Source: Squalus acanthias
Lineage: Eukaryota
Assembly: GCA_030390025.1 (NCBI GenBank)
Contig: CM059431.1
Coordinates: forward strand, 133,364,001 to 133,428,000
Reading direction: 5' to 3'
Length of the DNA: 64,000 bases
In this document: positions 1 through 64,000 of the stretch, one piece after another
How positions within the stretch are numbered: position 1 is the stretch's first letter
Layout of the letters: each line of letters starts with the position of its first letter
Notes under the pieces: model-generated
The model's input: only the letters and a program-made list of their open reading frames with translations
What the model was told of the DNA's origin: nothing
Database searches by the model: none
Made by a program: the position numbers and the translations under genes

Positions 1-1348
1 ATAGGCGAGGGCGAGGAGAGACGAGGGGGAGGGGGAGGACAGGAGAGGCGAGGGCGAGGAGAGAGGGAGGAGAGGCGAGGGGGAGGAGAGGCGAGGGGGA
101 GGAGAGGCGATGGGGAGTGGGAGGAGAGGCGAGGGGGAGGAGTGGCGAGGGGGAGGAGAGGCGAGGGGGAGGAGAGGCGAGGGGGAGGAGAGGCGAGGGG
201 GAGGAGAGGGCGAGGAGAGGCGAGGGCGAGGGCGAAGAGAGGCGAGGGCGAAGAGAGGCGAGGGCGAAGAGAGGCGAGGAGATGCGAGGGCGAGGAGAGG
301 CGAGGGCGAGGAGGAGGAGAGGCGAGGAGATGCGAGGGCGAGGAGAGGAGAGGGCGAGGAGATGCGAGGAGGAAGACGAGAATAGGCGAGGGCGAGGAGA
401 GACGAGGGGGAGGGGAAGGAGAGGAGAGGCGAGGGCAAGGAGAGGCGATGGGGAGAAGAGGCGAGGGGGAGGAGAGGCGAGGGGGAGGAGAGGGAAAGGC
501 GAGGGCGAGGAGAGGGAAAGGCGAGGGCAAGGAGAGGCGAGGGCGAGGAGATGCGAGGAGGAAGACGAGAATAGGCGAGGGCGAGGAGAGACGAGGGGGA
601 GGGGGAGGAGAGGAGAGGCGAAGGCGAGGAGAGAGGGAGGAGAGGCGAGGGGGAGGAGAGGCGATGGGGAGTGGGAGGAGAGGCGAGGGGGAGGAGAGGC
701 GAGGGGGAGGGGGAGGAGAGGAGAGGCGAGGGCGAGGAGAGAGGGAGGAGAGGCGAGGGGGAGGAGAGGCGAGGGGGAGTGGGAGGAGAGGCGAGGGGGA
801 GGAGAGGCGAGGGGGAGGAGAGGCGAGGGGGAGGAGAGGCGAGGGGGAGGAGAGGCGAGGGGGAGGAGAGGCGAGGGGGAGGAGAGGCGAGGGGGAGGAG
901 AGGCGATGGGGAGTGGGAGGAGAGGCGAGGGTGAGGAGAGGCGAGGGGGAGGAGAGGCGTGGGGGAGGAGAGGCGGGGGGGGGAGAAGAGGCGGGGGGGG
1001 AGAAGAGGCGGGGGGGAGGAGAGGCGAGGGGGAGGAGAGGCGAGGGGGAGGAGAGGCGAGGGGGAGGAGAGGCGAGGGGGAGGAGAGGCGAGGGGGAGGA
1101 GAGGCGAGGGGGAGGAGAGGCGAGGGGGAGGAGAGGCGAGGGGGAGGAGAGGCGTGGGGGAGGAGAGGCGAGGGGGAGGAGAGGCGAGGGGGAGGAGAGG
1201 CGTGGGGGAGGAGAGGCGTGGGGGAGGAGAGGCGTGGGGGAGGAGAGGCGTGGGGGAGGAGAGGCGAGTGGGAGGAGAGGCGAGGGGGAGGAGCTGGCGA
1301 GGGGGAGGGGAAAGAGAGGCGGGGGGGAAGAAGAGGCGAGGGGGGGGG
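1..1348. repeat. Purine/G-rich low-complexity tandem repeat (core ~16-bp GAGGAGAGGCGAGGGG)
   Basis: The unit is directly visible many times. The long R/G/E ORFs here are translation artefacts. Runs into the N gap. Confidence 0.95.
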
Positions 1349-1848
1349 NNNNNNNNNNNNNNNNNNNNNNNNNNNNNNNNNNNNNNNNNNNNNNNNNNNN
1401 NNNNNNNNNNNNNNNNNNNNNNNNNNNNNNNNNNNNNNNNNNNNNNNNNNNNNNNNNNNNNNNNNNNNNNNNNNNNNNNNNNNNNNNNNNNNNNNNNNNN
1501 NNNNNNNNNNNNNNNNNNNNNNNNNNNNNNNNNNNNNNNNNNNNNNNNNNNNNNNNNNNNNNNNNNNNNNNNNNNNNNNNNNNNNNNNNNNNNNNNNNNN
1601 NNNNNNNNNNNNNNNNNNNNNNNNNNNNNNNNNNNNNNNNNNNNNNNNNNNNNNNNNNNNNNNNNNNNNNNNNNNNNNNNNNNNNNNNNNNNNNNNNNNN
1701 NNNNNNNNNNNNNNNNNNNNNNNNNNNNNNNNNNNNNNNNNNNNNNNNNNNNNNNNNNNNNNNNNNNNNNNNNNNNNNNNNNNNNNNNNNNNNNNNNNNN
1801 NNNNNNNNNNNNNNNNNNNNNNNNNNNNNNNNNNNNNNNNNNNNNNNN
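1349..1848. other. Assembly gap (500 N)
   Basis: Run of N, followed by (CT)n at 1849-1880. Confidence 1.
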
Positions 1849-1885
<37 letters not shown>

Positions 1886-2399
1886 CCTCCTTCCCCTGGG
1901 ATTTATGGCCTCACAGGTTACACCACGTTCCAGCGCCGAGCCCTGGCCCAGGAGCCTGTGCCGTCCCAGCCGAAGTTGTTCTGTCGCCCGCTCCTTGCTT
2001 TTATTCCTTTCTCTCCACTCCTTTTTATTTTTGAAACAAATAATTCCTTCGAAAAGAAAATGAGGGAAGTTTTTAATACTGGCCGCGAAAAGAAATATTC
2101 TGTCTCGCTGTTTATTCATCAGCAAAACAAAATAATTAGCTGGAATAACAGAAGCAATTATGAAACTAAAAGCCTCTTCTGCTTCCCACCGTGGCTCCAA
2201 ATACAAATCTAAACTTGTGTCATGTTTAACAGTAGTTTTTAATTCAGATTTTATTACACGGGATTCCAGCATTTTTATCAGTACTTTGGAGAATCATATT
2301 CTGTTGGGTAGGTGTGAGGAATGATGTGATGGAGAACATTCACAAAACAGAGTGAAAGGGGGCGGGCCTTAAACCACAGGATGTGAGTTGAATCAGCAA

Positions 2400-2640
2400 A
2401 TGTACTCACTTTTCCTGACCTGGTTAGGTCATTAAACCACTTCCTACATTGCATCCAAGACCTGAGCACAATGCACCTGTTGCTCACCTCCTCAGCTACC
2501 TCAAACCATGCCTTCTTCATGAGAGCCGCAGGTTTCTTCATCCCATTGCTGGGGAAAAGTATGTCCCTCCTGCTCCTGACTGCACCCGTGATGCGTCATT
2601 GAATCTGGATGCTGCCCTTGCTCTATTTGCACCATCCATT
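2400..2640 (-). pseudogene. Harbinger Myb/SANT-like exon-1 remnant
   Basis: ORF 2278-2541 has AWFEVAEEVS..RSWMQCRKWFNDLTRSGK followed by a GTGAGT donor, matching the Myb exon 1 of other Harbingers here. Frameshifted upstream. Confidence 0.75.
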
Positions 2641-2879
2641 ATGAACACCTCCAATTTCCAGCTGTACATTATCCCTTTAACTACAGCTGAAGCTGGCATC
2701 ATGCGGGTGCGCATCACACCCGCTGCGCAGCTTGGATATGCGAAATCCAGAAGTCAAAATTAATTGCTTCAAATGAGTTGCGATCGCAGATTCCGATGCG
2801 CTGAGTTGACTTCCAGGTTTCACCCACATAATTCCACCTACCTCACCGCTCGGAAGCCACCTTTAGGTTAATATCAGGG

Positions 2880-3375
2880 TCATTGTGTCCAATTCTGGAC
2901 ACCACACTTTAGGAAGGATGTCAAGGCCTTAGAGAGGGTGCAGAGGAGATTTACTAGAATGGTACCAGGGATGAAGGACTCCAGTTATGTGGAGAGGCTA
3001 CAAAAACTAGGGTTGTTCTCTGTAGAGCAGAGAAGGTTAATGGGAGGTTTGATAGCGGTGTTTTAATAGAATAAATAAGGAGAAACTGTCCAGTGGCAAA
3101 AGGATTGATAACCAGAGGACACAGATGTAAGGTAATTGACAAAAGAACCAGAGGCGGCATAAGGAGAAAAAAAATTACGCAGCGAGTTATGATGATCTGG
3201 GATGCACTGCCTGAACACCACACTTTAGGAAGGATGTCAAGGCCTTAGAGAGGGTGCAGAGGAGGGTGGAAGCAGATTGAACAATAACTTTCAAAAGGGA
3301 ATTGGATAAATACTTGAAGTGGATAGTTTTGCAGGGCTATGGGAAAAGACCAGGGGAGCGGGAATAATTGGATGT
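2880..3375 (+). mobile_element. CR1 LINE 3' fragment
   Basis: Translates to CVQFWTPHFRKDVKALERVQRRFTRMVPG, the CR1 ORF2 C-terminus. Confidence 0.85.
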
Positions 3376-3733
3376 CGTCAGGAGGACCAGGTTGCAGTGG
3401 TACAAAAAGTTCAATGATCTCAGTAGATCACGAAACGTTACTGCCAAGCCACACTGAACCTCGTCCTGCTGTGCCTCCCATCACTCTGCCTTCCCTACCC
3501 AACTCCTGCACATCCTTACTCACACCAACTTACCTTGCACCTCCACCCATCCCTCACTATCTACATTATCACTTCCCCATCTCACTAGCCACCACTCACA
3601 TTCACTCTCACCCTAGTGCAAGCATACCAACTAACAACACACAAAGGTAGGCACTTGAATGTTTTAGCCAATGTTCATGTGAAGTTTCTGTTAATGTGCT
3701 GTCAAACATTGAAATCTTTATTTTCAACTTTTT

Positions 3734-5894
3734 GGGCTGGATTTTCTCAGCCCCGAGGAGGCGGGTATGGAGGCGGGTCAGCCAGTAAAGTTGCAGAAAG
3801 TGGGGGCGGATGGCAAACCCGCCCCCGTCCCGCCTCTGTTCCCTTTTGCCAGGAGGCGGGAAGATGTCCTGCTTTGGGTCCCGTCTCCTCGACGCGGGAA
3901 AGGGATTAAATCCTTTTTACTGCCTGTTAACAGGTGTGGAGTGGTAAGCATGTGAGGTGAGTGCTGAAGACTTGTGCTCCAGAACTAGCCGCGCCTCTAG
4001 CCAAGCTGTTCCAGTACAGCTACAATACTGGCATCTATCCGACAATGTGGAAAACTGCCTAGGTATGTCCTGTCCACAAAAAGCAGGACAAATCCAACCC
4101 AGCCAATTACTGCCCATCAGTCTACTCTCAATCATCAGCAAAGTGATGGAAGGTGTCATCGACAGTGCTATCAAGCGGCACTTACTCACCAATAACCTGC
4201 TCACTGATGCCCAGTTTGGGTTCCGCCAAGACCACTCTGCTCCAGACCTCATTACAGCCTTGGTCCAAACATGGACAAAGGAGCTGAATTCCAGAGGTGA
4301 GGTGAGAGTGACTGCCCTTGACATCGAGGCAGCATTTGACCGAGTCTGGCATCAAGGAGCCCCAGTAAAACTGAAGTCAATGGGAATCAGGGGGAAAACG
4401 CTCCACTGGCTGGAGTCATACCTAGCACAAAGGAAGGTGGTTGAAGGTCAATCATCACAGTCCCAGGACATCGCTGCAGGAGTTCCTCAGGGCAGTGTCC
4501 TAGGCCCAACCATCTTCAGCTGCTTCATCAATGACCTTCCCTCCAACATAAGGTCAGAAATGGGGATGTTCGCTGATGACCGCACAGTGTTCAGCACCAT
4601 TCACAACTCCTCAGATAATGAAGCAGTCCATGCCCACATGCAACAAGACCTGGACGACGTTCAGGCTTGGGCTGATAAGTGGCAGGTAACATTCGCGCCA
4701 CAGAAGTGCCAGGCAATGACTATCTCCAACAAGCGAGAGTCTAACCACCTCCCCTTGACATTGAACAGCATTACCATCGCCGAATCCTCCACTATCAACA
4801 TCCTGGGGGTCACCATTAACCAGAAACTTAACTGGACCAGCCACATAAATATTGTGGCAACAAGAGCAGGTCAGAGGCTAGGTATTCTGCGGCGAGTGTC
4901 TCACCTCCTGACTCCACAAAGCCTTTCCACCATCTACAAGGCACAAGTCAGGAGTGTGATGGAATACTCTCCACTTGCCTGGATGAGTGCAGCTCCAACA
5001 ACACTCAAGAAGCTCAACACCATCCAAGACAAAGCAGCCCGCTTGATTGGCACCCCAGCCACCACCTTAAACATTCACTCCCTCCACCACCGGCGTACCG
5101 TGGCTGCAGTGTGTACCATCTACAAGATGCACTGCAGCAACTCGCCAAGGCTTCTTCGGCAGCACCTCCCAAACCCGCGACCTCTTCCACCTAGAAGGAC
5201 AAGGGCAGGAGGCGCATGGGAACACCACCACCTCCAAGGTCCCCTCCAAGTCACACACCATCCGACTTAGAAGTATATCGCCGATCCTTCATCGTCGCTG
5301 GGTCAAAATCCTGGAACTCCCTCCCTAACAGCACTGTGGGAGTACCATCACCACACGGACTGCAGTGGTTCAAGAAGGCGGCTCACCACCACCTTCTCAA
5401 GGGCAACTAGGGATGGGTAATAAATGCTGGCATTGCCAGCGATGCCCTGATCCCATAAATGAATAGAAAAAAAAAGTGTTATAAAATGTTCACTTACTTT
5501 TGTTTCTGCCTACAGCCTTCAGTCGCGGTGGTTCCGGAGTCCCGACATCTTCATTGTAGATTTCACAGACTGGCTGTTGGATCCTCCGAACCAACAGTCA
5601 TCTGCTTTCTACAAAGTTGAAAGATTTGATGAGTCCTGAACACAAGGACTCATTAAACTGCACAGAGCTGTCAAACGCTGACATTTCTTCTTTCAAGAAG
5701 TCTTGACAGATGGCACGTCAGACGTTGACGTGCTCTGTCAATGACATCCCCCTAATTGGCCTGCTGAGCCAGGGCTTAACAAGGTCAATCAGGGGAAAAT
5801 CCCTCTGGTTGGCCAGAACATGATGGAGGCGGGACTGAGACCCGACAAGCAGCAGTCCCGCCTCCAGCACATTTCCATTCACAAAATCCAGCCT
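3734..5894. mobile_element. Non-autonomous Harbinger-type TIR element (family B ends) carrying a LINE insertion
   Basis: GGGCTGGATTTT...AAAATCCAGCCT termini with TTT on both flanks. The left end resembles 38284 onward. Confidence 0.7.
3961..5475 (+). mobile_element. 5'-truncated non-LTR retrotransposon (CR1/L2-group, 'LINE-B'): RT domain plus 3' tail
   Basis: ORF 3957-5270 has AFDRVWH, GVPQGSVLGP and MFADD. Ends HHHLLKGN*, then an AATAAA-containing UTR and an A-tail. Confidence 0.9.
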
Positions 5895-7800
5895 TTTGCA
5901 TTCTTGGACAGATTTGTGTGGACGTTTGGAAATGGCTTAGTGAGTTGCAGTGAATGGTGAGACATAACGGTACCCCCCGCAATGGTGAGGAGTGTGAAAG
6001 GAATGGCTTGGACATTGTAGGGATGCTTTATGGTGTTGGTGTGTGGTGGTGCCAACCTGGCGCATCATGTGGCAGCCAGGGTGTGCAGCATCAAGTGAAG
6101 TAAATCTGGCCATGGTGAGGCCATCCCTGGCGTCCCGGGCAGCAATGTGGTCGGGTGCTGATGCCCTGTGTCCTATGCAGCATCAGCTGATTGCGGAGAA
6201 GGTTGGTGTTGTTGATGCTGCTGATCGTGGTGGGATTCTGAGGACCAAGGTGAGATTTTTTTCAAGGGCACCAATGCTGATAGAATAGATGGCAGGTGAA
6301 GTTGAGATGACAGAAGCAATCTGCTAATGATGAGAGAGGTTGTTCCAATGAGGTGACACTGGATACAGAGTTTGCTTCAAACACTTGCTAGCTGCAGAAA
6401 GCTCAATCTGTCTTCCAAATGCAGTAAACAAGAGCTTCTAACATTGGAAAGTGAAGACCTATGAAATGGAAGCTTTTATAGATCATTTGCAGCTGTCAGG
6501 TTAGTAAATCATCCCATGCTGACACAACCCCCGACCTACTTACCTGACGTGATCCCCAAGCAGCGGGGAAACCGTTGGCGAACTCTAAAAATCTAAAGGT
6601 GAGTTTAAAATAATACTTAATTGCCTCTTAACAATCCAGCTAATGATCTAAGTTGCCTCCCCCGCCACTTGGTGTCGGGTCTGTTCAGTGCTGACAGACC
6701 TGACACCTGGGAGACGAGCGTGGAGGCGGGTTGACAGCGGGTCCCGATCCGCTGTCAATCATTTCAAATTTCACAGCTGACCCGCCTCCTATCTCGTCCT
6801 CTCAGTGCCGGTATAATTCCAGCCTATGAGTCATTGGTTCTAGTTTTGGATTGGCTGGAATGGCATGTGTAAGCCTATACTATTTGTTGCTGTACCTAGG
6901 ATAATAGATCATGTTGCAGACATGAATTAATGTGCAGCCAGCTCAGTCTTCCTAGATGCAAAATTGTTTTAGTTGAGTTGCAGCTGCCTGAGGACATTAG
7001 AGATGCAAATTACTGAAAATAAGACTACTTACCTGGCAATATGGTAATCTTCCATTGCAGTTGAATCTGCCTATATTACAACAATAAGCAACATACATTT
7101 ATGTAGTGATCGTCACATAAGAAATAGGAGCTGGAGTAGGACATTTGGCCCTTTGATCCTGCTCCGCAATTCAACAAGATCATGGTTGATCTTTTACCTC
7201 AATTCCACCTTCCCACACTATCCCCATATCCCTTAATCCCCTTCGTTCCCAACAATTTATCGACGTCTGTCTTGAATATACTCACCGACTGAGCATCCAC
7301 AACTCTCTGGGATAGAGAATTCCAAAGATTCACAACCCTTTGAGTGAAGAAATTTCTACTCATCTCAGTCCTAAATGGTCGACCCCTTATTCTGAGACTG
7401 TGACCCCGTGTTCTAGATTCCCCAGCCGGGGGAAACATTTTCTCAGCATTAACCCTGTCAAGCCCCTTAAGAAGTTTATGGGGGCGCTTTTATCGGCCGG
7501 GCGCAAAGTTTAGCGCCTGGCGCTAATTATCGCCTCCAACTGCAAAATTGGCCTCTATCGCCCCTGGAGGTGATTTGAGCGCTAAATCAGGCGCTACTCA
7601 CCTCTCTTAAGGCGCTAATGTCGAGGAGCGAGGTGCTACCGAAGCTCAGGTGATGTCAGTTAGCAATTGAACACAGACAGACTGGCGCCGGCCACTTTTT
7701 AAAGGGGAGGGTCCATGTTGCTGGCCAGCCACACTCTGCTCATTGTAGCCTTGAATCTCGGCCTGGAGAGACCTCGAAAGCAATTGTGCTGGAACCACTA

Positions 7801-9591
7801 ATGGATAGGCCCAGGGAAAGAGCTCAGTGCTTCAGCGACCGGGCCTTGGTGGCTCTGGTTGGCGCTGTGGAGCGGCGACAGGCAGTGCTCTACCCACAGA
7901 GTGGCAGGAGGCCATTGCCCCGTGAATACAGAAGAGTGTGGAGGGAGGTGGCTCAGCACATCTCCTCAAGGAGCCTAGGGCCGAGTACCCACACCCAATG
8001 TCATAAGAAGTTCAACGACCTCACTCGGGTGGTCAGGGTGAGTGGCTGCTTTTCAATACCTCGACATCCCTCCATCTCAACTTCACTCTGTGCCCAGAGG
8101 GTTTAAAAACCCCAAATTCCCAACACTCATCCACGACCTATGGCCATCTCATAAAACACACACGCACATTCCACACCTTGCATACATTAAGGGCTATTCA
8201 ACTATGGGAGGCACATCAGGCAAGCACATGGCTGCATACATTAAGGGCTATTCAACTATGGGAGGCACATCAGGCAAGCACATGGCTGCACATTTACTCA
8301 GACACCGTCCTTTTTCTTGCAGGCCAAGCTATCTCAGGCGGCAGCAGCAACGCACGGAAGGAGGACTGGCTGACCTATACACCCTCACCGATTTGGAGGC
8401 GCACATGCACAGGATCGTTGCCAGCCAGGTCATAGGTGCCGTGGCCACTGGAGAGGTCGACCCCCTTGGGGACAGCCATGGTATGTTCATCAGCTTTCTC
8501 TCCTCTCTCATTCCACTTGCCCCTCACAACACCAGCCTTTTACACTTTCAATCCAACTTACTAACTGTCTCCAGTCCTTGCTCCCTTACTGCCCCCCTGT
8601 CCTGATGCTAAAGCTACTGTTTTAAGATAGTGAACCACCAGCTGACCAGCCTGTCCCTCAAACTACCAGTGGCAGCGATGCCCCAGGCGAGGAGGAAGAG
8701 CCTCACCGCCTGCATCTCCCGAGGGAGCCCATTCCGACACTGGGACCACGCCTTCCCTGGAGGGGAGCAGGGGGGTAGGGTCTGATGAGGGCGAAGCTCC
8801 GGGACCCAGAGGGCTGCAGCAACGCCATGGGGGTAGGGAAGCTCGGGGGGCTAGCTCCCCGAAGGGCGAGTAGGCAAGCAAGTCCTGCTGCACTGGATGC
8901 AGAGGAGGAGCGCGCCATCGCGGCCATGAATAGCCAGGCCTTGAGCATGCACACTGAGCTCATGGGTGCAATGGCAAGGGTGCCCGAAAGCATGGATGGA
9001 CAGGCTAGGAGTGTGGAGCAGTCCGCTGCAGCACAGGCCGACGCAACGCAGCGGCTTAGTGCTGCAATTCAGTCATTGGCTAGTGTCATCCAGTCTCAGA
9101 CTGATCTCATGCAGTCTCAGATTGATATCACGCAAGCATTGACTGCTGCCATCCTCGCTGGGTCGGCCACATTGCTCCAGGGCGCTCTCGGTGCCGCAGC
9201 AGGCCAGCAATCTGTGCTCCAGCAGATTGCTCCGGATGCTGAGGTGCTGCCCCGTGGGAGTGCCAGTGTGTCGGTCGAGCAGGAAGGTGCTGTCCTCTCT
9301 CAGGCTGACAGCATTCCTGCTCCCACCACTGGCACTTCCCCATTGCACTGGCCACCGCCTGTAGCCCAGACTGCTGCCGCCCATGCAGAGTTGGTGCAGT
9401 CTGCAGCCGGGCCCTCCAGGCCCAGAGCTGGTCAAGGGCGTCCTTCAAGGGCATCTGCAGTGTTTGAATCCAGCATTGAGCAGCCTTCCACCAGCCTTGC
9501 TGCAGTCACTGGGGCCCCATTACAGAGGATCAGTAGGGTGGGAAGGGGGGAAGTGCGCAAGGGATGGAGATCACCCTCGAAGGGCAAATAG
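7801..9591 (+). pseudogene. Harbinger Myb/SANT partner gene (3 exons, frameshifted)
   Basis: Exon 1 MDRPRERAQCFSDRAL..WREVA..QCHKKFNDLTRVVR|GTGAGT. Exons 2 and 3 are out of frame relative to the intact copy at 33170-35187. Confidence 0.85.
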
Positions 9592-9906
9592 TAGGAGGCC
9601 TAAAGAAATGGTGGGAATGTTTGTGGTAAAGGTCGAGGTTCGTGTGATTACATTTGTTTACTGTTTTGCCGTTTATCTCCATCTTGTGAGAACGAGTTCT
9701 GTTAGTTCATGATTTGTTGTGTTTGTTTCTAATTGTTTGTCCTGAATAAATGACACACACAGAGTTTGTTAAATAAAAAAGTTTTTGTATTCAAAATTTA
9801 CATTTTTGGTCTTTGGAATCATTCCAGCTTTGGCTGGCAATAGCGGTTGCGGGTTGCTTTCCATGATGTTGTTCTCCATGCCAGAAGCCATCTTCTCAGT
9901 AGGGGC

Positions 9907-10977
9907 CTAGAAGCGGCTTCTTATTAGCCGTTCACGGACGGCCCTTGCAGTGGCAACATTGTGCGCCTCCTTCCCACGTTGGTGCTGCTGCTGATCCTCC
10001 TCCTCCTCCTCTTCCTCTTCCTCCTGAGGTGGTGCACCAATCCCTGGTGGCATTGGCTGGGTCCTCAGGATTACAAGGTTGTGAAGAATGCAGCACACAA
10101 CTATGAAGAGGGAGACTCGCTCAGGAGAGTACTGCAGGGCTCCTCCTGAGTGGTCCAGACAGCGGAACCGTTGCTTCAGCACGCCGATCGTCTGCTCAAT
10201 TATGTTCCTGGTGGTGATATGGCTCTCATTATACCGCAGCTCGGCAGGGGTGTTCGGGTTGCAGAGCGGTGTCATCAGCCAGGTGCACAGTGGATAACCT
10301 TTGTCCCCGAGGAGCCAACCACTTGGGTGATGCGGTGCCTGGAAAAGGTCTGGCACACCAGTCTGGCGCAGGATGAAAGCATCGTGGCTGCTGCCAGGAT
10401 AGCGGGCATTGACGGTGAGTATCAGCTGTCTGTGGTCACAGACAAACTGAACGTTTAAGGAGTGGTAGCCCTTGCGGTTTTGGAAAACCTCTGCATTTTC
10501 ATGCGTTGCCTGCAATGCCACATGCGTGCAGTCAATGGCGCCCTGCACCATGGGGAAGCCCGCTATCCTAGCAAAGCCACATGCGCGTTCATGCTGTTTG
10601 GCCCGGGTCATCGGGAAAGAGATGTACTGACGTCTCCTTTTATAGAGGGCATTTGTCACCTCCCGGATACAACAATGGATAGCGAACTGGAAGATATTGG
10701 CGATGTCCCCAGTAGAAGCTTGAAAGGAGCCGCTGGCATAAAAATTCAGAGCCACTGTCACCTTCACTGCCACCAACAGAGACGTCCTGGTCCTCAGTAG
10801 AGGCTGCAGATCTGGTTGCAGCAGGTGGCAGAGCTCAGTGACCACCTCCTTGCTGAAGCACAGCCTGCGCAAACACTGCTCCTCAGACAAACGAAGGTAT
10901 GAGAACTGCTTCCTGAATACCCTCAGAGGGTAAGGTCTCCTGTGCAGAGGCCTGTTGGCCCTCCTCCCTCTGGCCAT
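9907..10977 (-). CDS. Harbinger (HARBI1-like, DDE_Tnp_4-type) transposase; core open, extreme N-terminus apparently disrupted
   Basis: 356 aa with GAIDCTH, PGSSHDA, LLGDKGY, IIEQTIGVLKQRFRCL and an acidic tail. Confidence 0.9.
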   Translation of the reverse strand: MARGRRANRPLHRRPYPLRVFRKQFSYLRLSEEQCLRRLCFSKEVVTELCHLLQPDLQPLLRTRTSLLVAVKVTVALNFYASGSFQASTGDIANIFQFAIHCCIREVTNALYKRRRQYISFPMTRAKQHERACGFARIAGFPMVQGAIDCTHVALQATHENAEVFQNRKGYHSLNVQFVCDHRQLILTVNARYPGSSHDAFILRQTGVPDLFQAPHHPSGWLLGDKGYPLCTWLMTPLCNPNTPAELRYNESHITTRNIIEQTIGVLKQRFRCLDHSGGALQYSPERVSLFIVVCCILHNLVILRTQPMPPGIGAPPQEEEEEEEEEDQQQHQRGKEAHNVATARAVRERLIRSRF

Positions 10978-11674
10978 GTTTGCTACTCTCTGTGTCTCTG
11001 TTGCCTCCGATTCTGCAGGTGCAGGACGACGCCCCGATTCAGTGCAGCCCCACAGTCTCTTCTAAATTGATGCAAGGAAGGTCAAATCAAAATGAACCTG
11101 CAGTGTGCTGCTCCGGACCCAAAACTCCTTCACACACCGTTGAATCTGTCCAGAAGTCTCTCTCCCTCTTGGAATGCGTGGTGCAAAAATTTCGCCGGCA
11201 AGAAAAGGCAGGAAGCGGCCGCCTTTAAATAGTGTTCCCCAGCCCCTTCCCGACTGCAAAACGTTCCCCTCTACCTGTCGTTACTAGTGGCAGGCGGAAA
11301 GGCAGGGGGCGCGACTCAATATCTGGTCCGGGGCGTTGCACGCTCGACTGACGTCATGATCTGCGGGCGCAGGAGATCGTGGCGGTAGTGTTTAACACCA
11401 CCGCAAAATGTCTAGGTCAGTTTCGCGAGCGGCGCTAACATCGCCGCGCTCGGGCGCTAACTTCCTAGCACCCCGTTAGTGCCCCCGAAGGTGCTAACGG
11501 GAGGCACTAAGCAACCAAAATTTTCCCCCTATATGTTTCAATTAGATCACTTCTCATTCTTCTAAATTCTAAGGAATATAGACCTAGTCCACTCAATCTC
11601 TCCTCATAGGGCAATCCCCCCAACCCAGGAACCAGTCTAGTGAATCTTTGTTGCACTCCCTCTAAAGCAAGTAT

Positions 11675-11763
11675 GAGAAGTCGCACAACACCAGGTTATA
11701 GTCCAACAGTTTTATTTGAAATCACGAGCTTTCGGAGCGCTGCTCCTTCGTCAGGTAACGTGA
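11675..11763 (-). mobile_element. Penelope-like terminal fragment containing a hammerhead ribozyme
   Basis: Minus strand reads TTAC-CTGACGA-AGGAGCAGCGCTCC-GAAA-GCTC-GTGA, then AAATAAAA..CTGTTGGACTATAACCTGGTGTTGTG. Confidence 0.75.
11722..11758 (-). ncRNA. Minimal type I hammerhead ribozyme, catalytic core intact
   Basis: CUGACGA and GAAA boxes; stem II GGAGC/GCUCC; palindromic AGCU in place of stem III; CUC triplet; stem I UUAC/GUGA. Confidence 0.75.
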
Positions 11764-12103
11764 AGGAATACAGATCAGCAAAGCATATACACTAATCCCT
11801 TTGTAACAAAAGCTAACATACCATTTGCTTTCCTAATTGCTTGCTGTACCTGCATGTTAACTTTCTGTGATTCATGTACAAGGACACCCAGGTCCCTCTG
11901 AATGCAAACATTTCCCAGTCTCACCATTCAAAAAATATTCTGCTTTTTTGTTTTTCCTACCAAAGTGCATAACTTCACACTTCCCCACATTGTATTCCAT
12001 TTGCCATGTTCTTGCCCACTCAGTCAACCTATCTATATCTCTCTGCAGACTCTTTGTGTCCTCCTCACAGATTACTTTCCCGTCTAACTTTGTATCATCA
12101 GTT

Positions 12104-12390
12104 ACATAGAAACATAGAAACATAGAATCTAGGAGCAGGAGTAGGCCATTCGGCCCGTCGAGCCTGCTCCACCATTCAATACGATCATGGCTGATCATTC
12201 AAATCCAGTACCCTGTCCCTGCTTTAATCCCCACAGTACACATATCCCACCCTACCCCCGTAACCCCACGTATTTAATTCCCCCTAACATATCCCATCCT
12301 ATCCCCATAACCCCACATATTTAATCCCCCCTTAACACTAAGGGTCAATTTATCATAGCCAAATCAACCTAACCCGCACATTTTTGGACT
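12104..12390 (-). mobile_element. V-SINE-type (HE1-like) SINE fragment with CR1-derived 3' tail
   Basis: Minus strand has a V-domain-like core (AGTCCAAAAATGTGCGGGTTAGGTTGATTTGGCTATGATAAATTGACCC), a CR1-like tail and a (TTCTATGT)n terminus. Confidence 0.65.
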
Positions 12391-12513
12391 TAGTCCTTTC
12401 ATCTAAGTCATTAATATAGATTATAAATAGCTGAGGCCCAAGCACTGATCTTTGTGTCACCCCACTAGTTACAGCCTGCCAACCCGAAAAAGTCCCGTTT
12501 ATTCCTACTCTCT

Positions 12514-15450
12514 GGGGGAGAAATTTGGTATCGCCCCGTTTGGGGCGATAAATTTTGAAATTGTGAAAAATTACCGCCAGGCACTAATGAGTCTGAGGTT
12601 TTCCTAAATTGGCTGTTAGCGCTCCTGGAAAGAGCTGGAGCGCTAAATCAAGCACTAATGACTAAGCAGGGCGCTACAGGGGCGCTACTGGGTGATGCAC
12701 TGGTGATAAGCGGGCTGCAACAAGGCCAGGAGGAAAGGGTAGCTTGGGAGCCAGCTCCCCGAAGGGCGATTTCGCATGCGACTTCTGCTGCACAGGACTC
12801 AGATGAGGACCTTGATGGGGAGGCGTTCACAAGATGATGGCCATGCACTCTGAGATGATAGGTGCAATGACATGGGTGCCCGAGAGCCTCTCGGCAATGG
12901 TAAAGGAGCGTGGAGGAGTCCGCCTCCAACATTGCACAGAGTTCTGCGCACACTATGGAGCCCATCCTTGGCAGTCTGCAGAGGATGGTGGACTCCCAGA
13001 GAGACCGTGCGGATCCAGACCTCATGACGTGTGTCATGGGCGATGTGGCAACTTCCATTGCAGCACAGGCGGACGCGACGCAACGTCTTAGTGCTGTAAT
13101 GCAGGCAATGGTTGGTGGCATCGAGTCTCAGACTGCTCTCATGTAGTCTCAGCTTGCAACCTCTGACTGCTGCCATCATCGCTGGGTCCACCACAGTCCA
13201 CCGGGGATCTCACGGTGTCACAGCAGGCCAGCAATCTGTGCTCCAGCAGATTGGTACGGATGCTGAGGTGCTGCCCCGGGGGAGTGGCAGTGGGTCAGTG
13301 GAGCAGGAACCTGCTGTTCCCTCTCAGCATTAATGATCCCACCACTGCCATCCGCCATTGCATTTGTCGCTGCCTGTCATCCAGCCAGCCCAGACTGCCA
13401 CCGCCCACCCTGAGGTGGCGCAGAGTACAGCTGGGCCTTCCAGGCCCAGAGCTGGTCGAGGGCATCCTGCAAGGTCATCTGTAGTCTCTGGCACTGACAC
13501 TCAGCAGCCTTCCACCAGCCCTGCTGCAGCCACTGGGGAGACACTACGTAGGAGCAGTAGATTAGGGAAAGGCACAGTAAACAGGGGAAGTAAGGGTTTG
13601 CACAAGGGTGATTAGTTAATATTGTTGTTGAATATATGTGGTTGCTGAATTTGGATAAATTTATCATTGGAATGTTGCAGATTTGGGGCTGTGTCTCATT
13701 TCAGCTTTGGAGTTTGGTATGGAATGAGAAATTGATGGAATGATGGGGACTGGCTGAGCAACTGGGAAGTGGCCTCCAATTCATTGGAACCGAAGTCCGA
13801 TGAGGGGGTCACTGACCACCCTTCCACAAGGCTGATTGAGTGGCGGCCTCCTCCGTCGCTGATGTTCGTGCTCCTGTTCCTCCTCCTCCTCCTCCTGCTC
13901 ATCCTCGTACTCCTCGTCTCCCTCTTCCTCTTCCTGAGGTGGTGTGGCTATGCCTGGTGGCAATGGCTGGGCCCTCATGATGGCTAAGTTGTGCAGCATG
14001 CAGCAGACGACGCCGAAAAGGGACACCCACTCAGCCGAGGACTGGAGGGCTCCTCCCGAGCGGTCAAGACAGCGGAACCGTTGCTTGAGCACTCCGATGG
14101 TCTGCTCAATGATGTTCCTGGTGGCAGCATGGCTCTCATTGTATGAGTGCTGGGCAGGAGTGTTGGGGTTGCAGAGGGGAGTCATGAGCCAGGTGGGGAG
14201 CGTATAGCCCTTGTCTCCCAGCAGCCAGCCACGAGCTTGATGTGGTGGCTGGAACAGAGCTGGCACACCGGTCTGGCGCAGGATGAAGGCATCGTGGCTG
14301 CTGCCAGGATAGCGGACATTGACGGTGAGGATTCGCTGTGTGTGGTCGCACACCAACTGCACATTAAGTGAGTGGTAGCCTTTGCGGTTACGGAATACCT
14401 CAGGATTGTTACGGGGTGCCCACAGAGCGACGTAGTGCAGTCAATGGCGCCCCGCACTATAGGGAAGCCCGCTATCCTGGCAAAGCCACATGCACGCTCG
14501 TGCTGCTTCTCTCTGGCCATGGGGAAGAAAATGTAGTCCCTTCTCCTTCTGTAGAGAACATCTGTGACCTCGTGGATGCAGCAATGGATGGTGATCTGCG
14601 AGATGTTTGCTATATCTCCTGTTGCACACTGGAAGGATCTGCTGGCGTAGAAACTGAGGGCGACGGTGACCTTGACTGCCACTGAGAGAGCCGTGGTGCT
14701 CCTGATGTGAGGCTCGAGGTCTGGCTGCAGGAGGTGGCAGAGCTCTGTGATCACATCCTTGGTGAAGCAGAGCCTTCTAAGACACTGCTCCTCAGTGAAA
14801 TTGATGTAGGAGAAATGCTGCCGGAATACCCTGGGAGGGTAAGGCCTCCTGTTGAGAGCCCTGTTGGCCCTCCTCCCTCTGGCCACATTTTGCAATCTCT
14901 CTCTCTGCTTCCGCTGCCTCCGACGTTGACGCTGGAGTGCGAGGTTCAGTGCCAGTACAGCCCCCATTGAAGTATGGAAATGTTGCACTTTCAAATCTCA
15001 CCTAAATGAAAGTGAACAATTTTTCTGAGCCAGAAGACTCCTTCACCTGAAAAACGCTGAAATCGCTCAAAATGCCTGTTTGTCTATGTCAAACTGACAA
15101 GGCAGCAGTCTTTGCCGACTAAAAATAAACCGGATGTTGACGCCTTTATATAGCGCTCCTCCAGCCCTCATCCGACTGCAAACCACCTCCTGTACCTGTC
15201 GTTGCTAACGGCAGGCGCTCAGGCAGACGGCGAGAGTGAATTTCTGAGCCGGGACGCGACCGGGGTGCTGCGCAGCCGGATGATGTCACGATCTCCGGCC
15301 GCAGGAGAGTGTGGTGCTAGTGGGTACCGCCGCCGCAGACCTCCACGTCAATTTCGTGGGCGTTGGTCCTATCACCGCACCCGGCCGCTAAGTCGGTTGC
15401 GCCCCCCCAAGGCGCTAACGGGAGGCGCAAAGGTACCCAATTTCTACCCC
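12514..15450. mobile_element. Harbinger family A copy, internally deleted (Myb 5' exons lost)
   Basis: TIRs GGGGGAGAAATT / AATTTCTACCCC. Partner-gene C-terminal remnant on + (~12700-13615). No clean TSD; a few target bases appear lost. Confidence 0.88.
13781..14967 (-). pseudogene. Harbinger transposase with a frameshift near 14430
   Basis: ORF 14182-14994 (to GAIDCT) and ORF 13781-14362 (QLVCDH..LLGDKGY..IIEQTIG) lie in different frames. Confidence 0.9.
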
Positions 15451-15509
15451 CATTAACCAATCCTCAATCCATGCTAAAATATTACCCCCAATCCCTTTTG
15501 TCCTAATTT

Positions 15510-16630
15510 TGTGTAATAACCAACCCTGGTTCAATAGTGAGTGTAGAAGAGCATGCCAGGAGCAGCACCAGCCGTACCTAAAAATGAGGTGCCAACCTGG
15601 GGAAGCTGCAACACAGGACTACATGCATGTTAAAAAGCGAAAGCAGCATGCTATAGATAGGGCGAAGAGATCCCACAATCAATGGATCTGATCAAAGCGC
15701 TACAGTCCTGCCACATCCAGTCATGAATGGTGGTGGACCATTAAACAACTAATGGGAGGAGGAGGCTCCATGAATATCCCCATCCTCAATGATGGTGGAG
15801 CCCAGCAAGTGAGTGCAAAAGACAAGGCTGAAGCAACCATCTTCAGCCAGAAGTGCTGAGTGGATGATCCACATCGAACTCCTCCTCAGGTCCCCACCAT
15901 CACAGAAGCCAGTCTTCAGCCAATTCGATACACTCCACGTGATATCAAGAAACAGCTGAGCGCACTTGATACAACAAAGGCTATGGGCCCCAACAACATC
16001 CCGGCTGTCGTGCTGAAGACTTGTGCTCCAGAACTAGCCGCGCCTCTAGCCAAGCTGTTCCAGTACAGCTACAACACTGGCATCTATCGACAATGTGGAA
16101 AACTGCCCAGATATATCCTATCCACAAAAAGCAGGACAAATCCAATCGGCCAATTACTGCTCCATCAGTCTACTCTCAATCATCAGCAAAGTGATGGAAG
16201 GTGTCATCGACAGTGCTGTCAAGTGGCACTTACTCACCAATAACCTGTTCACTGATGCCCAGTTTGGGTTCCGCCAAGACCACTTGGCTCCCGACCTCAT
16301 TGCAGCCTTGGTCCAAACATGGACAAAAGTGCTGAATTCCAAAGGGTGAGGCGAGAGTGACTGCCCTTGACATCAAGGCAGCATTTGACTGAGTGTGGTA
16401 TCAAGGAGCCCTAGCAAAACTGAAGTCAGTGGGAATCGGGGGGAAAACTCTCCACTGGCTAGAATCATACCTAGCACAAAGGAAGATGGTTGTGGTGGTT
16501 GGAAGTCAATCATCACAGTCCCAGGACATTGCTGCAGGAGTTCCTTAGGGCAGTGTCCTAGGCCCAACCATCTTCAGCTGCTTCATCAATGACCTTCCCT
16601 TCAACATAAGGTCAGAAGTGGGGATGTTCG
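15510..16630 (+). mobile_element. LINE-B internal fragment (pre-RT and RT N-half), stop-riddled
   Basis: Near-identical to 3961-4570 over their overlap. Ends at GGGATGTTCG where a CR1 5' end begins. Confidence 0.85.
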
Positions 16631-17633
16631 GCGAGAGGAGCGGGAGCAGCAGCGCTATAAAGAGCATGAGAGGAAGAGGAGGCAGCGGACCTGGGCGAGA
16701 CCAGAGCGGGAGCAGAGCGAGAGAGACAGAATCTGAAAGAGTGACGTCAGAGTAGAAAAAGTGACATCGGCACAAGGGAAGGAGCTGATTGGTGAGTAGC
16801 TGGTGAGTGTTTTTTTTAAGTTTTAAGTTTATTTCTGCTAAGTTAGTTCTTAGTGTATTAAATAGAGGCAAGGCAGGGCAGCTCAGTCCCGTGGAATGCA
16901 CATCCTGTGCCGTGTGGGAATTCCTGGACGCTTCGCGTAGCCTGGACGACCACATGTGCAGGAAGTGTCACCAGCTACGGCAGCTCGAGATCCGTGTTTC
17001 GGAGCTTGAGCAGCAGCTGGAGTCACTGCAGAGCATCCGCAAGGCTGGGAGATACGTGGATAGCATGTTTCTGGAGGTGATCACCCCGCAACTTAAGAGT
17101 ATGTAGGCAGAGAGGGAATGGGTGACCGTCAGACAGAAGAGGAGGACCAGGCAGGTAGTGCAGGAGTCCCCGGAGTGCATCTCGCTCTCCAACCAGTATT
17201 CAGTTCTGGATACTGATGGGGGCGATGGTTCCTCTGGGGAGTGCAGCCAGAGTCAAGTCCACGGGACCACGGGTGGCTCAGCTGCACAGGGGGGGAGGAA
17301 AAAGAGTGGAAGAGCAATAGTGGTAGGGGATTCGATAGTTAGGGGAGCAGACAGGCGTTCCTGCGGCCGCAGACATGACTCCAGGATGGTATGTTGCCTA
17401 AAATAAAAACAGAAAATGCTGGAAATACTCAGCAGGTCAGGTCAGGTGAAGAGAGAAACAGAGTTAACGTTTCAGGTCGATGACCCTTTGTCAGAACTGG
17501 TATGTTGCCTCCCTGGTGCCAGGGTCAAGGATGTCACTGAACGGCTGCAGGACACTCTGAGAGGGGAGGGTGAACAGCCAGAGGTCGTTGTCCATATCGG
17601 TACCAATGACATAGGCAGAAAGAGGGATGAGGT
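16631..17633 (+). mobile_element. CR1 5'UTR plus ORF1 fragment (Zn-finger/zipper and SGNH esterase), 3'-truncated
   Basis: CTSC..CRKC, GDSIVRG and HIGTND motifs; homologous to 26230-27230. Confidence 0.85.
17400..17497 (-). mobile_element. 98-bp Penelope-like terminal fragment with a degenerate hammerhead
   Basis: 13-bp TSD TGGTATGTTGCCT (17387-99, 17498-510). Its reverse complement matches 21785-21884. Confidence 0.85.
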
Positions 17634-18838
17634 TCAAAGCACTGATTCCCGCCCAAAGCCAGCCAGCTGGGGAGGCTGGCTGGCTGTCGGGCAGGTAGTA
17701 CTGTGGCACTAGGCCACAGAAAGGAGGGAGGGAGGGATTGGGGTGGCGGGGGGGTGGGGCAGTGGTCGGAGGCCAGAGGAGGATCGGGGCCGAAGGATTG
17801 GGGCTGCAGGAGGATCAGAGCCAGAGGATCGTGGCCAAAGGGTCCAGCCCGGAGGAGAATCGGGACCAGAGAGGGGAGGTTGGAAAGTGATCGGGGCCGG
17901 AGAGGGGAGGCTGGAAGGTGATCGGGGCCAGAGAGGGGAGGCTGGAAGGTGATCGGGGCTGGAGAGGGGCGGTTGGAAGGTGATCGGGGCCAGAGAGGGG
18001 AGGCTGGAAGGTGATCGGGGCTGGAGAGGGGCGATTGGAAGGTGATCGGGGCCAGAGAGGGGAGGTTGGAAGGTGATCGGGGCTGGAGAGGGGCGATTGG
18101 AAGGTGATCGGGGCCAGAGAGGGGAGGTTGGAAGGTGATCGGGGCTGGAGAGGGGCGATTGGAAGGTGATCGGGGCCAGAGAGGGGAGGTTGGAAGGCGG
18201 GACCAGAGGCCAGAAGGGGGGTCAGGGGTTGAAGGGAGGATTGGGGGGCAGGGGGCCGAGGATCGAAGGCTGGAGGGGGGATCAAAGATCAGAGGCCTTG
18301 TGGGAGGGGTGTTGGAGGCCCTGTGAGGGTTTTGGATGCCTTGGGGGGGAGGCTGGCCTTGGGGGGGAGGTCGGGGGAAGATTGAAAGGGTTGGGATACA
18401 GATTGGAGGCCTCAGGGGAGGGACGAAGGCCTTGGGGGGCAGATCAGAGGCCTTGAGGGGAGATCAGAAGAGTCGGGGCACTGTCCGATCGTGGGGGGTT
18501 TGTGAGGGAGGGATGCTGAATCCAGCAGGTAAGTGGAAAGGCTCTTGCCTCCTGGATCCAGCAGTTCTCGCCTCCCTTTAGCTGGCGGGTTCCCCGAGGC
18601 CTGGGAAACCTAGCCAGCCAGAGTTAAATTTGAAATGGTGGATCAGCATGAGGCACGGAGCCTCATTATAATATTTAAATAGACGACCCGCCTCCAGGAA
18701 ACGGGTTGGCTGCCTGTCCCCCATCCCATGTCCATTAAAACCGGAAGTGGGTGGGTTGAGGGTAAGGATTCAGGTTTTTTACTCTTTAACTTCCCACCGA
18801 ACCCCAACCCACCCATTTTTGAGGGTTAAAATTCCCCC
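17634..18838. mobile_element. Truncated MITE-like element with an internal minisatellite
   Basis: Right end GTTAAAATTCCCCC resembles the Harbinger TIRs in this window. Left TIR not found. Confidence 0.45.
17860..18198. repeat. 31-bp minisatellite (~11 units; GATCGGGGCCAGAGAGGGGAGGCTGGAAGGT)
   Basis: GATC recurs at 17889, 17920, 17951 and onward; two variants alternate. Confidence 0.92.
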
Positions 18839-18859
18839 CATGACGACAGAAAAATCATG

Positions 18860-20720
18860 ACAAGGAATTAAACATTGCAGGGTATAACATATTTAGAAAA
18901 GATAGGGAAGATAGAGTGGGGTGAAATAACTGTACCTATTAGAGATAACATAATGGCAGTAGAAGAGAAAAGTAATGCGGCCAACAGTAAGACAGAAATA
19001 GAATCCACGTGGATAGAGATAAGAGATAAAAAAGGATCAATCACACTAATGGGGGTAATCTACAGACCACCGAATAGTGGAAGGGAGGTGGAGGAAGAAT
19101 ATTGCAAACAAATTAGGGAAATGAGTAACAAACATAGAATAATAATCATGGGGGATTTCATGGGAGAATGAACCAGAGCAGATAAGAGAAGTAAAAGTAG
19201 GGGAACATCTGGGCAATAGTGACCAGAATATAATATGATTTCAGACAATAATTGAGAAAGATGTAAGCAGGACAAAGACTAGGGTAATAGATTGGGGAAA
19301 AAGCTGATTTTGAGGGGCTGAGAATAGAACTTGGGAAAATAAAATGGACAACAATATTGGCAAACAATGATGTATACAGCAATGTTAAACATTTAAAACG
19401 GTGTTCAACAGAGCCCAGGAAAAATATATTCTGTTAAAAAACAAGGACAAACTAAACACTAATGAGACACCATGGATGAATAAAGACATAAGGGAAAAAT
19501 TGAGGGTAAGGAAAGGGACATACACTAAGTACATGGACAGCAGAGGAGAGCATGACAAGGGAGAATATGAAGAAACTGAGGGGGAGAAATTCGGTATCGC
19601 CCCGTTTGGGGGTCTAAATTTTGAAAGCTGGAAAAATTAGTGCCTGGTGCTAATGATTCTCAGCTTTCTCTAAGTTGGGTGTTAGTGCTCTAGGAAAGAA
19701 GTTAAATCAAGCGCTACCACTTTCCTTCTGGACCGCTAAACCATGCAGGAGGGGCAGTAGAGGTGCAGCGCTGTACAATGTCCCGTGCAGCGCTGCCGGG
19801 ATCTGAGGCCCCTTCCCTCCCTTAAAGGGAAGGGCCATTGCTGCAGGCTCTACATTTCAAAAATGTCCCTCGTTGCCGACGGCAGCCGGGATCCGCGATG
19901 ATCAGCCTCAAGCATTCTAACAGAGTGCAGGGCTGATCATTCGCGGCAGTTAAACATTTTCAAACGGCAACCAAAGGGATGGAAACAAAGTTTTTCTGCA
20001 GACCAACAGCCTTACCTTTAATTACCGCTCCCGATGCGCCCAGTCTCCTGAACAATGCCTCCTGTAGCTGTCGGTGTTATCGCTCGGCGATGCTGCAGGG
20101 GCCGGAACCAAACTTCGGGTCCGGGGCACTACCGGGGCGCTGCGCAGCCAGATGACGTCATGATCTCCGGGCACAGGAGATCGTGGTGCTAGGGGTTACC
20201 GCCGCCGCAAACCTCCAGGTGAATTTCACGGGCGGCGGTACTATCACCGTGCCTGGGCGGTAAGTCGTTAGTGCCCCGTTATCACCCCCGGAGGCGCAAA
20301 GTAGGCGAATTTCTAGCCCTCAGAGAGAAGTCAAAGAAACAATTAGGAAGGCAAAGAGGAACTATGAAATTAAATTATTCAGGAACATAAAACAAAATAG
20401 TAAAATATTCTATAGGCACTTAAATAAAAAAAGCAAAGTCGGGATGGGAATAGGGCCACTAAGGGACAGTTAGGATAAAACCACAGGCAGCGATAGCGAA
20501 ATGGCAGAAATATTAAATAATTATTTTGCTTCAGTATTTACCAGGGAGACAGAGTAGGAGGACATGACATCAGAGGATGAGATTAGAAATGATACAACCG
20601 CATTTAAAATTAAAAGAGGAGAAATATTAAATAAACTACTCAAACTCAAAGAGGATAAAAGACCTGGTCTGGACGGATTGCATCCATGCATTTTAAAACA
20701 ATCTAGGGAAGAGATAGCCA
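18860..20720 (+). mobile_element. Old CR1 ORF2 fragment (APE endonuclease to pre-RT linker)
   Basis: GVIYRPPNS..IIIMGDF, YFASVFT and KRPGLDGLHP motifs; many stops. Confidence 0.8.
19580..20319. mobile_element. Harbinger family A MITE (740 bp)
   Basis: TIRs GGGGGAGAAATT / AATTTCTAGCCC; flanks TGA/TCA. Subterminal regions match 12514 and 15450. No coding capacity. Confidence 0.88.
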
Positions 20721-22110
20721 CAAGCATCTTTCAGTTGTTCAGGTCAATATCACACGACATATCTTCCTTTTTCCTCAACCGAGGATTCCCCTCTACCGTG
20801 GTCGACACGGCCCTCGACCGTGTCCGTTCTATCTCCCGCACTTCTGCCCTCGCCCCGGCCCCTCCCTCCCAGAACCACGATAAAGTTCCCCTTGTCCTCA
20901 CCTTTCACCCCACCAGCCTCCACATTCAACGGATCATCCTCCGCCATTTCCGCCAGCTCCAACGTGATCTCACCACCAAACGTATCTTCCCCTCACCTCC
21001 CCTTTCAGCATTCCGTAGGGACCGCTCCCTCCAAGACACCCTAGTCCACTCCTCTATCACCCCCAGCACCCCTTCCCCTTCACCCGGCACCTTCCCGTGC
21101 AAGCGCAGGAGATGCAACACATGCCCTTATACCTCCCCCCTTCCCACTCTCCAGGGCCCCAAACACCCCTTCCAGGTGAAACAGCGATTTACTTGTACTT
21201 CTTGCAATCTAGTATACTGTATTCGCTGCTCACGATGTGGTCTCCTCTACATTGGGGAGACCAAACGCAGATTGGGTGACCGCTTTGCGGAACACCTCCG
21301 TTCAGTCCGTAAGGGTGACCCCGAGCTTCCGGTCGCTTGTCATTTTAATTCACTCCTCCATTCCCACTCAGACATCACCGTCCTCGGCCTCTTGCATTGT
21401 TCCACGGAAGCGCAGCGTAAGCTCGAGGAACAGCACCTCATCTTTCGTTTAGGCACTTTACAGCCTTCCGGACTCAATATCGAGTTCAACAATTTCAGAT
21501 CATAACCCCGGCCCCCACCACATATGTATACATTTTATCCACTCTTTTGGTCCGTGCCTTTTTCCTTTTTTTTTCCTCTCTCTCCCCCCACGGCAGCTGT
21601 CTCTCATTCTGCCAGCATTTCACACTTTACCTTTTGTTTCTTAACCTGTCCCATTACCATCTCGTCTTGCCTTGAGCATCTCTTAATGTCTCTACTTACC
21701 ATAGACCCCCCCCTTTTGTTCTTTTATTCCTCCCCCCAGCCTCCCCCTTGCATTTTTATCTGTTTAATTTCCTGCTCTGTTCTCAGTTCCGACGAAGGGT
21801 TTCGACCTGAAACGTTAACTCTGTTTCTCTCTCCACGGATGTTGCCTGGCCTGCTGAGTTTTTCCAGCGTTTTCTGTTGTTATTTCACACAGCTTCAGGT
21901 TGTGCTGCAGTATCTCCTTAAAACACTTTCCCTATCTACACTGTGAATGATTGCCATGTTTGATCTCACTGTATAGAGCACTCTTGGGAAGTCTGCTATT
22001 ATCTATTTGAACATGTCAGAACCAGCAGCGCTGTGCTGTTGATAGCACTGTCTGAATGTTATTTGATTTTTTCTTAACATTTTAGCATCTTGTAAGTGGT
22101 AGTGTAATCT
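20721..22110 (-). mobile_element. Ancient RTE-clade LINE C-terminal relic, split by the Penelope insertion
   Basis: Minus strand joined across 20755/21891 (with a frameshift) reads TAQRCWF*HVQIDNSRLPK..LYSEIKHGNHSQ..KCFKEILQHNLKLCDID, like the RTE consensus QLRW.GHV.RM...RLPK..LY.EL..G.R..G..KR.KD.LK..LK.C.I. Confidence 0.65.
20756..21884 (+). mobile_element. 5'-truncated Penelope-like element: RT C-terminus, GIY-YIG endonuclease and 3' UTR with hammerhead-like motif
   Basis: FLNRGFP, CKRRRCNTC, NLVYCIRCSRCGLLYIGETKRRLGDRFAEH and GLN motifs, open to TAA 21505. TCACAC on both flanks (20750-55, 21885-90). Confidence 0.92.
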
Positions 22111-22375
22111 TGCCATTTGATGTGCATGATGGATTTGAAGGGGAAGCTAGATGGCCCAGATTTGGCTGTCAAAATAATGGTGAGTTTAATAGCACTCGGC
22201 GTTATTAATTTGGAAATCATCCAGCAACTTGTGGTGAGGAAGATATACACCGTGAATTGTGAATCTCCACAAGTTGCTGAACGATTTGCACCACTCCACT
22301 GTTAGCCTCGTGAAAATGGCAGCTCGCCCTCAACCTCATGAAATTGCAACATTTGCGTATTAATTGACAATTAAA

Positions 22376-24505
22376 AAGGATATTGAGGCCCTGGAAAAGG
22401 TGCAAAAAAGATTTACAAGGATAATAACAGAACCGAGAGTTTATAATTATCAGGAAAGACTGAACAGGCTAGGTCTCTTTTCACTAGAAAAGGTAAGGCT
22501 GAGTGGTGACCAAATAAAGGTTTTTAAATTATGAAGGGGTTTGATAGGGTAGACGTAGAAAAGATGTTTCCACTTGTGGGAAGTCCAAAACTAGGGACCA
22601 TGGGCTAGAAATTCGTTATAGCCAAGGAATGGGCAGTGCTTAGACTAAAAATGGTGAATTAACGCCAGGTGAAAATCATCCAGACTGCACAAAAAATTTG
22701 TCTTCACTCCTCAGTAAAATGATTGGAGCCATAAATCTAGTCTAAAAACCCAAGCTCATTGCCGTTACACTGAAAAGATGGTGTAGTCTAAACGCAAGAA
22801 ATGATTGCCACCGGCTTTTTTCACTGCATTAATGCTGCAGCACCTCATTCTCAGCGTTGTTGGCTGTGCAGCTGCCTCAACAACCATAAACAGCAGGACA
22901 AGGAGAAGGAGCACTTATTTACAAATCCTGATGGCAGATTGCCGCCCCAGGGAGAGAGCCCGCAGTTTTTCCCATGAAGCTTTGGAGGCATTGGTTTTAG
23001 TGGTGGAGAGAAGGTGACTGGTCCTGTACCCACCAACTGGTAGGAGGCACTCGCCAAAAGTCTGCCACACTATGTGGAGGGAGGTGGCACACCACATCAC
23101 GGACAGCACTGTGGTCCCCAGGAATAACTTTAACGGGCTCACATGGGTGGGCAGGGTGAGTGAAGGCTTCAACAAATGCTACATACCACCATCTGTACCA
23201 TAAGCTTCACACACTGCTCAATCTACCACTCCCCCAGCACTCACCCACCAACAATCTCTACCTATCACCACTCATACTCACATCTCACGCCTTGCACACA
23301 ATGACAGCTATTCAACTATGGCAGGCACAAGGGTCATTACTTATTAGAATGCATGTGATATGTGTGATATATTTATGCATAAATTTATTAATAGAGTTTG
23401 GAATATTTTGTGATCTCTCTCATTTCACCTTTGCACCCAGGAGGACGCTGTGATATGGCATGACACAGGGATGGTATGATGGGGATGTGGTGAGCAATGG
23501 GGATCTGGGGTTTCATCCATTCAAATCGGAGTCTGATGAGCTGGTCACGGATCGCCTATTCAGAAGCTTGATTGTCCGGCTGCCTCCTCCCTCCCTCCTG
23601 TTCCTCGACTTCTTCCTCCTCGTCTTCTTCCTCCCTCGTCCCTCTGTGCACATGTTCCCATCTTCCTCATTGCCTCCACTCCCTCCGCCATAGATCCTGG
23701 AGGGTGAGGTGGACTGCCAGTACAGCCCCCATGACTTTTAGCAAGTGTTGTAGGTTGAATCTTTCAAGAATAAATTTTGCACTTTTCTACTTGCCACAAC
23801 ACTCCTGATACCAAAAAACCTTCAAATCACTAAATAAAACTGTTGCAGTATCAGGAACTAACACACAGGCACTGAAACTTCACTAACCTGTCAGGTGCAT
23901 GTGATTGGGGCTGATCCCTTTAAATAATGTCCCTGCAGCCAGCTTCCTGGTGCTGCACACCAGGACAGTTCTCCCTGTCAGTGTTTACTCCAGGTGTAAG
24001 TGGTGAGAAGCAATTTGTCAGATCGGGCATTCAGTGAGTGTTGCACACTTACTGATGTCACGATCTTCCTGGTGTTGAAGTCCCCAGCGATCGCTGTTAC
24101 CGGCTTGCTACGGGAATCCCGATTTGGCGTGCAGCGCTGGATTCAACAGGAGCTGTCGTTACAGCTCTCAATTCCGCATTAAGGCCATCTACTGGCGCTA
24201 ACCGGCGGCGCTAAGGGGACAAATTTTCCCCCCATATATATAACATAGTCACTAATAAATGTAATAAGGAATTCAGGAGAAAATTCTTTACCCAGAGAGT
24301 GGTTAGAATGTGAAACTTGCTACCACATGGAGATGTTGAGAAACGTGGTATAGATGCATTTAAGGGGAAGCTAGATAAGTACATGAGGGAGAAAGGAAAG
24401 GAATAGAAGGGTATGCTGATAGGGATACATGAAGTAGGGTGGGAGGAGGCTCGTATGGAGCATAAACACTGGCATAGTCCAGTTGGACTGTTTCTGTGCT
24501 GTAAA
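22376..24505 (+). mobile_element. CR1 3' fragment split by a Harbinger derivative
   Basis: KDIEALEKVQKRFTR motif and a CR1 3' UTR; collinear across 22601/24236. Confidence 0.8.
22602..24232. mobile_element. Internally deleted Harbinger (family A-related)
   Basis: CAT TSD (22599-601, 24233-35). TIRs GGGCTAGAAATT / AAATTTTCCCCC. Myb remnant MADCRPRERARSFSHEALEALV on +; joined transposase termini on -. Confidence 0.82.
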
Positions 24506-25274
24506 TTCGGTGTGAAAACTCACCATTCACCAAGGTCCCAGATGGCCAGTTGCCCTCGTTACCAGTTCGCATTTCCAGCAACTTGCAGGGCAAAACATTT
24601 TCAAGCTGAAGGGTGAGGGAAAAGTCTAACTAACAGCGCACACTGTGAGATGCCCCGCTCCAGCAACATTTGGCCCAATAATGTTTTATTTTAACTTCAA
24701 TTTAAGATGAAGATTTTAATTGGGCACTTACGATAACAGTGCTGTCTGCTTTTACTTAATCAAGGTTTTAAATTAATGGGCTAGACTTTGCTAAAAATAA
24801 AATAATGGCATCAGAACGATACCCGCCATTATTAATGCACAGGTCAGTTTAAAAAAAAAAGAAGTTTTTATTCATTTTTATGGGATGTGGGCGTCGCTGG
24901 CAGGGCCAGCATTTATTGCCCATCCCTAGTTGCCCTTGAGAAGGTAGTGGTGAGCCGTCTTCTGGAACTGCTGCAATCCTTGTGGTGAAGGTACACCCAT
25001 AGTGCTGTTAGGGAGGGAGTTCCAGGATTTTATCCAGTGACGATGAAGGAACGGCGATATACTTCTAAGTCAGGATGGTGTGTGACTTGGAGAGGAACTT
25101 GCAGGTGATGGTGTTCCCATGTGCTTGCTGTCCTTGTCCTTCTAGGTGGAAGAGGTCGCGGGTTTGGGAGGTGTTGCCGAAGAAGCCTTGGTGAGTTGCT
25201 GCAGTGCATCTTGTTGATGGTATACACTGCAGCCATGGTATGCCAGTGGTGGAGGGAGTGAATGTTTAAGGTGG

Positions 25275-26228
25275 CAGTAAAAGCAGCGGGACCGGCTGGA
25301 GAGCGCGAGACTTCGGCGGCAGTAACAGCAGCGGGAGCCCAGGAGAGCGCGAGACTTCGGCGGCAGTAACAGCAGCGGGAGTGGCTGGAGAGCGCGAGAC
25401 TTCGGCGGCAGTAACAACAGCGGGAGCCCAGGAGAGCGCGAGACTTCGGTGGCAGTAACAGCAGTGGGAGCCCAGGAGAGCGCGAGACTTCGGCGGCAGT
25501 AACAGCAGCGGGAGCCCAGGAGAGCACGAGACTTCGGCGGCAGGAAAAGCAGCGGGAGCCCAGGAGAGCACGAGACTTCGGTGGCAGTAACAGCAGCGGG
25601 AGCCCAGGAGAGCGCGAGACTTCGGCGGCAGTAAACAGCAGCGGGAGCCCAGGAGAGCGCGAGACTTCGGCGGCAGTAACAGCAGCGGGAGCCCACGAGA
25701 GCGCGAGACTTCGGCGGCAGTAACAGCAGCGGGAGCCCAGGAGAGCGCGAGACTTCGGCGGCAGTAAAAGCAGCGGGAGCCCAGGAGAGCACGAGACTTC
25801 GGCGGCAGTAACAGCAGCGGGACCGGCTGGAGAGCGCGAGACTCCGGCGGCAGTAACAGCAGCGGGAGCCCAGGAGAGCGCGAGACTTCGGCGGCAGTAA
25901 CAGCAGCAGGAGCCCAGGAGAGCGCGAGACTTCGGCGGCAGTAACAGCAGCGGGAGCCCAGGAGAGCGCGAGACTTCGGCGGCAGTAACAGCAGCGGGAG
26001 CCCAGGAGAGCGCGAGACTCCGGCGGCAGTAAACAGCGGGAGCCCAGGAGAGCGTGAGACTCCGGCGGCAGTAAACAGCGGGAGCCCAGGAAAGCGCGAG
26101 ACTTCGGCGGCAGTAACAGCAGCGGGCGCCCAGGAGAGCGCGAGACTTCGGCGGCAGTAACAGCAGCGGGAGCCCAGGAGAGCGCGAGACTTCGGCGGCA
26201 GTAACAGCAGCGGGAGCCCAGGAGAGCG
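25275..26228 (+). repeat. CpG-rich 44-bp tandem array (~21-22 units) forming the CR1 5' end
   Basis: Unit GGAGAGCGCGAGACTTCGGCGGCAGTAACAGCAGCGGGAGCCCA; period seen at 25321/25365. Confidence 0.95.
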
Positions 26229-26570
26229 GCTGAGATACAAAGGACCAGTGAGTGCAAAGAAGTAAAAAGTAATTGAAGTGTGACGTCACCAGAAAGCAGG
26301 TAAGTGATTGGTTGGTGAGTATTTCACTATTTCTCGCTTTTTTCCGAACTTGGGCGTCTAAATTTAAGTGCCTTGGTGCAGATTAAAAGATATACGTGTT
26401 CCAAAGTGGTGCCGGCGCAGGGGAAGAAGCTGATTGGTGAGTAGTGGGTGAGTGCTTTATTTTTTCTTCAATTTTAAGTTTATTTCTTTAAAGGTAGTCA
26501 TAGTTAAGGTAGTTCGGGAGAACGAGAATCCGAGAGTTTAAATTTGAGGTAAGAGTTTTTTAATCAAAGT

Positions 26571-27521
26571 ATGGCAGGGGACCTCAGTCCCATGCGTTGC
26601 ACGGCCTGCAGCATGTGGGAATTCCTAGACGCTTCTTGCAGTCAGGATGACCACATGTGCAGTAAGTGCCAACGGTTTGGCCAACTTGAGATCCGGTTTT
26701 CGGAGCTCGAGCGTCAGCTGGAGGCACTGCGGTGTATCCGGGAGGCTGAGAGTTACGTGGATAGCACGTTTTTAGATGTGGTCACCCCGCAGCTTAAGAA
26801 AGTGCAGTCAGAGAGGGAATGGGAGACCACCAGTCAGAAGAAAGGGGGCAGGCAGGTAGTCAGAAAAGCCTCAGAGTGCATCTCACTCAACAACTGTTTT
26901 TCTGTGTTGGAAAACGGTGAAAGTGACGGTTCCTCTGGGGAGTGCAGCCAGAGCTAAGTTCACGGCACTGTGGGTGGCTCAGCTGCACAAGGGGGGAGGA
27001 GTAAGAGTGGAAGGGTAATAGTGGTAGGAGACTCAATAGTGAGGGGTGCAGACAGGCGTTTCTGCGGCCGCAGATGTGACTCCAGGATGGTATGTTGCCT
27101 CCCTGGTGCCAGGGTCAAGGATGTCACTGAACAGCTGCAGGGCATTCTGAAGGGGGAGGGCGAACAGTCAGAGGTCGTGGTTCACATTGGTACCAACGAC
27201 ATGGGTAGAAAGAGGGATGAGGTCCTGCAACAAGAATTTAGGGAGCTAGGTAGCAGATTAAAAAGCAGGACCTCAAAGGTTGCAATCTCTGGATTACTCC
27301 CGGTGCCACGTGCTAGTGAGTATAGGAATAGGCGGATAGAGCAGATGAATGCATGGCTAAAGAGTTGGTGCAGGAGGGAGGGCTTTAGTTTCCTGGATCA
27401 CTGGGTCTGTTTCTGGGGAAGGTGGGACCTGTACAAGTCGGACGGGTTGCACCTGAACCGGAATGGGACCAACATCCTTGCGGGGAGATTTGCTAGTACT
27501 GTTGGGGAGGGTTTAAACTAA
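26571..27521 (+). pseudogene. CR1 ORF1 (CxxC..CxxC finger, coiled coil, SGNH/GDSL esterase) with a single nonsense codon
   Basis: ORFs 26571-26957 and 26970-27521 share a frame. TAA at 26955 is CAA in the paralog near 17254. Blocks GDSIVRG, HIGTND and DGLHLN are present. Confidence 0.9.
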
Positions 27522-27625
27522 CTTGGCAGGGGGATGGGATACGGAGTGGAGCTATAGTAGGGGGTGATGCACAGCCAAATATAGAGGAAAGAACAAGTCA
27601 GCCTGGAAGGCAGAGCAAATATGTA

Positions 27626-30330
27626 ATGGCACAAGGGAGTATGGCAAGGCTGGATGGCATTTATTTTAATGCAAGGAGTCTTGCGAGTAAGGCAGATGAA
27701 TTGAAGGTGTTGATGAACACATGGGAGTATGATATTGTTGCTATCACAGAGACATGGCTGAGGAAGGGGCAGGACTGGCAGCTCAATATTCCGGGGTATA
27801 GAATCTTCAGGCGAGACAGAGGGGGGTGTAAAAGAGGAGGGGGTGTCGCAATATTAATCAAGGAGTCAATTACTGCAGTAAGGAGGGATGATATCTTAGC
27901 AGGTTCCTCTAATGAGGTCATATGGGTAGAACTTAAAAACAAAAAGGGGGCAAGCACTTTGCTGGGAGTGTACTATAGGCCCCCAAACAGTCAGGGGGAG
28001 ATAGAGGAACAGATATGTAGGCAAATCTCAGAGAAGTGTAGAAATAATAGGGTAATAATAGTAGGGGATTTCAACTTCCCCAATATTAACTGGGATAGTC
28101 AGAGTGTGAAAGGCTTAGAGGGTGCGGAATTCTTAAAGTGCATCCAGGAGAGCTTTTCTGAGCCAGCATGTAGAAAGTCCTACAAGAGAGGGGGTGGTAC
28201 TGGACCTAATTCTCGGGAATGTAGCCGGGCAAGTGGTAGAAGTGTCAGTAGGAGAGCATTTTGGTGACAGTGACCATAATTCGGTGAGATTTAAGGTAGT
28301 CATGGAAAAGGACAAAGATGGACTGGAAATAAAGGTTCTAAATTGGGGGAAGGCCAATTTTAATATGATAAGGCAGGATCTGGCCAAAGTGGACTGGGAT
28401 CACCTCAGAAAGGAAATAGAGAGAGTACAGCGCCAACATGTTTCCGTAAAGGTCAAGGGTGGGACCAACAAATCCAGGGAACCCTGGATGTCAAGGGATA
28501 TACAAGAATGGATTAGGAAAAAAAGGAAGGTTTTTGGCAGATACAAAGGACTAAAAACAGTGGAAGCCCTAGAGGAGTATAGAAAGTGCAGGGGGGTACT
28601 TAAAAAAGAAATTAGGAGAGCGAAGAGGGGGCATGAAAAAACACTGGCGGGCAAAATAAAGAAAAATCCCAAGATGTTTTATAAGTATATTAAGGGCAAG
28701 AAGATAACCAGGGAAAGAGTAGGGCCCATTAGGGACCAAAGTGGCAATCTGTGTGTCGAGCTGGAAGATGTGGGTGAGGTTTTAAATGAATATTTTGCAT
28801 CTGTGTTCACTTTGAAAAAGGACGATGTAGGCATAGAAATCAGGCAGGGGGATTGTGATATACTTGAAGAAAGTAGCATTGAGAGGGAGGAGGTACTAGC
28901 GGTTTTAGCGGGCTTAGAAGTGGATAAATCCCTAGGCCCAGATGATATGTATCCCAGGCTGCTGTGTGAGGCAAGGGAGGAGATTGCAGGGGCTCTGACA
29001 CAGATCCTCTCTGGGCACAGGGGAGGTGCCAGAGGACTGGAGGACAGCTAATGTAGTACCATTATTCAAGAAGGGTAGTAGGGATAAACCAGGGAATTAC
29101 AGGTCAGTGAGCCTAACATCAGTGGTAGGGAAATTATTGGAAAAAATTCTGAGGGACAGAATTAGTCTTCACTTGGAGAGGCAAGGATTAATCAAGGATA
29201 GTCAGCATGGCTTTGTCAGGGGGAGATCATGTCTAACCAATTTGATTGAATTTTCCGAGGGGGTGACTAGGTGTGTGGATGAGGGTAGTGCAGTTGATGT
29301 AGTCTACATGGACTTCAGTAAGGCTTTTGACAAAGTCCCGCATGGGAGACTGGTCAAGAAGGTAAGAGCCCATGGGATCCAGGGCAATTTGGCACATTGG
29401 ATCCAAAATTAGCTTAGTGGCAGGAGGCAGAGGGTGATGGTCGAAGGTTGTTTTTGTGACTGGAAGCTTGTGTCCAGTGGTGTACTGCAGGGATCGGTGC
29501 TGGGTCCCTTGCTGTTTGTAGTGTACATTAATGATTTAGATATGAATGTAGGAGGTATGATCAGTAAGTTCGCAGATGACACAAAAATTGGTGGAGTGGT
29601 AAATAGCGAGGAGGGAAGCCTCAGGCTACAGGACGATATAGACGGGTTGGTCAGATGGGCAGAACAGTAGCAAATGGAATTTAACCCTGAAAAGTGTGAG
29701 GTGATGCATTTTGGGAGGACTAACAAGGCAAGGGAATACACAATGAATGTAGGACCCTAAGAAGGACAGAGGATCAGAGGGACCTTGGTGTGCATGTACA
29801 TAGATCCCTGAAGGCAGCAGGATAGGTAGATAAGGTGGTTAAAAAGGCATATGGGATACTTGCCTTCATTAGCCGAGGCATAGAATATAAGAGCTGTACA
29901 AAACACTAGTTAGGCCACAGCTGGAATACTGTGTGCAGTTCTGGTCGTCACACTATAGGAAGGATATGATTGCATTGGAGAGGGTGCAGAGGAGATTCAC
30001 CAGGATGTTACCTGGGCTGCAGCGTTTCAGCTATGAAGAGAGACTGGACAGGCTGGGGTTGTTTTTCTTCGAGCAGAGAAGGCTGAGGGGGGACCTGATT
30101 GAGGTGTACAAAATTATGAGGGGCATAGATAGGGTAGATAGAAAGGAACTTTTCCCCTTAGTAGAGGGGTCAATAACCAGGTGGCATAGTTTCAAGGTAA
30201 GGGGCAGGAGGTTTAGAGGGGATTTGAGGAAAAACTTTCACCCAGAGGGTGGTTGGAATCTGGAACTCACTGCCTGAAAGGGTGGTAGAGGCAGGAACCC
30301 TCACAACATTCAAGAACCATTTAGATGAGC
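27626..30330 (+). pseudogene. CR1 ORF2 (APE endonuclease plus reverse transcriptase), several frameshifts and stops
   Basis: NARS, ITETWL, YRPP, GDFNFP, SDH, DFSKAFDKVPH, QGSVLGP and FADDTK motifs across consecutive ORFs. Confidence 0.92.
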
Positions 30331-30458
30331 ACTTGAAACACCATAGCATACATGGCTATGGACCAAGTGCTGGAAAATGGGATTAGAATAGACAGGGCTT
30401 GATGGCTGGCGCAGACACGATGGGCCGAAGGGCCTCTTTCTGTGCTGTATAACTCTAT

Positions 30459-31189
30459 GGGGGAAAAATTCAGCTGCTTGCGCCTCCCGTTAGCGCCTTA
30501 AGAGGGCGCTAATGGGGCGTAAAGCAGCTAACGCCCGGGCGCAGCGCCGCCCACGCCTCCCGAAAAATTTAGCGGGAGGCTAGCGGCGGCGGCAGCCGGT
30601 AGCGCCCTGTGGCGCTGCGCCGCCGGCGATGACGTCATCGCCGTGCGCAGCACCCCGCTTGCGCCCCGGCCGTGATCTTCAGTCGCGCCCCCTGATTTAC
30701 CGCCAGACGCTATGTCCGACGGGTTCAGGGAGGCGTACGTGCGGCCGGGGCGGCGATATTTAAAGCGGAGGTGGCAGGCGGCCATTTTTGTTGCTGGCCG
30801 CCTGCCAGCACCTGCCCCCGGCCCCCGTGAAGCCCCCCCACCGTGAAGTGCCGGCTGCGCTCCAAGAGCCCGGCACTTCTCTTGAGTGCCGGGCTCTTTT
30901 GCCGGCACTCCCGATCCCTGGGGGCCCAGCTGGGCCCCGGTTCGCGCTGCGCAGGGTCCCTCCCCTTTAAGAAGGGGAGGAAGGCCTGCAATACCGCGGC
31001 ACGTAGCGCCAGGATATTCACTCGCAGCGCCCCAAGATGGATGCGGGCTGCTTCCAGTTGCGCCCCGCTTCCCTCTTGGGGCGCAACCACTGAAGTTCTG
31101 GCGCGGGGCCGCTAATTTTTTCGGGGCGCTAAAAGTCGCGCCCCGGCGAGGTTAGCGCCCCAAATGGGGCGCGACTCAATTTTTACCCC
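30459..31189. mobile_element. Harbinger family A MITE (731 bp, GC/CpG-rich)
   Basis: TIRs GGGGGAAAAATT / AATTTTTACCCC; TAT TSD (30456-58, 31190-92). Ends homologous to 31201-35544. Confidence 0.92.
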
Positions 31190-31372
31190 TATGACTCTAT
31201 GGGGTAAAAATTCAGTTGGTTGCGCCTCCCGTTAGCGCCTTAAATGGGCGCTAATGGGGCGTTAAGGCGCTAACGCCCGGGCGCAGCGCTGTTTGCGCCG
31301 CTCGAGAACTTAACTTGAGATTGTGCGGCGGCGCTAAAACTTACCGCTGCGACCACCTGCGCGCGCAGATTG

Positions 31373-31517
31373 TGACGTCATTCCGTGGTGCAACGCCCTT
31401 GGGGCGCCCCGGAGCGGAAATTGAGTGGCGCCCCCTGCCTTACCGCCTGGCGCTTCCAACGACCGGAAGACTGGAACGTTATCAATCGGTGTGGGGCTGG
31501 GGGGGGCGCTATTTAAA
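31373..31517 (+). promoter_or_regulatory. Putative transposase promoter (TGACGTCA and TATTTAAA)
   Basis: TGACGTCA at 31373-80 and TATTTAAA at 31510-17, ~200 bp before ATG 31715. The same pair occurs at 30630/30757 and 11349/11224. Function is inferred. Confidence 0.45.
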
Positions 31518-31714
31518 GGGGGCCTCTTCCTGTCTTTTTCTGTGGTCGACATTTATGCACCACTCGTTCTGAGAGAGAGAGAGAGATTCGGAGAGAGAGA
31601 GAGAGAGAGACTTCTACATTGACGCAACGCTTTGTGAGGTAGTTTTGCCTAGTTCATCCTAACTTTGCTGCTACTTTCGTTGCTGTACCTCATTACTTTT
31701 CTGCCAAAGAGAAT

Positions 31715-32875
31715 ATGGGGGCTGCAATGATTGGGGGCGTCGTCCTGCTCCAGCTCAATCGGAGGAGAGTGAGACGCAGACAGAGAGTGGCAATGATGGC
31801 CAGACGGAGGAGGGCCATCAGGCGCATGTACAGGAGAGCTTACCCTCCCAGGGTATATCGTGAACAGCTCTCCTACATCCACATGTCCGAGGAGCTGTGT
31901 TTGCGAAGGCTGCGATTCAGCAAGGAGGTGGTCACTGAGCTCTGCCACCTGCTGCAGCCAGATCTGCAGCCTCAGCTGAGGTCCAGGACGTCTCTGTCGG
32001 TGGCAGTGAAGGTCACAGTGGCTTTGAACTTCTACGCCACTGGCTCATTCCAAGCTGCTGTTGGGGACCTCGCCAATATCTCCCAGTTTGCGGTGCATCG
32101 CTGCATCCGGCAGGTCACCAATGCCCTCTTCACAAGGAGACGAGACTTCATCTCCTTCCCTATGACCCCAGACAAGCAGCATGACCGTGCTATGGGCTTT
32201 GCGAGGGTAGCGGGCTTCCCCATGGTGCAGGGCGCCATTGACTGCACGCATGTGGCTTTGCGTGCTCCGCGAGAGAATGCAGAGGAGTTCCGGAACAGAA
32301 AGGGGTTCCATTCCTTGAATGTGCAGTTGGTCTGTGACCACAGACAGGTGATACTCGCTGTCAATGCCCACTATCCGGGCAGCTGCCACGATGCTTTCAT
32401 CCTGCGCCAGAGTACTGTGGCAGAAATTTTCGAGGCACCGCATCAGCCAGTTGGTTGGCTTCTGGGGGACAAGGGGTACGCATTGAGCACCTGGCTGATG
32501 ACACCGCTCCGTGCGCCAAACACCCCTGCTGAGCTGCGGTACCAGGAAAGCCAACAAGCAACCAGGAACATTATTGAGCGCACAATCGGCGTGCTCAAAC
32601 AACGATTCCGCTGTCTGGACCATTCCGGAGGAGCCCTGCAGTACTCGCCTGAGCAAGTTTCCAAATTCGTAGTGGTGTGCTGCATGTTGCACAACATGGC
32701 AATCCTCAGGACGCAGCCAATGCCACCAGGCCTTGCAGCACCACAAGAGGAGGAGGAGGAAGAGGAGGAACAGGCCGAGGACGATGATCAGCAGCAGCAC
32801 CAAGGCAGGAGGGCGGCCCACAATGGTCAAACTGCAAGGGCCGTCCGTCAACGACTAATAGCAAGCCGCTTCTAG
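31715..32875 (+). CDS. Harbinger (HARBI1-like) DDE transposase, 386 aa, intact
   Basis: ATG to TAG uninterrupted; GAIDCTH, HDA, LLGDKGY and IIERTIGVLKQRFRCL motifs. Confidence 0.95.
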   Translation: MGAAMIGGVVLLQLNRRRVRRRQRVAMMARRRRAIRRMYRRAYPPRVYREQLSYIHMSEELCLRRLRFSKEVVTELCHLLQPDLQPQLRSRTSLSVAVKVTVALNFYATGSFQAAVGDLANISQFAVHRCIRQVTNALFTRRRDFISFPMTPDKQHDRAMGFARVAGFPMVQGAIDCTHVALRAPRENAEEFRNRKGFHSLNVQLVCDHRQVILAVNAHYPGSCHDAFILRQSTVAEIFEAPHQPVGWLLGDKGYALSTWLMTPLRAPNTPAELRYQESQQATRNIIERTIGVLKQRFRCLDHSGGALQYSPEQVSKFVVVCCMLHNMAILRTQPMPPGLAAPQEEEEEEEEQAEDDDQQQHQGRRAAHNGQTARAVRQRLIASRF

Positions 32876-33169
32876 GGCCCCTGCCAGTGCTACAAACACG
32901 AATCAACCCAGCACGCAACCCCTAAGCCGGCCAAGGCACCAATAATTCCAACCACCAGCCATGTATATTTTGAATACAGAAACTTATTTATTGTACAAAC
33001 TCTGTGTGTGTCAATTCCTCATGACAAACTCATAGAAATAAACACAAAAAAACAGTCAATAACATAACTGGTTCTCACAACCTGGAGATAATGTCCAAAA
33101 CACTAAACAAAAGTTGGGCCCTGAACCTCGGCCTTTAATAAAAAAATGACCAGCATTTTGGCACACCTC

Positions 33170-35187
33170 CTACTTTTTGCCCTTCGAGGGTGATCTCCTT
33201 CCCTTGCGCACTTCCCCCCTTCTAACCCTACTGCTCCTCCGTAATGGGACCTCAGTGGCTGCAGCAAGGCTGGTGGAAGGCTGCTGCTTGTCAGACCCTG
33301 ACACTGCAGATGCCCCTGAAGGACGGCCTCGACCACTTCTGGGCCTGGAGGGCCCGGCTGCAGACTGCACCAACTCTGCATGGGCGGCAGCAGTCTGTCC
33401 TACAGGCGGTGGCAAGTGCAGTGGAGAAGTGACAGTGTTGGCAGCAGGAATGCTGTCATCGTGAGAGAGGACAGCAACTCCCTGCTCGCCCGACACACTG
33501 GCACTCCCACGGGGCAGCACTTCAGCATCCGGAGCAATTTGCCGGAGAACAGATTGCTGGCCTGCTGCGGCGCGGTGACAGCCCCGGGGACATGTGCACG
33601 AACCATCGAGGATGGCAGCAGTCAGTGCTCGCGTGGCCTCAATCTGAGTCTGCATGAGAGCAGTCTCAGATGGGTTCCTGGCAGCCAGTGACTGAATTGC
33701 AGCAGTAAGCTTTAGTGTGGCATCCGCCTGTGCTACAGCGAAGTGCTCCACACTCCTTGCCAGTGCCTCAATGCATTCGGGCACCCTTCCCACTGCACCC
33801 ATGAGCTCAGTGTGCATGCCCACCGCCTGGCTGTTCATTTCTGCAATCAGCCGCTCCTCCTCTGCGTCCATTGCATTAGGAGTGTCTGGCATACTCTCCC
33901 TCTGGGGAGAAGGCTCCCGTTCTTCCCTCCCCCCCCCATGGCGTTGCTGCAGCCCGCTGGGTCCTGGAACTTCACCATCATCAGCCCCTTCCCCCCTGCT
34001 CCCCCGTTCTTCCCTCCCCCCCCAATGGCGTTGCTGCAGCCCGCTGGGTCCTGGAACTTCACCATCATCAGCCCCTTCCCCCCTGCTCCCCTCCGGGGAA
34101 GGCGTGTTCCCAGTGTGGCCATGGGCTTCCTCGGGAGAGGGTGGCACTGATGCTCCGGCTTCCTCTTCCTCCTCAGCTGCAGCATCACTCCCAGTGGCAG
34201 CTTCAGGGACCATCTCCTCAGCTGGTGAATCACCATCTGAAAGCAGGGAGGTACAAGAGTGGCTTTAGCGTGAGGACAGGGTGGCAGTAAGGGAGGAATA
34301 AGTGCAGCGAGTTAGCAAGTTGGATTGAAAGTGTCAAAGGCTGGTATTGTGAGGGACAAGTGGAAGGACAGAGGACAAAAAGGTGATGACCTTACCATTG
34401 CTGTCCACAACGGGGTCGGCGTCTCCAGTGGCGACGGGACCGATCACCCGGCTTGCCACAATCCTGTGGACGCGCTCCTCCAGATCGCTGAGGGGTTGCA
34501 GCTGAAGCCGCCCTCCACCCGTCCGTTGCTGCTGTCTCCGATTATGAGCCAGCTTAGCCTGCAAGAAAAAGGACAGCATCTGAGTCAATATACAGCCATG
34601 GTCTTGCCTGATGTGCCTCCCATAGGTGAATAGCCCTTACAATATGCAGCCATGGTCTTGCCTGATGTGCCTCCCATAGGTGAATAGCCCTTACTGTATG
34701 CAGCCATGGTCTTGCCTGATGTGCCTCCCATAGGTGAATAGCCCTTACTGTATGCAGCCATGGTCTTGCCTGATGTGCCTCCCATAGGTGAATAGCCCTT
34801 ACTGTATGCAAAGTGTGGAATGTGTGTGTGTGTTTGATGAAAGGGCCATAGGTGTTGCATGAGTGTTGTGCATTGGGGTTTTAAGACCCTCTGGCCATAG
34901 AGTGAGGTTGAGATGGAGGGATGGAGAGGTATTGAGAAAAAGCCACTCACCCTGACGACCCGAGTGAGGTCGTTGAACTTTTTGCGGCACTGGACATGGG
35001 TCCTGGGCACCATGCTCCTGGAGGAGACGCTCTGAGCCACCTCCCTCCACACTCTTCTGAACTCGCGTGGCAAAGGCCTCCTGCCACTCTCCGGGAACAG
35101 CATGCATCGTCTGCGCTCCACTGCGTCAACCAGAGCATCCAAGGCCCGCTCGGTGAAGCGATGAGCGCGTTCTCTCACCCTCTCCAT
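33170..35187 (-). CDS. Harbinger Myb/SANT-like DNA-binding partner, 3 exons (35187-34951, 34558-34396, 34236-33170), predicted 488 aa
   Basis: GTGAGT and GTAAG donors with polypyrimidine-CAG acceptors; phases 0 and 1 join into one 1467-nt open frame. RFTERALDALV..WREVA..RTHVQCRKKFNDL, then RTGGG and a coiled-coil-like region. Confidence 0.88.
34593..34810. repeat. 54-bp tandem repeat x4 in intron 1 of the Myb gene
   Basis: Unit GCAGCCATGGTCTTGCCTGATGTGCCTCCCATAGGTGAATAGCCCTTACTGTAT. Confidence 0.92.
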
Positions 35188-38100
35188 GCTTGGCAGCAAA
35201 ATGGATTACAGGTCTCTCCAGGCTGAGATTCAAGGCTGCAATGAGCAGGGTGTGGCTGGGGAGCAAGTGGCCCCCCCCGCTTTAAGAAGTGTCCGGCGCC
35301 AGTGTGTCTGTGTTCCCTCGCTAACTGGCAGCAGCTGCGCTGCGCTCGTGCGCTGAGGTAGCGCCTCACTCCTAGGCCTTTGCGCCTTAAGAGAGGTGTG
35401 CAGCGCCTAATTTAGCGCTCCACTCACCTCCCGGGGCGGTAAAAGTGAAGTTTCCTGTCAGTGCCGATAATTAGCGCCAGGCGCTAATATTTGCGCGCGG
35501 ACGATATTTGCGCCCCAAATGGGGCGCGACCTAATTTCTACCCCTATGACTCTAGACTCTAAGGTGGTGGATGGGGTGCCAATCAAACGGGCTGCTTTGT
35601 CCTGGATGGTGTCGAGCTTCTTGAGTGTTGTTGGAGCTGCACTCATCCAGGCAAGTGGAGAGTATTCCATCACACTCCTGACTTGTGCCTTGTACATGGT
35701 GGAAAGGCTTTGGGGAGTCAGGAGGTGAGACACTCGCCGTAGAATACCTAGCCTCTGACCTGCTCTTGTTGCTACTGTATTTATGTGACTGGTCCAATTA
35801 AGTTTCTGGTCAATGGTGACCCCCCAGGATGTTGATGGTGGGGGATTCGGTGATGGTAATGCCATTGAATGTCAAGGGGAGGTGGTTAGACTCTCGCTTG
35901 TTGGAGATAGTCATTGCCTGGCACTTGTGTGGCGCAAATGTTACCTGCCACTTATCAGCCCAAGCCTGAATGTTGTCCAGATCTTGTTGAATGCGGGCAT
36001 GGACTGCTTCATTATCTGAGGAGTTGCAAATGGCGCTGAACACTATGCTGTCATCAGCTAGTAACTTGTAGCAAGGAAGAGCTACCCCGTGAATTGCGGA
36101 GTGCCATAAGTCGATTTGCACTGCTCCGCCGTCACCGTTAATTTCATGAAGTTGCTGCACTTGCAGATTAGTTGTCCATTAAACTTGTCCCAGAAAGTTA
36201 AGGCTGGTAATTAACAGGGTAAATACCTTTTTAACGATGTGATAATTGTTAATGATTGCCAATCAACCTCTCTTGCCTCTTTTGCCCAGAAAGTGAGCAA
36301 TTATAAGTGTGGAGTCTCATTCCTTCAGGTTGTGAATTGTTTTTGGAGATTTCATCTTTCTTAATGCAATCTTTCTTTCCCTCTCTTTGGGAGCGATTTT
36401 AACCCTACTCGCTCAGCAGAAACCTGGCGGGTGGTCAAAAAGCCTGTCCATTTAACAATGTGGTAACTGTTAATTACTGCCAGTCAACCTCTCAGGCACT
36501 GAAAATGAACTATTACAAGTGCGGAGTCTCATTCCTTCAGGTTTTAACTGTTGTTGGAGATTTTAAAAATGTAACATTTGAAATTAAAAAAAACTTTTTC
36601 TTACTTTTCCTTCCTGTCTTTTTTCCTCTCTCTCTCTCTTAATCCAATCTTTCTTTCCCTCTGTTTATTTTTCTTTCTGTACCTGATTTGACATTGAATT
36701 CACCCACTCTAATTTACACTTCCTTCTCAGTCCTTGCGCTGTTAATTTCACAATCCTCCAATCTGATTGTTTAAAGAGATACACAGTTGCTTTCCCTGTT
36801 CACTCAGGTCCCAGATGCCCTGCTACGATGTACTTTCAGCAACTTGCCACACCAAAAATTTAAAAAGCTAAACGTGCAAGGGAAGTCTCACTAATGGCAG
36901 ATGCCGTTAGATGCCCTGCTATGGCAAATTATGGCCCATTGAATTCACCCACTCTAATTGACCCTTCTTCTCAGTATTCCTCTGTTTATTTCTCAATCCT
37001 TTAATCTCATTGGTTAAGGAGATACTCTGTTTGTTTCATTGTTCACCAAGGTCCCAGATTCCCTGTTGCCCTCACTGCGCCGTTATTAGCTCGCACTTCT
37101 AGCAACTTTGTGGGTAAAAAATGTTAAAACCTAAACATGCACAAACAAGTCTAACAGGGCACGACGCGAGATCCCCACTCCAGCAAAATCTGGCCCAATA
37201 CTGTATTACCACAAAAGTTTGACATTCTATTTGAAACACTGGATTTGATCAATGCATGCGTATTGTTGCAGTTGAACTCATCCATGTCAGTGGCTCCTGA
37301 CTGTTGAGTGCTTCTGTGTCTCAGATTCTCTTGGCTCACGTTGGCACAAAGTAGCACTGGTGGAAGTTACAGAACAGAAAATATGGTTGTTTAAAGGGAA
37401 ATTATTAAGGGGAGGATGAGATAATGAGAATTTACTGCTCTTATCTTTAACTTATGTCTTGCGACTACCAGTGGATCAAGGTTGATGCACAATATTTGTA
37501 GTTTAGCCAATACGTCCAGCAATGATTATGTTCTGAATAAACAAGGAGTTAAGGCTACTTACAGGAGGGCTATCACAGTAATGTTAGGTCACATATTGTG
37601 ATCTTTACAACGCCACCTGCATGTGCAACACCCATTGTATGTTGCGACCACTTTTAATAGTATATAGATAAATTTTTTAAAAGACATGTCAATCGCTATG
37701 GTGATTCTGCACAGCTCTGTACTGACTGGTCTCTTGCTAATGTGAGCACTATATATCTTCATTCAAGTGTGATATATTGGGCTTGCAGCTTTTTTTCTAT
37801 GCTATGATTTCGGTATTTAAAACATAGATTGTTGCCCTGTAATCAACAACTAGAATCAACTAATGCTGCATGACTAAAAAAAAGTTTAGATTGTCTCCAT
37901 TCATACGTTGAGAATCAATTCAGCTGTTCTGAGATAAATCATTTTTCATATCTTGTGGATAACCAGGAAACAAGCAAAAATAAACCAAAATCCCCAATCC
38001 AGATACTGTGGAGCTGAACATTCACCCTGTGTATATTTGCATAATTTATCGGATATAACATGCAACAAAAGAGTTCTTTATTTTGCTTAGCAAATTCTGA

Positions 38101-38809
38101 AACTATCTCTGTGCTTGAAGTAAACATTCCTGTAGTAGCTGTTACACCAGAAATATAAAAACTTGTTTCTGCCCATCTCTTCTGAAGACTTTGCCTCATA
38201 CTGGGGTACTGTTCCACATGCTTCAGCATCCTTCCAGGACTTTGCACAAGTGGCTATTCTTCACGTGTGAGCCTAGACAGTGAGGGCTGGATTTTGCCAG
38301 GCCCGAGGAGGCGGGTTTGAAGGCGGGTCAGGTGGGAAAGTTGCCAAAAATGGCGTCGGGCTCTGATCCCGCCTCCAACCCGCCTCTGAGCAACTTTCCC
38401 AAATGCAGGCTTTCAGACCCCGTTTCGGTCCCGCCTCCAAGAGACGGGATAGGCCCTTAAGGCACTTAACAACCACTTAAGTGCCTCTATAATGCCATTT
38501 TGAGAGGCCTTTCTGAGTTTAACACATTTCCCACATGCTGCACGTCTCCCTGGAACACGCCAGTTAATCCTGGCGGGCTCACAAGTGGATGGCTTACTAA
38601 CAGCTGCAGCTCCAGCATAAAAAAGGAGCTTTCAACAATGATCATTTGCAGGTGGCAGAACTTTCTTTTCTCAGGTCTGGGAGAACTTTTTGCATGCCTA
38701 CTCATTTTGGAAGTTTTGAAGCTGAGAGCCATCTCCACTGTGACCTCCTGGGAAACCCCTCTCCCCACCTTGACTGAGTGCTTCCTCAACTGAGGTATAT
38801 ACCTGCAGC

Positions 38810-40022
38810 ATGGGAACCATTTATTTCCTTTCCTCCTGGACCTCAGATTTGGACGAAGACCAGCCGCGGCAGCAGCAGAACCTGGAACAACAGCAGCACC
38901 AACAGCAGGAGCAATAACAGGAACGCCAACCTGCTGCTCCCCCACCTGAAGCTGCACAGGCCAGAAGGTGCCAGCGCAGTGAAGGACATCGCCGCAGGAG
39001 ATACCCCCAAAACACGGTTTACAGACAGAGGATGAGCTACCTCAACATGACTGAGCAGCAGTGCCAAAGGAGGCCCAGACTTTCGCGAGAGGTAGTGGGT
39101 GACATCTGCGCAATGCTGCAGCAAGACCTGGAGCCCAGTGGAGCGGGTGGACACCCCTTACCAGTGGCCGTCAAAGTCACCACCGCACTCAACTTTTTTG
39201 CTTCAGGCTCATTCCAGGGATCAACAGCAGACATTAGCGGCATCTCCCAGGCGGCCGCACACAATTGCATCATGCAGGTAACCGATGCCCTCTTTGCCAA
39301 CGCGTACAATTACTTCAACTTCTCCAAGGATCAAGCAAGTGCAACAGCGCATGCGGTTGGATTTGCTAATCTGGCAGGCTTTCCAAGGGTGCAGGGCGTC
39401 GTAGACTGCACACATTAAGGCACCCCATCACAATCCAAGGGCTTCCACTCCCTTAACTTACAGCTAGTGTGTAACCACAATAAGGAAATTTTACATGTTT
39501 GCGCCAAGTACCCTGGCAGTTGCCATGACTCCTTCATCCTGCGGCAGTCTAGTGTTCCTCCATTCTTCAGTCTGCCAGACCAACTTTGCGGATGGCTACT
39601 TGGAGACAAGGGCTATCCCCTGAAGACGTGGCTAATGACACCATTGAGGAGGCCCATCCAACAAAGCTGAGGAGCGCTACAACTCCAGCCACATTTCCAC
39701 CAGATCCATTATCGAGCCAACCATCGGCTTGCTGAAGATGCGTCTCAGATGCCTTGATAGATCAGGTGGAGCCCTGCAGTACTCAGCAGTCAGGGTCTCC
39801 AGAATCGTCATGGTCTGCTGTGCACTTCACAACATGGCACAGCATCGTGGCTTGCAGCTGCCTGAGGTACAAGTGGCTCATCGCATAGCCTCCTCAGATG
39901 AGGAGGAGGAGGAGAGTGACAACAAACAGCTTGTGGAGGCGCATCAACCAGCGGCAGCAGCACGCGAGAACATTGCTGCCCGGGATGCAAGGGGGGCACT
40001 GATCTTGGCCAGATTTGCTTAG
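38810..40022 (+). pseudogene. Harbinger transposase, frameshifted
   Basis: Fragments [33 protein letters not shown] and LKMRLRCLDRSGG are split across separate ORFs. Confidence 0.9.
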
Positions 40023-40280
40023 GCTGCCCAATCAAACACATTTGCCTCGCACCTTCTTACCACACCATCGACAATGGACAAGAACCTACGGCTTCCTATC
40101 ACTCTGACCACCATACTGACAATTCCAAGTCACCCTGAGCCCTCAATGTGGAAGTCCCATTTGCAAAATGACACAGCTCACAACTTCAACAGTTTGCCAT
40201 CAAGTCATTTTATAACATTAATTCATGGATGGCATTTCACAATTAAACACAACAGAACACCCAAGTGACTACTCTTGTGA

Positions 40281-42273
40281 CTACGTGTGCATTATCTTCC
40301 TCTTATGCGTGCTCCTACGTGGTGCTTCCCCTGTGGCTTCAGCAGATGTGGAGGCCCGTTGCTCACTTTCATGCTGCTCCTGCCTCGACACCTTTGGCGG
40401 GCGTCCTCTGGGGTTGCGAGCCTGTGAGGGCTCGCCAACAGTCTGCAGCTCCTGCAGCTGTGCAGTGGCTGAGACGCCGATCTCAGTTGGGTGGGGACTC
40501 TGGTGGGGCTCTGACCGAGGGCTTTGCAGTGGCATGGCTGTGTGAGCGCTTGGAGAGGAGCCCCCACTTCCTTGTTCTCTGCCACCAACATCCCTCTCAT
40601 GGGTCAGCCCCACTTCAGAGCTAGCAAGTGCCTTAACAGCACCTTGCTGCACTTCAGGGGGGCCATGAGGACCTGTTTCTGCACTGGCAGTCCTACTCCA
40701 GAGGACTTCCATGAAGGTCGGGTTTCTCTGCTCAATAGCTGACCATCGCTCCTCCAGAGATGTCAATCTATTCTGAACAATGACCATGCTTTCAAGACCC
40801 TGGCGACTTAGCTCCTCCATGGCCATCGCCATCCTCTCCTCTACCGTAGCCATCCTCTCCTCTACGGTAGCCATCCTTACCATGGAGTTAGCCATCCTTT
40901 GCACGGAGGTTGCCATCCTTTTCATTCATGCGCCAATGCCTCCACAAAGGCTCTGCTCATGTTAGCGATGGACTCCTCCATCCGCTCCACACTTGCAGCG
41001 ACCCTGGAGACAAAACCTGCCAGAGACTCCTGCACCTGTTCCTGGAGTTCCAGCACCGCTCTCCACCTGGATGGACCTGGAGGCATAGGGTCGACATGCA
41101 GCTGAGCCGAGCTGGGAGGGTCCTGCACCCTCCGACGAGGACTCTCCACTGCTGTCCCTATCTCCACCATCTGCTGATGCTCACTTGTGAGCTGTGATAC
41201 ACCAGGTGACAACACTACTCTGTGTTCCGAAGGTCCCAGGTGTGAGTGTCTGCGCTGGTGCTGGGTGCGCTGAATTCTGCTGACGCTACGCCCTCAGAGG
41301 TTGCAGCTTCCTCTGAGGAGTCTTGAAGCTCAGGCTGTTCCTCCTGGACAGTGGGGAGGGGGGCTGTCGATGGTCCTGTGGGGGAGTAAAGGAAAGAGTT
41401 AGACATGTGAGGTAAAGGTTGCATGCACATTGAATTGTGCAGATGATCATAAGTCAATCTGTTAGAGCATTAGAATCAAGATCAGTCACTCATGCAATGT
41501 CAATGAGAGAGATGAAAAACTATTCTGTCACCAGCTTGCTCTGATGTGCCCGTCTGTCTGTCCCCCACTTGCGCATCCTCCTCGACTCCCATGACCTCCA
41601 GGGCTGCCTCCTCTGCACTGGTGAGCTGGGCTATTGAGGGTGGTCATCCTCCTGTCTTCGCCCTTTCCCTCTTATTGTGGGCTCTCTTTTCCTGCAATGA
41701 TGGACTCAAGTGGAGTTTGAGTGAGAATGAAGCAGTGAGTGTAGAGAATCCTTAGCATCGATGCTTAGAAGGACACAAAGATGGAGTGAGGTCCCAAGAC
41801 CAAGGCCCTCCCTATGTGTTGTAAGTTGTTGTCATAGCATAACAGTGATAGGGAGTGTCAGGGCTGCATAGTCGAATAGTTACGTGAATGTGAACATACA
41901 GAGAGAGGGAATGGTTAAGGGTGCAGGGATGTAAGGGTCAAGTGGGATGTGGAGGAGGAGGTTGACGATGAAGAGTGCTGGTGATGAGAGGCGATGGGGA
42001 GCAGATTGAGAGTCATGGTGATGTAATACTCACTTTGCCTGTGCGGAGAAGATCATGAAACCTCTTTCTGCACTGCAGCCATGTTCTGCTGCACATTGAG
42101 ATGGCACTGACCTCCTGTGCCACTTGCAGCCACACAGCTTTGGTCTGCTGGGGAGGTTTTTTCCTCCCAGAAGAAGGAAACAGCACTTCCTTATGAGCTC
42201 TTGCTCCCTCCTCCAGAGCTTGGAGGGAGTCCTCATCAAAGCGGGCTGCGCACTTGGGTCTTGAGCTTGCCAT
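40281..42273 (-). pseudogene. Harbinger Myb/SANT partner gene, 3 exons (42273-42034, 41691-41532, 41375-40281), with stops
   Basis: Exon 1 ARFDEDSLQAL..WLQVAQEV..RTWLQCRKRFHDL|GTGAGT; exon 2 EKRAHNKRERAKTGG*; exon 3 heptad-rich. Confidence 0.82.
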
Positions 42274-42849
42274 GTTTGCACCACTAATCCCTCAGAAGTC
42301 TCAGCAAAAAAGTTGTGATGGCAGAAAATGAACCAAGGCTGCTTGCAGGCCTTAAATGCAGCTGCATAGATGATGTCATCAGAGGCGAGTTTCAGGACCA
42401 AAAGACTCATTGGGCCAGGGGTTCCCACACGCTGGAAATCAAGTGCCCAATTAGGGCAAAATCGTCCCGCCTCACATCGGAGGCGGGGGCGGGACCCGCC
42501 AACCACCTGACCCGCCCCCAACCCACCCCCAATAACAAAATCCAGCTCTGAGTGTCAGTCGGGTGTTTGTCTGTGTGTGTATCGTAACTAAGCCCATTCC
42601 TGTATTCAGCTGAGTGTACACATGCATAGGGTTGCAAAATGAGCAGTCGTAGATCGGCCGCCTGTTATACACCCTGCTTGAGTTTCCTTTCCATTGAAGT
42701 CAGATTTTAACCTTATATTTTTTAGCAGGGATGGCTGAATGTTGATCAGTAGCGAGAACCATGTCTGAGTTTCTTCCTTTTCCTTCTCACCACTCTCCAC
42801 TCCTCAAGCCATGGAAGGAGAGTTTGAAGGGTTGACCAAAAGTTTGGTT

Positions 42850-43250
42850 GAAAAGATAGGTTAAAAGGTTCTAAATGTGAAAAGAGAAGTGGAGAGGCAG
42901 AGACATTTAGGGATGGAATTGAATAGAGTAGTGCCGATGTGGCAGAAGGCACTGTCATCAATGAAGGGGGAAGGAAAGTGTACATAAAAGTAAAAGGAGT
43001 GATGTTCATGGGAGAGGCTATAAAAGTGAAGGAGTTTTCAGCGATAAGGTGTGACAAGGTCATTGAGGGATTTGAAGACAAGGATCAGGATTGTGACAAG
43101 GAGCCAGAGTAGGTCAGCAATGACAGGTGCGATGGACAAGTGGTACTTAGTGTAGGACAGTTTACAGGTGGCCAAATTTTGGATAAATTGGGTTTTATAG
43201 AGGGAAAGGAAGTCAGACCAAGGGAGAATTGGAGGAATCAAATTTAGAGG
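42850..43250 (-). mobile_element. Old L2-like LINE 3' relic
   Basis: QFIQNLAT..IAPVIADLLWL..ILILVFKSLNDL resembles the L2 ORF2 C-terminus. Confidence 0.55.
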
Positions 43251-43263
43251 GGACAAAAGTTTG

Positions 43264-45889
43264 AACATCCCGGCTGTAGTGCTGAAGACTAGTGCTCCTG
43301 AACGAGCCGTGCCTCTAGCCAAGCTGTTCCAGTACAGCTACAACACTGGCATCTACCTGACAATGTAGAAAACTGCCCAGTTATGTCCTGTCCACAAAAA
43401 GCAGGACAAATTCAATCCGGCCAATTACCGCCCCATCAGTCTACTCTCAATCATCAGCAAAGTGATGGAAGGTGTTGTCAACAGAGCTATCAAGCAACAC
43501 TTACTCACCAATAACCTGCTCACCGATGCTCAGTTCAGATTCCGCCAGGACCACTCAGCTCCAGACCTCATTACAGCCTTGGTCCAAACATGGACAAAAG
43601 AGCTGAATTACAGAGGTGAGGTGAGAGTGACTGCCTTTGACATCAAGGCAGCATTTGACCGAGTGTGGCAACAAGGAGCCCTAGTAAAATTAAAGTCAAT
43701 GGGAATCAGGGGGAAAACTCTCCACTGGCTGGAGTCATACCTAGCACAAAGGAAGATGGTCGTGGTTGTTGGAGGTCAATCATCTCAGCCCCAGGACATC
43801 ACTGCAGGAGTTCCTCAGGGCAGTGTCCGAGGCCCAACCATCTTCAGCTGCTTCCTCAATGACCTTCCCTCCATCATAAGGTCAGAAGTGGGGATGTTCG
43901 GTTCCATTCGCAACTCCTCAGATAATGAAGCAGTTTATGCCCGCATGCAGCAAGACCTGGATGACATTCAGGCTTGGGCTGATAAGTGGCAAGTAACATT
44001 CGTGCCACACAAGTACCAGGCAATGGCTATCTCCAACAAGTGAGCATCTAACCACCGCCACTTGACATGCAACGACATAATCATCACCGAATCCACCACC
44101 ATCAACATCCTGAGGGTCACCATTGACCAGAAACTTAACTGGACCAGCCACATATATACTGTGGCAACAAGAGCAAGTCAGAGACTGGGTATTCTGTGGC
44201 AAGTGTCTCACCTCCTGACTCCCCAAAGCCTTTCCACCATTTACAAGGCACAAGTAATGAGTGTGAATGAATACTCTCCACTTGCCTGGATGAGTGCAGC
44301 TTCCAACAACTCAAGAAGCTCAACACCATACAGGACAAAGCAGCCTGCTTGATTGGCAGCCCATCCACCACCTTAAACATTCACTCCCTCCACCACCGGC
44401 GTACCGTGGCTGCAGTGTGTACCATCTACAAGATGCACTGCAGCAACTCGCCAAGGCTTCTTCGGCAACACCTCCCAAACCCACGACCTCTACCACCTAG
44501 AAGGATAAGGGCAGCAGACGCATGGGAACACCATCACCTGCAAGTTCTCCTCCAAGTTACACACCATCCTGACTTGGAAATATATCGCCGATCCTTCATC
44601 GTCGCTGGGTCAAAATCCTGGAACTCCCTCCCTAACAGCACTGTGGGAGCACCGTCACCACACAGACTGCAGCGGTTCAAGAAGGTGGCTCACCACCACC
44701 TTCTCAAGGGCAATTAGGGATGGGCAAAAAATGTTTGCCTTGCCAGCAATGCCTGTGAAGGAATAAGTTATATAACCTATTCAGAAAAATACACTATCTT
44801 ATGAAAGAATTCTGGCCTTCTTAAAACATGACAAACTGAGTTTGGAAATTTAGAAACCTAACTATGAAATAGCTATGAAAGCATTCTGGCTATTGGGATA
44901 AGATAGTTGTTGACCCTGAATAAATACCCTTATTGAAACAGAAGGTGAAGGGCTCCGACAAGCTAAACTTTTGGGAACAAAACAATGGTTCACCCTGGAT
45001 AAGGTGTTCTAATTTACACTTCGTAAAGAAGTACATAAAGTAAGGAACACCTGCCGTCACGCTGTTTTTTATATGGTAAACTTAGAACACCTAGAGATGA
45101 GACATGATTCTGTAATGCTACCAGCTGATGTGGCAGTAAGAATTGCAGAGGTCGGCAGAAAGATGACTAGAGATAATTAGCTTGCATCAGCAGAAAACCT
45201 TAAAGGAAATACCACTGGAAAAGGGTATAAATATTGAACTCTCAAATGGGATAACAGACTCGCTTTAATCGGGCAAAGCTTCAGAGGTGGCTCTGTAGTC
45301 TCCAACTCTTTGTACCTCGGGGATCAAAGGTATTTGATATTGGTGGATATCCTGCCTGTATAAGAACTTTAAGAACTGTAATATTGTAGCGAAGTTAAGA
45401 TTTAAAAGTAAGATTCTCTGATAATAAGATAGCATTTTTTCTCTTTTTGGAACTGTTAATGCTGCAGTTGACTCACCAACTGTAAATTGCATGTTGGTTC
45501 TTTAATAAATCTATATATTTTTAGAATGATCTCACATAAGACTTCTGTATCAAAAACTCGCAAACTCAATCTCTGTACACTCTTTGGTGAGGAATTGCAG
45601 AATTCTGGGGGAGTTTTCCGGACCCTCATAATATCCAGAACGTTACAGTCTAGCTAAACTTATTAAAAGCGTTATCTGGAGGATGGTAACATTCTTGGGT
45701 TGTTCCTTTCCTTTAGGGAGAGATAGCCCGGACCTTTAGACCCAATTAAGCATCTTTAGGATTCGGCTACCTCAAGCTTTAGTTGAAAGTGAACGTCTGA
45801 GAAATATGCCTGATCCGGGGTAGCCCTAAAGGGGCTAGGACTAGTAAATACCCCTTCATGCCCACATCCCAGGAACGAATAAAAAAAAA
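43264..45889 (+). mobile_element. 5'-truncated LINE-B (43264-44753 plus 45859-45889); FADD motif deleted
   Basis: Homologous to 3961-5475. A 21-bp deletion lies between TGTTC repeats at ~43900. The tail is interrupted by an LTR-like insertion. Confidence 0.9.
44754..45858 (+). mobile_element. Solo-LTR-like insertion (1105 bp)
   Basis: TGTGAAGG...CCTTCA ends; 4-bp TSD TGCC (44750-53, 45859-62); TATAAA at 45226; AATAAA at 45504. Confidence 0.85.
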
Positions 45890-45890
45890 C

Positions 45891-46278
45891 TTTGCAGCCA
45901 ATGAATTACTTATTGAAGTGTAGGCACTGTTGTTTTGTAGGCAAATATGGCAGAGTTCCACAAACAGCAATGAGGTTAATGATCAGTTAATCTGTTTACT
46001 TTAGTGGTGTTGGTTGAGAGATAAATGTTGCCCAGAATACTGGGAGCAATCGCCTGCTCTTTGAATAGTGCCATGGGAATTTTTATGTCCACATGAGAGG
46101 TCATATGGGTCTCTGTTTAACTTCTCAGCTGAAATACAGTATCTGAACAATGCAGTTCTACCCTCAGTACTGGCCTGACGTGTTAACATGGATTATGTGT
46201 TCAAGTCCTGGCCTGGGGCTTGAACTCACAATCTTCTGACTCAGTGGTCGAGAGTTCTATCACTGAGCCAAGGCTGAT
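45891..46278 (-). mobile_element. tRNA-derived Deu-domain SINE (SacSINE1-like), degenerate
   Basis: A box TGGCTCAGTGA (46270-60), B box GAGTTCAAGCC (46227-17) and a Deu-like core (CAGTACTGAGGG..GTGGACATAAAAATTCCCATGGCACTATT). Confidence 0.7.
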
Positions 46279-47883
46279 ACATATATTCCAGAAGGAAATT
46301 ATCAACTTAAACTTACCTACAAGACTGGAACAAGAAGACTGATCCATTAGGTTAGAGGGTGGGTTTTTATACTAAAAATTAATAACTTAAATCTCAAGAA
46401 AATATGAAACTAACTGACCACTTTTCTCCTTCACAAGTTTATCTAGAACCCGCCTTAATGGTATTACAGAGCTCCTGTTTCTGTACCATGTCTAAATACG
46501 AGACTTTTTATACAAATCTCCCCATCTTACTTGAATTGCCCTCCTAAAGTTAACCCTTTCCCTGCTGCTCTTGTTTTTGTGTTCTCTCTCAGATGCACAT
46601 TGATACTCATAAATGAAAGAATTTCAACTGCGCTAAACACTTACAACTTGTTACAAAATAAATAAGCAATGCAAAGTTTCAAATTCATAGTTTTACTTGT
46701 CACACTTGCTGTGCATTATTGATGATCGGAGCATAGGGTGTAGTTCAGGTGAAGTCAAAGTGTCCTTTAAGCTGAGGATTATGGTTTCTCTTCTCACTCA
46801 CTCATTCACTCACTCTCTCTCTCTCTCTCTCTCTCTCAAACTGATAGCCATTCAAATACAACCTGAGAAATACCTCACAGTATCACTCATTCCACCCGTT
46901 GTAGGTACCCAGCACAGCTGTATCTCACCCAGGGGATTTAGATAGTCAGTTTGAGGAGAGGAGGAGAGTATGTCAGGTGAGTCGTAGTACATGCATGAGG
47001 ATGAGAAGATGGAGGTGGCAGTGAAGGAACAAAAAGGTGCTGGCTAGAGGGTCTGCTTACTTCCTTCCTCAGCTCTGGAAAATAGACCTCACAGTTTGCT
47101 TACAAAAGATTGCTGTCCGAGCACAATAGTCCACTGGACTCATTTGAGTCTGTACAACTGCTAGGTGTGGCTCGCAGTGTGGAAGAGTCCACTAACCACA
47201 CCTATGCAATTATGCAAGAAAGTTTCTCAACACTGCAGTCTACAATGGATGCATGACAATGCCAGGAGCATCTGAAGTGGAGCCCCAGTGACACAGGTCC
47301 TAAGGACAGTCAGAGAATCTTTCATGAATGTTCAGTTTGCTGCTATAAAGGCCTAAAACTTCCACATACAAGATCTCTTGTCCAGCTTAAATCTCTGGGG
47401 GGAACAGATAGAGAGAATCTTGAGGACGGGGACTCACAGAACTCATTGTTGCCCTCAGGCATCTCCCATGCAGATGAGTGGTCATGTTGAGAGAGTGCCC
47501 ACCAAAAGGGGCATGGTTGAAATAAGCATGGATTAGACTGCTGTCTACCTAGGCAATGGGACTTCATTAACATTCTGAGATCTGTCTTCTGCTCTGGTAC
47601 CTCCAGTAAATTCTCACTGAGTACATACTAAATGTTACTTTTTCTTCGTACAAATCTCATCACTTTACATTGTTCTTTATTAAACATCATCTGCTACTAT
47701 TTTGCTCATAAAACCAGCATCTCCAAACCCGTCTGAAGTTGTATGCCTTGGTTTTCAGTAATTGCAACTGCTGAAAATGCAGACATTTTCAAACTGATTC
47801 CAGTTACTAAGTCAGTAATAAAATTGATAAACAGCAATTTGGCACACCACTAACAACTGGTTCCCAACCAGATATTTTCCCAC

Positions 47884-48286
47884 TGTAACAGAGTGAGAGA
47901 GGGACGCTATGTGAGCCATAGGCTTTTGAGAGCCCTGTATCCGCTACAGAGGTACAGCCTTAAAAAATTGTATAAAATGTCAGAATGACCAAAGCAAGGT
48001 GTTATAGCCTTAAGAAATATTTAAAGGCAATTAAGGTCAATCAGGAATGACTCCCAGCCTGGAAGGATAAAAGGCAGGGGAAGAGTTCAGTAAGATAAGG
48101 TTGGTGCAGAAGGAGCTAAGAGTGTGAATGTGTATGCTGGAAAGTGATCTGTGATACTGTTTTGTTTATCTCTGCATGTAAAGACAAACTGCCATGGCTG
48201 AATAAACCTCACTTGTTGTGAACATTAAGTTCCAGTCTGCGTGTCTAATTGACCACTGGGTCCTAGGCCTGCTACAGCGTGCTACA
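47884..48286 (+). mobile_element. Short solo LTR (~400 bp)
   Basis: TGTAACA...TGCTACA termini; flanks CCAC/CCAT; GATAAAA at ~48066 and AATAAA at 48201. Confidence 0.6.
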
Positions 48287-48857
48287 CCATTCACTATTGT
48301 TGCTTTCTTTCAAGAACCATTCTTTTATCAATTCTGCCTTGATATGTTTGCTGCTGCATGTTCTTTCTATTTGGTTTGATTGTTTCTGGCATTGTATTAC
48401 TGTTTGGAAACAAATCCCAGAAAACGGACTTATTCTTCTGTGGATACTTTTAACATTTCAGTAACAATTATAATCATCAGAGTTTAACTGCCAAGACACT
48501 GTTACTGATTAATGAATCTTTGCTATCTTCCTTTGGTTTTTGAATTAGGTTCAATAGGACAACCATACAGTTGCAGTAAAGTACATATTGTAATGAATAA
48601 TCATAACAAAGCATTTCATGTGCAAATTCTTAGAGAGGGCAGGTGTTAAAATAGAAGGAAATGTAAGTGTGTCAAAGTACATAGAGTGTCCAAGTTAATC
48701 GAGAGTGTCCAAGTTAATCTTTACCCTGCCAAGTTTCTTACTCTCCAAAAATGAATTCCAACTGCAGATTTGACATCGTTTCCTGAGCTACCTTGACATT
48801 ATATAAACTGTCTTTGAGTAAATAGCATTCACAGTAAAAGAATGAAGAAAAAAATGA

Positions 48858-51112
48858 GGCTGTGAAATTCAGCTCTGTAGCGCCCGGTTTTTCGGCACTA
48901 TGGGTGCCATTTTGTGTCCATAATGGCGTCTGAGCAGCGCACGCACACTTCTGGTGTGGGCCACGCTAGATGCCATTTTGGCGGGGGCGTTAGTGTCGGC
49001 GCCGGAAGTATGCAGAGTAGGCAGATCGTGAAGGTCAATCAGCACGTAACGCTGATTTGACGCCAGCGCTGCCATTTTTGACCTCGGCGATGGAGCTAAT
49101 GCCTTCTCTTAACCTCGCATAGCTGAACATGAGTTAAGCAGCAGGAAGGACCCCCTCCAGCACTATTTAAAGAGATCATTAACAACTTAAAGGTTAGTTG
49201 CTGTTTGATTTCTCCTAGCTGTTGCTGAGTTTGCAGAAGAGTTTGGTGCGTTCTAGAGTTCTTTAAAGTTGCCTAAAGTCTACAGGGAGTGGTGTGGCAT
49301 GTGCTCAAGGACTTGGTACTGACTTGCAAGGCTTCTGCTCAGACCAGTTGCTCCCAGGCATGGGTGCAGCAGTTTGTATCACCCTTGGCCTGCAGCATGA
49401 TAGGGAGAATGAGCAGAGGTGACACAGAGCAGGACAAGCTGCCAGAATAGGGAGGAGGAGGAAGAGAAGGGCTCTCAGCAGGAGGCCATATCCACCCAGG
49501 GTTTTCAGGGAGAAATTCTCCTACCTCAACCTCAGCAAGCAACAGGGTGTATGACGTCTCCGCTTCACTAAGGAGGTGCTCACCGAAATCTGCCACCTGT
49601 TGAAGGCAAAACTGCAGCCTCAGAGCAGGGTGAGGACCACATTGCCAGTGGCTGTCAAGGTTATGGTGGCCATGAACTTTTATGCTTCGGGCTCCTTCCA
49701 AGCTGGAGCAGGCGATATTTGCAACATCTCCCAGTTCGCTGTCCACTGCTGTATAAGGGAGGTCACTGAGGCACTGTATGCAAAGAGAGTTGAATACATT
49801 TCATTCTCTCTTGCTAGAGAGAAGCAGGTGGAGCGAGCACGCGGCTTTGTGAGGATTGCAGGCTTCCCCATGGTGCAGGTTGCATTTGACTGCACACACG
49901 CCGCTTTGCGGGCGCCGCATGTCAATTCGGAGATGTACCGCAACCAGAAGGGATTCCATTCCTTCAATGTTCAGCTGGTGTGCAACCATACGTAACGCAT
50001 CATGCAGGTCAATGTTTGGTATCCAGGCAGCAGTCATGATGCCTTCATTCTGCGATAGTCTGCTGTACTATCAGTCTTTGAACCAACACAACAAACCAGA
50101 GGGTGGCTACTGGGTGATAAGGGCTATCTGCTGACGACCTGGCTCATGACTCCAATGCGCAAACTAAGCATGTATGGCCAAAATGCATATAACAAAAGCC
50201 ATGCTGCCACACGGAATGTGATCAAGCAGACCATTGGTGTGCTTAAACAATGCTTCTGCTGCCTGGACCGCTCTGGAGGAGCCCTGCAGTACTCACCAAG
50301 TCTCAAGAATTGTTGTGGTCTGCTGCATGCTCCACAACCTCAAAATCATGAGGAACCAGCCCTTGCCACCAGGCATATGGTGACTAGCTGAGGAAGATGA
50401 AGAGGAGGAGGAGAAGGAGGAAGAGGAGGAGGAGGAAGGAAGGAGGCAACCCAGACAGTTCCTTTTTGCCGTGGCTGTCTGTGATCGACTCATCCAACTG
50501 CGGTACCAGTGAACGCAACCCCAATTCCCCCATTCACCAATAGTCCTACACCTTACCTTCCCTATCATACTCACAATCACAGCGCCTCGTGGCCACAATG
50601 CTACAATAAAAGCCACCACAAAACAAATATTCCAAACCAAATTTATAAATCAAGCCATTCCAATATTTAATTCAAAAGTCAACTCATCACCCTTGTGCTT
50701 TCCCTTAGTGCCTGCCTTCCGTGTGCCTTTGCCTATCCTAGTGCTCCTACACAGTGCTACCCCAGTGACTGCATTATGGCTGGTGAAAGGCTGCTGACTT
50801 TCAGTGGGGGAGACTGCAGATGGCCTTGGAGAATGACCTCAAGCAGCTCTGGGCCTAGTAGGCTCGGCTTCGGATTGCACCACCTTGGCATGGGTGGCAG
50901 CAGTCTGGGCTGGCTGGCTGATAGGCAACAGCAAAGGCACTGGCAGAGTGAGGGGACGAATGCTTTCATCCTGAGAGAGGAGAGCAGGTTCGTGCTTAAC
51001 GGAGCCACTGCCACTCCCCCCGGGGCGGCGCCTTAGCAATCCTAGTAATCTGTTGGAGAACAGATTGCTGGAATGCTGTGGCACCCTGCAAGCCCATTTC
51101 AACACTGGTAAC
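48858..51112. mobile_element. Decayed Harbinger (third subfamily), right part replaced by CR1
   Basis: Left end GGCTGTGAAATTC; transposase remnant on + and partner C-terminal remnant on - (~50690-51105). Confidence 0.75.
49360..50512 (+). pseudogene. Harbinger transposase with multiple stops
   Basis: VAVKVMVAMNFYASGSFQ, AFDCTH, LLGDKGY and IGVLKQCFCCLDRSGGALQY motifs; acidic tail. Confidence 0.88.
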
Positions 51113-51993
51113 CCAGTCAGTTTAACCTCGGTAGTGGGGAAGCTTTAGAAACGATAATCCGAGACAAAATTAACAGTTACTTGGACAAGTATGGATTAAT
51201 TAAGGAAAGCCAGCACAGATTTGTTAAAGGCAAATCATGTTTAACTAACTTGATTGAGTTTTTTGATGAGGTAACAGAGAGGGTTGATGAGGGTAATGTG
51301 GTTGATGTGGTGTACAGGGACTTCCAAAAGGCGTTCGACAAGGTGCCACATAATAGGCTTGCCAGCAAAGTTGAAGACCATGGAATAAAAGGGACAGTGG
51401 CAGCATGGATACGAAATTGGCTAAGTGACAGGAAACAGAGAGTAGTGGTGAATGGTTGTTTATCGGGCTGGAGGAAGGTACACAGTGGTGTTCCCCCAGA
51501 GGTCGGTACTAGGACCACTGCTTTTCTTGATATATATTAATGACTTAGACTTGGGAGTACAGGGCACAATTTCAAAATTTGCAGATGACACAAAACTTGG
51601 AAGTATAGTCAACAGTGAGGAGAATAGTGATAGGGGGAGAAATTCGGTATCGCCCCGTTTGGGGCGCAATTATTGGCCGGGCGCAAAGTTTAGCGCCTGG
51701 CGCTAATTATCGCCTCCGACTGCAAACTTGGCTTTTATCGCCCCTGGAGGTGATTGGAGCGCTAAATCAGGCGCTGCACACCTGTCTTAAGGTGCAAAGG
51801 CCGAGGAGCGAGGCGCTAACTCAGAGTGCTGGCGAAGCTCAGGTGATATCAGTTAGCGATGGAACACAGACACACTGGCGCCGGACAGTTCTTAAAGGGG
51901 AGGGTCGATCTTGCACTCCAGCCACACCCTGCTCATTGGAGTCTTGAATCTCGGCCTGGAGAGACCTGTGCCTAAATTTTCCAGCCAAGGACC

Positions 51994-53699
51994 ATGGAGA
52001 GGGTGAGAGAACGAGCTCAGCGCTACAGCGAGCGGGACTTGGAGGCTCTGGTTGGCGCGGTGGAGCGCAGAAGGTCCATACTCTACCCTGAGAGTAGCAG
52101 GAGGCCTTTGCCGTGTGACTACAGAAGAGTGTGGAGGGAGGTGGCTCAGAGCGTCTCCTCCAGGAGCATGGTGCCCAGGACCCATGTACAATGTCGAAAA
52201 AAGTTCAACGACCTCACTCGGGTCGTCAGGGTGAGTGGCTTTTTTTCAATACCTCTCCATCCCTCCATCTCAACCTCACTCTATGGCCAGAGGGTCTTAA
52301 AACCCCAATGCCCAACACTCATCCAACACCTATGGCCCTCTCATAAAACACACACGCACATTCCACACCTTGCATACAGTAAGGGCTATTCAACTATGGG
52401 AGGCATATCAGGCAAGAGCATGGCTGTATATTGTAAGGGCTATTCAACTATGGGAGTCACATCAGGTAAGACCATGGCTGTATATTTACTCAGACGCCAT
52501 CCTTTTTCTTGCAGGCCAAGCAATCTCATAACAGGAGACAGCAGCAATGGACAGGTGGAGGGCAGCCTCAGCTGCAACCCCTCAGCGATTGTGGCAAGCC
52601 AGGTGATCGGTCCCATTGCCCCTGGAGAGGTCGACCCTGTTCGGGACAGCAATGGTAAGGTCATCAGCTTTCTCTCCTCTCGCATTCCACTTGTCCCTCA
52701 CAACACAAGCCTTTGACACTTTCAATCCAACTTACTAAATCGCTCCACTCCTTCCTCCCTTACTGCCCCCCTGTCCTCACGCTAAAGCCACTCTTGCACC
52801 TCCCTGCTTTCAGATGGTGATTCACCAGCTGAGGAGACGAGCCCTCAAGCAGCCAGTGGGAGCGAAGCCACAGGCGAGGAGGAAGAGGAAGCTGGAGCCT
52901 CAGCTCTCCCGAGGAAGCCCATGGCCACACTGGGACCACGTCTTCCCTGGAGGGGAGCAGGGGGGAAGGGTCTGATGAGGGTGAAGCTCCGGGACCCAGC
53001 GGGCTGCAGCAACGCGATATGGGTAGGGAAACTCGGGGGCCTTCTCCCCAGAGGGAGAGTAGGCCAGCGAGTCCTGCTGCACTGGACGCAAAGGAGAAGT
53101 GGCTCATCGCTGAAATGAACACCCAGGCAGTGGACATGCACACTCAGCTCATGGGTGCAGTGGGAAGGGTGCCCGAAAGCATTGATGCACTGGCAAGGAG
53201 TGTGGAGCACAGGCGGATGCCACGCAAATGCTTAGTGCTGCAATTCAGTCACTGGCTGCTGTGATCCAATCTCAGACTGGTCTCATGCAGACTCAGATTG
53301 AAGTCATGCAAGCACTGACTGCTGCCATCCTCGCTGGTTCAGCCACATTGCCCCGGGGCTCTCACTGTGCCGCAGCAGACCAGCAATCTGTGCTCCAGCA
53401 GATTGCTCCGGATGCTGAGGTGCTGCCCCGTGGGAGTGCCAGTGTGTCGGTCGAGCAGGGAGTTGCTGTCCTCTCTCAAGATGACAGCATTCCTGCTGCC
53501 ACCACTGTCACTTCAGGCCCTCCAGGCCCAGAGCTGGTCGAGGCCGTCCTTCGAGGGCATCTGTAGTCTCAGGTTCTGACATTCAGCAGCCTTCCACCAG
53601 CCTTGCTGCAGCCACTGGGGCCCCATTACGGAGGAGCAGTAGGGTGGGAACGGGGGAAGTGCACAAGGGAAGGGTTCACCCTCGAAGGGCAAAAAGTAG
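51994..53699 (+). pseudogene. Harbinger Myb/SANT partner gene, frameshifted after exon 1
   Basis: Exon 1 MERVRERAQRYSERDLEALV..RKKFNDLTRVVR|GTGAGT (51994-52230); deletions in exons 2-3. Confidence 0.85.
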
Positions 53700-53790
53700 G
53701 AGGTCTGACGAAGTGTTGGGAATGTTTTTATTAAAGGCCGAGGTTCATGTTCAAACTTTTGTTTCGTGTTTTGGCCATTATCTCCAGGTT

Positions 53791-54798
53791 AGATACATAG
53801 ATACATATAGAACAGTACAGCACAGTACAGGCCCTTTGGCCCTCGATGTTGTGCCGAGCATTGTCCGAGACCAAGATCAAGCTATCACACTCCCTATCCA
53901 GAGGCTCTGCAATCTCCTCCCTTGCCTCCCAAAGAATCCTAGGATATATCCCATCTGGCCCAGGGGACTTATCGACCCTCAGGTTCTTCAAAATTGCTAA
54001 AACATCTTCCCTCAGAACATCTACCACCTCCAGCCTATCCACCTTTATCACACTCTCATCCTCAAGAACATGGCCCCTCTCCTCGGTGAACACTGACGAA
54101 AAGTATTCATTCATCACCTCTCCTATCTCTTCTGACTCCATGCACAAGTTCCCACTACTGTCCTTGACCGGCCCTACCCTCACCCTGGTCATTCTTTTAT
54201 TTCTCACATAAGAGTAAAAAGCCTTGGGGTTTTTCTTGATCCGACCCGCCAAGGACTTCTCATGCCCCCTCCTAGCTCTCCTAAGCTCTTTTTTTAGCTC
54301 ATTCCTTGCTACCTTGTACCCCTCAATCGACCCAACTGAACCTTGTTTTCTCATCCTTACATACGCTTCCTTTTTCCTCTTGACTAGACATTCAACCTCT
54401 TTTGTGAACCATGGTTCTCTCACTCGGCCATTTCCTCCCTGCCTGACAGGGACATACCTATCAAGGACACGCAGTAATTGCTCCATGAAAAAGCTCCACT
54501 TTTCGTTTGTGCCTTTCCCTGATAGTTTCTGTTTCCATCTTATACTCCCTAATTCTTGCCTAATCGCATCATAATTACCCCTCCCCCAATTATAAACCCT
54601 GCCCTGCCGTATGGCCCTATCCCTCTCCATTGCAATAGTGAAAGTTACCGAATTGTGGTCACTATCTCCAAAGTGCTCTCCCACATACAAATCAAACACT
54701 TGGCCCGGTTCATTGCCCAGTACCAAATCCAACGTGGCCCCACCTCTTGTCGGCCTATCCACATATTGTGTCAGGAAACCCTCCTGCACACACTGTGT
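53791..54798 (-). mobile_element. Internally deleted CR1 (post-endonuclease linker joined directly to the 3' UTR/tail)
   Basis: PTRGGATLDLVL..SDH..KSPGPDGIYPRIL, then a jump at ~53895 to the 3' UTR and (TATGTATC)n tail; GGTT on both flanks. Confidence 0.82.
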
Positions 54799-54932
54799 GG
54801 TTGTGAGAACCAGTTATATTAATTAATGATTTTTTGTGTTTGTTTGTATTAGTTTGTCAAGAAATGACACACACAGAGTTTGTAAAATAAAAAAGTTTTT
54901 CTATTCAAAATGTACATATTTGGCCTTTGGAA

Positions 54933-57660
54933 TCATTGCTGCCTTGGCCGGCTTTGGGGTTGCGGGTTGCTTTCATTCATGTTGTTCTCCATGCCAGAAG
55001 CCATTTCCCGAGTAGGGGCCGAGAAGCGGCTTGTTATCAGTCGTTGACGGATCGCCCTTGCAGTTTCAACATTGTGGGCCTCCCTCCCGCCTTGGTGTTG
55101 CTGTTGATCATCCTCCTCCTCTTCCTCCTCCTCTTCCTCCTCCTCCGGTGGTGCACCAAGGCCTGGTGGCATTGACTGGGTCCTGAGGATTGCCAGGTTA
55201 TGAAGAATGCAGCACACAACTATGAAGAGGGAGACTCGCTCAGGTGAGTACTGCAGGGCTCCTCCTGAGTGGTCCAGACATCGGAACCGTTGCTTGAGCA
55301 CGCCGATCGTCTGCTCAATGATGTTCCTGGTGGCGAGATGGCTCTCATTATACCGCAGCTCAGCAGGGGTGTTGGGGTTACAGAGCGGTGTCATCAGCCA
55401 GGTGCACAGTGGATGATAACCCTTGTCCCCGAGGAGCCAACCACTTGGCTGATGCCATGCCTGGAAAAGGTCTGGCACAGCAGTCTGGTGCAGGATGAAA
55501 GCATCGTGGCTGCTGCTAGGATAGTGGGCATTGACAGCGAGTATCAGCTGTCTGTGGTCACAGACCAACTGGACATTTAAGGAGTGGAACCCCTTGCGGT
55601 TTTGGAACACCTCTGCATTCTCATGCGGTGCCTGCAATGCCATATGCGTGCAGTCAATGGCACCCTGCACCATGGGGAAGCCCGCTATCCTCGCAAAGCC
55701 CAATGCGCGTTCATGCTGTTTGGCCCGGGTCATCGGGAAAGAGATGTACTGGCGTCTCCTTTTATAGAGGGCATTTGTGACCTGACGGATACAGCAATGG
55801 ACAGTGAACTGGGAGATATTGGCGATGTCCCCAGCAGCTGCTTGAAAGGAGCCGGTGGCATAAAAATTCAGAGCCACTGTTGTGAAGGAATGAGCCATAC
55901 CTATTCAGAAAAATACACCATCCTATGAACAGAATTCTGACTTTATTAAAACATGACAGACTGGGTTTAAAAATCTAAAAGCCTCAACAACACAAAGCTG
56001 TAAACACCATACAGACATTTGAGATAAGAATCAGTTGTTGACACTAAAACAATAGCCCCATTGAAGCAGCAGATTGGAGCTTCCAGAAAGTCTGAGCTTT
56101 CAGAAGAACACAATAAGAATACCCAGTTAAATTGTTTAAAACCGACACTTTGTAAACAGGCACATGCAAGAAGCACAATGGTATAATGTTAAGGTGTCAT
56201 AAACCAACACTTCGGGAAACAGAAACACAGAACATTAAAGAAACATATGCCTTCATAAATATGACATCAAATGAAACAAGGAGACACAAAGTCTGTAAAA
56301 CAACCAATTGAAGTAGCTAGGAAGACAATCATGTACTCGGTTGAAGTGTTTTTAATTTATATGTTGTAAAAGATACAAACAGAAGACTTTGTAAATATGA
56401 CATCAATAGATTCACCAAGCAATCACATTGTGTTTGTGTTGAACTTGGAACAACTAGGAGACATGAAGTCTGCTTACAACCAGCTGAGGTGATTTAAGAA
56501 TTGAATAGAGACCTTCGTAAGAATGGTACCAAATAGATACATCTGTTATATCCATTTTTTATGATAAGTTTTGAACACCTCAAGATAGAGACACAAGTCT
56601 GCAAGCTAACAGCTGAACTGACAGTAAGAATAGAAAGAAGTCAACAGAAATATAACTAGAGATAATTAGCTTACATCAGCAGGAAACTTCAAAGGATATA
56701 CCACTGAAAAAAGGGTATAAAATATAAAACTTTCAAATAGGAAGACAGAAGTCGCTGGAAGGGGCAAAGCGATTCTCAGCTACAGAACCACTCTGTAAGC
56801 CTACAACTTTTTGAGTCTCGGGTAATCAAAAGTATTTGATTTTGGTGGATATCCTGGATTAAGAAAAAGTAGAAATGTAAAAATGTAACGAAGTTAAGAT
56901 TTGAGAATAAGGATCTCTGATGATAAGAATGGTAAGCTATTTGTTTTTGGAACTGTTAAAGTTGCGATTGACTCACCAACTGTTAACTGCATGTCGGTTC
57001 TTTAATAAATCTATATATTTTTAGAATTGTCTCATATAGTACTTCTGTATCAAACTCGCAAACTCAATCTCTGTACACTCTTTGGTGAGGAGTTGCAGAA
57101 TTCTGGGGGAGTTTTCCGGACCCTCATAATATCCGGAAGGTTACAGTCTAGTTAAACTTATTAAAAGTGCTATCTGGAGGACGGTAACATCTTCAAGTCA
57201 TTCCTTTCCTTTAGGGAGAGATAGTCTGAACCTTTAGACCCAATTAAGCATCTCTAGCATTCGGCTATCTCTAACTTTAGTTGAAGGTGAACGTCTGGGG
57301 AATACGCTTGATCTGGGGTAGCCCGAAAAGGGCTAGGACTAGAAATTATCCCTTCACTGTGACCTTCACTGCCTCCGACAGAGACATCCTGGTCCTCAGT
57401 TGAGGCTGCAGATCTGGCTGCAGCAGGTGGCAAAGCTCAGTGACCACCTCCTTGCTGAAGCGCAGCCTGCACAAACACTGCTCCTCAGACAAATGAATTT
57501 AGGAGAATTGTTCCCGGAATACCCTGGGAGGGTAAAGTCACCTGTGCAGAGGCCTGTTGGCCCTCCTCCGTCTGGCCATGATTGCCACTCTCTCTCTGCG
57601 TCTCTGTCGCCTCCGATTCTGCAGGCGCAGGATGACGACCCGAATCAGTGCAGCCCCCAA
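54933..57660 (-). pseudogene. Harbinger transposase split by the LTR-like insertion at VKVT|VALNFY
   Basis: N-part 57360-57660; C-part ORF 54933-55898 with GAIDCTH, LLGDKGY and IIEQTIG. The normal stop is mutated (TAG>TCG). Confidence 0.9.
55881..57356 (+). mobile_element. Solo-LTR-like insertion (1476 bp), same family as 44754-45858
   Basis: TGTGAAGG...CCTTCA; TSD CTGT (55877-80, 57357-60); TATAAA at 56716; AATAAA at 57004. Confidence 0.87.
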
Positions 57661-58599
57661 AGTCTCTTGGCAATCGAAGTAATGAAGGTCAAATCCAAAA
57701 GTACCTGCAAAGTGATGCTCAGTAGCCAAAACTACTTCACACAGCGTTGACTCCATGCAGAAGTCTCTCTATCTCTCGCTCAGAATCTCTCCCTCTCTGT
57801 CAGAATGAGTGGCGCAAAAATGTCTACCACAAGAAAAGGCAGGAAGAGGGCGCCTTTAAATAGCGACCCCCCAGCCCCTCACCGACTGGAAAATGTTCCA
57901 GTCTCCCTGTCGTTGCTTGCGGCAGGCGGAAAGGAGGGGGGCGCCACTCAATATCCGGTCCGGGGTGCCACCGGGGCGTTGCACGCTCGACTGATGTCAT
58001 GATCTGTGGGCGCAGGAGATCGGGGCGGTAGACTTTTGTGCCGCAGCAAAAACTCTAGTCAATTTCGCGAGAGGCGCAAACATCGTCGCGCCCGGGCGCT
58101 AGTTGCTTTGTGCCCCATTAGTGCCCTAAGAGGGGGGCAAAACGGGAGGCGCAAAACAGCCGAATTTTTCCCCCATAGATTTCAAGAGGACATAGACAGG
58201 CTGGTGGAATGGATGGACACGTGGCAGATGAAATTTAATGCAGAAAAGTGCGAAGTGATACATTTTGGCAGGAAGAATGAGGAGAGGCAATATAAGCTAA
58301 AGGGTACAATCTAAAGTGGGTGCATGGACAGAGAGACCTGGGGGTATATTTGCACAAATCGTTGAAGGTGGCAGGGCAGGTTGAAAAAACAATGAAAAAA
58401 GGATATGGGATCCTGGGCTTCATAAATAGAGGCCTAGAGTACAAAAGCAAGGAAGTTATGGTGAACCTGTATAAAACACTGGTTCAGCCTCAACTGGAGT
58501 ATTGTGTCCAATTCTGAGCACTGCACTTTAGAAAGGATGTGAAGGCCTTAGAGAGGGTGCAGAAAAGATTTACGAGAATGTTTCCAGGGATGAGGGACT

Positions 58600-60283
58600 T
58601 GTAAGGGTTTGCGTGCGTGTCTCTCAGCCTGTGAGATTCGTGTGGCTCTGTGCAGCCTGTATGTCAGTGCGGGTTTAGGCCTTGTTGCCTGTTCTGGTCT
58701 CCAGCCAGTCTGGGAACACTAGACACACCTGTGAGTGGTTCGAATCACTCGCCCTTACGGTTCTAGACACTGGACTTAGATGCGAGAGCAGTAATGGAGA
58801 TGAAACTCATGTAGACTCGGTTGAATGGTACGAAATGGAAAATCTTTATTGCATAATGTTCAAGATTACGAAATACATGTCATAAGCACAGATTAATGAC
58901 AGTACAATCTTACACGCAGTTATGTAACTAATTCTAGGGAAACGAGGAACGAACGACACACCGTAAATGGGGGCACACATTACAATTATCCTTAGTACTT
59001 AAACCCTCCCCTATCAATATCTGTCCTAGCTAGATTCGTAGGATTCGAGACTCATGCTCACCACTCGTGATAACTCGGAGAAATTCCGAATAGCTGATCG
59101 GATGTTTTCACCGCAGCACCCACGTGTCGATCAGGGGGTCTCCTGGCCCCACTTGTTTACTTGCTTCTGCTCCGGCTAGCAGGCTGGAACGTCTGTTGTT
59201 ATGAAGATCTGTGTTTGTGGGTTTCACGTACCAGTCAACACTTAAGAGAATAATCTCTCGGTGTCCGTCATGAGGATCTGCCCTGATGGGTTTCACAGAC
59301 CAGTCAATACCTCAAAGAAGAATCTTCCGGGGTCCGTTCTTTAAAGTTCAAAGAAGTCTTCCTGGCAAGGAAAATTGTCTATTTGACCTACAGGCGCGGT
59401 CGGGGCTTACTGACCGTGGCGATAAGTATGGTCTTCGTCTCTTCTCATCTCATCTCATCTCTTCTCGGGCCTTTGGTTCCGATGCCGGTTACCAACACAG
59501 GTCTTCGTGACACGACACGAGGTAGATCCGAACGGATCACAAAGTTCAACAGTCTTTTAAAAGAGACACCAGGCAAACAGGAACAAGACGGCGAGTCAAG
59601 AACACAGGAGCAGCCACGAGGATGAACACCAGCAAGATAAGAGGATAAGAGAAAGATGGACGGTTTGGGGCTTGCAATTATAGTGCAAAATCTTCCGTTT
59701 CCCGCCCAACCTTAATGTCTTTTCTTTTGTTTGGGTTTGGCGCTCAAATGTCTTGTATAGGTGATCTCCGTTTTTAATGGGTTTCGGGGCTACTCGTAAA
59801 TGTCTGAGTACCTGTTAATATTTCTCCCATTGTTTAATCGGTCGGTGTTCTCCCTGGAGGGGTTTTGGGGCCTCCAAGTGTTTTCTGTAACTACCCGCTA
59901 ACGGCTCTCTCATCGTAGAGTCGTTGGGATTTTACATATTAATGTCTTTGGATGGGCCCTTGATTACTTGGTACAATAGCCTTTATTCGTACCCGGGAGA
60001 CCGATTTCAGTATCTATGTGTATACTGCAAACCCATGATGTCTCGTGTATTATCTTCAATGTGCTGAATCTTAATCGGTCTTGTACAAATGTTTATTGGA
60101 ACGCCATCTTGTCTGCCTGTCGAAAAGTCCAGAATGTTCCGCCACGAGGTGCGGCGGCCATTTTACAAGCTGCCTGTGTCCACTTTGAAACCTGACAGCA
60201 TTCTGCTGAAATAAAAGCTGTTTGAACGAAACTATGTGTTTTCTCCTTATTTAATAAAATCGCGATATATTGCGAATTCTACA
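58600..60283 (-). repeat. Putative 3' LTR (1684 bp)
   Basis: Minus strand starts TGTAGAA right after PPT-like ACAGGAGGGAC and ends CCCTTACA at the CR1 junction; AATAAA at 58850-45. The second LTR is not in the window. Confidence 0.7.
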
Positions 60284-60732
60284 GTCCCTCCTGTTGATGC
60301 GAATAACTCCGCTTATCGTATCAAAAATATTGTGGTGAGCAATATTATCTCGATTTTCTTCGAATCCAGAAAATTAATCCCATAACTTAACCTAGCTAGG
60401 GTCTTTGTGTCGTCCTTATTTCCCAAGAAAATTACATTTTATAGCACCGTAGGCATTATTTGCCTTTAAACTTACACCACTTGTTTTCCTTCCAGGCGTA
60501 ACCAGGCCGATGCCTCTCGTATCACCTGTATATTCACATTTTTTATTCAGGGGAAGGAAAAACAAAACCCAAAACCAAATAATCATTTTTAACTACAACA
60601 CCATCACCAAAATAATCGACACCAACTCTTAAAACACGTCGAGTTCCAAACGTATTTACAGTCTTTGAAAATCATGATCGAGTACAAACTTCCGCGGCGC
60701 ACGTGGCGAGCGGGAGTGACGCCATTTTCCGA

Positions 60733-63243
60733 TCACACGGTGCTTTCATCGTGCACGCGCACGTAACGTTCTCGCCACTCTCCCGTGTTTTCATGCTTGG
60801 TGAGGCGTTTGTCTCTTTTACAATGTACGACCAATAGGTACACTACAATAAAAACTTGGCATACGACTAAAATGTGGGAGGCTATCCTGATCCATGAAGG
60901 TACTTCAATATTGGTGAACAGATTCCACCACGGTGGAATTACTATATCCAGAATGTCTGTCCCTATCTCGACAGTTTTCTGCTCTAATGTGTAAAAATGT
61001 TTCTGTGACACCGCGACGGCTTTTAAAAGCTTGGTGAGGTGTTCAGGGAGAGGGGGAATGAGGTATCCGAAATGCGCGACGAATCGCTGCAAGTCGGTGA
61101 AATTCTCTTTTACCGTTAGATGAACAGTGGATGGTTCAGGGATTGGGACAATTCGCTGTTGTGCTACTTGAACTTCCGCCCTGGGTTTGAAACAGAAACT
61201 GCTGTCACTCACCGGACACCGGCTACGGTTTCCATGCTGGTAGTGTTGCGCTGCAGTGGTAACACAATATGTTCCACCCCCGATGTATGCTACCTGCGGA
61301 GGCACATGATCTTGTGCCATTGCCTCCATGGTGCAATTCATGGACTTGGCGCCAGCCGTTCTGAACCCGCACTGTGGTGTTAAAAAGGCATTCAAGTGCT
61401 GGGGACACAGTATTATGTGTGCTCCCCTGCCACGACAACCAGAGAGATCTGTACCTGTCATCGTTTGCTCCCAGCGGATGACGTAGGGTGGAACCGCTGC
61501 ATAGCGAATGTGGGCTCCCCCCTGAATGACACCAATGTTCTCTACCCGATACACCGGGGCGGGCTTTGCTGTGTCGCCCAAAACCGGCATACGTAATACT
61601 ATTCCCATGATAGTATGGTTTGATCGTCCGCAGTCCACGGGGACTGGGTAAGCTTCTGAAGCTAGCCTGAGCTGGCACGGGCTTAATGCGTTCTGAAAAG
61701 GGTGGAGCGCCCGCAGGTGTTTGTTACTTATCCAGGACGGGACCAAACCTTGTTTTAAATCCTCCAAATTACTGCGGCCCTCGCCCAGTAACCACGCCCC
61801 GTAAAGCACGCACACCTCGTTCTGCGCAGCTTGATCGGATGCATTCCGATCTTCCCTAATCAGGGCATTTACCGTCTTTGCATGTTTCTCTAACTCTGCT
61901 ATAATTTCCTTTAAATGGAGAGTCATGGCTTGGTCCTCGTGTAAACCCGACCCTACCACTTTATTCTCATCTGTTAGAATGTCTTTTAATTGTGTCTTTA
62001 AACCATTAATCTGGGTCTGCAGCTCCACACTGTCTAGAGCGTTGACCACAGATGTACCTGTGTTAAAAGCAGTGAACGCGTCGTTCACTACACCCCTTCT
62101 TTGCCTCCCTACTTGATCCAAAACTTCCTGTGGTGCGGTGTACAAACTTGTTTTATCAATTTCCGCGAAATCGAATTCGTAAAATTGTCTGAACATCTTG
62201 GTCAACAGGACCTGATACAACTGTTCCGTCTTTTTGGGGCACCACTCTGGTAACCGCACCTCGGTGAGATTTAAAATCACCGAGGCCACCGCGTAATGTA
62301 CCCCCTGGAATAGTATCTGGTCTGTGGGGACCAGTACCAAACCATTCCCGGGTCCCTTACTAGTTTTAGGGCACCCTTCCTCTTCAGCTAGAACCACCGG
62401 AATCGTGGGCGGGGCTTTGCGTGGGCGCGTAATGAGTTCAGTGGCATTTACCGGGATCGAAGAGTATGGGGCTCCGCACCCCCTGGTGCTCGCATCCCAC
62501 CTCATCCCCTGTCCGTTATCCTGCCATTGATTAATGAAAAATATGGAGATGCCTTTGGGGCAAGCGTACTTTGACCCCCACATGCATACATAAATTCCCT
62601 CATCCGGTTCCCACCATTTGTCCCAACAGACTCTCACTTGTCCGTTTGTCCCCGTAATTGTCCGATGGGTATTATTACCCAGTCGTTCCCACTCGACCGA
62701 AGAGTTCCTCATAGTTTTGCTCAGCTTTCGCAGCCACCACCATCGGCTCAATGGGACATTCCCATTACAAGTCAAACAAATCCGTTTGCCGACGGTGACG
62801 CTGATCCTGGGTGCGATGATCCTTACTTTGGGGCACATTAAAGAAGTCTCTTGGTAGGCAAACCCCGATGTGCTGGAATACTCCGTTGAGTTCGTTCCCA
62901 GCCATCCTGGCCACCTTCCCTTGTGGAAATAGGTGGTGGTCTCCTCAGCCTCCCGTCTTCCGGTCCCATCCACCGCGATGGGGGCCGTGTCCCCGGAGCA
63001 TCCAAACACCACGACATCCTTGGTGCGGCCTCGATAGGCCAATCCACATCCGATTGCCGCGAGCAATACTAGAATTCGTTCCATCCTTCCTTGGTTCCTG
63101 TGATCAGATAGAATGAGGTAGCCAGCCTCGCAAGAGTCTCTGGCTTTTGTGAAGGGTGAGCGGGTCCCCTGACCTCGCCTCACGTAAACTTCAACGTTCG
63201 CTGAATAAACTTTAACTAGACCTATCTCTAAAGCTCCCATCAT
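60733..63243 (-). CDS. env: Envelope/class I fusion glycoprotein (likely start Met at 63084, 783 aa) with an N-terminal Ig-like domain
   Basis: Uninterrupted ORF. Signal peptide MERILVLLAAIGCGLA; furin site RQRR (62106-62095); hydrophobic peptide and heptads; Cys-rich ectodomain; TM IASHILVVCQVFIVVYLLVVH; short basic tail. Confidence 0.85.
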   Translation of the reverse strand: MMGALEIGLVKVYSANVEVYVRRGQGTRSPFTKARDSCEAGYLILSDHRNQGRMERILVLLAAIGCGLAYRGRTKDVVVFGCSGDTAPIAVDGTGRREAEETTTYFHKGRWPGWLGTNSTEYSSTSGFAYQETSLMCPKVRIIAPRISVTVGKRICLTCNGNVPLSRWWWLRKLSKTMRNSSVEWERLGNNTHRTITGTNGQVRVCWDKWWEPDEGIYVCMWGSKYACPKGISIFFINQWQDNGQGMRWDASTRGCGAPYSSIPVNATELITRPRKAPPTIPVVLAEEEGCPKTSKGPGNGLVLVPTDQILFQGVHYAVASVILNLTEVRLPEWCPKKTEQLYQVLLTKMFRQFYEFDFAEIDKTSLYTAPQEVLDQVGRQRRGVVNDAFTAFNTGTSVVNALDSVELQTQINGLKTQLKDILTDENKVVGSGLHEDQAMTLHLKEIIAELEKHAKTVNALIREDRNASDQAAQNEVCVLYGAWLLGEGRSNLEDLKQGLVPSWISNKHLRALHPFQNALSPCQLRLASEAYPVPVDCGRSNHTIMGIVLRMPVLGDTAKPAPVYRVENIGVIQGGAHIRYAAVPPYVIRWEQTMTGTDLSGCRGRGAHIILCPQHLNAFLTPQCGFRTAGAKSMNCTMEAMAQDHVPPQVAYIGGGTYCVTTAAQHYQHGNRSRCPVSDSSFCFKPRAEVQVAQQRIVPIPEPSTVHLTVKENFTDLQRFVAHFGYLIPPLPEHLTKLLKAVAVSQKHFYTLEQKTVEIGTDILDIVIPPWWNLFTNIEVPSWIRIASHILVVCQVFIVVYLLVVHCKRDKRLTKHENTGEWRERYVRVHDESTV

Positions 63244-63380
63244 TTTATCATTTTCTGTTAAAATTAAACTACAAACTTAACCTTATTTAAAACTATAAAC
63301 TTATAACCTTAAACTATAAACTTAGAAACCTATCCTAAACTTATTACTGTACAGCGCCGCCCGTACTCAGGGCGGCCCCT

Positions 63381-63998
63381 TTAAATTCTGAGAAGGCTGC
63401 TGCGAGCTCTTCCCGACGGTGGGAGGGCACTGACCCTTTCCTTTGATCTGCCGCAGCCTGTTGCTGTTGCGATGGGACCGGATCCTATCTGGGCTGCCTT
63501 AACCTTAAGTCTGCGCCTTGGGGCAGTCTGGGGACATGACCACATCTTCCTGGGCTGGGGTGCCCGACCTGACCTACGAGGAGTTGTCGGGGGCATGAAC
63601 CCCAGGACCGACGGACCGGGTTCCGAGACTTCCACCGGGACGACCTGTGGTTCCACCACAGTCGCTGGCTCCGCCTCCGCTGACTCCGCCTCCCTAACCT
63701 CGGGACTTGCAGCTTGTGGCTCCGCCCTGCTCGGCCCAGCAGGCGGCCCTTCACTCGCGATCCCTGCCTCCCCCGAGGGCGGGACGTTCAAAGCGGGCGG
63801 CTCGGGCTCGGAGGTTCTCACCGTCACTCCCTGTGGTCTCACAGCGGCTGGCTCCGCCTCCCCTAGCTCCTCCCTCCTGTGTTCGGGACCTGCAGCCTCT
63901 GTGTCCACCCTGTGCGGATCTCCATCTGCAGCCCGTGTCCTCCCTATACCTAAAATGGGGGCGACCCTTTCGTTCCCCAAATCCCCCTCGTCTTCATC
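63381..63998 (-). CDS. C-terminus of an upstream ORF (Pro/Glu/Ala-rich; pol tail or accessory protein), open to the window edge
   Basis: No stop from the window edge to TAA 63381. Internal repeat EAEPAxV.PQ.V.V..SEP and a PRRSGR motif. Confidence 0.55.
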   Translation of the reverse strand, partial: DEDEGDLGNERVAPILGIGRTRAADGDPHRVDTEAAGPEHRREELGEAEPAAVRPQGVTVRTSEPEPPALNVPPSGEAGIASEGPPAGPSRAEPQAASPEVREAESAEAEPATVVEPQVVPVEVSEPGPSVLGFMPPTTPRRSGRAPQPRKMWSCPQTAPRRRLKVKAAQIGSGPIATATGCGRSKERVSALPPSGRARSSLLRI

Positions 63999-64000
63999 AC

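What the first reader, a model, noticed from the sequence alone, without database searches (positions are those of the whole stretch)
31201..35544. Complete, potentially active two-component Harbinger transposon
Seen: 11/12-matching TIRs, an exact TAT TSD, a 386-aa transposase with its D/D/E motifs, and a convergent partner gene whose three predicted exons splice into one open 488-aa frame. CpGs are largely retained at the ends. The other family-A copies (7480, 12514, 51633) are broken, and two MITEs share its ends. Known: Harbingers need both a DDE nuclease and a Myb-like protein, and the experimentally studied zebrafish Harbinger3_DR was reconstructed from a consensus. Inference: a natural candidate source element able to mobilise the local MITEs, and a possible genetic tool.
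Basis: partly seen in the sequence, partly recalled or inferred. Interest (0 to 1): 0.75.

Follow-up and report, generated by a model that had tools for sequence, protein, structure and literature searches.

The report
Intact copy of abundant shark Harbinger
This is a real, structurally complete two-gene "cut-and-paste" Harbinger transposon from a shark or ray, but it is one copy of a very abundant family of a known kind, and nothing shows that this copy is the active source.

Summary
The anatomy is confirmed: 4,344 bp, 11/12 TIRs, TAT target duplication, a 386-aa DDE transposase, and a convergent three-exon Myb/SANT gene that splices to 488 aa. The intron-2 junction appears in two RNA-guess runs and not in two DNA runs. 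Intron 1 rests on conserved splice sites only.

The 'source element' reading is weak. The family is very high-copy (104,074 contigs of one DNA run laid at 90% or more; thousands of copies by inference), so chance alone leaves many intact copies. The RNA-guess contigs carry other letters at 17 and 26 of 30 listed sites. Dead neighbours have equally CpG-rich ends, and the 731-bp MITE is only 72-73% like its ends.

The transposase has Q277/Q280 where homologues have N (82 of 89) and H (77 of 89), on the catalytic-E helix. The two genes seem to have different ancestry. Element and MITE sit in successive units of a LINE tail that spells a Harbinger3_DR-like target.

Intact natural vertebrate Harbingers are already known (sea krait: 269 copies). 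Verdict: new member of a known kind.

The parts
31201..35544 (+). Full-length two-gene Harbinger (PIF/Harbinger, Nuwa-like) DNA transposon, 4,344 bp
31198..31200 (+). Left target site duplication TAT
35545..35547 (+). Right target site duplication TAT
31201..31212 (+). Left TIR (12 bp, begins GGG)
35533..35544 (-). Right TIR (11 of 12 match to left)
31233..31511 (.). Left subterminal array, five TAGCGCC motifs on both strands; candidate Myb-protein binding sites (inferred)
   Evidence: 5 left, 3 right, 0 in the interior, 1 in 43,014 bp of background
35359..35486 (.). Right subterminal array, three TAGCGCC motifs, at the same spacing as in copy 51633
31510..31517 (+). TATA-like box upstream of the transposase; also in both sibling copies and in the MITE (30757)
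31715..32875 (+). Transposase ORF, 386 aa; D176, D252, E288 (D-35-E) plus D226; atypical Q277 and Q280
34951..35187 (-). Myb/SANT partner exon 1 (trihelix DNA-binding domain)
   Evidence: PF13873 E 1e-9
34559..34950 (-). Intron 1 (GT..AG), holding four copies of a 54-bp unit at 34589-34804 (two copies in the siblings); junction not among the RNA joints shown
34396..34558 (-). Partner exon 2 (163 nt)
   Evidence: same exon 1-2 sequence pattern in annotated protein P0006
34237..34395 (-). Intron 2 (159 nt), removed in RNA-guess contigs of two studies
   Evidence: table 5
33170..34236 (-). Partner exon 3: acidic low-complexity part with an in-frame 87-bp tandem duplication (33916-34089) absent from both siblings, a predicted helical middle part and a basic C-terminal tail
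   Evidence: no Pfam family and no protein homologue
32987..33142 (.). Convergent poly(A)-like signals (+ strand 33037, 33137; - strand 32987, 33134); the two 3' UTRs would overlap
30459..31189 (+). 731-bp MITE with the same TIR type and its own TAT duplication, 11 bp from the element
30451..30458 (+). First unit of the tandem tail of a LINE (CR1-type; label recalled) that hosts both insertions; the tail continues at 31190-31200 and 35545-35559
35560..36000 (-). Second, older LINE interrupted by the tail-bearing LINE (family label recalled)
   Evidence: RT-end-like frame 35458-35871; loose end at 35560 in 4 of 4 runs

Best explanation
One passively inserted, still intact copy of a very abundant and relatively young Harbinger family in a cartilaginous fish. 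The family works like zebrafish Harbinger3_DR. Shown here: two convergent genes with open frames, family transcripts with intron 2 removed, 3-bp duplication, and insertion at A-N-N-Y-[3 bp]-R-N-N-T sites. Inferred from Harbinger3_DR: the Myb/SANT protein binds the subterminal repeats (here probably the TAGCGCC arrays), binds the transposase and brings it into the nucleus, and the D176/D252/E288 centre cuts at the TIRs and joins them to a staggered 3-bp target. The copy is intact because it has aged little and because among thousands of copies some escape damage, not because it is a master element. It landed beside the MITE because each unit of the LINE tail spells the preferred target. Whether its own proteins still work is open.
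For: Anatomy and domains. Abundance: 104,074 contigs of run X1 laid on 30200-36000 at 90% or more, 17,880 at 99% or more (flanking LINEs included); at 32665 depth 117,592 for the other letter against 35 for this copy's letter; 12 of 24 listed runs hold half or more of the stretch's words. Closeness to other copies: five long X10 contigs differ at 30 of 2,084 bases, 98.6%. Chance survival of both frames is 0.26-0.62 at 0.5% and 0.07-0.40 at 1% divergence. Splicing: joint 34236/34396 with CT..AC ends in X14 (depth 336, 3 contigs) and X18 (52, 1 contig), 0 in X1 and X10. Transcribed contigs differ from this copy at 17 (X14) and 26 (X18) of 30 listed sites at share 0.99 or more. Purifying selection between lineages. 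Target motif 17 of 20 positions at 5 independent sites, p 2e-5; 13 of 16 outside the tail, p 3e-4 to 5e-4.
Against: Summed contig depth is not a copy number, and only about 55% of X1 was read. The 30 sites are the best supported of 251 listed differences, chosen for being different, and contigs drop rare variants, so expression of this copy is not excluded. Organism A need not be the window's species. The splice joint has only 24 letters on its shorter side and RNA is a guess for both runs. Intron 1 removal was not among the 15 joints shown (218 hidden), and X14 and X18 contigs read through its donor (34845-35091, 34837-34989). Exon 3 has dN/dS 0.91-0.96, so its protein sequence is not shown to be constrained. 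X10 matches the transposase gene at 454 of 456 bases (31782-32237), which fits a very young subfamily.
Confidence: 0.78

Rival explanations
1. One reading: this copy, or its immediate subfamily, is transposition-competent today and mobilises local MITEs in trans.
For: Both frames, both ends and all splice sites are intact; family transcripts are spliced at intron 2 in two studies; near-identical contigs exist (17,880 at 99% or more in X1; 454 of 456 in X10); the only near-fixed private coding change listed, K317, lies at a variable column; MITE 30459 carries six TAGCGCC motifs and matching TIRs.
Against: Transcribed contigs carry other alleles; Q277/Q280 replace N and H conserved in 82 and 77 of 89 homologues and in all 5 other transposase relics of the window; MITE ends are 27% diverged; no empty-site joint was among the 15 joints shown; at the epaulette-shark rate of 7e-10 per generation (PMC10587355, passages) even two or three private changes in 4.3 kb mean several hundred thousand to a million generations (crude, other species).
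Confidence: 0.2
2. Structurally complete but catalytically crippled: Q277/Q280 on the helix that carries R284 and E288 disable or weaken the transposase, and this subfamily spread as a hitch-hiker on other transposases.
For: N277 is one of 24 nearly invariant columns of the 73-sequence alignment; no homologue has Q there (0 of 89); residues 277, 280/281, 284 and 288 lie in one helix, H271-297, at i+3/i+4 spacing.
Against: The N-to-Q change needs two base changes and lies among synonymous differences, which fits lineage-level change rather than decay; these positions are not among the 40 best-supported differences from other copies (211 hidden); the transposase keeps dN/dS 0.24-0.26 against both siblings and 126 of 131 conserved columns; Q is a chemically mild replacement.
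Confidence: 0.25
3. A domesticated host gene pair (HARBI1/NAIF1-like) rather than a mobile element.
For: Best homologues are annotated 'putative nuclease HARBI1'; spliced transcripts exist.
Against: TIRs, an exact target duplication, insertion into a LINE tail, three 74-82% identical siblings in 64 kb and very high copy depth. The HARBI1 name is an automatic label on many transposon copies.
Confidence: 0.02
4. The family homes specifically to the tandem tail of CR1-type LINEs, as a safe-haven strategy.
For: Two insertions 11 bp apart in successive tail units; one X10 contig (30272-30493) bridges the tail/MITE junction with 35 bases on the MITE side in a run that otherwise looks like trace DNA.
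Against: The other five bounded elements of the window are not in such tails; loose ends at the MITE's right end show other flanks in X14 and X18; the tail unit is simply a 4-of-4 match to the general target motif.
Confidence: 0.08

Closest known systems
Harbinger3_DR of zebrafish (reconstructed; Sinzelle et al. 2008, not read; known through passages of PMC3016246, PMC9392472 and PMC9710019)
   Same: DDE transposase plus Myb-like partner, subterminal repeated motif, 3-bp duplication. Its target AAACAC-CWG-GTCTTT has A at -4, C at -1, G at +1 and T at +4, the four positions favoured here.
   Different: Duplication here is TAT/ATA at 4 of 7 sites (CAT at 1, TGA/TCA at 1, unmatched at 1), not CWG; the repeated motif differs; this copy is natural, not a consensus; activity untested.
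Harbinger-Snek of sea kraits (PMC8437027, passages)
   Same: Natural, very high-copy vertebrate Harbinger with intact two-gene copies (269 in L. colubrina, 1 in L. laticaudata with RNA reads over both genes) and short non-autonomous derivatives.
   Different: Snek arrived by horizontal transfer; here the closest proteins are all from sharks and rays (the first 64 of 120 listed hits), which fits long residence in cartilaginous fish.
NuwaI / NuwaII groups of the PHIS superfamily (PMC4482050, passages, section 4 part 1 and section 8)
   Same: TIRs starting GG(G), two ORFs (DDE and Myb/SANT), about 4.4-4.7 kb, D-D-E placed as strand / strand-helix / helix; a C before and a G after the triplet as in NuwaII C|TNA|G.
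   Different: Triplet TAT fits none of the group definitions (TWA, CWG, TNA, ANT); only MITE 19580 has a C|TNA|G-like site. No tree with Nuwa reference transposases was built.
Expanded, expressed Harbingers of the newt Pleurodeles waltl, coelacanth and medaka (PMC5741667, PMC9179366; passages)
   Same: Large Harbinger expansion in a vertebrate genome with both genes transcribed; rare recombination between transposase and Myb lineages was noted in fish.
   Different: PMC9179366 found no Harbinger in elephant shark and asked for other cartilaginous fish to be examined; this genome has them in abundance.
Unnamed shark and ray proteins annotated 'putative nuclease HARBI1'
   Same: 365 hits at E 1e-20 or better; best 65% (Pristiophorus japonicus), 54-60% in Mobula, Narcine, Heptranchias and Carcharodon.
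   Different: None is this family (65% at best); the label refers to the domesticated gene but these are mostly transposon copies (inference).

Membership tests
PIF/Harbinger superfamily (broad sense, PHIS) | DDE_Tnp_4-type transposase with D, D, E triad | tested here: met
   PF13359 E 5e-38; D176, D252, E288; model pLDDT 90 with D176 in a strand and E288 in a helix
PIF/Harbinger superfamily (broad sense, PHIS) | Second gene for a Myb/SANT DNA-binding protein | tested here: met
   PF13873 E 1e-9, PF13837 E 1e-6; 488-aa spliced frame
PIF/Harbinger superfamily (broad sense, PHIS) | Short TIRs beginning with G and a 3-bp target duplication | tested here: met
PIF/Harbinger superfamily (broad sense, PHIS) | Dispersed multi-copy family with non-autonomous derivatives | tested here: met
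PIF/Harbinger group in the strict sense of Han et al. 2015 | TSD 5'-TWA-3' | tested here: not met
   TAT here; 0 of 7 bounded elements in the window have TWA on both sides; one X18 loose end at the MITE begins TAA
NuwaI (holds the CWG families) | TSD 5'-CWG-3' | tested here: not met
   0 of 7 sites
NuwaII | Target C|TNA|G | tested here: inconclusive
   Flanks are C and G here but the triplet is TAT; MITE 19580 has C-T(G/C)A-G
NuwaI / NuwaII | Placement in the Nuwa transposase clade | not tested
   No named Nuwa or Repbase reference sequences were at hand
Autonomous, active Harbinger (Harbinger3_DR type) | Both genes expressed and correctly spliced from this copy | tested here: inconclusive
   Family transcripts splice intron 2; intron 1 joint not shown; contig alleles differ from this copy
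Autonomous, active Harbinger (Harbinger3_DR type) | Conserved N..H..R...E catalytic helix | tested here: not met
   Q277 and Q280; R284, E288 and K295 kept. A conserved feature of homologues, not a published requirement
Autonomous, active Harbinger (Harbinger3_DR type) | Myb protein binds subterminal motifs and the transposase; excision and integration occur | not testable with these tools
   Needs binding and transposition assays
Domesticated HARBI1/NAIF1/MSANTD genes | Single copy, no TIRs or TSD, conserved synteny | tested here: not met
   TIRs, TSD and high copy depth; synteny not testable

The most novel reading that the evidence does not exclude
A recombinant Harbinger subfamily that is still mobile in a living shark or ray: its transposase comes from one lineage and its Myb gene from another, it carries a rewired catalytic helix (YQxxQ instead of YNxxH) and still transposes, and it inserts at a palindromic A-N-N-Y-TAT-R-N-N-T target that LINE tails supply in tandem. 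It would be a natural, unreconstructed vertebrate two-component transposase with a target triplet outside the TWA/CWG/TNA scheme, and the first shown to be active in cartilaginous fish.
Probability: 0.15. Interest if true: 0.6.

Novelty: new member of a known kind. Interest (0 to 1): 0.3.

Why it matters
If only the best explanation holds, the value is modest but real. It documents a massive, transcribed Harbinger expansion in a cartilaginous fish, a lineage in which one survey found none (elephant shark) and called for more species (PMC9179366). It also gives a gene structure, candidate binding motif and target motif ready for an assay. If the subfamily is still mobile, it would offer a natural vertebrate Harbinger for mechanism and tool work, which matters because no close solved structure was found and the only vertebrate Harbinger reported active in the papers read is a reconstruction. 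The Q277/Q280 variant would then show which catalytic-helix residues are dispensable.

Tried and rejected
No whole genome is held for this window, so copy counts, flank logos and orthologous sites could not be computed. Run search: no RNA holder listed on record; the RNA labels of X14 and X18 are guesses. No empty-site joint (30458 or 31200 to 35545) and no intron 1 joint were among the 15 of 233 joints shown; this is not absence. Several organism codes hold half the words; horizontal transfer was considered and dropped, because X10, the one such run laid, has depth 12-136 over element, MITE and both LINE flanks alike (one bin 1.6), as trace DNA of a cartilaginous fish would. Complex prediction of transposase 1-335 with partner residues 249-369: no verdict, score 0.02 against a mark of 0.34, alignment not used. 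Exon 3: no Pfam family, no homologue among 8,000 scored candidates. Exon 1 search for longer proteins gave 1 hit of 158 candidates. PDB by sequence: 2 chance hits; by fold: no match at E 0.001, weak hits to DDE transposases and integrases. The first survival simulation had a frame error, and its numbers are discarded; one search replaces it. CpG retention as an age marker was rejected. Homing to LINE tails was lowered after the motif test. Earlier-findings look-ups by sequence, by words and nearby gave nothing. bioRxiv 10.1101/2025.06.08.657570 on shark and ray genomes has no mention of Harbinger or PIF in its main text; its supplements could not be seen and may list repeat classes.


Full report
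OBSERVATION. Positions 31201-35544 (4,344 bp) are bounded by 12-bp inverted repeats that match at 11 bases, with TAT on both sides. The plus strand holds a 386-aa frame (31715-32875) matching DDE_Tnp_4 at E 5e-38; D176, D226, D252 and E288 are present and the start agrees with the MG(A/V) start of full-length homologues. An AlphaFold2 model from a 73-sequence alignment (73 of the 120 listed hits plus the query counted as one row) has mean pLDDT 90, with D176 in a strand and E288 in helix 271-297. The minus strand holds three exons of 237, 163 and 1,067 nt that give 488 aa and one stop; exon 1 is a Myb/SANT domain (PF13873, E 1e-9). The three sibling copies (7480, 12514, 51633) are broken as stated.

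HOST AND RELATIVES. The protein search gave 365 hits at E 1e-20 or better, 120 listed; the first 64 are from sharks and rays, best 65% identity. The host is therefore most likely a cartilaginous fish; I did not determine the species, and no whole genome is held. Seven bounded Harbinger-derived elements fill 20,975 of the 64,000 bases, and further transposase and Myb relics lie at about 2,400, 39,000, 42,100 and 49,500-51,100.

SPLICING. All four splice sites are conserved in copies 7480 and 51633. An independently annotated shark protein, P0006, runs from the Myb domain into the same exon-2 pattern. Retaining either intron or skipping exon 2 gives a stop by aa 154-209. Of 4 runs laid (of 24 listed), the two guessed to be RNA, from two studies and two organism codes, join 34236 to 34396 with CT..AC ends (X14 depth 336 in 3 contigs; X18 depth 52 in 1); the two DNA runs show 0. 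Limits: 24 letters on the short side, likeness threshold 90, X1 read to about 55%. The intron 1 joint was not among the 15 joints shown (218 hidden), and contigs of X14 and X18 read through its donor. So intron 2 is shown for the family, and intron 1 is inferred.

ABUNDANCE AND AGE. X1 laid 104,074 contigs on 30200-36000 (17,880 at 99% or more, 38,381 at 95-99%, 47,813 at 90-95%; flanking LINEs included), with summed depth 2e5 to 1.2e6 across the element. The tool warns that this is no copy number. At 32665, depth is 117,592 for the other letter and 35 for this copy's letter, so thousands of copies is my inference. Five long X10 contigs differ from this copy at 30 of 2,084 bases, from 2 of 456 in the transposase to 12 of 474 at Myb exon 1. 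At 0.5-1% divergence both frames survive by chance in 7-62% of copies, by the indel rate assumed; at 2%, in 0.5-16%. An intact copy is thus expected many times over. Unchecked notes on the same genome describe another complete 4,397-bp copy and a near-intact 4,255-bp copy. At least two sites look private (32665, K317 at a variable column; 33121, non-coding). At the epaulette-shark rate of 7e-10 per base per generation (PMC10587355, passages) two or three changes in 4.3 kb already mean several hundred thousand to a million generations; this is crude and from another species.

IS THIS COPY THE SOURCE? Four results weigh against it. (1) At 17 of 30 listed element sites X14 shows another letter at share 0.99 or more, and X18 at 26 of 30, including sites where this copy's letter is the majority in X1 DNA (33543, 33548, 34064). 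These 30 come from the 40 best supported of 251 differences, so they are selected, and contigs drop rare variants. (2) End CpG o/e is 1.13/0.89 here but 1.08/0.79, 1.01/0.65 and 0.91/0.87 in the dead copies. (3) The 731-bp MITE is 73% and 72% identical to the ends, and MITE 19580 is closer to the 12514 copy. Cross-mobilisation stays possible, since MITE 30459 has matching TIRs and six TAGCGCC motifs. (4) The transposase matches 126 of 131 conserved columns, but has Q277 where 82 of 89 homologues have N (none has Q) and Q280 where 77 of 89 have H (3 have Q) (the 89 are hits of 280 aa or more out of 120). All five other transposase relics in the window have N and H. Both residues lie in the helix with R284 and E288. 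For a lineage trait rather than decay: N-to-Q needs two base changes, sits among synonymous differences, and is not among the 40 differences shown. Its effect is untested.

SELECTION AND MOSAIC. Against the two siblings dN/dS is 0.24-0.26 in the transposase core and 0.28-0.29 in Myb exon 1, but 0.91-0.96 in exon 3. The lineage therefore needed both domains while it diverged; exon 3 sequence is weakly constrained, has no Pfam family and no protein hit. Divergence is uneven: sites private to this copy are 132 of 1,147 in the transposase but 93 of 1,444 from exon 3 to intron 1, while copy 7480 shows the reverse (64 and 134; chi-square p 3.5e-7). Quartets group the two siblings in the transposase (25:7:1 with one outgroup, only 22:17:1 with the other) and group this copy with 51633 in Myb exon 1 (13:5:1, 11:3:0, 8:2:2) and exon 3 (11:1:2, 4:2:2). 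A module swap between sublineages is the simplest reading; three copies cannot say which one is the recombinant. Rare recombination of this kind was suggested for fish Harbingers (PMC9179366, passages).

TARGET. The MITE and the element lie 11 bp apart in successive units of the tandem tail of a LINE (CR1-type by my recall; not tested against a library), which itself interrupts an older LINE at 35560. Tested here, 17 of 20 positions match at five independent sites (element and MITE counted once; 12514 left out for unmatched flanks; p 2e-5), 19 of 24 with 12514 (p 4e-5), and 13 of 16 outside the tail (p 3e-4 to 5e-4). The tail unit is a 4-of-4 match, which explains the pair without homing. The same four positions are in the Harbinger3_DR target AAACAC-CWG-GTCTTT (PMC3016246, passages). 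The triplet differs: TAT/ATA at 4 of 7 sites, outside the TWA, CWG and TNA definitions of PMC4482050.

MECHANISM. Shown: two open genes, family transcripts with intron 2 removed, a 3-bp duplication, a target motif, and a TAGCGCC motif confined to the ends (5 left, 3 right, 0 inside, 1 in 43 kb of background). Inferred from Harbinger3_DR as summarised in PMC9392472 and PMC9710019 (passages; Sinzelle et al. 2008 itself not read): the Myb protein binds the subterminal motif, binds the transposase N-terminus and imports it into the nucleus; the D176/D252/E288 centre excises and integrates. That TAGCGCC is the binding site, and that the basic C-terminal tail is the import signal, are my inferences.

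COMPARISON AND NOVELTY. It works like Harbinger3_DR and belongs to PIF/Harbinger in the broad sense, near the Nuwa groups by ends and size; it fails the strict TSD definition of each subgroup. Natural intact vertebrate copies are known: 269 in one sea krait and one with RNA over both genes in another (PMC8437027, passages); expansions and expression are reported in newt, coelacanth and medaka (PMC5741667, PMC9179366, passages). Han et al. list 88, 11 and 22 'potential active' families by the same two-ORF criterion. Seven searches (listings only, apart from the papers named) showed no title describing a shark or ray Harbinger family, and PMC9179366 found none in elephant shark; the library lacks most subscription papers, and repeat databases could not be searched. 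Plant Pong is already used as a tool (PMC11254759, listing only).

VERDICT. Observation confirmed; interpretation partly supported. An ordinary intact member of a large, transcribed shark or ray Harbinger family, with three details worth keeping: the altered catalytic helix, the mosaic ancestry and the TAT target within a Harbinger3_DR-like palindrome. Interest 0.3; new member of a known kind. About 0.15 that the subfamily is mobile today with these features, which would deserve 0.6.

Noticed in passing
window 30451-35559: MITE and element occupy successive TAT triplets of one LINE tail, so the outer ends (30459 and 35544) with TAT on both sides could act as a 5.1-kb composite element.
   Followed up: partly
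window 30272-30493: One contig of run X10, which looks like trace DNA, bridges the LINE-tail/MITE junction; such a junction may recur at many loci.
   Followed up: partly
window 33916-34089: In-frame 87-bp tandem duplication in Myb exon 3 (one mismatch), absent from both siblings.
   Followed up: partly
window 34589-34804: 54-bp unit in four copies in intron 1, two copies in the siblings; the unit has no CpG.
   Followed up: partly
window 32987-33142: Convergent poly(A)-like signals imply overlapping 3' UTRs, a possible source of double-stranded RNA.
   Followed up: no
window 34237-34395 and 34559-34950: The Myb introns are more alike between this copy and 51633 (91% and 94%) than the transposase gene is (85%).
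   Followed up: partly
window 22602-24232: 1,631-bp non-autonomous Harbinger with an exact CAT duplication and a Myb exon 1 relic (22949-23176).
   Followed up: partly
window 7480-11529: Sibling copy has lost 27 bp at its right end between two C runs, removing the TIR but keeping the TAT duplication.
   Followed up: partly
window 55881-57354 and 53791-54798: Two insertions (about 1.5 kb and 1.0 kb) inside the 51633 copy; not identified.
   Followed up: no
window 38993-39863, 49489-51118, 42043-42249, 2419-2583: Relics of more distant Harbinger families (transposase 54-59% identical; Myb 48-49%).
   Followed up: partly
window 30815: MITE contigs of X10 and X18 carry 12 extra bases here that this MITE copy lacks; otherwise the X10 contig differs at 4 of about 408 bases, so the MITE family is also young.
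   Followed up: no
P0006: A shark database protein fuses Myb exons 1-2 to a transposase; probably a gene-model artefact, not checked.
   Followed up: no
window 1349-1848: Assembly gap of 500 N.
   Followed up: no

Follow-up and report, generated by a model that had tools for sequence, protein, structure and literature searches.

An endogenous retrovirus of Squalus acanthias with a predicted F-type envelope fusogen and a probable N-terminal Ig-like module

The window, a stretch of 64,000 nucleotides of Squalus acanthias contig CM059431.1 (GCA_030390025.1), carries an uninterrupted env frame on its minus strand. The locus raises two questions, namely which class of fusogen this env encodes, and what the long segment is that precedes the fusogen in the same chain. 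An earlier note, made from the letters alone, had proposed an F-type fusogen with an extra immunoglobulin (Ig)-like domain at its N terminus. We consider it probable, taking the evidence as a whole, that the frame is the env of a young endogenous retrovirus (ERV) and combines an F-type fusogen with an N-terminal Ig-like receptor-binding head.

The env frame and its provirus

From stop to stop, the env frame extends to 63276 and holds a further upstream ATG at 63243; the Met at 63084 was chosen as the start of the hydrophobic leader common to the relatives (Table 1). Rereading the sequence confirmed what the note had listed, i.e. an intact ORF with a predicted signal peptide, an RQRR site that leaves 453 aa downstream, and a C-terminal anchor, a CX6CC motif being absent. 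About 237 aa lie upstream of the F2-like piece, which spans roughly aa 238–326 and in which Cys238 and Cys282 are conserved among relatives. At the cleavage position, R-X-K/R-R was counted by eye in 14 of the 23 aligned relatives that have residues there; the only other such motif in Env, RDKR at aa 757, lies within the cytoplasmic tail. The segment after RQRR is weakly hydrophobic (mean Kyte–Doolittle 0.56), and the most hydrophobic 19-aa windows of Env begin at aa 732–738.

Table 1. Features of the env frame and of the provirus that carries it (window positions unless L031 is named)
Feature	Position	Strand	Details and basis
3' LTR	58600..60283	minus	1684 nt, TG...CA ends; LTR alignment and direct reading
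5' LTR	L031 5682-7364		past window end; partner of 3' LTR
4-bp target-site duplication	58596..58599	minus	GACT on plus strand, AGTC on element strand; direct reading
Twin of 4-bp duplication	L031 7365-7368		just outside 5' LTR
Candidate polypurine tract	60284..60295	minus	purine-rich (..AGGAGGGAC); abuts 3' LTR, role suggested by position
pol 3' end	63381..64000	minus	P/E/A-rich tail after integrase; pol runs on in frame into L031 (PR-RT-tether-RNase H-IN)
env ORF	60733..63084	minus	783 aa plus stop; frame reading, copy search
Putative signal peptide, aa 1-16	63037..63084	minus	MERILVLLAAIGCGLA, hydrophobic leader; start conserved in relatives, cleavage point by eye
Lineage-specific N-terminal segment, aa 17-83	62836..63036	minus	conserved C29 and GRWPGWLGxNST.YSS
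Ig-superfamily-like domain, aa 84-175	62560..62835	minus	C106 ... W115-117 ... DEGIYVC167; profile, Pfam and ESM evidence
Linker region with Cys, aa 176-237	62374..62559	minus	N-glycosylation sequon at N213
F2-like segment, aa 238-326	62107..62373	minus	beta strands aa 241-272, helix aa 284-305; model and alignment
Furin-type cleavage motif RQRR, aa 327-330	62095..62106	minus	motif scan
Fusion-peptide position, aa 331-355	62020..62094	minus	GVVNDAFTAFNTGTSVVNAL..; weakly hydrophobic in lineage, low pLDDT in model
Long helices, predicted heptad region A, aa 333-444	61753..62088	minus	model helices 109-152, 159-220 (+224)
Beta-rich core, aa 477-645	61150..61656	minus	8 conserved cysteines; aligns with F head domains
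Membrane-proximal helix, predicted heptad region B, aa 679-711	60952..61050	minus	predicted model
Transmembrane anchor, aa 734-756	60817..60885	minus	followed by 27-aa tail; model and hydrophobicity

The env belongs to an LTR provirus of 12,765 bp with the order LTR-gag-(in-frame stop)-pol-env-LTR. Its two LTRs are 99.585% identical across 1685 aligned columns, which agrees with the note's reading of a young insertion. The gag frame encodes 643 aa with a CCHC knuckle, and an in-frame stop precedes pol. Pol matches RVT_1 (3.9e-36), RT_RNaseH_2, RNase_H (2.4e-20), Integrase_H2C2 and rve in Pfam, and contains a dual RNase H (RT_RNaseH_2/RT_RNaseH at aa 470–602 and RNase_H at aa 650–792), the combination of tether and RNase H being a feature of all retroviruses. 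Downstream of the integrase, '..MGPYNIVDK..' was found together with a weak SH3_Tf2-1 match. A putative primer binding site was read 3' of the 5' LTR (TGGCGACCGCGGCAGGAC). The note had placed the intact frame amid decayed neighbours. Decayed transposons do lie nearby in the window, but they are unrelated to the provirus, whose own gag and pol are open frames located mostly past the window end.

The same genome holds at least 57 full-length env copies (aa 1–783, 99–100% protein identity) on many contigs, and 54 of the 57 scored are stop-free. Among 30 copies fetched, 29 were open, with 0–6 of 783 residues differing from the window copy. Across 435 pairs of these 30 copies, pS was 0.056 and pN was 0.0034, giving a pN/pS of 0.06, an exact value that is biased because the copies were taken from the head of a ranking by protein score, which depresses pN. 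By region, pN/pS fell from 0.11 in the N-terminal part to 0.09 in F2 and 0.04 in F1, and at the protein level the N-terminal part evolves ~2.7 times faster than F1. The non-coding flanks of the same 30 copies diverge by 3.7% and 4.4%. The ranking bias cannot account for a ratio of 0.06 beside 4–6% silent and non-coding divergence; with the flanks ~4% different, env was therefore under purifying selection as the element spread. Dozens of intact copies under such strong purifying selection point to recent spread by infection. The ORF is almost certainly the retroviral env of a multi-copy young ERV, and the element is probably a retrovirus still or very recently spreading in an elasmobranch.

Predicted fold of Env

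Gamma-type retroviral Envs are marked by a C-X6-CC loop, an immunosuppressive region and a TM subunit of ~200 aa. A motif scan of all 783 aa found no C-X6-CC, a Pfam search returned no TLV_coat match for Env, and 453 aa follow the cleavage site; a gamma-type TM was rejected, as the earlier note had also held.

To place the fusogen, we turned to predicted structure. The AlphaFold2 model of aa 225–783 has a mean pLDDT of 71.9, and a Foldseek search of the PDB with it gave 250 matches at E ≤ 1e-3, all of those listed being paramyxo-/pneumovirus F, with hPIV3 F at the top (E 1.9e-11). VIA-align yielded a Z of 12.2 both to hPIV3 F (335 aligned) and to post-fusion Nipah F (rmsd 5.0, 290 aligned); 49 of its best 50 entries were F proteins, with 290–365 residues aligned at ranks 1–4. 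In BFVD, 56 matches at E ≤ 1e-3 included mononegaviral glycoproteins, baculovirus F and paramyxovirus F0. The modelled heptad region A is extended, resembling post-fusion F. By sequence, the picture is different. Pfam Fusion_gly (PF00523) did not match Env even at E ≤ 10, and a six-frame search of the genome with PF00523 found none, as was also the case in control genomes, so that this search carries no information on absence. The whole-Env Pfam search gave nothing significant, and the best matches seen for the whole Env among PDB sequences were antibody light chains at E about 0.8. A family profile of the F part reached solved F proteins at E 1.8–9.9, which is not significant. Because the sequence-profile matches are insignificant, the F assignment rests on the predicted structure, which was built from 38 sequences.

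The likeness to paramyxovirus and pneumovirus F consists of a predicted fold shared over the F2 strands, heptad region A, beta-rich head and heptad region B, and of an internal polybasic cleavage site before the fusion-peptide position, with a C-terminal TM anchor. It differs in the sequence, with 6–15% identity and no match to the PF00523 family. On the strength of the model, the part after aa 238 very probably adopts an F-type class I fusogen fold, and the F2/F1 layout that the note had suggested gains support. F has no extra N-terminal domain, whereas the window Env has a module of ~220 aa, bearing the Ig-like domain, before F2 in the same chain; in paramyxoviruses the attachment protein is separate from F.

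We then examined the N-terminal module. A profile of aa 84–175 plus nine relatives, searched against PDB sequences, returned 460 of them at E ≤ 1, and the best 60 listed belong to the Ig superfamily throughout. Among them are DIP-alpha (the best, at 6.5e-6), JAM-A (1.8e-5) and a titin Ig domain (2e-4), with the best E-values partly summing several Ig domains per chain and single-domain matches ranging from 2e-4 to 1e-2. The matches cover positions 4–82 of 85 and align the B-strand Cys, the C-strand Trp and the F-strand D-x-G-x-Y-x-C, which in the window Env are C106, W115–117 and DEGIYVC167. In the alignment across sharks and frogs, G16, C23 and G80 are invariant and C84 is nearly so, and the Ig-hallmark columns persist in shark and frog proteins with an overall identity of ~20%. 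Pfam Ig_3 matched aa 84–175 at 17.1 bits (E 0.0077; cut-off 30), and at E ≤ 1 it picked up 7 of the 10 family members, with 7.6e-4 as the best value; no Pfam Ig family reached its cut-off. In an ESM feature search, nine of the ten best family-bearing matches fell in one Ig clan (scores 0.87–0.90, lead level), and ESM Atlas on aa 17–240 gave scores ≤0.80, also at lead level. The AlphaFold2 model of the N-terminal part has a mean pLDDT of 37.3, and a fold search with this low-confidence model gave mixed beta proteins with a best Z of 5.0. Judged by the sequence profiles, an Ig-like domain likely precedes F2, in line with the earlier note.

The note's further suggestion that the Ig-like domain was captured did not hold up in that form. 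The domain is common to shark and frog relatives, and no host donor was found among the 50 database proteins that match Env at E ≤ 1e-3; any capture is therefore ancient and unproven. These 50 matches and the 57 copies in the genome put the frame well beyond a chance reading. A profile search with nine full-length Envs retrieved seven close relatives alone, with no wider host range and no link to lokiretrovirus Envs.

Lineage of the element

The element was compared with lokiretroviruses, for which the note had mentioned a Mononegavirales-F-like Env. Both have an F-like, not gamma-type, env with a signal peptide, an R-X-K/R-R site, a fusion peptide, a coiled coil and a TM anchor (Wang & Han, Mol Biol Evol 2021; PMC7947760), and both have a dual RNase H. 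One reading of the element is a lokiretrovirus of cartilaginous fishes that escaped the 2020 screen, its Env being a decorated lokiretrovirus Env. By eye, the F2 starts are alike (GPGNGLVL vs PGPxSGI[VM]L of the consensus Envs printed in PMC7947760), as are the fusion-peptide motifs (G.LFGSGMS of the frog relatives vs GSLFS.G.S there). The Pol RT is about equidistant from Ty3 (248 bits), MLV (235 bits) and foamy virus (221 bits), which would fit a deep branch. Against this reading, two Pol trees, one without a mixture model and the other with fewer rows and a mixture model, place P0087 outside the window clade and other dual-RNase-H sequences (SH-aLRT 92 and 93), P0087 being the single lokiretrovirus stand-in, chosen by a 15-aa Loki-Xtr integrase motif, in trees that do not include the published references. 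The bullfrog sequence P0072 differs from the printed Loki-Rca Pol, so that frogs hold both kinds. PF00523 matches the lokiretrovirus Env at E 2.2e-7 in the paper but not the window Env, and the Chondrichthyes rows of its survey table show 0 positives, with no cartilaginous-fish host (PMC7947760). In the consensus Envs given there, the leader passes straight into F2 (Bsp, Aro, Oja, Sri, Ame, Dcl, Xla, Xtr and Rca) or is long and then followed by F2 (Ofa), and none of these has the Ig module of the window Env (PMC7947760). We regard the lokiretrovirus reading as rather improbable, and a link to lokiretroviruses was not sustained.

Other systems share parts of the architecture. As we propose for the window Env, foamy virus Env has an F-like 'class Ib' core and a receptor-binding module of its own, but that domain sits between the subunits and is accompanied by a leader peptide, unlike the N-terminal module of the window Env (Fernandez et al., Sci Adv 2024; PMC11468914). 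The F-part model can be aligned with post-fusion FV Env at Z 8.8. The Pfam families of foamy Env, Gag and protease have no match in the element, and its Gag carries a CCHC knuckle, in contrast to foamy viruses. The N-terminal domains of coronavirus spike, a much larger protein from an unrelated genome type, are not known to be Ig-like. Its layout matches the one proposed for the window Env, with receptor-binding domains placed N-terminally on an F-like core and a furin-type site separating the two; F domain II is missing from spike (PMC11468914). F has been described as a minimal scaffold to which receptor-binding modules were added N-terminally (coronavirus spike) or between the subunits (foamy Env) (PMC11468914).

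F-type fusogens also occur in a DNA virus and in LTR retroelements, as baculovirus F and errantivirus Env, and the F-part model matched CuniNPV Ld130 at 8.9e-12 as well as other baculovirus F proteins in BFVD. These differ in having invertebrate hosts, and the retroelements belong to the Ty3/gypsy type, which has one RNase H. According to a preprint, no intact vertebrate ERV is homologous to the invertebrate elements, and its main text contains 'immunoglobulin' and 'Ig-like' 0 times (10.1101/2023.10.26.564294). ERV4 was rejected as an identity: it is listed with a 5-bp target duplication, no Gag zinc finger and no GPY/F motif (Chong et al. 2014; PMC4299795, Table 1), as opposed to the 4-bp duplication, CCHC knuckle and GPY-type motif of the window element. 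Ovex1, compared by description, resembles it in the in-frame gag-pol stop and in an odd large Env without CX6CC.

A possible role of the N-terminal module

In the mechanism that we propose, the signal peptide would bring Env into the ER, and a furin-type protease would cleave at RQRR to give an N-terminal subunit (aa 17–330) and an anchored F1-like subunit (aa 331–783). The latter would present, in order, the fusion-peptide position, heptad region A, the Cys-rich beta core, heptad region B and the TM anchor. The Ig-bearing module may then serve as a built-in receptor-binding head, replacing the separate attachment protein of paramyxoviruses, and receptor contact would trigger F-type refolding and thereby membrane merger. 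For this Env we infer that the signal peptide and the furin site are cut, that it forms a trimer and holds an F2–F1 disulfide, that the Ig module binds a receptor and that the protein fuses membranes. The module lies at the N-terminal end of the subunit that cleavage would release, and no other part of Env evolves as fast. For the receptor-binding role itself, we put the chances at about even.

Several other readings were weighed against this explanation. The note had raised co-option, and a host gene descended from a retroviral env, such as a syncytin or a restriction factor, would fit the long intact frame and the strong purifying selection. Such a lone or co-opted gene was rejected as extremely improbable, given the at least 57 near-identical full-length copies on many contigs within complete proviruses, LTR pairs that are 98.96–99.585% identical in three copies, and the position of the window copy between LTRs with a target duplication, beside open gag and pol. 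The Ig resemblance could also be a matter of motifs, with the N-terminal 220 aa forming another beta-rich domain or two small ones. The low model confidence (pLDDT 37.3) and the fold search point in this direction, as do the Pfam Ig scores below cut-off, the lead-level ESM scores (0.78–0.90) and L045, a divergent intact relative in which W replaces the second Cys. This is hard to reconcile with Ig-superfamily proteins in 60 of 60 listed PDB matches over nearly the full profile length with hallmark residues aligned, with the same columns kept between sharks and frogs, and with a Chiloscyllium relative whose automatic source name is 'Ig-like domain-containing protein'; we consider a motif-level likeness quite unlikely. 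A genuine Ig-like domain may still do something other than bind a receptor, e.g. act as a prefusion cap, as a glycan or antigen shield, or as an immune-modulating or decoy surface, leaving receptor contact to the F head, as the pneumovirus F head can itself contact the receptor and lokiretrovirus Env presumably also does. The module holds 4 of the 10 N-X-S/T sequons of Env (N65, N127, N137 and N213), and it is strongly constrained (pN/pS 0.11), with divergence outside the arms-race range. The lokiretrovirus elements encode no env besides the consensus Envs that lack the module (PMC7947760), so that a retrovirus can make do with a bare F core. On the other side, the N-terminal cleaved-off part usually binds the receptor in single-gene class I spikes (PMC11468914), the module evolves fastest within Env, and Ig domains often serve in adhesion, with DIP, JAM, Dscam and contactin among the best matches of the profile. 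A module that is not a receptor binder is, in our view, unlikely, and we retain the Ig-like receptor-binding head as the preferred explanation.

F-like envelopes have come to light in retroviruses only lately and in few cases (lokiretroviruses in 2020, foamy virus Env in 2024), and they bear on the origins of retroviral envelopes. For retroelements, we found no description of an Env that joins an F-type fusogen to an N-terminal Ig-like module. The element points to a lineage in elasmobranchs and frogs, with a Pol apart from the lokiretrovirus stand-in P0087, and its dozens of intact copies to recent infectious spread in a cartilaginous fish host, a host group from which no exogenous retrovirus is known to have been isolated. 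Tentatively, we go one step further and suggest a deep-branching, so far unnamed lineage of retroviruses in cartilaginous fishes and frogs that is neither lokiretrovirus, class I, ERV4 nor foamy-like, whose members were infectious up to very recent times and might still be in circulation, and in which an Ig-superfamily receptor-binding head was added at the N terminus of a minimal F-type fusogen, giving a one-gene spike independently of coronaviruses and foamy viruses. If true, this Env would be a natural intermediate between an F protein with a separate attachment protein and the single-chain spikes, and the origin of retroviral envelopes would become directly testable. The window Env also offers a compact natural F-plus-head protein for structural comparison with spike and foamy Env.

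The env frame and its F-type fusion part

The env frame is uninterrupted and encodes a product of 783 aa that opens with a hydrophobic leader, MERILVLLAAIGCGLA. The stop-to-stop frame extends to 63276 and holds a further upstream ATG at 63243; the Met at 63084 was taken as the start because relatives have the same Met before the leader. About 237 aa lie N-terminal to the F2-like piece, 453 aa follow the furin-type motif RQRR, and the strongly hydrophobic anchor is succeeded by a 27-aa tail. The 783-aa Env contains no C-X6-CC and ten N-X-S/T sequons, four of them within the N-terminal module. Reading the motifs directly from Env, we thus recover the layout described in the earlier note: an open frame with RQRR and a C-terminal TM, no CX6CC in the long segment past the cleavage motif, and some 230 extra aa before F2.

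Searches of Env against Pfam and PDB sequences returned nothing, and a profile of 38 relatives matched solved F proteins no better than E 1.8–9.9. Using the 38-relative alignment, we obtained an AlphaFold2 model of aa 225–783 with a mean pLDDT of 71.9 and 162 residues at 90 or higher (model residue + 224 = Env residue). Foldseek against the PDB gave 250 matches at E ≤ 1e-3, and all matches listed were paramyxo- or pneumovirus F proteins, the best rows being hPIV3 F (1.9e-11) and post-fusion RSV F (3.6e-10). VIA-align, over a span of model residues 21 to ~437, returned Z 12.2 both for hPIV3 F, with 335 residues aligned, and for post-fusion Nipah F, with 290 aligned at rmsd 5.0; among its best 50 entries 49 were F proteins, the other being a post-fusion foamy virus Env (Z 8.8). 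Eleven cysteines are kept in relatives (238, 282, 425, 485, 550, 560, 572, 584, 607, 623 and 631), and a putative Cys282–Cys425 bridge, analogous to that of F, would join the subunits. Of the 23 relatives that have residues at the aligned cleavage site, 14 show R-X-K/R-R, as counted by eye. Just past RQRR the window Env has an only weakly hydrophobic peptide; that of the frog relatives is more typical and Gly-rich. Judged by the predicted model, the identity of the C-terminal part as an F-type fusogen, as the earlier note had proposed, is well supported.

The best BFVD matches were insect and fish mononegavirus glycoproteins, baculovirus F, paramyxovirus F0 and epsilonretrovirus Envs. The model of window 60736–62412 (−) matched the epsilonretrovirus Envs of walleye epidermal hyperplasia virus 1 (E 2.5e-10) and walleye dermal sarcoma virus (1.7e-7), and feline foamy virus Env (E 5e-5). 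Such predicted folds suggest that the F-type core may be commoner in fish retroviruses than the literature consulted says.

Features of the Env protein, its provirus and other parts of the sequence (L031, flanking stretch past the window end; L045, another stretch of the same genome; aa, Env residues)
Feature	Location	Strand	Remarks
env frame	window 60733..63084	−	
Ig columns, strand B	alignment G16, C23		G.x.x.C; C23 = C106 in protein
Ig columns, strand C	Trp		
Ig columns, end	alignment G80, C84		DEGIYVC167
F2 strands	aa 241–272		model
F2 helix	aa 284–305		model
Furin-type motif RQRR	aa 327–330		
RQRR + fusion-peptide position			model, low-confidence loop
Heptad region A long helices	aa 333–376, 383–444		model, extended as post-fusion
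Beta-rich core	aa 477–645		model
Heptad region B helix	aa 679–711		model
Hydrophobic anchor	aa ~734–756		
3' LTR of window copy	window 58600–60283		
5' LTR of window copy	L031 5682–7364		
Gag	L031 3872–5800	−	
Pol C-terminal tail	window 63381–63998	−	Pro/Glu/Ala-rich
Second env of the family	L045 1189–3540	+	G000:C4:121881432-121886423
DDE_Tnp_4 transposase frame	window 54936–55904	−	E 1e-35
Myb/SANT-like frame	window 51976–52713	+	Myb_DNA-bind_5, E 6e-10
RT fragment, unrelated retroelement	window 43369–44040	+	RVT_1, E 8e-28
360-aa frame	window 53734–54813	−	
Very strong strand asymmetry	window 1–2000		GC skew 0.70, AT skew 0.68
Strand asymmetry	window 16001–20000, 24001–30000		GC skew 0.2–0.38

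The N-terminal Ig-like module

An exhaustive single-sequence search with Env found 50 relatives at E ≤ 1e-3, which by their source names come from sharks and skates (skate, sawshark, whale shark, Mustelus, Chiloscyllium and Heterodontus) and frogs (Pelodytes, Mantella with 16 cluster members, and Xenopus), along with unnamed records. Distant relatives align with the window Env from ~aa 221–235 onward, ahead of which each has its own N-terminal part of 140–180 aa. When aligned, the frog and shark N-terminal parts have Ig-domain columns in common, and the flanking segments aa 17–83 and 176–237 are specific to this shark/skate lineage. A 10-sequence profile of the Ig region matched 460 PDB sequences at E ≤ 1, and all 60 listed belong to the Ig superfamily. 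They include DIP-alpha (6.5e-6), JAM-A (1.8e-5) and titin (2e-4); VEGFR2, Dscam, contactins, CD8, CD79b, antibody V domains and shark NAR were matched as well. The best values sum several domains per chain, single-domain chains standing at 2e-4 to 1e-2. Pfam Ig_3 was found in seven of the ten members at E ≤ 1 (best 7.6e-4), its curated cut-off being reached by none of the ten (17.1 bits against 30 for the window's domain). A language-model search pointed, at lead level, to Ig clusters (0.87–0.90). An AlphaFold2 model of aa 17–240 from 13 sequences had a mean pLDDT of 37.3, and the best hit of its fold search (Z 5.0) is noise. The Ig domain claimed to precede F2 is thus favoured by profile and conserved columns and gained nothing from structure prediction; on the sequence evidence, the N-terminal domain is probably Ig-like.

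By the earlier note, the claim would fall if this combination were already standard. Within Env's own family it is, as the Ig-like columns are common to sharks and frogs, and the Chiloscyllium relative bears the automatic source name 'Ig-like domain-containing protein'. Among described elements it is not. In the lokiretrovirus consensus Envs, as given in part of the supplement of Wang & Han (PMC7947760), the leader runs directly into the F2 start 'PGPxxG[IL]..', whereas the window Env has the Ig-like module first. The terms 'immunoglobulin' and 'Ig-like' have no occurrence in the Odin paper, the 2026 ERV structure review or the main text of an errantivirus preprint (10.1101/2023.10.26.564294); 'immunoglobulin' has none in the Troyka and Ovex1 papers, and 'Ig-like' none in the foamy Env paper (Fernandez et al. 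2024, PMC11468914). Full-text literature, a scope outside which lie bioRxiv supplements and subscription journals, yielded no F-type retroviral Env with an Ig-like module.

A young provirus with many intact copies

The env frame sits in a complete provirus of 12,765 bp, whose LTRs match at 99.585% across 1685 aligned columns, have TG...CA ends and are flanked by a 4-bp target duplication that reads AGTC along the element strand; a purine tract adjoins the 3' LTR on its upstream side. Upstream of env are a gag frame of 643 aa with one CCHC knuckle, then an in-frame stop, and a pol frame of ~1495 aa that runs from L031 into the window and encodes protease, RVT_1 (3.9e-36), an RNase-H-like tether, RNase_H (2.4e-20), Integrase_H2C2 and rve. 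All three frames are open. Past the integrase, Pol ends in a tail of at least 205 aa (window part) with no Pfam match. Gag has a long N-terminal stretch of coiled-coil-like look, and no capsid family was recognised in it; an smc-like gene is mentioned for some lokiretrovirus elements in PMC7947760. The decayed neighbours of the earlier note proved to be unrelated elements, namely the transposase with its Myb partner, a pair typical of Harbinger-type DNA transposons, and the RT fragment. The 360-aa frame has no Pfam match and looks by eye like the N-terminal part of a LINE ORF2. Simple or satellite repeats probably make up the strand-asymmetric stretches.

Searched in six frames, the 3.7-Gb genome gave 12,916 first-look candidates, from which 57 env matches were scored. 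All 57 span aa 1–783 at 99–100% identity, 54 being stop-free and three having one stop each; in the copies fetched, similarity extends across the entire 5.3 kb surrounding the ORF. Among 30 fetched copies, 29 are open and one is interrupted once by an internal stop; relative to the window Env they show 0–6 changes in 783 residues, and relative to one another 15–68 in 2352 nucleotides. Over 435 pairs, pS was 0.056 and pN 0.0034, the latter biased downward by the sample being the top of a protein-score ranking; pN/pS was 0.06 for the whole env, 0.11 for aa 1–237, 0.09 for F2 and 0.04 for F1. The 212 variable codons comprise 165 silent and 47 replacing ones, and the non-coding flanks diverge by 3.7% downstream and 4.4% upstream. 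Under neutral decay at 4–6% per site, each pair should differ by about a hundred replacements and contain several stops, a load that ranking among ~13,000 candidates could not hide. Because replacements are few despite 4–6% silent and non-coding divergence, the env lineages diverged under strong purifying selection. Such selection across copies marks spread by reinfection, not intracellular copying; the logic is established for ERVs and was reportedly set out by Belshaw and colleagues in 2004.

Of the two origins first offered for the intact frame, co-option as a host gene is rejected, since at least 57 near-identical full-length copies exist and the window copy is LTR-flanked with open gag and pol; a young insertion agrees with the LTR identities, which in three copies are 99.585%, 99.585% and 98.96%. 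The lokiretrovirus table implies 0.162 per 36.82 My, or ~2.2e-9 per site per year (PMC7947760), and with this rate assumed, 0.4% LTR divergence amounts to roughly 1 My. Since evolution may be slower in cartilaginous fishes, the age is safely stated as a few million years.

Contigs of four runs with different organism labels match the provirus (window 58500–64000) at 99% or more, at which level provirus-like contigs number 188/794 in X1, 229/1013 in X4, 82/546 in X9 and 59/340 in X13; either closely related species have the family in common or it has recently passed from one to another. The second env of the family is a very divergent, open 784-aa frame whose product is closer to P0013 of Chiloscyllium (45% identity) than to the window Env (25%), and many decayed env relatives at 33–81% identity to P0013 lie elsewhere in the genome. 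Around one env copy, the 8.3 kb on either side (L036 and L038, G000:C23) are 99.28% alike, which means tandem proviruses or a local duplication. In two whale shark gene models (P0036 and P0017), the env leader and N-terminal domain are fused to gag-like or pol-like pieces, which may reflect splicing of env transcripts or no more than errors in the models.

Affiliation and proposed working of the Env

Against solved structures, Pol scored 248 bits with Ty3, 235 with XMRV/MLV RT, 221 with foamy PR-RT and ~57–60 with HIV; it is about equally far from the first three and far from HIV. Its closest database relatives, named 'NYNRIN-like' or 'Gypsy retrotransposon integrase-like', are 37–44% identical over RT to IN and come from frogs, coelacanth, ostrich and softshell turtle. 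Two quick maximum-likelihood trees, one of 38 rows (LG+G4) and one of 27 (LG+C20 PMSF), took Ty3/gypsy-like rows as root. As lokiretrovirus stand-in we used P0087, a toad protein 33% identical, chosen because a 15-aa integrase motif is common to it and the printed Loki-Xtr consensus. In both trees, which hold this one stand-in and no named reference viruses, the dual-RNase-H rows form one clade (100) with P0087 first to branch (92 and 93), and the window Pol groups with frog and coelacanth rows, separate from the group with gamma-like sequences. The lokiretrovirus label was not upheld, P0087 branching outside the window's clade and the consensus Envs being without the Ig module. ERV4 was rejected: its table (Chong et al. 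2014, PMC4299795) gives a 5-bp duplication and neither a zinc finger nor GPY/F, against 4 bp, one knuckle and a GPY motif here. Class I shares the in-frame gag–pol stop, 4-bp duplication, knuckle and GPY/F, but tree and bit scores do not place the window Pol there.

Env would enter the ER, be glycosylated and trimerise, and RQRR would be cut by a furin-type protease. The N-terminal subunit would bear the Ig-like head on F2 strands woven into the F core, and the C-terminal one the fusion peptide, heptad regions A and B and the anchor. With a single env gene in a simple retrovirus, receptor binding has to reside in Env, and the N-terminal module would be the obvious site. PMC11468914 treats F as a minimal scaffold taking receptor-binding modules N-terminally (coronavirus spike) or between subunits (foamy virus), a scheme that the window Env would fit. 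At the protein level the module outpaces F1 ~2.7-fold in its evolution and is still strongly constrained; alternatively to receptor binding, it may be a shield or a pre-fusion clamp, or have an immune role. Taken together, this is an F-type retroviral Env with a probable Ig-like head at its N terminus, and it belongs to a very young and very successful elasmobranch endogenous retrovirus with relatives in frogs.
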